A stretch of DNA of 39,582 nucleotides from Enterobacter phage vB_EholP_HHH, in sequence record PQ122694.1, one strand, 5' to 3'. Both the position numbers and the translations under genes were made by a program. Below, in pieces: positions 1-39,582 of this stretch; position 1 is the stretch's first letter, and each line of letters starts with the position of its first letter. The notes under the pieces are model-generated. The model was not told the DNA's origin. It was given only the letters and a program-made list of their open reading frames with translations, and ran no database searches.

Positions 1-6360: not shown

Positions 6361-9042
6361 ATGAGCGTCATCTCTATCGACAAACACGACTTCTCTGATG
6401 TGTCGAATGCCATTGAGCCGTTTAACCTGCTGGCTGACCACTACGGGCAAGACCTTGCAGTCAAACAGCTTCAACTTGAGCATGAGGCATACACTGAAGG
6501 CGAGCGACGTTTCATCAAGAACCTTGAGCGCCAGACTGAGCGCGGGGAACTGGCAGACAATCAGGTCGCCAAGCCTTTGATGCAGACTCTGGTCCCTAAG
6601 ATTGCGCAAGCCGTCAAGGAGTGGCACGAAGGCCCAGACGGGAAGCTGTCAACCTCTCGTCCTAGCGTAGCGTTCACCATGTTGAGCACTGAAGAGAAGG
6701 CCGTCAAGGACCGCTCTCTGCGCATCTCCTGCGAGTCTGCTGCGGTTATCATCCTGAAGGTCATCCTCTCCAAGCTGGTCAAGCCTGAAGGGATACCGAT
6801 TACACCGATGGCCTCCTCGATAGGTCGCACACTTGAAGATGAAATCCGCTTCGGTCGCATCCGTGACAAGGAGCAAGAGCACTTCAGGAAGGCGATAGCT
6901 GATAACCTGAACAAGCGAGCAGGGGCATCATACAAGAAAGCCTACATGCAAGCGGTTGAGACCTCCATGCTGGAGCAAGGTCAACTGGAAGATGCGTGGG
7001 GAACTTGGAGTCCGACCGAAGCGGTACACGTTGGAATCAAGATGCTTGAGATTGTCATCCAGTCTACACAACTGGTCGAGCTTAAGCGTTACGGTGCTGG
7101 CAATGCAGCGGCTGACGTTGAGATGGTCCACCTGTCAGACTTCTGGGTAAAGAAGATGGCACAACGTGGTTTCAGCCTTGCGGGTATTGCGCCAGTCTAT
7201 CAGCCTTGCGTCGTTCCACCTAAGCCGTGGACGGGTGTAGTAGGCGGTGGGTACTGGGCTAAAGGCCGCAGACCGTTACCACTGATTCGCTTAGGGTCTA
7301 AGTCTGCGGTAGCACGTTACGAAGATGTGTACATGCCTGAAGTCTATGACGCTGTGAATATCATTCAGAATACACCTTGGAAAGTGAACAAGAAGGTGCT
7401 GGACGTGGTGAACATGGTCGAGAAGCTGAACAACACGCCTATTGACGACATCCCTCAGATGGAGCCGCTGAAGCCTGAGGACTATGCGGGTGAGACTGAA
7501 GATGAACTCAAGGCGTGGAAGAAGGCTGCTGCTGGAATCTATCGCCGCGAGAAGGCCAGACAGTCACGCAGATTGTCATTGAGCTTTATCGTCAACCAAG
7601 CGAACAAGTTCTCTCAGTTCAAGGCCATCTGGTTCCCATACAACATGGACTGGCGCGGTCGAGTCTACGCTGTGCCGATGTTCAACCCTCAGGGTAACGA
7701 CATGCAGAAGGGTCTCCTGACTCTGGCAGTCGGCAAGCCTATTGGTGCTGATGGTTTCAAATGGCTGAAGGTACACGGTGCAAACTGTGCGGGTGTCGAT
7801 AAAGTCACCTTCGAGGAGCGCATCAAGTGGGTGGAAGACAACCACGACAACATCATGGCTGCTGCTAAGGAACCGATGGATAGCATTGAGTGGTGGGGCA
7901 AGTTAGACTCTCCGTTCTGCTTCCTTGCGTTCTGCTTCGAGTATGCTGGCGTAATGCACCACGGACTGTCCTACTCCTGCTCGCTGCCGATAGCGTTCGA
8001 TGGGTCCTGCTCTGGGATTCAGCACTTCAGCGCGATGCTTCGTGACCACATCGGTGGACATGCAGTAAACCTGACGCCATCCGGTAAGGTCCAAGACATC
8101 TACCGCATCGTGTCTGACCGCATTGAGGAGGAGCTTAAAGTCCTGCTGGTTAACGGTACGGACAACGAGATGGTGACTCACGAGGACAAGAAAACTGGTG
8201 AGATTACCGAACGTCTCAAGCTGGGGACACGAGAGCTGGCCCGTCAGTGGCTGACCTACGGAATGTCACGTAAGGTCACTAAGCGTTCGGTCATGACTCT
8301 GGCCTACGGGTCGAAAGAGTATGGCTTCGCAGACCAAGTGTACGAGGACATCGTGATGCCAGCGATTGACTCAGGGTCTGGCGCGATGTTCACCGAGCCA
8401 AGCCAAGCGTCTCGCTTTATGGCTAAGATGATCTGGGAAGCTGTGAGTGTGACCGTAGTTGCTGCGGTGGACGCTATGAAATGGCTTCAAGGTGCTGCCA
8501 AGCTGCTGGCTGCTGAAGTGAAGGACAAGAAGACTGGCGAAATCCTGAAGCCTTGCCTTCCGGTACACTGGGTAACACCTGATGGTTTCCCGGTCTGGCA
8601 GGAATACCGCAAGAAGGATACCACTCGTCTGAACCTGATGTTCTTAGGGTCATTCAACCTTCAGCCTACGGTCAACAAAGGCACGAAGAAAGAGCTGGAC
8701 AAGCACAAGCAGGAGTCAGGCATTAGCCCGAACTTCGTCCACTCACAAGATGGTAGCCACCTCCGCAAGACTGTAGTCCACACGCACCACAAGTATGGCG
8801 TGATGTCCTTCGCGGTGATTCACGACAGCTTTGGGACCATCCCAGCAGACGCTGAGTTCCTGTTCAAGGGAGTCCGTGAGACGATGGTCGAGACCTACCG
8901 CGACAACGATGTGCTGCTTGACTTCTACGAGCAGTTTGAATATCAGCTTCACGAGAGCCAGCGCGACAAGTTGCCTGAGCTGCCGAAGCGCGGTAAACTG
9001 AACATCGAAGACATTCTACTATCTGATTTCGCATTCGCCTAA
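6361..9042 (+). CDS. gp1: Single-subunit DNA-dependent RNA polymerase (T7 gene 1-like)
   Basis: An 893-aa product collinear with T7 RNAP: MSVISIDKHDFSD.., FPYNMDWRGRVYAVPMFNPQGNDMQKGLLTL, LPIAFDGSCSGIQHFSAMLRD, HDSFGTIPADA, and the FAFA C-terminus. The track ORF starts at 6310 but runs through the promoter; the ATG at 6361 with SD AAGGA matches the T7 N-terminus. Confidence 0.95.
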   Translation: MSVISIDKHDFSDVSNAIEPFNLLADHYGQDLAVKQLQLEHEAYTEGERRFIKNLERQTERGELADNQVAKPLMQTLVPKIAQAVKEWHEGPDGKLSTSRPSVAFTMLSTEEKAVKDRSLRISCESAAVIILKVILSKLVKPEGIPITPMASSIGRTLEDEIRFGRIRDKEQEHFRKAIADNLNKRAGASYKKAYMQAVETSMLEQGQLEDAWGTWSPTEAVHVGIKMLEIVIQSTQLVELKRYGAGNAAADVEMVHLSDFWVKKMAQRGFSLAGIAPVYQPCVVPPKPWTGVVGGGYWAKGRRPLPLIRLGSKSAVARYEDVYMPEVYDAVNIIQNTPWKVNKKVLDVVNMVEKLNNTPIDDIPQMEPLKPEDYAGETEDELKAWKKAAAGIYRREKARQSRRLSLSFIVNQANKFSQFKAIWFPYNMDWRGRVYAVPMFNPQGNDMQKGLLTLAVGKPIGADGFKWLKVHGANCAGVDKVTFEERIKWVEDNHDNIMAAAKEPMDSIEWWGKLDSPFCFLAFCFEYAGVMHHGLSYSCSLPIAFDGSCSGIQHFSAMLRDHIGGHAVNLTPSGKVQDIYRIVSDRIEEELKVLLVNGTDNEMVTHEDKKTGEITERLKLGTRELARQWLTYGMSRKVTKRSVMTLAYGSKEYGFADQVYEDIVMPAIDSGSGAMFTEPSQASRFMAKMIWEAVSVTVVAAVDAMKWLQGAAKLLAAEVKDKKTGEILKPCLPVHWVTPDGFPVWQEYRKKDTTRLNLMFLGSFNLQPTVNKGTKKELDKHKQESGISPNFVHSQDGSHLRKTVVHTHHKYGVMSFAVIHDSFGTIPADAEFLFKGVRETMVETYRDNDVLLDFYEQFEYQLHESQRDKLPELPKRGKLNIEDILLSDFAFA

Positions 9043-9054
9043 GGAGGCACCTAC

Positions 9055-9255
9055 ATGAAATTCGCACACAAGCAGACTGGCGTTAATGGTGGGACTCAAA
9101 TCGTGACCGTAACAGAACACAACGGCAAGGGTCTGGTGAAGACCACGGTCATCCCAACCGAGATGTCCAAGCAACTTAACGTCCCGTTCAAATGGCTGGT
9201 GAAGCTGGTTCAAGAGCGACACGAGTCAGAACTCAGCGAGGCGGTAACGAAATGA
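9055..9255 (+). CDS. Hypothetical protein between gene 1 and phi1.1 (66 aa)
   Basis: Strong SD (CTAAGGAGGCACCTACATG). No T7 counterpart at this position (T3 has gene 1.05 here). Confidence 0.5.
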   Translation: MKFAHKQTGVNGGTQIVTVTEHNGKGLVKTTVIPTEMSKQLNVPFKWLVKLVQERHESELSEAVTK

Positions 9256-9333
9256 CAGACCTTCAGTGGCTGGGAGTCTGGCTCCTAGCACTTGCAGTAT
9301 TCACCCTAATCCAACGCAGAAGAGGTTAACCCT

Positions 9334-9801
9334 ATGTTCGGTAAGTCAAAACTTAAAGCGCAAATCAAAGAGTTGAGCATGAAGTCGGCATACTTGGAGC
9401 GAGCCGTAGCTGTCCGGGACAAGGACAACGAGAGGCTGAAGGATAAACTTGCTGAATCCGAGCGCCAACGCTTAACGCCGCCAGAGCCTGTGACTGTGAA
9501 GCGTATGGTCGGCATCAAGTTCAGGGCCCTATTCAACGGCATGTACCAACCGACTGAGTTCAAAACTGGGCCGGGTAACTGTGGGAAGAACGTTAAGCAC
9601 TTCACCATCTCGAAGACTGAACGTACACTGACCATCCACCAGCACCACATAGACGGGTCCCAGAAAGACTTTGAGTACCGACTGAGCGACATCGACGGTC
9701 GCATCCAGTATGACTACGAGCTGGTGCAGGTCTACGGCGAGGAGGCAGAGCAGGAACGTATAGTCCAATCCTTCCGCAACAGTCCACGATTCATACCCTA
9801 A
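9334..9801 (+). CDS. Hypothetical protein, N-terminal coiled coil (155 aa)
   Basis: SD is GAGG. The stop codon lies inside the phi1.1 promoter, a typical T7-like arrangement. No recognisable catalytic motif. Confidence 0.55.
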   Translation: MFGKSKLKAQIKELSMKSAYLERAVAVRDKDNERLKDKLAESERQRLTPPEPVTVKRMVGIKFRALFNGMYQPTEFKTGPGNCGKNVKHFTISKTERTLTIHQHHIDGSQKDFEYRLSDIDGRIQYDYELVQVYGEEAEQERIVQSFRNSPRFIP

Positions 9802-9819
9802 ACTATCACTATAGGATTA
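9797..9819 (+). promoter_or_regulatory. Phage RNAP promoter (phi1.1-like)
   Basis: CTAAACTATCACTATAGGATTAG with +1 G at 9814. Confidence 0.75.
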
Positions 9820-9861
9820 GACTCAAGGTCATGACTCAAAGTCGTGGCCTTCATGATTAAC
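9818..9861 (+). promoter_or_regulatory. Candidate RNase III site (R1.1-like), conserved structured element copy
   Basis: tagactcaaggtcatgactcaaagtcgtggccttcatgattaac. Shares its 5' box (tagactcaaggtcat) and 3' box (gtggcctt(t/c)atgatta) with 269-316 and 16840-16880. The central region forms a small hairpin. Confidence 0.5.
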
Positions 9862-9890
9862 CCTAAACTCAATACAATCAGGAGCTACAT

Positions 9891-10071
9891 CATGTATCAG
9901 AACACCATCAACTTCGAGCGCATCCGTGAACGTCAGCAGACCGAGGGCTACATTCCTAAGGGACGCAAGCTGAACAAGACAAAACGTGGTGGTGGCGTGA
10001 AGGGTGCTTTCCGTAACGCTGAAGGTAAGGACTCTATGGTCAACCAAGAGAAGTATTTCGTAGGAGCGTAA
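9891..10071 (+). CDS. gp1.1: T7 gp1.1-like small basic protein
   Basis: The motif KGRKLNKTKRGG matches T7 gp1.1 (ATKGRKLNKTKRDRSHKR). The ATG at 9891 follows SD CAGGAG. The track start at 9844 lies inside the hairpin element and was rejected. Confidence 0.55.
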
Positions 10072-10074
10072 GTC

Positions 10075-10335
10075 ATGAACCATTACGAGCTTAAAGATTT
10101 CGCAAAGAGTCTTGGACTTGTGGTTGAGCACGACTGGTATGAGGACCTGAATCGTAAACTTAAGGTCGAGCGAGTGTCATTCAGGACAGAACACAGGTAC
10201 TCACCAAAGAACGGACACGAGCGTGGCGACCTGATAGCGAGACTTGAGTTTAATGACTCAATGGGTCCAACAGAATACGCCGATGCCATCGGTCCAGCTT
10301 ACAACGCACTTAAACAATTTGAACTGTGGAGATAA
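10075..10335 (+). CDS. T7 gp1.2-like protein (host dGTPase inhibitor family by position)
   Basis: 86 aa (T7 gp1.2 is 85 aa). Same position between 1.1 and the ligase. Sequence similarity is weak (HDWYED..). Confidence 0.45.
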   Translation: MNHYELKDFAKSLGLVVEHDWYEDLNRKLKVERVSFRTEHRYSPKNGHERGDLIARLEFNDSMGPTEYADAIGPAYNALKQFELWR

Positions 10336-11372
10336 CCAGAATGACAACTATCAAGACCAACCCGCATCGCGCTGTAGATTACTCTGAGTCCGGCGTTAAG
10401 AAAGCACTGGACGCAGCCGGGTCGCTGGAAGCTGAAGTGAAGTACGACGGTGTGCGTCTCAACATCCCGGTCCTTCGTGAAGGTGAGACCTACTGGCTGA
10501 GCCGTGAGTCGAAACCTCTGCCAGCCTTGGAGTGGATGAACTCTGAGTTAGGCAATGCTTGGACCCAAGCTGACTGGCGTTGGTTCCTGCGTCAAGCTGG
10601 CTACGAAGGTGTGGGCCTGATGATTGACGGCGAGGTCATGGTTAAAGGTGTGGACTTCAACACATCATCAGGTCTCATCCGAACGAAGTGGCTGAAGCCT
10701 GACAACGAGGCGTTCGCTGAATGCTATCCGGGCCGTGGCAAGAAGGTCCCGTTCTGGGTCGCCAGGTCCCGACTTCAGGTTGTGGTCTACGGTGTCGTCG
10801 ACATGACGACCATAGCCGACCCGAAAGCCGAAGGTCCTATCCATAGCGTCACCCGCCTGAAAGCCGAAGCTATCGTCCCTCTCCTCCAGAAATACTTCCC
10901 TGAAATAGACTGGGTTCTATCTGAGTCACACACGGTCTTTGACCTTGAGTCGCTCAACTCCCTCTACGAAGAGAAGCGTCTGGAAGGACACGAGGGTCTG
11001 GTAGTAAAGGACCCACTGGGTAAGTACAAGCGTGGCAAGAAGTCAGGCATGTGGAAGATGAAGACTGAGGAGACCATCGACGGGACCGTGTGTGGCCTCG
11101 TTTGGGGGACTCCGGGTAAGGCCAACGAAGGAAAGGTTATCGGCTTCGAGGTTCTACTTGAGGATGGAATGGTGGTTAACGCCTGCGGCCTGACTGAGAC
11201 AAAGAAGGATGAGTACACCGCTGCGGTAAAAGAGTACCCAGAAGGTGAAGAGTTCTTCAACGGCTGGCAGTGCGAAGTCCTCTTCATGGAGCGGTTCCCT
11301 GACGGCTCCCTTCGTCACCCTAGCTTCAAGTGCTGGCGTGGAACGGAAGACAATCCAACCGTTAAGAGTTAA
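10326..11372 (+). CDS. gp1.3: ATP-dependent DNA ligase (T7 gp1.3-like)
   Basis: Adenylation motif EVKYDGVRL (KxDG), EGLVVKDP, and an OB-fold domain at the C-terminus. 348 aa. Confidence 0.9.
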   Translation: MEITRMTTIKTNPHRAVDYSESGVKKALDAAGSLEAEVKYDGVRLNIPVLREGETYWLSRESKPLPALEWMNSELGNAWTQADWRWFLRQAGYEGVGLMIDGEVMVKGVDFNTSSGLIRTKWLKPDNEAFAECYPGRGKKVPFWVARSRLQVVVYGVVDMTTIADPKAEGPIHSVTRLKAEAIVPLLQKYFPEIDWVLSESHTVFDLESLNSLYEEKRLEGHEGLVVKDPLGKYKRGKKSGMWKMKTEETIDGTVCGLVWGTPGKANEGKVIGFEVLLEDGMVVNACGLTETKKDEYTAAVKEYPEGEEFFNGWQCEVLFMERFPDGSLRHPSFKCWRGTEDNPTVKS

Positions 11373-11381
11373 CTAAACGTC

Positions 11382-11419
11382 AACCCAGTGGTCTTATGAC
11401 TGCTGGGTTTATTTCGTTT
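11382..11419 (+). terminator. Early terminator TE homologue (rho-independent)
   Basis: aacccagtggtc-ttat-gactgctgggtt forms a 12-bp stem with two G.U pairs, followed by tatttcgttt. It lies directly after the ligase gene, exactly where T7 TE sits. Confidence 0.65.
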
Positions 11420-11433
11420 AAGGAGGTGCCTAA

Positions 11434-11529
11434 ATGCTACATATTGTTATCCTTCCAGTGGCCTTGGTCGCTGCATACTGGTTCACCGTAGGTTACTGCA
11501 AGTTAATCAGTTACCTAACTGACAACTAA
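11434..11529 (+). CDS. Small hydrophobic peptide (31 aa; gene 1.4/1.5 position)
   Basis: Strong SD AAGGAGGTGCC. Product MLHIVILPVALVAAYWFTVGYCKLISYLTDN. Stop lies next to the following promoter. Confidence 0.3.
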   Translation: MLHIVILPVALVAAYWFTVGYCKLISYLTDN

Positions 11530-11547
11530 ACTATCACTGTAGGACAA
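11525..11547 (+). promoter_or_regulatory. Phage RNAP promoter (variant CACTGTAGGA)
   Basis: CTAAACTATCACTGTAGGACAAC with +1 G at 11542. Confidence 0.6.
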
Positions 11548-11575
11548 CCATAACTTCGACCTAAGGAGGCCGGCC

Positions 11576-11836
11576 ATGTTTAAGAACTTAATGTTCAACC
11601 GTTATTCCAATACCTTCCACCTGTCCAACAACCCGTTCGCTTGCATTAAGCGTAACGAGAAGCTGGGTTACTTCGGGAAGGCCATTAAGCTGTCACCTAC
11701 AGTCTTCGCTCTGATTACTCCGGGCAAAGCTGAAGAGGCTCGCCAGAAGCGTGAGACCAGCGTACCTGTGGTCTACACTAAGTGGCCTCGCGTTCGTCTG
11801 TTTGTTGAGTTCGTGAAGGAGGTGGTAAATGACTAA
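11576..11836 (+). CDS. T7 gene 1.6-position protein (86 aa)
   Basis: SD is CTAAGGAGGCCGGCCATG. Position and size match T7 gp1.6 (88 aa). Confidence 0.5.
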   Translation: MFKNLMFNRYSNTFHLSNNPFACIKRNEKLGYFGKAIKLSPTVFALITPGKAEEARQKRETSVPVVYTKWPRVRLFVEFVKEVVND

Positions 11837-12254
11837 GCACGAGCAGATAGTAGTTAAACTGGTGGAACAGAACACCAATAAACAAGATTCCCATAACTCC
11901 TGTCAGGGTACATCATGCCACGGCGTAGACTGTAGTGGATGCCCATTCAATGATAATGACGACGGAGAGATGACTTTAGGCAAACTCCGTGAGTCCATCA
12001 AGCCAGCAGTCACTGACGATGGTGTGCGCAAGCCCTCCCACTATCAGGTCTTTGACGGTGTGGAGTCCATTGAGATTATCGCCCGGTCCATGACTGTCAG
12101 CGAGTTCCGTGGCTTCTGCATGGGTAACGTCCTGAAGTATCGACTCCGAGCTGGTAAGAAGTCCGAGCTGGCTACTATGGAGAAGGACCTGAGCAAAGCG
12201 GCCTTCTATCAGGAGCTGTTCGACCTGCATAAAGGTAAGTGCTATGACTCCTAG
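11829..12254 (+). CDS. gp1.7: Nucleotide kinase (T7 gp1.7-like, shortened N-terminus)
   Basis: C-terminal [72 protein letters not shown] matches T7 gp1.7 (KPSHYMLFDDIEAIEVIARSMTVEQFKGYCFGNILKYRLRAGKKSELAYLEKDLAKADFYKELFEKHKDKCYA). Confidence 0.8.
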   Translation: MTKHEQIVVKLVEQNTNKQDSHNSCQGTSCHGVDCSGCPFNDNDDGEMTLGKLRESIKPAVTDDGVRKPSHYQVFDGVESIEIIARSMTVSEFRGFCMGNVLKYRLRAGKKSELATMEKDLSKAAFYQELFDLHKGKCYDS

Positions 12255-12339
12255 TAGCTGGTGTGAGATGATGTTCGAGAGGACAGGTAACGCTGACTAT
12301 CTCGAAATGTACAACCTCTGGAAAGGGAGAGGACTATGA
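12244..12339 (+). CDS. Small ORF (31 aa; gene 1.8 position)
   Basis: Start overlaps the 1.7 stop region. Weakly supported. Confidence 0.25.
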
Positions 12340-12500
12340 GTCAGGACGAGAAGAAGTACATCGTGGAACTTGAGGGTCGCGTTCAGTCCTTTGAGGTCCC
12401 GGTATACGCCAAGTCTCTGGACGAGGCGACCCTGAAGTCTCAGGAGTATGAAGATGCTGGTTTCGTGGTAGGCCGCATCAGACCTGAGCTGCGCGACTAA
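12336..12500 (+). CDS. gp2: Host RNA polymerase inhibitor Gp2-like
   Basis: [34 protein letters not shown] resembles T7 Gp2 ([34 protein letters not shown]). 54 aa. Stop lies within the next promoter. Confidence 0.7.
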
Positions 12501-12518
12501 ACTATCACTTTAGGAACA
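12496..12518 (+). promoter_or_regulatory. Phage RNAP promoter (phi2.5-like; variant CACTTTAGGA)
   Basis: CTAAACTATCACTTTAGGAACAC with +1 G at 12513. Confidence 0.6.
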
Positions 12519-12547
12519 CCTTAACTTTAACTAGGAGATTTACACCG

Positions 12548-13246
12548 ATGGCTAAAGAGCAACTGAAGACTTTCACCACTCCGGTAGCTGGTATCGTTGA
12601 GCCTTACGCATGGCTTAACAAAGCAGACACCAAGTTCAACGAGCGCGGTGAGCATAAAGTCAACCTGACATTCGACCTGAGCGACCCTAAGGTACGCAAG
12701 ATGATCGATGTCTTGCAGAAGATTCACGACGATGCGTATGCGAAAGCACTCGCAGACCACGAGAAGAACCCACCTCAGGTTCAGCGTGGCAAGAAGCCTA
12801 TCGAACCACGTGAAGGCGACATGCCGTGGATTGAGAACGGTGACGGCACTGTTACCCTGAAGTTCAAATGCTTTGCGTCTTACTTGAAAGACGGCAAGTC
12901 CGAGCCTATCGTATTACGGTTCTACGACACCGATGCTAAACTCATCCGTGACGTCCCGAATATTGGCTCAGGGTCTAAGCTGAAGGTCAAGTTCAAAGTC
13001 CTGCCCTTCAAGTGGAATGCTGCGACTGGTGCGAGCGTGAAGCTACAACTGGAGTCCTGCCTGCTGGTCGAACTGAAAGAGTGGTCCGGCGAGGGCAGTG
13101 GTGGCGATGGTGGCTGGGGTGACGATGAAGACATCGGCTCTGGTGGCTACAAAGCGTCTACTGACGGTGACTTCGGGTCTGACGACTTCGGTGAAGATGC
13201 CGATGGTGGTGATGACTCTGCGTCCGGTGGCGACTACGACTTCTAA
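12548..13246 (+). CDS. gp2.5: Single-stranded DNA-binding protein (T7 gp2.5-like)
   Basis: 232 aa (same as T7 gp2.5). OB-fold N-terminus and an acidic C-terminal tail ending DGGDDSASGGDYDF (T7 tail ends ..DF). Confidence 0.9.
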   Translation: MAKEQLKTFTTPVAGIVEPYAWLNKADTKFNERGEHKVNLTFDLSDPKVRKMIDVLQKIHDDAYAKALADHEKNPPQVQRGKKPIEPREGDMPWIENGDGTVTLKFKCFASYLKDGKSEPIVLRFYDTDAKLIRDVPNIGSGSKLKVKFKVLPFKWNAATGASVKLQLESCLLVELKEWSGEGSGGDGGWGDDEDIGSGGYKASTDGDFGSDDFGEDADGGDDSASGGDYDF

Positions 13247-13248
13247 TC

Positions 13249-13704
13249 GTGGCTGCATGGACACCAAAACGGGGGCACTCTGTGGGTGCCTACCGCTCTG
13301 GACTTGAGGCCAAGAACCAGCAGTGGCTGGAGCAGAACGGCGTCAAAGCGGAGTACGAAAGCCATTATATCAACTATGTGATTCCGGCTTCCGACCACAA
13401 GTACACACCAGACTTCATCCTTCCGAACGGAATCATCGTCGAGACCAAAGGCATCTTCGATAGTGAGGACCGTAAGAAGCATCTTCTGGTGCGCGAGCAG
13501 TACCCTGAGCTGGACATCAGGTTCGTGTTCTCCTCGTCTCGCTCAAAGTTATACAAAGGGTCTCCGACCACGTATGGTGCATGGTGCGAAAAGAACGGCT
13601 ATAAGTTTGCCGACAAGTTTATCCCGGTTGAGTGGCTGAAAGAGGCGACTGTGCGTCTGCCTTCCGGTATACTCATCCCGAAGAAAGGAGCTAAGAAATG
13701 CTGA
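13249..13704 (+). CDS. gp3: Endonuclease I, Holliday junction resolvase (T7 gp3-like)
   Basis: GAYRSGLE.., YTPDFILPNGIIVETKGIFDSEDRKKHLLVREQYPELDIRFVFSSSRSKLYKGSPTTYG is near-identical to the T7 endonuclease I core. GTG start is coupled to the 2.5 stop. Confidence 0.9.
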   Translation: MAAWTPKRGHSVGAYRSGLEAKNQQWLEQNGVKAEYESHYINYVIPASDHKYTPDFILPNGIIVETKGIFDSEDRKKHLLVREQYPELDIRFVFSSSRSKLYKGSPTTYGAWCEKNGYKFADKFIPVEWLKEATVRLPSGILIPKKGAKKC

Positions 13705-14168
13705 CCTGTAAAGACCTTAAAGTAGGAGCTTGGTATAAGTTCTCTCCGTCTGTTCTGGAGGACAACAACTTCACCAACGCTACGTTCGAAAAGAGAGAGG
13801 ACCATAGTGTCATCGTTGTGGTAGGCAACAACTTTGAGTCGGACTACGTTGGTGAAAAGACTTCATGGAACGGTCATCAGGACTGGGAAGTTGTGGAGGT
13901 CGAAACTCCTAACGCTGAGAAACCTCAAGTCCTACAAGCCTCCAGCATACCTCCTGTAGCGGTGAAACGAGAAGTCCTGACCATCGACAAGATTGGTGTA
14001 GGCCAGACGTTCATCGTTCATGGTCGCCCTGACGAAGTGTACGTGAAGATTAGCAACTCGCATGTCTTCAACCATAAGCGCCTACAGATGCACACGACTG
14101 TTAGCGAGCGCTTCAAGTCTCACCTGAATCTCGTAATCGTCGAGCTGGTGGTGTACAATGGTAAGTAA
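13698..14168 (+). CDS. Hypothetical protein inserted between genes 3 and 3.5 (156 aa)
   Basis: SD is AAAGGAG. T7 has no gene between endonuclease I and lysozyme. No recognisable motifs. Confidence 0.55.
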   Translation: MLTCKDLKVGAWYKFSPSVLEDNNFTNATFEKREDHSVIVVVGNNFESDYVGEKTSWNGHQDWEVVEVETPNAEKPQVLQASSIPPVAVKREVLTIDKIGVGQTFIVHGRPDEVYVKISNSHVFNHKRLQMHTTVSERFKSHLNLVIVELVVYNGK

Positions 14169-14616
14169 GGTTCAGTTCAAACCACGAGCCGTGACTGACG
14201 CAATCTTCGTCCACTGTTCAGCGACCCAACCGTCTCAGGACATCGGCGTAGATACTATCCGCATGTGGCACAAACAGCAGGGATGGCTGGACGTTGGCTA
14301 CCACTTCGTCATCAAACGCGATGGCACTGTGGAGTCTGGACGCCCGGTCGATGTAGTAGGGTCACACGTTAAGGATTGGAACTCCCGGTCCGTAGGCGTC
14401 TGCCTTGTAGGTGGAATTGACGCCAAGGGCAAGTTTGAAGCCAACTTCACTCCTGCTCAGATGAGCGCTCTACGCAACAAGCTGGCTGAACTGAAGGCAC
14501 TGTACCCTCAGGCAGACATCAAGGCTCACCACGATGTAGCACCAAAGGCTTGCCCAAGTTTCGACTTGCAGCGCTGGCTGAATACTAACGAACTGGTCAC
14601 TTCCGACCGAGGCTAA
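14158..14616 (+). CDS. gp3.5: N-acetylmuramoyl-L-alanine amidase / lysozyme, RNAP inhibitor (T7 gp3.5-like)
   Basis: VQFKPR..DAIFVHCSATQPSQ..WLDVGYHFVIKRDGTVESGR..GSHVK..NSRSVGVCLVGGIDAKGKFEANFTPAQM..AHHDVAPKACPSFDLQRW..NELVTSDRG is collinear with T7 lysozyme (151 aa). Confidence 0.9.
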   Translation: MVSKVQFKPRAVTDAIFVHCSATQPSQDIGVDTIRMWHKQQGWLDVGYHFVIKRDGTVESGRPVDVVGSHVKDWNSRSVGVCLVGGIDAKGKFEANFTPAQMSALRNKLAELKALYPQADIKAHHDVAPKACPSFDLQRWLNTNELVTSDRG

Positions 14617-14630
14617 TAAGGAGAATTAAC

Positions 14631-14843
14631 ATGATTAAGTTTATTGAATTTCTGGGTCGTCTGGTTGTGCGTGGTTATTCTCGTGCTGCGAGTGTGGAAC
14701 GAAAAGTCGCATCTGCTGCGGCTAAAGGTGCGGAAGCGGCTGCTGCGGAAGCGGATAGTCTTCGCATCAAGTCTCTTGACGCTGGCCTACGTGCCAAAGG
14801 CCTTGACAAGAAAGCCGAGCAACTGAAAGGCTTCTTCAGCTAA
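14631..14843 (+). CDS. Hypothetical Ala-rich helical protein (70 aa; gene 3.8 position)
   Basis: Strong SD TAAGGAGAATTAACATG. No HNH motifs (T7 gp3.8 is an HNH nuclease). Low-complexity AAAKGAEAAAAEA segment. Confidence 0.5.
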   Translation: MIKFIEFLGRLVVRGYSRAASVERKVASAAAKGAEAAAAEADSLRIKSLDAGLRAKGLDKKAEQLKGFFS

Positions 14844-14861
14844 ACTATCACCTTAGGGATG
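14839..14861 (+). promoter_or_regulatory. Phage RNAP promoter (phi4-like; variant CACCTTAGGGA)
   Basis: GCTAAACTATCACCTTAGGGATG with +1 G at 14856. Confidence 0.6.
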
Positions 14862-14908
14862 AGACCACGAGTCTTGTCCCTTTGTTCGCATTATTGACTA
14901 AGGAGTGA

Positions 14909-16615
<1,707 letters not shown>

Positions 16616-16659
16616 CCTTGAGTCAAGACTTGAAGAATCACTTAAACGGAGGGTAACTA

Positions 16660-16824
16660 ATGCTACGAAAACTTAAGGCCCGATACCACAGGTTCATGTT
16701 CAAGTGGTGGAGTGAGGAGGCAGACTGCCTGTCCCGAATCCTAGGAGAGCAGCGCTTTGAGTCTGCTGCGTGGAAGCGAGCGAACCGAAAGTTCATGTAT
16801 CACTTCCTGCGTACCGACTACTAA
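16660..16824 (+). CDS. Hypothetical basic protein (54 aa; gene 4.3/4.5 position)
   Basis: SD is ACGGAGGGT. Sits between gene 4 and the next promoter. Confidence 0.4.
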   Translation: MLRKLKARYHRFMFKWWSEEADCLSRILGEQRFESAAWKRANRKFMYHFLRTDY

Positions 16825-16842
16825 GCTATCACTGTAGGATAG
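16820..16842 (+). promoter_or_regulatory. Phage RNAP promoter (variant TAAGCTATCACTGTAGGA)
   Basis: CTAAGCTATCACTGTAGGATAGA with +1 G at 16837. Confidence 0.55.
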
Positions 16843-16880
16843 ACTCAAGGTCATTCACTTCGAGTGGCCTTTATGATTAG
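16840..16880 (+). promoter_or_regulatory. Candidate RNase III site (R4.7-like), conserved structured element copy
   Basis: tagactcaaggtcattcacttcgagtggcctttatgattag has the same boxes as 269-316 and 9818-9861, with a variable paired centre. Confidence 0.45.
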
Positions 16881-16895
16881 ACTATAGGAGACATT

Positions 16896-19067
16896 ATGAT
16901 TGACTTACAGAACATCTGGGGTTCGGACATCGAGACCAACGGTCTTCTTGATACCGTCTCTCAGTTCCACTGTGGGGTCCTGATTAACGCCGAGTCGAAT
17001 GAGACCCTGAAGTACGGGGTAGCTCCGATGGTAGGTATCGTCGGTGGCTTCAAAGAGTATGTGCAGAAGGTCGAAGAGATTGCAGCCACACCGCATGGAC
17101 TTCTGGTCTTCCACAACGGGATTAACTATGACGTCCCGGCTATTGACATCCTGAAGCGTAAGTATTTTGGTAAGCGTTTCAACTTCCCGAAACACAAGAT
17201 GATTGACACGCTGGTCATGGGCCGCCTGATGTACCCGAACATTAAGTTCTCGGACATGGGTGCTGTGAAAGCTGGTCGTCTTCCGCCTAAGATGATGGGA
17301 CGACAGTCTCTTGAAGCATGGGGATACCGTCTCGGTGAGATGAAGGGTGAGTACAAGACCGATTACATTGCCAAGTGCAAGGCAGAAGGTATCGAATATA
17401 AGGCTGGTGACGAGTGGTTACTCCCAAGCCAAGAGATGCTGGACTATAACGTCCAAGACGTTGTGGTCACTCTGGCCCTGTTCAAGAAGTTCCTTACCGA
17501 CAAGTTCTACTTCGGGTCTCCTGAGGCCGGACTTGAGGCTGTGTACGCACTGCGTCTCGAACATGATGCTGCGTGGACATGCGCTAAGATGGAACGTAAC
17601 GGCTACCCGATGAACTCGGATATAGTCGAAGGCTTGTATCGTGAGCTATCAGTCAAACGTGCAGAGCTTTTGGATAAGCTGCGGTCAACGTTCGGTAGTT
17701 GGTATTCACCTAAGGGTGGCAAAGAGTTCTTCAAGCACCCACGAACCGGGGTAGACCTACCGAAATACCCGCGAGTCATCTACCCGAAGGTAGGGGCAAT
17801 CTTCAAGAAGCCGAAGAACAAAGCTCAGCGCTTAGGTCTGGAGCCTTGCGAACGAGACTCCCGCGATACGATGGAAGGTGCACCGTTCACACCGATTACC
17901 TTCGTTGAGTTCAATCCGGGGAGTGGCGACCACTTAGCTAAGGTTCTGATGGACCGGGGCTGGGAGCCTACTGAGTTCACGGATACAGGGAAGCCTAAGT
18001 GTGATGACGAAACTCTGGAACACGTTAAGCTTGCAGACCCAGAAGCTCAGGCTTGCGTAGAGCTGGTCCGTGAGTATCTGGTGGTCCAGAAGCGCATTGG
18101 TCAGGCGGCTGAAGGTAAGAACGCATGGCTTCGACTTGTGGGTCCTGACGGAAGGATGCACGGGTCGATTAACCCATGTGGTGCTGTAACCGGACGTGCG
18201 ACTCACAGTTCACCGAACATGGCTCAGGTCCCGGCTAACGGTGCTCCTTGGGGTGAAATCTGCCGAAGTGCTTTCGGTGCTCAGTGGAACAAGAACAACG
18301 GCAAGCCAGACCCGTGGATTCAAGTTGGGGTCGATGCCTCAGGCCTTGAACTCCGTTGTCTGGGGAACCGTGCGTCCCCGTTCGATGGGGGTGAATATGC
18401 GAAGACTGTGGTCGAGGGTGACATCCACTGGGCTAATGCGGTCAACGCCGGGTTAGCGCCTAACGTCCCACGCGACAAGTCTAACCACGACCACGACGCT
18501 TACCGTAACAACGCTAAGACGTTCATCTATGCGTTCCTGTATGGCGCAGGTGCCGCGAAGATTGGACTGATAGTTGGCGGTGGTAAGAAGGAAGGTTCGG
18601 CCCTGATGAAGAAATTCATTGAGGGTACACCAGCTATCAAGGACCTGCGAGAGGCTGTGCAGAACACGCTCATCTCTGAGTCCAAGTGGGTAGACGGTGA
18701 GAACATCGTGAAGTGGAAACGTCGCTGGCTGAAGGGTCTGGACGGTCGACGCATTCACATCCGGTCTCCACACTCAGCACTGAACGCATTACTTCAAGGT
18801 GATGGTGCGGTAGTCTGTAAGCACTGGATTGTCGAGACAGAACGTATGCTCGAAGAGGCCGGGTATGTCCACGGCTGGGAAGGAGACTTCGCGTATATGG
18901 CATGGGTTCACGACGAATTGCAGATTGCGTGTCGTACTCAGGAGATTGCCGAAGAAGTAGTCAAGATTGCTCAGCTTGCTATGCGTAAGGTGGGTGAGTT
19001 CTATAACTTTAAATGCGTCCTTGACACCGAAGGGAAGATTGGACCAACGTGGAAGGAGTGTCACTAA
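16896..19067 (+). CDS. gp5: DNA polymerase (T7 gp5-like)
   Basis: 3'-5' exo motifs (DIETNGL), pol A motifs (RDKSNHDHDAYRNNAKTFIYAFLYGAG; VHDELQ). 723 aa. Confidence 0.95.
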   Translation: MIDLQNIWGSDIETNGLLDTVSQFHCGVLINAESNETLKYGVAPMVGIVGGFKEYVQKVEEIAATPHGLLVFHNGINYDVPAIDILKRKYFGKRFNFPKHKMIDTLVMGRLMYPNIKFSDMGAVKAGRLPPKMMGRQSLEAWGYRLGEMKGEYKTDYIAKCKAEGIEYKAGDEWLLPSQEMLDYNVQDVVVTLALFKKFLTDKFYFGSPEAGLEAVYALRLEHDAAWTCAKMERNGYPMNSDIVEGLYRELSVKRAELLDKLRSTFGSWYSPKGGKEFFKHPRTGVDLPKYPRVIYPKVGAIFKKPKNKAQRLGLEPCERDSRDTMEGAPFTPITFVEFNPGSGDHLAKVLMDRGWEPTEFTDTGKPKCDDETLEHVKLADPEAQACVELVREYLVVQKRIGQAAEGKNAWLRLVGPDGRMHGSINPCGAVTGRATHSSPNMAQVPANGAPWGEICRSAFGAQWNKNNGKPDPWIQVGVDASGLELRCLGNRASPFDGGEYAKTVVEGDIHWANAVNAGLAPNVPRDKSNHDHDAYRNNAKTFIYAFLYGAGAAKIGLIVGGGKKEGSALMKKFIEGTPAIKDLREAVQNTLISESKWVDGENIVKWKRRWLKGLDGRRIHIRSPHSALNALLQGDGAVVCKHWIVETERMLEEAGYVHGWEGDFAYMAWVHDELQIACRTQEIAEEVVKIAQLAMRKVGEFYNFKCVLDTEGKIGPTWKECH

Positions 19068-19270
19068 TGGAGACTCGAATCATTGAGGAGACTCGGGGTG
19101 ATGGCGTCAAGCTCTACTGGGTTCAGGTACGGACCCGCTGGCTGGGCTTCAAGGTATGGCGTTACACAGATAATCGCCCGGACTACAGCCTAAAGGAGGC
19201 CAAACAGAGGGCTGACGGACTGAAGAAGACCCACCTTCGAAGCAAGGTTTTATCCACAAGAATCCTATAA
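19067..19270 (+). CDS. Hypothetical protein (67 aa; gene 5.3 position)
   Basis: ATG overlaps the gp5 stop (TAATG) and follows SD AAGGAG. The track start at 19049 overlaps gp5 and was rejected. Confidence 0.45.
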   Translation: METRIIEETRGDGVKLYWVQVRTRWLGFKVWRYTDNRPDYSLKEAKQRADGLKKTHLRSKVLSTRIL

Positions 19271-19281
19271 GGAGAAACATA

Positions 19282-19566
19282 ATGGCTATTACTAAACGTC
19301 TGACCTGTAAGTTTGACCTGAAGATTGTCTTTACGGCTGAGGACGTAGAGTCCTACTCTCGCGAGCTGGTAGAGATGACCAAAGGTTATGTCTCAGGTGA
19401 GAAGCAGAACGGCCTGACCCGCAAACTGGTGGAGACTGCTGTAGAGCATGGGGTCGAAGCTGCTATTGAGCTACACCTGAAGTCTGTGCTAGCGTCCAAG
19501 CTGAAAGATGAGATGCCGGAAGACGGGGCTACCCTCTCTAATATCAGCGTGGGGTTCAAGCAATGA
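19282..19566 (+). CDS. T7 gp5.5-like protein (H-NS binding family by position/size)
   Basis: 94 aa with N-terminus MAITKRLTCKFDLKIVFTAED (cf. T7 MAMTKRFKVSFDVTAKMSSD). Confidence 0.5.
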   Translation: MAITKRLTCKFDLKIVFTAEDVESYSRELVEMTKGYVSGEKQNGLTRKLVETAVEHGVEAAIELHLKSVLASKLKDEMPEDGATLSNISVGFKQ

Positions 19567-19772
19567 GTGAATACCTGCGGGTCCTTGCGGCCCTCAAGTC
19601 CTGCCCGAAGACCTTTCAGTCCAACTATGTGCGGAACAACGCTGCACTGGTGGCTGAGGCTGCGAGTCGCGGACATCTGAGCTGCCTGTCTATGGACGGG
19701 CGTAACAACGGTGCGTGGGAGATTACCGCTGATGGCGTTAAGTTCCTGAACCAACACGGAGGCTGTCTATGA
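19563..19772 (+). CDS. gp5.7: T7 gp5.7-like protein
   Basis: MSEYLRVLAALKSCPKTFQSNYVRNNAALVAEAASRGHLSCLSMDGRNNGAWEITADG is near-identical to T7 gp5.7. Confidence 0.75.
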   Translation: MSEYLRVLAALKSCPKTFQSNYVRNNAALVAEAASRGHLSCLSMDGRNNGAWEITADGVKFLNQHGGCL

Positions 19773-20044
19773 GCCAACAACCTTTGGATTTTCTGGGCCA
19801 ACCCATCGAAGTGGGCGACAAGTTCGTCTACGCTGAAGCTGGTGGTCGAGGCGGTACAATGGCGCTCCACTCTGGGGTCGTCACACGGATGACTGAGAAG
19901 CAGGTGCTGGTGGAGAAGACCCGCTGGGGCCAGACTTGGCGTCCATTTAACTGTATCGTCATTGTCAAGAAGTGCGGCCCAGACGAGGAGCCTCTTCTAG
20001 GAGCAACCTTAGCGATGGCTAAAGGAGGTCTGCGGGATGAGTGA
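19769..20044 (+). CDS. Hypothetical protein at gene 5.9 position (91 aa)
   Basis: T7 gp5.9 (RecBCD inhibitor) is 52 aa and acidic. This ORF is larger and unrelated by eye. Confidence 0.5.
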   Translation: MSQQPLDFLGQPIEVGDKFVYAEAGGRGGTMALHSGVVTRMTEKQVLVEKTRWGQTWRPFNCIVIVKKCGPDEEPLLGATLAMAKGGLRDE

Positions 20045-20903
20045 CAAGAAGATAGCTCTGGTTCTGGATGGTGACTATCTGGTCTTCTCTTCTATGGCTG
20101 CTGCCGAGGACGAGACAGACTGGGGTGAGGGCATCTGGACACTTATCTGCGACCACGAGAAGGCCCGTCGTATCCTCGAGAACACCATCGCTGAAATCGT
20201 TAAGAAGCGCAAGGCGTGGAAAGACGCTAAGATTGTTATGTGCTTTACTGACGATAATAACTGGCGTAAGGACGTACTTCCTACCTATAAGGCCAACCGT
20301 AAAGGTTCTCGCAAGCCTGTAGGGTACAAGAAGTTCGTGGCCGAAGTGATGGCTGACCCACGGTTCAACAGCTTCCTGCGTCCTACGCTTGAGGGTGATG
20401 ATTGTATGGGCATCATCGGGACCAGACCTCAGATTGTTGGGTGCGACCATGCGGTTCTGGTGTCCTGTGATAAGGACTTCAAGACCATCCCGAACTGTGA
20501 GTTCTTCTGGTTAACCACTGGTGAAATCCTGAGTCATACGACTGCTGAGGCAGACTACTGGCACATGGAGCAGACCATCAAGGGTGATACTACAGATGGC
20601 TACGGTGGCATTCCGGGGATGGGTGAGGATACCACTCGTGCGTTCCTTGACGAGCCGTACTACTTCGTGCAGGAGAGCCGCGAGCTTAAGACTGGCAAGA
20701 ACAAAGGCCAGATTAAGACTGAGTGGAAGAAGTATCCGAAGCGTGAAGACATGACGCTGTGGGACTGCATGGTGACTCTGGCTGAGAAAGCTGGGATGAC
20801 CGAACAGGAACTGCTGGTCCAAGCTCAGGTCGCTCGTATTTGTCGAGCCTCCGACTATGACCCTAAGTCAAAGGAGGTCATCCTGTGGACACCATCCATG
20901 TAA
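20037..20903 (+). CDS. gp6: 5'-3' exonuclease (T7 gp6-like)
   Basis: FEN/PIN-like N-terminus (LVLDGDYLVFS, FTDDNNWRKDVLPTYKANR), GYGGIPGMGE helix-hairpin-helix. 288 aa. Confidence 0.9.
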   Translation: MSDKKIALVLDGDYLVFSSMAAAEDETDWGEGIWTLICDHEKARRILENTIAEIVKKRKAWKDAKIVMCFTDDNNWRKDVLPTYKANRKGSRKPVGYKKFVAEVMADPRFNSFLRPTLEGDDCMGIIGTRPQIVGCDHAVLVSCDKDFKTIPNCEFFWLTTGEILSHTTAEADYWHMEQTIKGDTTDGYGGIPGMGEDTTRAFLDEPYYFVQESRELKTGKNKGQIKTEWKKYPKREDMTLWDCMVTLAEKAGMTEQELLVQAQVARICRASDYDPKSKEVILWTPSM

Positions 20904-21028
20904 TCTACTGGGCCGGACTTCTGGCCCTTTACTGCATGTACAAGTGGTTCGGGTCGAACAACCGTCCTAAACACTGAGTATAACCGATAGTCATATCCCA
21001 TCAATCCAACAGTCATCCATAGGTGAAA

Positions 21029-21051
21029 CACTAAACTATCACTATAGGGAC
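21029..21051 (+). promoter_or_regulatory. Phage RNAP promoter (phi6.5-like)
   Basis: CACTAAACTATCACTATAGGGAC with +1 G at 21046. Confidence 0.75.
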
Positions 21052-21113
21052 TTTAGGACCTAAGATATGACTATAAGATAGACTTTAGTCTTAACTTAAA
21101 GAGGAGATTCAAG

Positions 21114-21386
21114 GTGGCGATTAATGCTATTGAAAACGTTGTTAAGCAGTTACAGGAAGAAAGACTTGATGTCCCGAACATCTCCCAGTCTGCCATCCAG
21201 TTCCTGCACGTATTGTTCAACGCAAGCTACGCTGAGAAGATGGGAGCTATCAGTCTCCTAAAGCAGCAGGGCTACAGCGATGCGTTCATTGCCGGGTTTA
21301 TCAAGGGTCTCCAGTATTGCTCTGACACTCTCGACTCTGCGATTGCTATGCGTCGTGAGCTGAAAGATACCGTTCAGTTCGATTAA
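21114..21386 (+). CDS. T7 gene 6.5-position protein (90 aa)
   Basis: GTG start 7 nt after GAGGAG. Same position and size class as T7 gp6.5. Confidence 0.5.
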   Translation: MAINAIENVVKQLQEERLDVPNISQSAIQFLHVLFNASYAEKMGAISLLKQQGYSDAFIAGFIKGLQYCSDTLDSAIAMRRELKDTVQFD

Positions 21387-21400
21387 CTGTAGGAGGGACT

Positions 21401-21625
21401 ATGTGTTTCAGTCCGAAGATTAGCACTCAGAAGCCTTCGGTCCAAGCACCTGAACCAGCACCTCTGAGTGAGGAAGTTGCGTCAGTTGACATCGGGGCTG
21501 AATCGGATGTGGACACCAACGAGACCAAAGGTATCAAAGACCTGAAGGTCAAGAAGGAGTCTGCACCTAAAGATAAATCGTCAGTTAGTCGCGCTATGCG
21601 AGCCTCTGGCGTCAACATGGGGTAA
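21401..21625 (+). CDS. gp6.7: Virion protein gp6.7-like
   Basis: MCFSPKI...EPAPL..EV.SV resembles the T7 gp6.7 N-terminus (MCFSPKIKTPK...VEPAPLTQEVSSV). Confidence 0.7.
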   Translation: MCFSPKISTQKPSVQAPEPAPLSEEVASVDIGAESDVDTNETKGIKDLKVKKESAPKDKSSVSRAMRASGVNMG

Positions 21626-21629
21626 GACA

Positions 21630-22034
21630 ATGCTACCATATCTCAAATCACGCGAAGGTCGCCACATGTGCGCTTGTCGCCTCTGGGAAGACGGGCAGTC
21701 TAACTTCAAGTCATTCGAGGACTTCAAGGCTCATACTTACCGTATGGCTGACGAGTTCGACGGTGAAGAGTACACAATCTACGATGTCTCAGGTCAACCA
21801 GTAGCGTATCTCTACATGCTGGCTACCGCATCTTGGCACCGACCGACTCCCGGTCTTGACCTTTCAATCGTAGCTATTCGTCGTGACTCACAGTCCTCCC
21901 GCAAGGTTCTTGAGACTGTCAGGCACATCATAGACGAAGAGTGCAAGCGTTGGGGTCTTGACTGGTATTCTCGTGTCAAGCATGTTTCAGGGTCGGTAGA
22001 CATCGTAACAACCAAGGAGATTAACCGTGGGTAA
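21630..22034 (+). CDS. gp7-like virion/host-range protein (134 aa)
   Basis: Position and size match T7 gp7 (133 aa). Confidence 0.5.
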   Translation: MLPYLKSREGRHMCACRLWEDGQSNFKSFEDFKAHTYRMADEFDGEEYTIYDVSGQPVAYLYMLATASWHRPTPGLDLSIVAIRRDSQSSRKVLETVRHIIDEECKRWGLDWYSRVKHVSGSVDIVTTKEINRG

Positions 22035-22275
22035 ATCAATCAGTAAGGCTTTCAAGAAAGTGGTGAACAGTGCGTTAGGGACCGTTGGTCTTGGCTCTGA
22101 CGATGCGCCTAAGGTTGCTGAGGCTCCGACCCCAGCAGCACCAGTGGAAGTACCGAACGACCAAGTGGAAGATGTGGATACCGAAGCTACTGCATCTGAC
22201 GAGAAGAAGGTGAAGCGTTCCGGTAAGCGTGGACTTCAGGTCTCTCGTACCTCTGGTGGCGGTATTTCTATTTAA
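22027..22275 (+). CDS. gp7.3: Tail protein gp7.3-like
   Basis: MGK..KK..K.V N-terminus and C-terminus ..RSGKRGLQVSRTSGGGISI (T7 gp7.3 ends ..SLSVARSSGGGINI). Confidence 0.7.
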   Translation: MGKSISKAFKKVVNSALGTVGLGSDDAPKVAEAPTPAAPVEVPNDQVEDVDTEATASDEKKVKRSGKRGLQVSRTSGGGISI

Positions 22276-22286
22276 GGAGGTGACGA

Positions 22287-23855
22287 ATGGCTGAACGTGA
22301 AGGGTTCGCTGCTGAAGGAGCCAAAGCGGTCTATGACCGACTGAAGAACGGTAGACAGCCATATGAGACACGCGCTCAGAACTGTGCTGCTGTCACTATC
22401 CCGTCACTGTTTCCTAAGGAGTCCGACAACTCGTCCACGGAATACGTGACTCCGTGGCAAGCTGTAGGTGCTCGCTGCTTGAACAACTTGGCTGCAAAGC
22501 TGATGTTGGCGTTATTCCCTCAGTCACCGTGGATGCGACTGACAGTCTCCGAATATGAGGCCAAGACCTTGAGTCAGGACTCAGAGGCTGCTGCGCGTGT
22601 TGACGAAGGGCTTGCTATGGTCGAGCGCGTGTTGATGGCCTACATGGAGACTAACAGTTTCCGTGTGCCATTGTTCGAAGCTCTGAAGCAGCTTATCGTC
22701 TCCGGTAACTGTCTGCTCTACATTCCAGAGCCTGAACAGGGAACTTACAGTCCTATGCGTATGTACCGCTTAGTGTCCTACGTTGTTCAACGTGATGCTT
22801 TCGGTAATATCTTGCAGATTGTGACTCTCGACAAGGTAGCGTTTAGTGCTCTACCGGAAGACGTGAAGTCTCAACTAAACGCAGACGACTATGAGCCTGA
22901 CACCGAGCTGGAAGTGTATACGCACATCTACCGTCAGGACGACGAGTATCTGCGCTACGAGGAAGTTGAAGGCATTGAGGTAGCAGGGACCGATGGTTCT
23001 TACCCACTGACTGCCTGTCCGTACATCCCGGTACGAATGGTTCGACTGGATGGTGAAGACTATGGTCGTTCTTACTGCGAGGAGTATCTGGGGGACCTGA
23101 ACTCGCTGGAGACGATTACAGAAGCTATCACCAAAATGGCTAAGGTAGCCTCCAAGGTGGTGGGCCTCGTTAACCCGAACGGTATCACGCAACCTCGTCG
23201 TCTGAACAAGGCGGCTACAGGTGAGTTCGTGGCTGGTCGCGTTGAGGACATCAACTTCCTGCAACTGACGAAAGGTCAGGACTTTACGATTGCCAAGTCG
23301 GTGGCTGACGCTATCGAGCAACGTTTAGGCTGGGCCTTCCTTCTTAATAGTGCTGTTCAGCGTAATGCTGAGCGAGTGACTGCTGAAGAGATTCGTTATG
23401 TTGCTGGAGAACTGGAGGCGACCTTAGGTGGCGTGTACTCAGTGCAGTCACAAGAGCTTCAGTTACCTATCGTCCGTGTGCTGATGAACCAACTTCAGTC
23501 TGCTGGCATGATTCCTGACCTTCCGAAAGAAGCGGTAGAGCCTACTGTCTCCACAGGTCTGGAAGCTCTGGGCCGTGGTCAGGACTTGGAGAAGCTGACT
23601 CAGGCAGTTAACATGATGACTGGTCTTCAGCCGCTATCTCAGGACCCGGACATCAACTTGCCGACCCTTAAGCTGCGACTCCTGAACGCTCTGGGTATCG
23701 ACACAGCTGGCCTACTCCTGACGCAAGACGAGAAGATTCAGCGCATGGCTGAGCAGTCGTCTCAACAGGCAGTTGTCCAAGGTGCTAGTGCTGCTGGTGC
23801 TAACATGGGTGCTGCTGTGGGTCAGGGAGCTGGTGAGGACATGGCTCAAGCCTAA
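22287..23855 (+). CDS. gp8: Head-tail connector / portal protein (T7 gp8-like)
   Basis: 522 aa with strong SD TAAGGAGGTGACGAATG. Acidic/Gln-rich C-terminus typical of T7 portal. Stop lies inside the phi9 promoter. Confidence 0.95.
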   Translation: MAEREGFAAEGAKAVYDRLKNGRQPYETRAQNCAAVTIPSLFPKESDNSSTEYVTPWQAVGARCLNNLAAKLMLALFPQSPWMRLTVSEYEAKTLSQDSEAAARVDEGLAMVERVLMAYMETNSFRVPLFEALKQLIVSGNCLLYIPEPEQGTYSPMRMYRLVSYVVQRDAFGNILQIVTLDKVAFSALPEDVKSQLNADDYEPDTELEVYTHIYRQDDEYLRYEEVEGIEVAGTDGSYPLTACPYIPVRMVRLDGEDYGRSYCEEYLGDLNSLETITEAITKMAKVASKVVGLVNPNGITQPRRLNKAATGEFVAGRVEDINFLQLTKGQDFTIAKSVADAIEQRLGWAFLLNSAVQRNAERVTAEEIRYVAGELEATLGGVYSVQSQELQLPIVRVLMNQLQSAGMIPDLPKEAVEPTVSTGLEALGRGQDLEKLTQAVNMMTGLQPLSQDPDINLPTLKLRLLNALGIDTAGLLLTQDEKIQRMAEQSSQQAVVQGASAAGANMGAAVGQGAGEDMAQA

Positions 23856-23873
23856 ACTATCACTATAGGAACA
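23851..23873 (+). promoter_or_regulatory. Phage RNAP promoter (phi9-like)
   Basis: CCTAAACTATCACTATAGGAACA with +1 G at 23868. Confidence 0.75.
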
Positions 23874-23962
23874 ACACAACTTGAGTGAGTGAACGCATGG
23901 CCAGCCGTAATGGGAGGGCAGGTTGTTGTGTTTCCTATTAACTACCAAAGGAGAATGACTCA

Positions 23963-24847
23963 ATGTCTCAATCAGTTTATGCCGAGTTCGGCGTTAGCTC
24001 TAATGCAATCACTGGTTCCGTTGAGGACCTGAACGAACACCAGAAGTCTATGCTTGAACAGGACGTAGCTGTTCGTGATGGCGATGACGCTATTACCTTC
24101 AAGCAACTGGAAGCCGAAAACGAAGAGGCGTCCGAAGAAGACGAGAACGTCGAAGAGACTGAAGGTGAAGAAGACCACGAGTCAGATGATGAAGAGTCTG
24201 AGACAGATGGTGAGCAGCCTGAGTTCATTGAACTGGGTGATGCACCGAAAGAGCTGACCGAAAGTGTCACCGCTCTGGATGAAAACGAAGCTGCATTCGA
24301 CGACATGGTGTCTTCTGCTGTAGAAGCTGGCAAGGTCACTGCTGATGAAATTACCGCTATCAAGGCTGAATACGCCAAGGACGGTAAGCTGTCTGACGCA
24401 TCCTACGCTAAGTTGCAGGAGGCAGGTTATACAAAGCGTTTCGTAGATTCGTTTGTCCGTGGTCAGGAAGCTCTGGCTGAACAGTATGCTGCTGGTGTGG
24501 TTCGCTACGCTGGTGGTGCTGAACAGTTTAATCGAATCCTGTCACACCTTGAGTCCAACGACCCGTCAACTCGTGAAGCACTGGAAGCTGCTATCGTTCG
24601 TAAGGACATTGCGACTACCAAAGCTCTGCTGAATCTGGCTGGCAAGACTCTGGGTAAAGCTGTAGGCGTTAAACCTCAGCGTACAATCACCAATCAGGCT
24701 AAACCTGTGGTCGCACCTAAGGCTCCTCAGGCCGAAGCATTCATCTCTAAGTCCGACATGATTAAGGCTATGAGTGACCCGCGATACCTGCGTGACGCTA
24801 AGTACACGATGGAAGTTCGCGCTAAGGTAGCTGCCTCAAGTCTGTAG
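23963..24847 (+). CDS. gp9: Capsid assembly scaffolding protein (T7 gp9-like)
   Basis: 294 aa, highly acidic (EEDENVEETEGEEDHESDDEESETDGEQPEF), with SD CAAAGGAGAATGA. Confidence 0.85.
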   Translation: MSQSVYAEFGVSSNAITGSVEDLNEHQKSMLEQDVAVRDGDDAITFKQLEAENEEASEEDENVEETEGEEDHESDDEESETDGEQPEFIELGDAPKELTESVTALDENEAAFDDMVSSAVEAGKVTADEITAIKAEYAKDGKLSDASYAKLQEAGYTKRFVDSFVRGQEALAEQYAAGVVRYAGGAEQFNRILSHLESNDPSTREALEAAIVRKDIATTKALLNLAGKTLGKAVGVKPQRTITNQAKPVVAPKAPQAEAFISKSDMIKAMSDPRYLRDAKYTMEVRAKVAASSL

Positions 24848-24848
24848 G

Positions 24849-24871
24849 ACTAAACTATCACTATAGGGAGA
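24849..24871 (+). promoter_or_regulatory. Phage RNAP promoter (phi10-like, best match to family consensus)
   Basis: ACTAAACTATCACTATAGGGAGA with +1 G at 24866. Followed by a 5' leader hairpin (GGGAGACCA...TGGCTCCC; cacgacc-aaa-ggttgtg). Confidence 0.8.
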
Positions 24872-24991
24872 CCATTCAGCCCACGACCAAAGGTTGTGAC
24901 TCAAAGTGGCTCCCTATTACTTCAGTCCATACGGATTGGGCGCACAGTAAGTAATAAACTTTATCTTTCAATTGAATAGGAGAATTATCAT

Positions 24992-26041
24992 ATGGCAAAC
25001 GTTCCGGGTCAGAAAGTTGGTACAGACCAAGGTAAAGGCAAATCTGGTTCCGACGCTCTGGCGTTGTTCCTGAAGGTCTTTGCTGGTGAAGTCCTGACCG
25101 CATTCACTCGCCGCTCTGTAACTGCTGACAAGCATATTGTCCGTACAATTCAGAACGGTAAGTCTGCTCAGTTCCCGGTCATGGGTCGCACCTCTGGTGT
25201 GTATCTGGCTCCGGGTGAGCGACTGTCCGATAAGCGTAAAGGTATCAAACATACCGAGAAAGTGATTACCATTGATGGTCTGCTGACTGCCGATGTGATG
25301 ATTTTCGACATTGAAGACGCGATGAACCACTATGACGTGGCTGGCGAGTATTCCAACCAGTTGGGTGAAGCTCTGGCTATCGCTGCCGATGGTGCGGTTC
25401 TGGCTGAAATGGCTATCCTGTGTAACCTCCCGGCTGCATCCGACGAGAACATCGCTGGTCTTGGCAAGGCGTCCGTACTGGAAGTTGGTACTAAAGCTGA
25501 CCTGAACACTCCAGCTAAACTGGGTGAAGCAATCATCGGTCAACTGACAATCGCTCGCGCGAAGCTGACCTCCAACTACGTACCTGCTGGCGACCGTTAC
25601 TTCTACACCACGCCTGACAACTACTCTGCGATTCTGGCTGCTCTGATGCCTAACGCTGCTAACTACGCTGCGCTGATTGACCCTGAGACGGGCAACATCC
25701 GTAACGTAATGGGCTTCGTTGTGGTTGAGGTTCCGCACCTGACTCAGGGCGGCGCTGGTGAGACTCGTGGTGACGATGGTATCTCCATTGCTTCTGGTCA
25801 GAAACACGCATTCCCGGCGACCTCCAGCTCTACCGTTAAGGTTGCTCTGGACAACGTTGTGGGCCTGTTCTCTCACCGTTCTGCTGTTGGTACTGTTAAG
25901 CTGCGGGACTTGGCGCTGGAACGTGACCGCGACGTCGATGCTCAGGGCGACCTGATTGTCGGTAAGTACGCTATGGGTCACGGCGGTCTGCGTCCAGAAG
26001 CGGCAGGCGCACTGGTTTTCACAGCAGCGTCAGCGGGCTAA
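24992..26041 (+). CDS. gp10A: Major capsid protein 10A (T7 gp10A-like)
   Basis: 349 aa (T7 10A is 345 aa) with SD AATAGGAGAAT. Downstream of the strongest promoter and leader hairpin. Confidence 0.95.
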   Translation: MANVPGQKVGTDQGKGKSGSDALALFLKVFAGEVLTAFTRRSVTADKHIVRTIQNGKSAQFPVMGRTSGVYLAPGERLSDKRKGIKHTEKVITIDGLLTADVMIFDIEDAMNHYDVAGEYSNQLGEALAIAADGAVLAEMAILCNLPAASDENIAGLGKASVLEVGTKADLNTPAKLGEAIIGQLTIARAKLTSNYVPAGDRYFYTTPDNYSAILAALMPNAANYAALIDPETGNIRNVMGFVVVEVPHLTQGGAGETRGDDGISIASGQKHAFPATSSSTVKVALDNVVGLFSHRSAVGTVKLRDLALERDRDVDAQGDLIVGKYAMGHGGLRPEAAGALVFTAASAG

Positions 26042-26304
26042 CGACCTTTAAGGCCCTCTCTACAGAGGGTCCTACCTTAGAGACATACAGTTCTACGGTG
26101 GGAACCAGCTTGAAGGTTGACTTCCCTGAGCTTTCAGGCGTGAGCGATTGGTCGCTTCTTGAAGTGACTACGCCTGAGGGTGTTAGCTACTCCCGTAGAA
26201 CCAACAGTCTCTACTTCAAGGCCACCTCTGGCGTGGAAGGTCTGGTGATTGTTGGGTATGACGGTTCGCATGTGCGTTCCTTCAACGTATCTTTCACAAA
26301 CTAA
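24992..26304 (+). CDS. gp10B: Minor capsid protein 10B produced by programmed -1 ribosomal frameshift
   Basis: The slippery heptamer G_GTT_TTC at 26013-26019 is identical to the T7 gene 10 site. The -1 frame is open from there to the TAA at 26302-26304 and adds ~96 aa (…VDFPELSGVSDWSLLEVTTPEGVSY…), immediately before Tphi. Confidence 0.55.
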
Positions 26305-26308
26305 TTGA

Positions 26309-26347
26309 AACCCCTTGGGTGCCTTCGGGTGCTTGAGGGGTTTTTTG
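26309..26347 (+). terminator. Tphi late terminator homologue (rho-independent)
   Basis: aaccccttgggtgccttcgggtgcttgaggggttttttg (cf. T7 Tphi AACCCCTTGGGGCCTCTAAACGGGTCTTGAGGGGTTTTTTG). Confidence 0.9.
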
Positions 26348-26361
26348 CTTAAGGAGGGCCT

Positions 26362-26928
26362 ATGGCTCAATACATTCCACTGAATGCTAACGATGACTTA
26401 GACGCCATCAACGATATGTTAGCTGCTATCGGTGAACCAGCAGTCCTACAGCTTGACGAAGGCAACGCTGACGTCTCGAACGCACAGCGTATCCTGCATC
26501 GTATCAATCGTCAGGTCCAAGCTAAAGGCTGGAACTTTAATATCAACGAAGCTGCTGTCCTGACACCTGATGTCCAAGACAATAGGATTAGATTCCTGCC
26601 GTCATACCTTCGTGTAATGACCGCTGGGGCCACCAGCTACTACAGCAACATGGGTGGATACCTGTACGACCTGTCCACTCAGTCAACCACTTTCACCGAC
26701 CCTATCACGGTAGAGCTTGTGGAGATGAAGCCATTCTCTGAGATGCCTGTGGTCTTCAGGGACTACATCGTCACTAAAGCTAGCCGTGAGTTCAACGCTA
26801 AGTTCTTCGGTAGCCCAGAGTCAGAGCTATACCTTCGTGAGCAGGAAGCAGACCTCTATCAGCAGGTTATGGAGTACGAGATGGACACTGGTCGCTACAA
26901 CATGATGTCTGACATCGGGAGGGACTAA
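26362..26928 (+). CDS. gp11: Tail tubular protein A (T7 gp11-like)
   Basis: DAINDMLAAIGEPAV..L..G.A..ANAQRILHRINRQVQAKGWNFNI..; ..KPFSEMPVVFRDYIVTKASREFNAKFFGSPE is collinear with T7 gp11. Confidence 0.9.
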   Translation: MAQYIPLNANDDLDAINDMLAAIGEPAVLQLDEGNADVSNAQRILHRINRQVQAKGWNFNINEAAVLTPDVQDNRIRFLPSYLRVMTAGATSYYSNMGGYLYDLSTQSTTFTDPITVELVEMKPFSEMPVVFRDYIVTKASREFNAKFFGSPESELYLREQEADLYQQVMEYEMDTGRYNMMSDIGRD

Positions 26929-27155
26929 TGGCTAGTCACAACCTGAAGATTCACCGCCAGCACTTTGGTCCGGTACAGCTAGGTCTAAAGACAGCAGAGC
27001 TGAGACTTAACGACCGGGACTTTAAGGTTGGCGATTGGCTTATCCTGAATGAGTGGGACAACGGGTATACTGGACAACAGGTAGCGCGTAAGGTTGTCCA
27101 CATTGCTGACGTTGGTGACATCGCTGAAGGATACGTCCTAATGAGTATGATTTAA
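26928..27155 (+). CDS. ASCH / DUF3850-like small protein inserted between tail tubular genes
   Basis: 75 aa: HNLKIHRQHFGPVQLGLKTAELRLNDRDFKVGDWLILNEW fits the PUA-like ASCH/DUF3850 pattern (H.LKI....F..V..G.KT.E.R.NDRDF.VGD.LIL.EW). Start overlaps the gp11 stop (TAATG). Confidence 0.55.
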   Translation: MASHNLKIHRQHFGPVQLGLKTAELRLNDRDFKVGDWLILNEWDNGYTGQQVARKVVHIADVGDIAEGYVLMSMI

Positions 27156-27164
27156 GGAGGGCCT

Positions 27165-29522
27165 ATGCCACTAATTACTCAATCAATCAAGAACCTTAAA
27201 GGTGGCATTAGCCAACAGCCTGACATCCTGAGGTTCTCAGACCAAGGCGAGGCGCAGGTTAACTGCTGGTCATCCGAGAGCGATGGTCTCCAGAAGCGCC
27301 CACCTACAGTCTTCAAGAGACGTCTTAACATCGACGTTGGGAGTAACCCTAAGTTCCACCTGATTAACCGTGACGAGAATGAGCAGTATTACATCGTGTT
27401 CAATGGGTCAAACATTCAGGTAGTTGACTTGAGTGGTAATCAATACTCAGTGTCAGGTGCAGTAGACTACGTTAAGTCATCAAACCCACGAGATGACATC
27501 CGTGTCGTTACCGTGGCAGACTATACGTTCGTCGTTAACCGTAAGGTTGTCGTCAAAGGTGGGAGCGAGGAGTCACACTCTGGTTATAACCGCAAAGCAC
27601 GAGCTTTAATTAACCTGCGTGGTGGACAGTATGGTCGAACCCTTAAGGTGGGAATCAACGGTGGCGTTAAGGTCTCGCATAAGCTACCAGCAGGTAATGA
27701 TGCCGAGAATGACCCACCTAAGGTGGACGCTCAAGCCATTGGTGCAGCTCTGAGAGACCTTCTTGTTGCTGCCTATCCCACCTTCACGTTCGACCTTGGG
27801 TCTGGCTTCCTGCTAATCACAGCTCCTTCAGGGACCGACATTAACTCAGTGGAGACGGAGGATGGCTACGCTAACCAGCTAATAAGTCCAGTCCTAGACA
27901 CTGTGCAGACAATCTCTAAACTACCTCTTGCCGCTCCTAATGGGTATATCATTAAGATTCAAGGTGAGACAAACAGTAGCGCAGATGAATACTACGTGAT
28001 GTATGACTCCAACACTAAGACGTGGAAGGAGACAGTGGAGCCGGGAGTCGTCACTGGGTTCGATGTCACCACAATGCCACATGCTCTGGTAAGACAGTCT
28101 GATGGCTCCTTTGAGTTCAAGACTCTGGATTGGTCCAAGCGTGGTGCTGGTAACGATGACACAAACCCTATGCCTAGCTTCGTGGATGCTGCGATTAATG
28201 ATGTGTTCTTCTACAGGAACAGACTTGGGTTTTTGTCGGGTGAGAACGTAATCATGAGCCGTTCAGCCAGCTACTTTGCGTTCTTCCCTAGGAGTGTGGC
28301 GACATTGAGTGATGATGACCCTATTGATGTAGCTGTAAGTCACCCTCGAATCTCAATCCTTAAGTATGCCGTTCCGTTTAGCGAGCAGCTACTACTTTGG
28401 TCGGATGAGGTTCAGTTCGTGATGACAAGCTCTGGGGTACTTACCTCGAAGTCTATCCAGCTGGATGTAGGCTCAGAGTTTGCCTTAGGTGACAATGCCA
28501 GACCGTTCGCTGTAGGACGCTCAGTATTCTTCTCGGCTCCTCGTGGGTCATTCACCAGCATTAAGCGATACTTCGCTGTAGCTGATGTGTCTGATGTGAA
28601 GGATGCCGATGATACAACTGGTCACGTACTGTCCTACATCCCTAACGGGGTGTTTGATATTCAAGGTACAGGGACTGAGAACTACATCTGCGTCAACTCT
28701 ACAGGTGCATACAACAGAATCTACATCTACAAGTTCTTGTTTAAGGACGGCGTACAGCTTCAAGCCTCTTGGTCGCACTGGGAGTTCCCTAAAGCTGATA
28801 AGATTCTGGCGTCTGCGTCGATTGGCTCTACCATGTTCATTGTTCGTCAGCACCAAGGCGGTGTGGACCTTGAGCACCTTAAGTTCATCAAGGAGTCAAC
28901 TGACTTTCCATTAGAGCCGTATAGACTCCACGTTGACTCCAAGGTGTCTATGGTAATACCAATTGGCTCATACAACGATGACACCTATAAGACTACGGTT
29001 GACATTGGTGCTGCTTATGGGGGCAACGCTCCGTCTCCCGGCAGGTACTATCTGATTGACAGTCAGGGTGCTTATGTGGACCTTGGGGACTTGACCAGTA
29101 TCTCTACTGTGGTTATCCTCAACGGCGATTGGTCAGGACGCACAGTGTTCATCGGAAGGGCTTATCTGATGTCCTACAAGTTCTCACGGTTCCTGATTAA
29201 GATTGAAGACGATAGTGGTACTCAGTCTGAAGACACGGGTCGTCTACAGCTTCGTCGGGCTTGGGTAAACTACAAAGACACTGGCGCTCTGAGGCTCATT
29301 GTCAGAAATGGTGAGCGGGAGTTCGTGAATACTTTCAACGGATACACCCTTGGGCAGCAAACCATCGGGACTACAAACATTGGTGACGGGCAGTATCGCT
29401 TCGCTATGAATGGTAACGCATTAACCACGAGTCTAACCTTAGAGTCCGACTATCCTACCCCAGTGTCAATCGTTGGGTGTGGCTGGGAGGCGTCATACGC
29501 TAAGAAAGCTAGTTCCGTCTAA
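27165..29522 (+). CDS. gp12: Tail tubular protein B (T7 gp12-like)
   Basis: 785 aa (T7 gp12 is 794 aa) with SD TTAAGGAGGGCCTATG. N-terminus MPLITQSIKNLKGGISQQPDILRF is typical of gp12. Confidence 0.9.
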   Translation: MPLITQSIKNLKGGISQQPDILRFSDQGEAQVNCWSSESDGLQKRPPTVFKRRLNIDVGSNPKFHLINRDENEQYYIVFNGSNIQVVDLSGNQYSVSGAVDYVKSSNPRDDIRVVTVADYTFVVNRKVVVKGGSEESHSGYNRKARALINLRGGQYGRTLKVGINGGVKVSHKLPAGNDAENDPPKVDAQAIGAALRDLLVAAYPTFTFDLGSGFLLITAPSGTDINSVETEDGYANQLISPVLDTVQTISKLPLAAPNGYIIKIQGETNSSADEYYVMYDSNTKTWKETVEPGVVTGFDVTTMPHALVRQSDGSFEFKTLDWSKRGAGNDDTNPMPSFVDAAINDVFFYRNRLGFLSGENVIMSRSASYFAFFPRSVATLSDDDPIDVAVSHPRISILKYAVPFSEQLLLWSDEVQFVMTSSGVLTSKSIQLDVGSEFALGDNARPFAVGRSVFFSAPRGSFTSIKRYFAVADVSDVKDADDTTGHVLSYIPNGVFDIQGTGTENYICVNSTGAYNRIYIYKFLFKDGVQLQASWSHWEFPKADKILASASIGSTMFIVRQHQGGVDLEHLKFIKESTDFPLEPYRLHVDSKVSMVIPIGSYNDDTYKTTVDIGAAYGGNAPSPGRYYLIDSQGAYVDLGDLTSISTVVILNGDWSGRTVFIGRAYLMSYKFSRFLIKIEDDSGTQSEDTGRLQLRRAWVNYKDTGALRLIVRNGEREFVNTFNGYTLGQQTIGTTNIGDGQYRFAMNGNALTTSLTLESDYPTPVSIVGCGWEASYAKKASSV

Positions 29523-29529
29523 CTTGTTG

Positions 29530-29579
29530 AAGGGCCTATAGATTTACCTTAACTATCACTATAGGGACTATAGGCCCTT
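29530..29579 (+). promoter_or_regulatory. 12-bp inverted repeat enclosing the phi13 promoter (candidate R13 RNase III site)
   Basis: aagggcctatag (29530-29541) and ctataggccctt (29568-29579) are perfect reverse complements flanking the promoter core. Confidence 0.45.
29547..29569 (+). promoter_or_regulatory. Phage RNAP promoter (phi13-like)
   Basis: CCTTAACTATCACTATAGGGACT with +1 G at 29564. Confidence 0.7.
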
Positions 29580-29598
29580 AAGGTTATAAGGAGACTTT

Positions 29599-30069
29599 AT
29601 GTATATTCGCAAGGCTACGGAACCAGATGTCCACTACTTTCTGTGGCATCTTTCAGCAGATGATGTTAATGAATGCAAAGCAAACTACGGGTCAACCGTG
29701 GGTCTATCTGAAAGACTGCTTAAGCATTTATCCCCATCATCTGTGGTTTTAACGAACAGTGTAGGTGAAGTGTTTGCCTATGGCGGGAACCAAGGGGACA
29801 ACGTATGGTTCTTGACTTCAGGTCAGGTCTACAAGCTGAGACCTAAAGAGAAGCGAGAGTTCATAAAGCGTATCTCTGAGTACAGGGACTTAATGTTAGA
29901 CCAATACGGGACCATCTGGAACTACGTGTGGTCAGGCAATAAGTCTCACATTAAATTCTTGAAGTTGCTTGGGGCTAAGTTCCATGATGATTGGACTATC
30001 AGCCAGGTAACTGGTGAGCGTTTTCAATTATTCACTATCTCTAAGGAGGACGTATGTGTGAACCCGTAA
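29599..30069 (+). CDS. Internal virion protein gp13-like
   Basis: 156 aa with SD TAAGGAGACTTTATG. Sits between gp12 and gp14 as in T7. Confidence 0.6.
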   Translation: MYIRKATEPDVHYFLWHLSADDVNECKANYGSTVGLSERLLKHLSPSSVVLTNSVGEVFAYGGNQGDNVWFLTSGQVYKLRPKEKREFIKRISEYRDLMLDQYGTIWNYVWSGNKSHIKFLKLLGAKFHDDWTISQVTGERFQLFTISKEDVCVNP

Positions 30070-30641
30070 GTATCGGCATGGGTATCATGGCTGTAGCAGG
30101 GGCCACTATGTCCGCATCACAACAGGCCAAGGCCGAAGGTGCAGCAATTGATGCTCAGAACCGACAGGCTCAGGAGATGATTAAGCAGATGAACTACTCC
30201 GACGCCAACCTGAAGATGCAAGAGCGAGACCTTAAGGAACAGCAGGTCGCTGAGCTGACCGAGACGACTCTGAATGGTATCCGCAATCAGGGAATGGTCC
30301 GTGCAGCAGTGGCTGAGTCCGGTCTGGAAGGAAACTCCATGAACCGCATTGAGCGCTCAGTGGAAGGCGACACCGTGAAAGAACGTGCTGGCATCACCGA
30401 AAGTTACAACCGAGATTATGCGGCTATCTTCGGGAACCGTATTGCCAACATTGAGAACACCAAGTCTTCCATCAAGGGTCAGGACAAAATCATCAAGACC
30501 AGCCCTCTGGCCCACGCACTTAATGTCACCTCTGCTGGTATGCAGGGATACATGGCTGGGGAATCGCTGGCTGCGTCTAAGCCGTCTGGTGGTGCCGCCC
30601 CAATTAGTGCTGCTAAAGGCACACCTACAGGTCATAGCTAA
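30054..30641 (+). CDS. gp14: Internal virion protein A (T7 gp14-like)
   Basis: Starts MC.. like T7 gp14 (MCW..). 195 aa (T7 is 196 aa). Has a coiled-coil/Gln-rich middle. Confidence 0.8.
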   Translation: MCEPVSIGMGIMAVAGATMSASQQAKAEGAAIDAQNRQAQEMIKQMNYSDANLKMQERDLKEQQVAELTETTLNGIRNQGMVRAAVAESGLEGNSMNRIERSVEGDTVKERAGITESYNRDYAAIFGNRIANIENTKSSIKGQDKIIKTSPLAHALNVTSAGMQGYMAGESLAASKPSGGAAPISAAKGTPTGHS

Positions 30642-30652
30642 CAGGAGGACCA

Positions 30653-32935
30653 ATGGCTAGTAATATCGAATCAGCTTTAGCTAACCGGACCATGGGCCGT
30701 GGTCGAGCTCCGGGTAAAGCTATCAGTGTAGACTATCAGGCGGCGAACATTCAGGGGCAGACTGGTGAGTCCGGTCTTGCCCGTGCGCTCACTAACTTCG
30801 TTGAGTCGGGCACAGGTCTGTACAAGCAGTTCCAAGAGAAGTCCAAGAACCTTGGGGACGAGCGGTCTAACGAGATTATCCGTAAGCTGACTCCCCAGCA
30901 AAGGCGTGAGGCCATCCAGAATGGTACGCTACTGTATCAGGACGACCCGTATGCAATGGAGGCACTGAAGGTCAAGACTGGTCGAAACGCTGCCTATGCG
31001 GTAGACGATGAGATTAACGTCAAGATTCAGAACGGTGAGTTCCGCACCCGTCAGGAAATGGAGGAGTACCGCCACCAGCGACTTCAGGATGCCGCTAAGT
31101 CTTATGCTGACGAGGCTGGTATTAACCCCAATGATGAGCACTTCCAGCGTGGATTTAACGCAGACATCACGGACAGAAACGTAGCCATCTATGGGTCGTT
31201 CAATAAGTATTTCTCTAAGCAGTCAGAGAACACTGCTATGCTGAACACCCGTGTAGAGATGAACTCGTTCCTTAATGATGGGGACCTGATGCGCTCGCCT
31301 GAGGCAGGCAAGTCTTTCATGGCGTACCTTCGCGATGGGCTGACCACTGCTGCCATTCCGTCTGACCAAAGGGCTACTGAGGTTATCTCACAGACGGTAC
31401 GGGACGCAATCCAGAAGTCTGGTGGGGCTAACTTCCTACAGCAGATTCGACAAGAACGCATCACCCTTAACGGAGTGGACGCCACGGTCGAGGAGATTGT
31501 TGGACCAGAGGTCTTCAACGCTGCTGTGGTTGAGGCCCAAAGTACCGAGTACAAGCTGGTGGCTAAGTATCAGGAAGACCTAGCGTTGGGAGTTCAGTCA
31601 GCCCTGCTTCAGGATGACCCGACTATTGGTCTGGCTCAAATCCAGAAACTCAAGGCTCAGAACAACCAGCTCCAGCCGGGTGAGGAGATGACACCACAAC
31701 GTCAGATGCTCATTAATGCCGAGGCAAGCCTCTTAGAGTCCGTGAAGCGCAAGTCCGCTGAGCAGGCTAAGGAGAACACTAAGCTCATCCAGACGCAGAA
31801 TAAGCAGTTGGTCATCGACCAAGTGTATCAGCGACGACTGGCTGGGGACAACGTGTCTACCAACTATGAGGACCTCCCGGTATCCGAGGCCACTGGTGAG
31901 TTCAAGCGTTCGGACATGAACAACTACGCTATGGGCAAGCTACAGCAGATTGACCAGATGGATATACCTCAGGCTGCTAAAGATGCTCAGAAGGTGGCGC
32001 TGCTGCGAGCCGATACCAACAATGGCCCGTTCCGTAACGCCTTCCAGACGCTAACTCAGGATGCTGCTGGTGAGTGGCAAGCTGCTGTCATCCGTGGTCA
32101 ATACGACCCAGACAAGATGCAGCGCTTCGAGTCTCTGCGTAAGGTCTACACTCAGGACCCTTCCAGCTTCGCGGCCCTCTACCCCGATCAGGCCCAATTG
32201 TTCACGACTTTCGAGCAGATGGACAAGATGGGTCTGGACCCTCAGACTATGATTGACGCTGACAAACAGGCTGCAAGTCAGTCCCGTGAGATGCGAATTG
32301 AGTCTGACAAGGCGTGGCAGGAGCTGAAGAATGACTCGAAGAACAAGGACCTCTCGCGGCTCCCGACTAGTCTAGACGCAAGTGCTCGTAAGGTCTGGGA
32401 CTCATGGTACTACCGCACAGGTAACGCCGATGCAGCTACCCAGAATACACAGAAGTGGCTGAACGAGAACACCGTGACTTTCAGCGATGATGGTCAGGAC
32501 GGTAAGTCCATCGGCATGGTGTCAAAACATCAACTTATGGTCGGGGATAACCCTGAGTCTTGGCAGGTGGGTCGAGACATTATCGACACAGCTCGTAAGC
32601 AACTCATCAAGACCAACCCTTGGGTCGTGAACTCTCAGCTCTCTGTAGTTGAGCAGAACGGCTCGGTCTTCCTGCAAGACGCCACTGGGACCATTCGTAT
32701 TCGCTACGATAAGGAACTGGTGGGTAAACTGTACCGTGAACAGCAGAAACAAGCCGAGGATAAAGCCTACGCTGAAGCTGAACGTAAAGCCAACACTCGC
32801 GCTCGCATTGTCGAGACTAAAGCGGCTGGCGATAAACGTCGAGCGGAGCGCGAAGGTAACATCCAGAAACGCGGCGGTATGTACAGTGATGTCTCGCTGG
32901 AGGGTATCGCAAACACCTTAATCGGTAAGGAGTAA
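30653..32935 (+). CDS. gp15: Internal virion protein B (T7 gp15-like)
   Basis: 760 aa (T7 gp15 is 747 aa) with SD AACAGGAGGACCAATG. Largely helical. Confidence 0.85.
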   Translation: MASNIESALANRTMGRGRAPGKAISVDYQAANIQGQTGESGLARALTNFVESGTGLYKQFQEKSKNLGDERSNEIIRKLTPQQRREAIQNGTLLYQDDPYAMEALKVKTGRNAAYAVDDEINVKIQNGEFRTRQEMEEYRHQRLQDAAKSYADEAGINPNDEHFQRGFNADITDRNVAIYGSFNKYFSKQSENTAMLNTRVEMNSFLNDGDLMRSPEAGKSFMAYLRDGLTTAAIPSDQRATEVISQTVRDAIQKSGGANFLQQIRQERITLNGVDATVEEIVGPEVFNAAVVEAQSTEYKLVAKYQEDLALGVQSALLQDDPTIGLAQIQKLKAQNNQLQPGEEMTPQRQMLINAEASLLESVKRKSAEQAKENTKLIQTQNKQLVIDQVYQRRLAGDNVSTNYEDLPVSEATGEFKRSDMNNYAMGKLQQIDQMDIPQAAKDAQKVALLRADTNNGPFRNAFQTLTQDAAGEWQAAVIRGQYDPDKMQRFESLRKVYTQDPSSFAALYPDQAQLFTTFEQMDKMGLDPQTMIDADKQAASQSREMRIESDKAWQELKNDSKNKDLSRLPTSLDASARKVWDSWYYRTGNADAATQNTQKWLNENTVTFSDDGQDGKSIGMVSKHQLMVGDNPESWQVGRDIIDTARKQLIKTNPWVVNSQLSVVEQNGSVFLQDATGTIRIRYDKELVGKLYREQQKQAEDKAYAEAERKANTRARIVETKAAGDKRRAEREGNIQKRGGMYSDVSLEGIANTLIGKE

Positions 32936-32940
32936 TAACA

Positions 32941-35900
32941 ATGGCGACTCGTGGTATTCGCAACAATAACATCGGGAACATTCGTGTTTCCAAAGACCGG
33001 TGGGAAGGAGCTACAGGAGACGATGGGTCTTTCGTAACGTTCGACACTCCTGACTCTGGCGTCCGCGCTCTGGCGAAGAACCTGATGTCCTACGGTCGCC
33101 AAGGCTACGACTCAATCGAGAAGATTATCAACCGCTGGGCACCACCTAATGAGAACGACACTCAGTCCTACATCAACTCTGTTGTGGCTGCGACTGGTAT
33201 TCCAGCAACACAAAGTATCGACCTGACGAACCCTGATGTCCTCGCCTCTCTGTCTGAGGCTATCGGCTACCATGAGACTGGTTCCCGGTATGACCCTGAG
33301 GTCTACAAGCTCGGAGTCTCTCGCGCCTTGAGTGGGGCTGGTGGCATCACCCCAAAGACTCCACCAGTAAGCGCTAACGTCTTCGACGCTCTCACGGAGG
33401 GCTTGAAGGCTAAACCTAAAGTCGCTCTGGGAGAGAACCTTCCGGGCGTTACTGGTATGAACATCGAAGGTCAGGAACCTGAGGCTCCCAATGAGTCTTT
33501 CGGAGAGATGTTCTATAAGTCAACTGGCGAGACGCTGGACCAAAGAGCTGACCGCTCTACATGGTTCGGCTTCGGTGGAGCTGCTGAGGCTGAAGTGAAG
33601 AACTCTCTGGTGGGCGTGGCTGTCCGCGCTGGTCAGACCGAGGACTCGCTCGATGTCATTGGCGATGTGTTCAACCCTACCCGCTGGAACAACCACAAGT
33701 GGACCAGAGAGGAGCTAGACCAGATTCGTAACGCTGGGGTCCTGCCTCAGTATTATGGGGTCATCACTGGAGGTTCCCCTCAGAATCTGACTGAGCTGAT
33801 TAACTTGGCGCTGGAGAACCAGAAGTTAGACGCTGAGAAGTCTAAGTCCGGGACTGGCGCTCAACTGGCGGCGGGTGTGATTGGTGCTGGCGTGGACCCA
33901 CTGACCTATGTTCCTATTGCCGGACAGGTAGGTAAAGGCGGGAAGCTGGTCAACAAGATGTTCACAGTGGCTTCTCAGTCCGGTGCGCTGGCTGGTGTGT
34001 CCGAGATGGCCCGTACCTCAGTGGCTGGTGGTGATGCTCATGTGGCTGAAGCTATCCTTGGTGGTGCTCTCTTCGGTGGCGGTATGACTGCTATCGCTGA
34101 TGGGTTAGGCAGAGCCTTAGGTCGCAACACTAATGAGTTTGCTGGTCCAGCTACACGTCTGGAAGCTCGTGAGACCGCCCGTAACGTTGATGGTCAGGAC
34201 CTGTCTCGTCTCCCTATTCAGGAAGGTGATCAGACCTTTAGTCATCAAGGCGTTAAGTTCGCTGACGTTCCGAACGAGCCGGGTAGTGTACGACTGGAAG
34301 ATGGTTCAATCCTGATTGGTGAGAACCCTCTGAACCCTAAGACACGTCAAGTCTTCGACGAGGTGATTGAGCCTGAGCGTGCTGCTGCTGGTGTAAACCT
34401 TGGTGGACTTACCGAGATTGGCTTGAAGCTATTGAGGTCTGAGAACCCTGAGATTCGCGGACTTGCCGCTGACTTGGTGCGCTCGCCTACAGGCATGCAG
34501 TCAGGTGCGAGCGGGAAGATTGGGACTACAGCGTCAGACGTATTCGAGCGGCTTCGTGCAGTGGACCATCGGTTCTACAACGACATCGACGATGCGGTGA
34601 CTGAAGCCCTGAAAGACCCGTACTTCCAGACCAACTTCAACCGGGACACAGGGGCTTTCCGTCAGGACATCTACCAGCGTGTAGCTCTGGCTATCGAGGA
34701 CGGAAGTGGAAACCTGAAGTCTGAGCTGACTCCGGGAGAACTGAAGGTCTACGACCTACTGAAGAACCAGTTCGACGCTAAGCGTGAGATGATGGAGAAC
34801 CCTGCGATGTTCGGTCGGGTGGACGCTAAGTCTATCTTCCCCGGCAGCCGATTCAAGGGTACTTACGTCCCTCACGTTTATAGCAACCAGATGAAGCAAC
34901 TGTTCATCAAGGAGCTGGGAAGCCCTGAGGCGCTACAGGAGGCAATCAAGAAGTCGTGGCTCACCAGCTATGCGTCAAGACCTGAGGTCAAGGCCCGTGT
35001 CGATGAGGCCCTGATGGAAGCCGACCCTAACCTGACTCCAGAAGGACTTGCGGCGGCAGTAGATAAGTACGCCAACGATAAGGCTTACGGCATCTCCCAC
35101 ACAGAAACTTTTGAGCGCTCGTCGGTAATGGAAGAGAACATCAACGGTCTGGTGGGTCTGGAGAACAATAACTTCCTTGAGGCCCGTAACCTGTTTGATA
35201 GTGACATGTCTATCATCCTGCCAAACGGTCAGCCGTTCAGCGTGAACAGCCTCCGCGAGTGGGACATGGATAAGATTGTCCCGGCGTACAACCGTAGAGT
35301 CAATGGGGACATTGCTATCATGGCTGGGACCGGGAAGACCACGAAGGAGATGAAGGACGCCGTAGAGACCTTGATGAACCGTGCAGGTGATGACGGCAAG
35401 CTGAAGGGTGAAGTCTCAACACTGCGTGACACCCTGAAGATTCTGACTGGTCGTGCTCGACGTGATGGTGCAGACGATGCAGCCTTCTCTACTGTGATGC
35501 GCACCATGACCGACCTGTCCTTCTTCGCCAAGAACGCCTACATGGGTGTGCAGAACTTGACGGAGATTGGCGGCCTGCTGGCCCGTGGGAACGTCCGTGC
35601 GATGCTGCATGGTATTCCTATTTTCCGTGACCTAGCCTTCCGTAGTAAGAAGATGGGAGCCTCGGAGATTAAGGAATTGCATAACGTGGTCTTCGGTAAG
35701 GAACTTGATGACTCAATCCGTCCGTCCAAACAGGATGTCATCGACCGCCTGCGAGCGTACAGCGACCTGAGTAAACCAGTAGCTACCGCTTTAGGTTCTG
35801 CCAAGTATTACACTGGGGAACTTGCGGTCCGCTCTCCGTTTACTAAGGTCCTCAACGGTACGACAAACTACCTGCTGGATGCTGGACGTCAAGGCTTCCT

Positions 35901-36837
35901 GTCTGACATCGTGGAGCATAGCCTGACTGGTAGTAAGCGTAAGTTCGATGACCGCTGGTTGAAGACCGCTGGTATTTCGGACGAGCAGTGGAAGGGCATT
36001 AAGTCCCTCATCCGTGAGTCAGTGACTCGTGGTCCAGACGGGAAGTACACCATCAAGGATAAGAAGGCGTTCAGTCAGGACCCAAGGTCTATGGACCTCT
36101 GGCGTATGGGTGATGCCATCGCTGACGAGACACTGCTCCGTCCGCACAAGCTGAGCAACATGGATGCCAAGGCGTATGGACCTCTGGCGAAGACTGTCTT
36201 GCAGTTTAAGAACTTCGTCATCAAGTCCATCAACGGTCGAACCATGCGTACCTTCTACAACGCCACCAAGAACAACCGAGCGATGGACGCTGCACTGTCA
36301 ACGGTCATGTCTATGGGTATGGCTGGAATGTACTACATGGCTCAGGCGCACATCAAGGCCTACGCTATGCAGGATGGTCGAGACCGTGACTACCTCAAGC
36401 AAGCTCTGGACCCGACGATGATTGGATATGCAGCTCTATCACGTAGTTCACATCTTGGTGGACCACTTGGGGTAGCTAACATTCTTGGTGGTATCGCTGG
36501 GTACGAGGACACTAAGATGCTCCGTTCGTCTATCCTACCTCGTTCGCCTACAGAGAAGCCTGCACGTGCCATCGCGTATGGTGCAGCTACGAGTGACCCT
36601 GTGATGAATGTTGTTGGTAACTTCTTGGAGCAGGTTCCAGCTTTCGGATATGCTGCTAACGTTGGCGCTTCGGCTTACAACTTGGCTGGCTACCTCAAGG
36701 CTGATACCCGTGTCAACGAGCGAGACTACATGACCGGGATGTATAACACGTTCCGTGAACTGGTCCCGAATGACCCGATTACCCAGAAGTTGCTGCTTGG
36801 AACGTTTGAGGAGCAAGGCATCCACATCAAGGACTAA
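32941..36837 (+). CDS. gp16: Internal virion protein C with N-terminal lytic transglycosylase (T7 gp16-like)
   Basis: 1298 aa (T7 gp16 is 1318 aa). N-terminus MATRGIRNNNIGNIR..WEGATG..G.F..F..P..G.RAL..NLM.Y...G is the SLT-type domain of gp16. Confidence 0.9.
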   Translation: MATRGIRNNNIGNIRVSKDRWEGATGDDGSFVTFDTPDSGVRALAKNLMSYGRQGYDSIEKIINRWAPPNENDTQSYINSVVAATGIPATQSIDLTNPDVLASLSEAIGYHETGSRYDPEVYKLGVSRALSGAGGITPKTPPVSANVFDALTEGLKAKPKVALGENLPGVTGMNIEGQEPEAPNESFGEMFYKSTGETLDQRADRSTWFGFGGAAEAEVKNSLVGVAVRAGQTEDSLDVIGDVFNPTRWNNHKWTREELDQIRNAGVLPQYYGVITGGSPQNLTELINLALENQKLDAEKSKSGTGAQLAAGVIGAGVDPLTYVPIAGQVGKGGKLVNKMFTVASQSGALAGVSEMARTSVAGGDAHVAEAILGGALFGGGMTAIADGLGRALGRNTNEFAGPATRLEARETARNVDGQDLSRLPIQEGDQTFSHQGVKFADVPNEPGSVRLEDGSILIGENPLNPKTRQVFDEVIEPERAAAGVNLGGLTEIGLKLLRSENPEIRGLAADLVRSPTGMQSGASGKIGTTASDVFERLRAVDHRFYNDIDDAVTEALKDPYFQTNFNRDTGAFRQDIYQRVALAIEDGSGNLKSELTPGELKVYDLLKNQFDAKREMMENPAMFGRVDAKSIFPGSRFKGTYVPHVYSNQMKQLFIKELGSPEALQEAIKKSWLTSYASRPEVKARVDEALMEADPNLTPEGLAAAVDKYANDKAYGISHTETFERSSVMEENINGLVGLENNNFLEARNLFDSDMSIILPNGQPFSVNSLREWDMDKIVPAYNRRVNGDIAIMAGTGKTTKEMKDAVETLMNRAGDDGKLKGEVSTLRDTLKILTGRARRDGADDAAFSTVMRTMTDLSFFAKNAYMGVQNLTEIGGLLARGNVRAMLHGIPIFRDLAFRSKKMGASEIKELHNVVFGKELDDSIRPSKQDVIDRLRAYSDLSKPVATALGSAKYYTGELAVRSPFTKVLNGTTNYLLDAGRQGFLSDIVEHSLTGSKRKFDDRWLKTAGISDEQWKGIKSLIRESVTRGPDGKYTIKDKKAFSQDPRSMDLWRMGDAIADETLLRPHKLSNMDAKAYGPLAKTVLQFKNFVIKSINGRTMRTFYNATKNNRAMDAALSTVMSMGMAGMYYMAQAHIKAYAMQDGRDRDYLKQALDPTMIGYAALSRSSHLGGPLGVANILGGIAGYEDTKMLRSSILPRSPTEKPARAIAYGAATSDPVMNVVGNFLEQVPAFGYAANVGASAYNLAGYLKADTRVNERDYMTGMYNTFRELVPNDPITQKLLLGTFEEQGIHIKD

Positions 36838-36855
36838 ACTATCACTATAGGAAAC
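36833..36855 (+). promoter_or_regulatory. Phage RNAP promoter (phi17-like)
   Basis: GACTAAACTATCACTATAGGAAA with +1 G at 36850. The gp16 stop lies inside it. Confidence 0.75.
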
Positions 36856-36902
36856 GGGAGGCGCTACCATAGGTCTCCCTTTAATTCATAACAGGAGGCA
36901 TA

Positions 36903-39362
36903 ATGTCCACGATTACACAATTCCCTTCAGGAAACACTCAGTACAGGATTGAGTTCGACTACCTAGCCAGAACGTTTGTTGTTGTTACTCTGGTGAATAG
37001 TTCTAACCCTACCCTGAACCGTGTACTGGAAGTTGGGCGAGATTACCGATTCCTTAACCCAACGATGATTGAGATGTTGGTTGACCAATCAGGTTTCGAC
37101 ATCGTTCGTATTCACCGTCAGACTGGAACTGACTTAGTGGTAGACTTCAGGAATGGCTCAGTGTTGACAGCTAGTGACCTGACCAATGCAGAGCTTCAGG
37201 CTATCCATATTGCAGAAGAAGGTCGAGACCAAACGGTTGACTTAGCGAAGGAATATGCCGATGCTGCTGGTAGCTCTGCTGACAACGCTAAGGATAGCGA
37301 GGACGAAGCACGACGAATCGCTGCTAACATCAAGGAATCTGGTCTAATTGGTTATATTACCCGTCGCTCCTTCGAGCAAGGCTTCAACGTTACAACATGG
37401 AACGAGGTCCTGCTATGGGAAGGGGATGGTGATTATTACCGCTGGGATGGTACGCTTCCAAAGAACGTTCCTGCTGGCTCAACTCCTGAGACTTCCGGTG
37501 GGATTGGCTTAGGTTCGTGGGTTAGTGTGGGTGACGCTGCTCTGAGAAGTGAGCTTGCATCTGAAAAAGGAGCGTTACGCATAGGGAACTTCGCATCCTC
37601 TTCTGGCGTGATTTCAGCAAAACTATATGGTGTTGTTAGTGGAGTTGACTGTGCGCCAATCATTCAGCAATTGCAGGATTTATCTGAACAATTGCGTGTG
37701 CCAGTTGATTTCAGCGGCATTGATGTTGTGACGTTTTCTGGTCGTGTTCAATTCGGTGAATGGACACACTGGAAAGGTGATTCACGTAATAAGACATGGT
37801 TCGTTCCCCTCTCCCTCACTCAGTCAGAGGTAGGGCAAAACGGCTGGGGGACGTGGGCATGGTTTACACGTAAAAACCCAGACGAAAACCTCGATTTCTT
37901 TATGATGGAAAATCTGGCGTTTGATGGTCAGTATCAGGATGGTTATGAGATTAACACCATCGCCCCGACGAAGATGATTATGATGTTTGGTTTGCAGGCG
38001 AATAATTCCACTTGCCGGGATATCACGTTCCTGCGTTGCCATTTCAAAAACTGTCCTCATGAAGGCGTCGACATTTATACGTCTAATGGCGGTCAGTTCG
38101 ACGGCGTGCGTATGCTATTCTGCTCATCAGAAGGCACAGACCCTAGCCTGACATCTGTTGGTTTCAACCTGTTCAACCTGCGAAATGGTCGAGTATCTGC
38201 TCCGGGTCCATACGGTACATACACCATTCGAAATGTAGTCAGTTTTGGTAACGTATCGAAAGGACACCGCACACAGAACAACTTCTGTCGTGGTACTGAA
38301 ATGTGGTCAATAAGCTCATGCCAGACATACGATATGAACGACTGCCACCATTCCACAGATGGTTCGCGTCGTGGTTCTGCACGCGATCTGGTTGGCGTTC
38401 AAACGGGCGCATCTTACAGAACAAAAAATTTCTTCGAATTACAGGGTGAAGAACTGGACGTTGATGATTGTAAATATATCGCTGCGCCTTTTGGGAGCAC
38501 TGCTGGACAGGCTGGGATATTCGTCACTGACTGGAAATATGATTCAGAAACTTCTGCGCCGTATAATCAGTCAAAACACGTAAATGTGCGTAACTTCTAT
38601 GCTGAACGTGTTAACGCTGCTGCCGTCCGGTTAATCAACAACTTCGGTTCTACTGTTGAAAACATCGAGGCAGTAAGCTGTAGCGGTGTGGGTGTGGCCT
38701 TTGAATACGTAGCAGGTCGCAACCTTACTCCGTCATTCAACAAGGTTGGTAAAGTTACAACACAAGGGTGTTCTGGCGAAATTTCGGTTTCCACTACTAA
38801 TGAAGTTATTATGACCGAGAATGGGCAGAATAATGGTGGGGGTTATCGCATAGGTACAGGTGATGCCGTGTTCGTTGACTCGCCACTGCCGTTCAGGTCT
38901 GTGTGTGGGTATCACTTAGTAAACCAAGACCGTACATTAAAAAGCGTAGTATCAACTGGGCCGGATAAAACAGATGCGGCATCAAAGCCTGTTCAGGTGC
39001 CATATGCTTTCACACTGAATGATACTAATACTGCTTCCGTACAATCTTTATCTGTTGGGGTTGTACCGGTTAAAGCTAAATCTGCTGTTTATCTTAAAAT
39101 ATGGGCTTTGGTTGGTTCCGCTTCGTCTTCTGCTGCACTTTTCGTAGAGAAAGACGCTGCGGGTACTACGCTATCAACTATGCCTATCAGACTTTTTGCG
39201 GATACTACATGGAAAGAGAGATTAGCCGTATATCATGTTAAAAACGCTACATGTATCGCGGTCGAGGTGTTATTAGCCCCTGCTTGTGATAGTTCCATGA
39301 CAACCACACTAACAGGTACAACATCATTCGCTGATGTTCGTATAAGCGATTTACCTCTATAA
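36903..39362 (+). CDS. gp17: Tail fibre / tailspike: T7 gp17-like N-terminal anchor fused to beta-helix (depolymerase-like) receptor-binding domain
   Basis: N-terminal ~150 aa match the T7 gp17 adaptor ([17 protein letters not shown].., [31 protein letters not shown]). The remaining ~650 aa are non-T7, with Gly/Asn/Thr/Ser-rich repeats typical of right-handed beta-helix tailspikes. Local GC drops from ~52% to ~43% over that part. Confidence 0.85.
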
Positions 39363-39391
39363 AATTAAGGCTCCCTTTAACTGGAGGTTTT

Positions 39392-39582
39392 ATGATTGAG
39401 TTAGACTTCAAGAATGAGGTCCTTAAAGCCTCTCCTATCGTCGGGACCGCTGCGGCTGATGGTGCCAGTCGGTTCTTCTTTGGACTCACACTGAACGAAT
39501 GGTTCTACGTTGCAGCCATCGCGTACACAGTTGTCCAGATTGGTGTGCTGGTCTACAAAACGATTAAAGGAGGTGGTAAAAC
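39392..39582 (+). CDS. gp17.5: Class II holin (T7 gp17.5-like), truncated by window end
   Basis: MIELDFKNEVLKASPIVGTAAADGASRFFFGLTLNEWFYVAAIAYTVVQIG matches T7 holin (MLSLDFNNELIKAAPIVGTGVADVSARLFFGLSLNEWFYVAAIAYTVVQIG). If joined to window position 1 it ends ..GGGKT with its TGA overlapping the gene 18 ATG. Confidence 0.8.
   Translation, partial: MIELDFKNEVLKASPIVGTAAADGASRFFFGLTLNEWFYVAAIAYTVVQIGVLVYKTIKGGGK

What the first reader, a model, noticed from the sequence alone, without database searches (positions are those of the whole stretch)
9818..9861. Conserved ~45-bp structured element present three times at positions where T7 has RNase III sites
Copies at 269-316 (between 18 and 18.5), 9818-9861 (after phi1.1, before 1.1) and 16840-16880 (after the promoter before gene 5) share the 5' box TAGACTCAAGGTCAT and the 3' box GTGGCCTT(T/C)ATGATTA. 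Within the boxes, AAGGUCA can pair with UGGCCUU. The centres differ in sequence, but each forms its own small palindrome or hairpin (actacatgtagt; tgactcaaagtcg; cacttcgagtg). Conserved flanks with a co-varying paired centre suggest a selected RNA structure. The locations correspond to T7 R18.5, R1.1 and R4.7. A partial copy (GGACTCAAGGTCTAAGACTCC) follows the promoter before gene 1, where T7 has R1.
Basis: partly seen in the sequence, partly recalled or inferred. Interest (0 to 1): 0.55.

Follow-up and report, generated by a model that had tools for sequence, protein, structure and literature searches.

The report
T7-type RNase III processing sites
The repeated ~45-bp element is real, and it is this phage's version of the hairpins that the host enzyme RNase III cuts in phage T7 messenger RNA; this is a well-known kind of signal, present here six times rather than three.

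Summary
Both boxes occur exactly three times on the + strand, which no shuffle reached, and each copy folds into a hairpin.

T7's mapped RNase III sites carry the same boxes (ACUCAAGGUC...GGCCUUUAUGAUU). A covariance model built only from seven T7 sites recovers all three copies (38-48 bits, E 3e-9 to 6e-7).

Three more + strand copies lie in the early region, at 4227-4316, 4499-4558 and 5569-5627, making six. The next best score in the window is noise (11.9 bits). The "partial copy" before gene 1 is only a conserved 5' half-box: it has no 3' partner, no stable fold and no model hit.

Across 110 distinct family members from T7-like phages, 93% of pair cells are paired, against 26-49% when the partners are slid. 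Sixteen of 19 pairs show compensatory changes. G·U wobbles and the + strand-only hits point to a sense-strand RNA.

The window is an undeposited Kayfunavirus (K1F group), about 91% identical to its nearest relatives. K1F and EcoDS1 have the sites in the same slots, unannotated, and Rfam has no family for them.

Verdict: a new member of a long-known kind, of low interest. Cleavage itself is inferred, not shown.

The parts
9812..9873 (+). Site S1.1, the copy named in the finding. It has a lower stem, an internal loop (ACUC / CAUGA) and a 12-bp upper stem with a CAA loop. It lies directly after the phage promoter at 9801-9816 and before gene 1.1 (ATG 9892). The predicted single cut is between 9854 and 9855 (UCAU|GAUU).
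   Evidence: T7-only model 47.6 bits, E 3e-9. Family model 64.6 bits. Fold z = -5.05. Flanking genes 1.05 and 1.1 by Pfam. Cut position by alignment to the T7 sites.
263..329 (+). Site S18.5, between the stop codon of gene 18 (264) and gene 18.5 (ATG 371). Its upper stem is extended by the palindrome CUACUACAUGUAGUGG. The predicted cut is between 310 and 311.
   Evidence: 44.7 bits and 63.9 bits. Fold z = -4.58. gp18 assigned by Pfam PF11123. K1F and EcoDS1 have orthologous hits between genes 18 and 18.5.
16834..16893 (+). Site S4.7/5, directly after the promoter at 16824-16839 and 21 nt before the gene 5 ATG (16896). Its upper-stem arms (AAGGUCAUUC / GAGUGGCCUU) and internal loop (ACUC / UAUGA) are identical to those of T7 R1.1. 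The predicted cut is between 16874 and 16875.
   Evidence: 38.4 bits and 47.2 bits. Sequence identity to T7 R1.1 read. Alignment with the T7 R4.7/phi4.7 region and with K1F.
4499..4558 (+). It is of the T7 R1 type (ACAGGUC...GGCCUGA) and precedes a 62-aa ORF (ATG 4568). The predicted cut is between 4539 and 4540.
   Evidence: 44.6 bits, E 1.8e-8. 49.6 bits. Fold z = -3.09.
5569..5627 (+). Its upper stem (AGGCCACUACA...UAGUGGUCU) resembles that of T7 R18.5. The predicted cut is between 5608 and 5609.
   Evidence: 35.5 bits, E 3.6e-6. 39.8 bits. Fold z = -5.37.
4227..4316 (+). Site S0.3a, a sixth copy with a branched insertion of about 40 nt in the apical part of the upper stem. Its flanks are nearly identical to those of S0.3b. 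It precedes a 58-aa ORF (ATG 4328). The predicted cut is between 4297 and 4298.
   Evidence: 31.3 bits. 34.8 bits, E 5e-6. Fold z = -2.59. K1F has a matching hit at 708-774 and EcoDS1 at 902-968.
9801..9816 (+). Phage RNA polymerase promoter core (AACTATCACTATAGGA). Its 3' end forms the 5' strand of the S1.1 lower stem.
   Evidence: One of 12 promoter matches in the window, against 0.22 expected by chance. EcoDS1 annotates a promoter at the orthologous position.
16824..16839 (+). Phage promoter core (AGCTATCACTGTAGGA, 2 mismatches to the consensus), directly upstream of S4.7/5.
14855..14895 (+). Candidate R3.8-type site, a different structural class. It is an 11-bp hairpin at the 5' end of the transcript from the promoter before gene 4, followed by UUGUUCGCAUU.
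   Evidence: Shares the run GAGACCAC...TCCCTTTGTTCGCATT with T7 phi3.8/R3.8. Fold z = -2.16. Neither box-type model detects it, and the same models also miss T7 R3.8.

Best explanation
The elements are RNase III processing signals of the bacteriophage T7 type, and the window holds six of them. Each one, read in the sense-strand transcript, forms two stacked helices: a lower stem of about 9 bp and an upper stem of 10-12 bp. The helices are separated by a conserved asymmetric internal loop, 5' ACUC and 3' YAUGA. By homology with T7 R1.1, the host RNase III dimer binds this quasi-continuous helix of about 20 bp. Because the internal loop removes the partner strand, the enzyme cuts a single phosphodiester on the 3' side of the loop (YAU|GA). 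The cut splits polycistronic early transcripts (host polymerase) and late transcripts (phage polymerase) into discrete mRNAs. The upstream product ends in the upper-stem hairpin, which protects it from 3' exonucleases. The downstream product gains a new, unstructured 5' end 20-60 nt before the next start codon, which may improve translation. Shown here: sequence and structure homology, covariation, strand specificity and synteny. Inferred: the cleavage itself, its exact position, and its effects on mRNA stability and translation.
For: (1) T7's mapped sites carry the same boxes. (2) A model built from seven T7 sites alone finds five window copies at 35-48 bits, all on the + strand, with noise at or below 12.9 bits. 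(3) The broad family model finds six copies in the window, with the next best at 11.9 bits. In T7 it finds 8 of the 10 known sites and nothing else, including R6.5, which was not in the T7 training set. (4) Over 110 distinct sequences, 93.1% of pair cells are paired against 26-49% for slid partners. Sixteen of 19 pairs have double changes, including all 9 lower-stem pairs, which lay outside my search pattern. No shuffle out of 500 reached the observed values. RNAalifold, predicting freely, returns the same two helices. (5) G·U wobbles make up 16% of pair cells, so pairing would fall from 93% to 77% on the opposite strand. (6) K1F and EcoDS1 carry hits in the same intergenic slots. (7) The S4.7/5 upper stem and internal loop are identical to those of the biochemically characterised R1.1 substrate. 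The apical loop does not determine the scissile bond, and internal loops restrict cleavage to one bond and leave a protective 3' hairpin (PMC1540722). (8) T7 transcripts are processed by RNase III at such sites, and R1.1 is cut once into 47-nt and 13-nt products (PMC4858673).
Against: No cleavage data exist for this phage or, as far as I could find, for any Kayfunavirus. The host is unknown. The T7 cleavage coordinates were recalled from memory of Dunn & Studier 1983, because the T7 records held here lack the RNase III rows; they are, however, mutually consistent and fit the published 47 + 13 nt products. The covariation alignment was fitted to the model structure, and many loci were found through the conserved boxes, which inflates conservation of the upper-stem base. 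S0.3a and S0.5 depart from the box consensus. RNase III is dispensable for T7 growth, so the fitness role is modest or conditional.
Confidence: 0.9

Rival explanations
1. The hairpins are structured mRNA elements that stabilise transcripts or regulate translation, but RNase III does not cut them in this phage. They might bind the enzyme without cleavage, or act purely as barriers to exonucleases.
For: Base-pair changes can uncouple RNase III binding from cleavage (PMC1540722). S0.3a, S0.3b and S0.5 deviate from the canonical boxes. The lower stem of S4.7/5 abuts the Shine-Dalgarno sequence of gene 5.
Against: The three focal copies keep the first 7 upper-stem base pairs and the internal loop of cleaved T7 sites unchanged, and S4.7/5 matches R1.1 over the whole upper stem. 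The internal-loop sequence is more than 90% conserved across the family, which a simple exonuclease barrier would not require.
Confidence: 0.05
2. The elements act at the DNA level, as palindromes that form cruciforms or single-strand hairpins used in replication, recombination or packaging.
For: The DNA of T7 RNase III sites forms hairpins that trigger the Lamassu/DdmABC defence system in either orientation (PMC11707656), so a DNA-level phenotype exists for this element class.
Against: G·U wobbles make up 16% of pair cells and would be mismatches on the other strand. Antisense model scores are 10-17 bits against 35-65 for the sense strand. Every copy lies in the direction of transcription and between genes. 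The DdmABC effect is a liability to the phage and not a function it would be selected for.
Confidence: 0.03
3. The copies are neutral dispersed repeats from recent duplication or a small mobile element, and have no function.
For: The boxes are identical in three copies, and S0.3a and S0.3b have nearly identical flanks, which suggests a local duplication.
Against: The same slots are occupied in K1F, EcoDS1, T7 and hundreds of other phage records: 477 records match the S1.1 slot. The centres and lower stems differ between copies but keep their pairing, which neutral repeats would not do.
Confidence: 0.01
4. The elements are intrinsic transcription terminators or attenuators.
For: They are G+C-containing hairpins between genes.
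Against: The terminator scan over 1-20000 lists none of the six + strand sites. The tail UAUGAUUA has only 4 U in 8 nt. A genuine strong terminator lies elsewhere, at 11382-11409 after the ligase gene.
Confidence: 0.01

Closest known systems
Bacteriophage T7 RNase III processing sites R0.3, R0.5, R1, R1.1, R1.3, R4.7, R6.5 and R18.5 (Dunn & Studier 1973 and 1983; R1.1 is the standard E. coli RNase III substrate)
   Same: The conserved boxes are the same (ACUCAAGGUC...GGCCUUUAUGAUU). So is the architecture of lower stem, 4/5-nt internal loop and upper stem, the sense-strand intergenic placement, and the genomic slots (R18.5, R1.1, R4.7 and the early region). S4.7/5 shares the whole upper stem and internal loop with R1.1.
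   Different: The box-type set is smaller: six sites here, against the eight that the model finds in T7. There is no site before gene 1 or before the ligase gene, because genes 1.2 and 1.3 overlap. The gene 5 site lies downstream of its promoter, whereas in T7 R4.7 lies upstream of phi4.7. Apical loops and lower stems differ in sequence. The phage has no gp0.7 kinase, which in T7 stimulates RNase III. No cleavage data exist.
Orthologous unannotated elements in Kayfunavirus genomes (K1F NC_007456, EcoDS1 NC_011042)
   Same: Model hits fall in the same five or six slots, all on the + strand. The S1.1 centre (AUGACUCAAAGUCGU) is identical in K1F.
   Different: The centres of S18.5 and S4.7/5 differ between K1F and the window but keep their pairing. 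Neither record annotates the sites.
T7 R3.8 and R13 class (promoter-proximal 5' hairpins cut by RNase III)
   Same: The window has an R3.8-type hairpin at 14855-14895 with the same 3' tail, CCCUUUGUUCGCAUU.
   Different: This is a different structural class from the finding: it has no AAGGUC/GGCCUU boxes and no lower stem, and the box-type models do not detect it.
T7 R6.5-type split sites (a phage promoter inside the upper stem)
   Same: T3-like loci L017 and L058 show the promoter-in-loop form within this family. The window has a 12-bp inverted repeat enclosing the gene 13 promoter, at 29530-29579.
   Different: The window's enclosing hairpin has AAGGGCC/GGCCCUU arms but lacks the ACUC/YAUGA internal loop, and the models do not detect it. 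Its membership is unproven.

Membership tests
T7-group RNase III processing signals (box type, R1.1-like) | Sequence plus structure match to experimentally mapped T7 sites | tested here: met
   A covariance model built only from seven T7 sites scores the three focal copies at 38.4-47.6 bits (E 3e-9 to 6e-7) and two further copies at 35.5 and 44.6 bits. Noise is at or below 12.9 bits.
T7-group RNase III processing signals (box type, R1.1-like) | Two coaxial helices totalling about 20 bp, separated by an asymmetric internal loop | tested here: met
   Single-sequence folds, the T7 consensus fold and a free RNAalifold prediction on 150 sequences all give a lower stem of about 9 bp, a 4/5-nt loop and an upper stem of 10 bp or more.
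T7-group RNase III processing signals (box type, R1.1-like) | Helices maintained by compensatory substitutions | tested here: met
   93.1% of pair cells are paired, against 26-49% for slid partners. Sixteen of 19 pairs show double changes. The covariation score is 0.494, against at most 0.109 for slid partners. No shuffle out of 500 reached the observed values. Caveat: the alignment was fitted to the model.
T7-group RNase III processing signals (box type, R1.1-like) | Acts in the sense transcript: oriented with transcription and located between genes | tested here: met
   All six hits are on the + strand, like all the long ORFs. G·U wobbles make up 16% of pair cells.
T7-group RNase III processing signals (box type, R1.1-like) | Synteny with T7 sites | tested here: met
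   The R18.5 slot lies between genes 18 and 18.5, and the R1.1 slot between genes 1.05 and 1.1. The R4.7 slot aligns with T7, including the phi4.7 promoter remnant. The three early-region sites are only approximately equivalent to R0.3 and R0.5.
T7-group RNase III processing signals (box type, R1.1-like) | Proximal and distal box base pairs free of antideterminants, with at least about 11 bp of helix between the cut and the loop | tested here: inconclusive
   S4.7/5 is identical to the cleaved substrate R1.1 across the upper stem and internal loop, and S18.5 and S1.1 are identical over the first 7 bp. I did not have the exclusion table, so distal-box positions in the other copies were not evaluated (PMC1540722).
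T7-group RNase III processing signals (box type, R1.1-like) | Site-specific cleavage by host RNase III in vitro and rnc-dependent ends in vivo | not testable with these tools
Any curated Rfam family | Score at or above the family's gathering threshold | tested here: not met
   No hits at gathering thresholds across the whole window. The only weak hit at S1.1 is RAGATH-13, at 15.5 bits against a gathering score of 80. Rfam appears to have no family for these sites.
Intrinsic (rho-independent) terminator | G+C-rich hairpin followed directly by a U tract | tested here: not met
   None of the six + strand sites appears in the terminator scan of 1-20000.

The most novel reading that the evidence does not exclude
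The internal-loop and box sequences (5' ACUC, 3' YAUGA, AAGGUC/GGCCUU) are more than 90% invariant across 110 distinct sites from several genera of T7-like phages. Yet E. coli RNase III substrates as a class share no conserved positive sequence determinants (PMC1540722). That excess conservation could reflect a second, undescribed constraint on these elements. Candidates are a phage or host protein that reads the loop, or selection on the DNA hairpin, which is now known to be sensed by Lamassu/DdmABC (PMC11707656).
Probability: 0.1. Interest if true: 0.45.

Novelty: new member of a known kind. Interest (0 to 1): 0.15.

Why it matters
The value is mainly practical. These sites define the real mRNA units of a Kayfunavirus and give predicted mRNA ends, which helps with engineering or expression work on K1F-type therapeutic phages. 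They are missing from the two Kayfunavirus records I read in full (K1F, EcoDS1) and were not named in any sampled record. They are also missing from Rfam, so the model built here could annotate them across hundreds of T7-like genomes. They are also candidate DNA triggers of Lamassu/DdmABC defence. None of this changes how we understand the mechanism, which has been textbook knowledge for T7 since the 1970s and 1980s.

Tried and rejected
- **Rfam.** A whole-window scan at gathering thresholds and an E-value scan of the S1.1 region found nothing relevant.
- **T7 records.** NC_001604 and V01146 as held here do not list the RNase III features, so I used coordinates recalled from Dunn & Studier 1983. 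I checked that they all fall in the same motif column and fit the published 47 + 13 nt R1.1 products.
- **K1F genome paper.** It is not held in the library. Full-text searches combining RNase III with K1F or T7-like found no description of these sites in Kayfunavirus. One search call failed on a term that was too short.
- **Partial copy before gene 1.** Rejected as a site. It has no 3' partner, folds with z = -0.56, and has no model hit. It is nevertheless conserved almost base for base in K1F.
- **R1.3 equivalent.** None exists, because genes 1.2 and 1.3 overlap and leave no intergenic gap.
- **Terminator reading.** Rejected.
- **Host promoter inside the S0.3a insertion.** A TTGACT hexamer is present, but no correctly spaced -10 element.
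- **gp0.7 kinase.** No homologue; the best tblastn E-value is 0.19.
- **Minus-strand near-matches to the 5' box.** These have 3 mismatches, are isolated and lack a 3' box, so they were not pursued.

Full report
**Observation**

The 5' box TAGACTCAAGGTCAT occurs exactly at 269, 9818 and 16840, and the 3' box GTGGCCTTYATGATTA at 300, 9844 and 16864, all on the + strand. None of 100 dinucleotide-preserving shuffles gave as many matches to either box. The fold z-scores are -4.6, -5.1 and -2.8. The flanking genes also match:
- Copy 1 lies between the gp18 packaging protein (PF11123) and the next ORF.
- Copy 2 lies between a gene 1.05 homologue (PF25755) and gene 1.1 (PF08200).
- Copy 3 lies directly before the family A DNA polymerase.

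**What the window is**

It is a circularly permuted genome of a T7-supergroup phage of the K1F group (Kayfunavirus). The nearest deposited genomes are Salmonella Typhi Kayfunaviruses such as ST59 and ST66, about 91% identical over about 90% of the first 25 kb. Twelve copies of the phage promoter core AACTATCACTATAGGR lie on the + strand, against 0.22 expected by chance. Two of them, at 9801 and 16824, run straight into a full element.

**Homology to T7 RNase III sites**

The sequence shows more. T7's own processing sites carry the same boxes:
- R0.5: GATAGACTCAAGGTCGCTCCTAGCGAGTGGCCTTTATGATTATCAC
- R1.1: ACAAACTCAAGGTCATTCGCAAGAGTGGCCTTTATGATTGACC
- R4.7: CCTCAAGGTCGCCAAAGTGGTGGCCTTCATGAATAC

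The T7 records held here lack the RNase III feature rows, so I used site coordinates recalled from Dunn & Studier 1983. All of them fall in the same motif column (YAT|GA), and they fit the published single cut of R1.1 RNA into 47-nt and 13-nt products.

Seven T7 sites, aligned on their own, give the classic architecture: a 9-bp lower stem, a 4/5-nt asymmetric internal loop, a 10-bp upper stem and a variable apical loop.

**Independent membership test**

I built a covariance model from those seven T7 sites only, with no window sequence in it, and ran it over the window with filters off. It returned five hits, all on the + strand; the best remaining score was 12.9 bits.

| Window hit | Bits |
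|---|---|
| 9812-9873 | 47.6 |
| 263-329 | 44.7 |
| 4499-4558 | 44.6 |
| 16835-16892 | 38.4 |
| 5569-5627 | 35.5 |

A sixth copy, at 4227-4316, has an apical insertion of about 40 nt and appeared in a later search. A broader model, built from 150 family members, confirmed it at 34.8 bits (E 5e-6), and the next best window score was 11.9 bits. On T7 the broad model recovers 8 of the 10 known sites and nothing else at E ≤ 10. One of the eight is R6.5, which was not in my T7 training set. The two it misses, R3.8 and R13, are a structurally different class.

**Covariation**

Running the T7-only model over the 80 fetched loci, K1F and the window gave 183 hits. The best 150 of these, 110 of them distinct, were aligned.
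- 93.1% of pair cells form standard pairs, against 26-49% when the 3' partners are slid by 1-3 columns.
- 16 of 19 pairs show changes on both sides. These include all 9 lower-stem pairs, which were not part of my search pattern.
- No shuffle out of 500 reached any of the observed measures.
- RNAalifold, predicting freely on the same alignment, returns the same two helices.

Two caveats apply. The alignment was fitted to the model, and many loci were found through the boxes themselves.

G·U wobbles make up 16% of pair cells, so pairing would fall from 93% to 77% if read on the other strand. Antisense model scores are only 10-17 bits. The structure is therefore in the sense-strand RNA and not in the DNA. 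The internal loop is also conserved in sequence: 5' ACUC and 3' (U/C)AUGA, each position above 90% apart from the first 3' position (U or C).

**Synteny**

K1F and EcoDS1 have hits only on the + strand and only in the same slots: before 0.3, near 0.5, after the promoter before 1.1, before gene 5, and between 18 and 18.5. Hits score at least 29.8 bits and noise at most 16.8 bits. Neither record annotates the sites, although EcoDS1's curators marked promoters and terminators. The S1.1 slot is conserved in 477 phage records, and none of the sampled annotations names an RNA-processing site there.

Aligning copy 3 with T7 R4.7 shows true orthology. T7's downstream phi4.7 promoter is reduced in the window and in K1F to the remnant ACTATAGGAG, which now supplies the Shine-Dalgarno sequence of gene 5. 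The working promoter lies upstream of the site instead.

**The partial copy before gene 1**

The stretch at 6287-6307 has the 5' half-box (GGACTCAAGGTC) but no 3' partner. It folds no better than shuffled sequence (z = -0.56), and neither model detects it. The leader is almost identical in K1F, so it is conserved, but it is not a recognisable R1-type site.

**Mechanism (inferred from homology)**

Internal loops in RNase III substrates restrict cleavage to one phosphodiester and leave a 3' hairpin that protects the product from 3'-5' exonucleases. An 11-bp helix between the cut and the loop is the shortest that gives significant reactivity, and the apical loop does not set the scissile bond (PMC1540722). 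In T7, the early precursor of about 7 kb is cut at five such sites, later transcripts are also processed, and RNase III is dispensable for growth but improves translation of several mRNAs (PMC4858673).

Copy 3 has the same upper-stem arms (AAGGUCAUUC / GAGUGGCCUU) and the same internal loop as R1.1. It differs only in the apical loop and lower stem. I therefore predict single cuts at 310/311, 4297/4298, 4539/4540, 5608/5609, 9854/9855 and 16874/16875. Each cut would give an upstream mRNA capped by a hairpin and a downstream mRNA starting 20-60 nt before its start codon.

For S1.1 and S4.7/5, the promoter's initiating bases form part of the lower stem, the same arrangement as T7 phi1.1A with R1.1. 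Read-through transcripts therefore carry the full site, while promoter-initiated transcripts carry a slightly shorter one.

**Rivals**

- *Terminators*: none of the six sites is terminator-like. A real terminator lies at 11382-11409, after the ligase gene.
- *DNA-level palindromes*: the G·U wobbles and strand asymmetry argue against this as the selected function. Even so, T7 RNase III site DNA has been shown to trigger Lamassu/DdmABC (PMC11707656).
- *Neutral repeats*: excluded by cross-genus synteny combined with compensatory change.
- *Binding without cleavage*: cannot be excluded for the divergent early-region copies.

**Verdict**

The finding is real and correctly interpreted, but the element belongs to one of the oldest known classes of phage RNA signals. 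It is a new member of a known kind: unannotated in this lineage, absent from Rfam, and present six times rather than three. Cleavage remains untested.

Noticed in passing
window 4227-4316 and 4499-4558: Two RNase III-type sites with nearly identical flanks (GACTAACTACAGG...CCTGACTGATAGTCACTAAC). Each is followed by a small ORF (58 aa and 62 aa), which looks like a local tandem duplication of a site-plus-gene unit. The first carries a branched apical insertion of about 40 nt.
   Followed up: partly
window 14855-14895: The hairpin after the promoter before gene 4 ends in CCCTTTGTTCGCATT, the same string as T7 R3.8. It is a candidate RNase III site of the second class, the promoter-proximal hairpins. 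A strict pattern search did not find the string in K1F or EcoDS1.
   Followed up: partly
window 29520-29585 (arms 29530-29541 and 29568-29579): A perfect 12-bp inverted repeat, AAGGGCCTATAG...CTATAGGCCCTT, encloses the gene 13 promoter, as T7's R6.5 site encloses phi6.5. Fold z = -2.8. It is identical in K1F and EcoDS1, so there is no variation for a covariation test. The box-type models do not detect it.
   Followed up: partly
window 6287-6345: The gene 1 leader carries the 5' half-box (GGACTCAAGGTC) and a direct repeat, AAGTGAAAGAC, twice. The leader is almost identical in K1F. Its function is unknown and no stable fold is predicted.
   Followed up: partly
window 16881-16890: ACTATAGGAG, just after site S4.7/5, aligns with the 3' part of T7's phi4.7 promoter. 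It is a promoter remnant that now provides the Shine-Dalgarno sequence of gene 5. Gene 4.7 is absent.
   Followed up: yes
window 11382-11409: A strong terminator-like hairpin (12 bp, followed by a U-rich tail) lies right after the ligase gene, at the position of T7's early terminator TE. EcoDS1 annotates TE in the same place.
   Followed up: no
window 4300-6300 (early region): There is no homologue of the T7 gp0.7 kinase, which stimulates RNase III in T7 (best tblastn E = 0.19). K1F and EcoDS1 also list none. This lineage therefore keeps RNase III sites without the kinase.
   Followed up: partly
window 300-470 and 9844-10071: Two ORFs in the mechanical list start at the GTG of the 3' box (GTGGCCTT). 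These starts are artefacts of the element. Gene 1.1 most likely starts at ATG 9892, behind an AGGAG Shine-Dalgarno sequence.
   Followed up: yes
L017:4590-4669 and L058:2929-3007 (T3-like viral contigs): These family members carry a T3-type promoter (AATTAACCCTCACTAAAGGGA) inside the apical loop. They show that the R6.5-style split architecture recurs in other T7-group phages.
   Followed up: no
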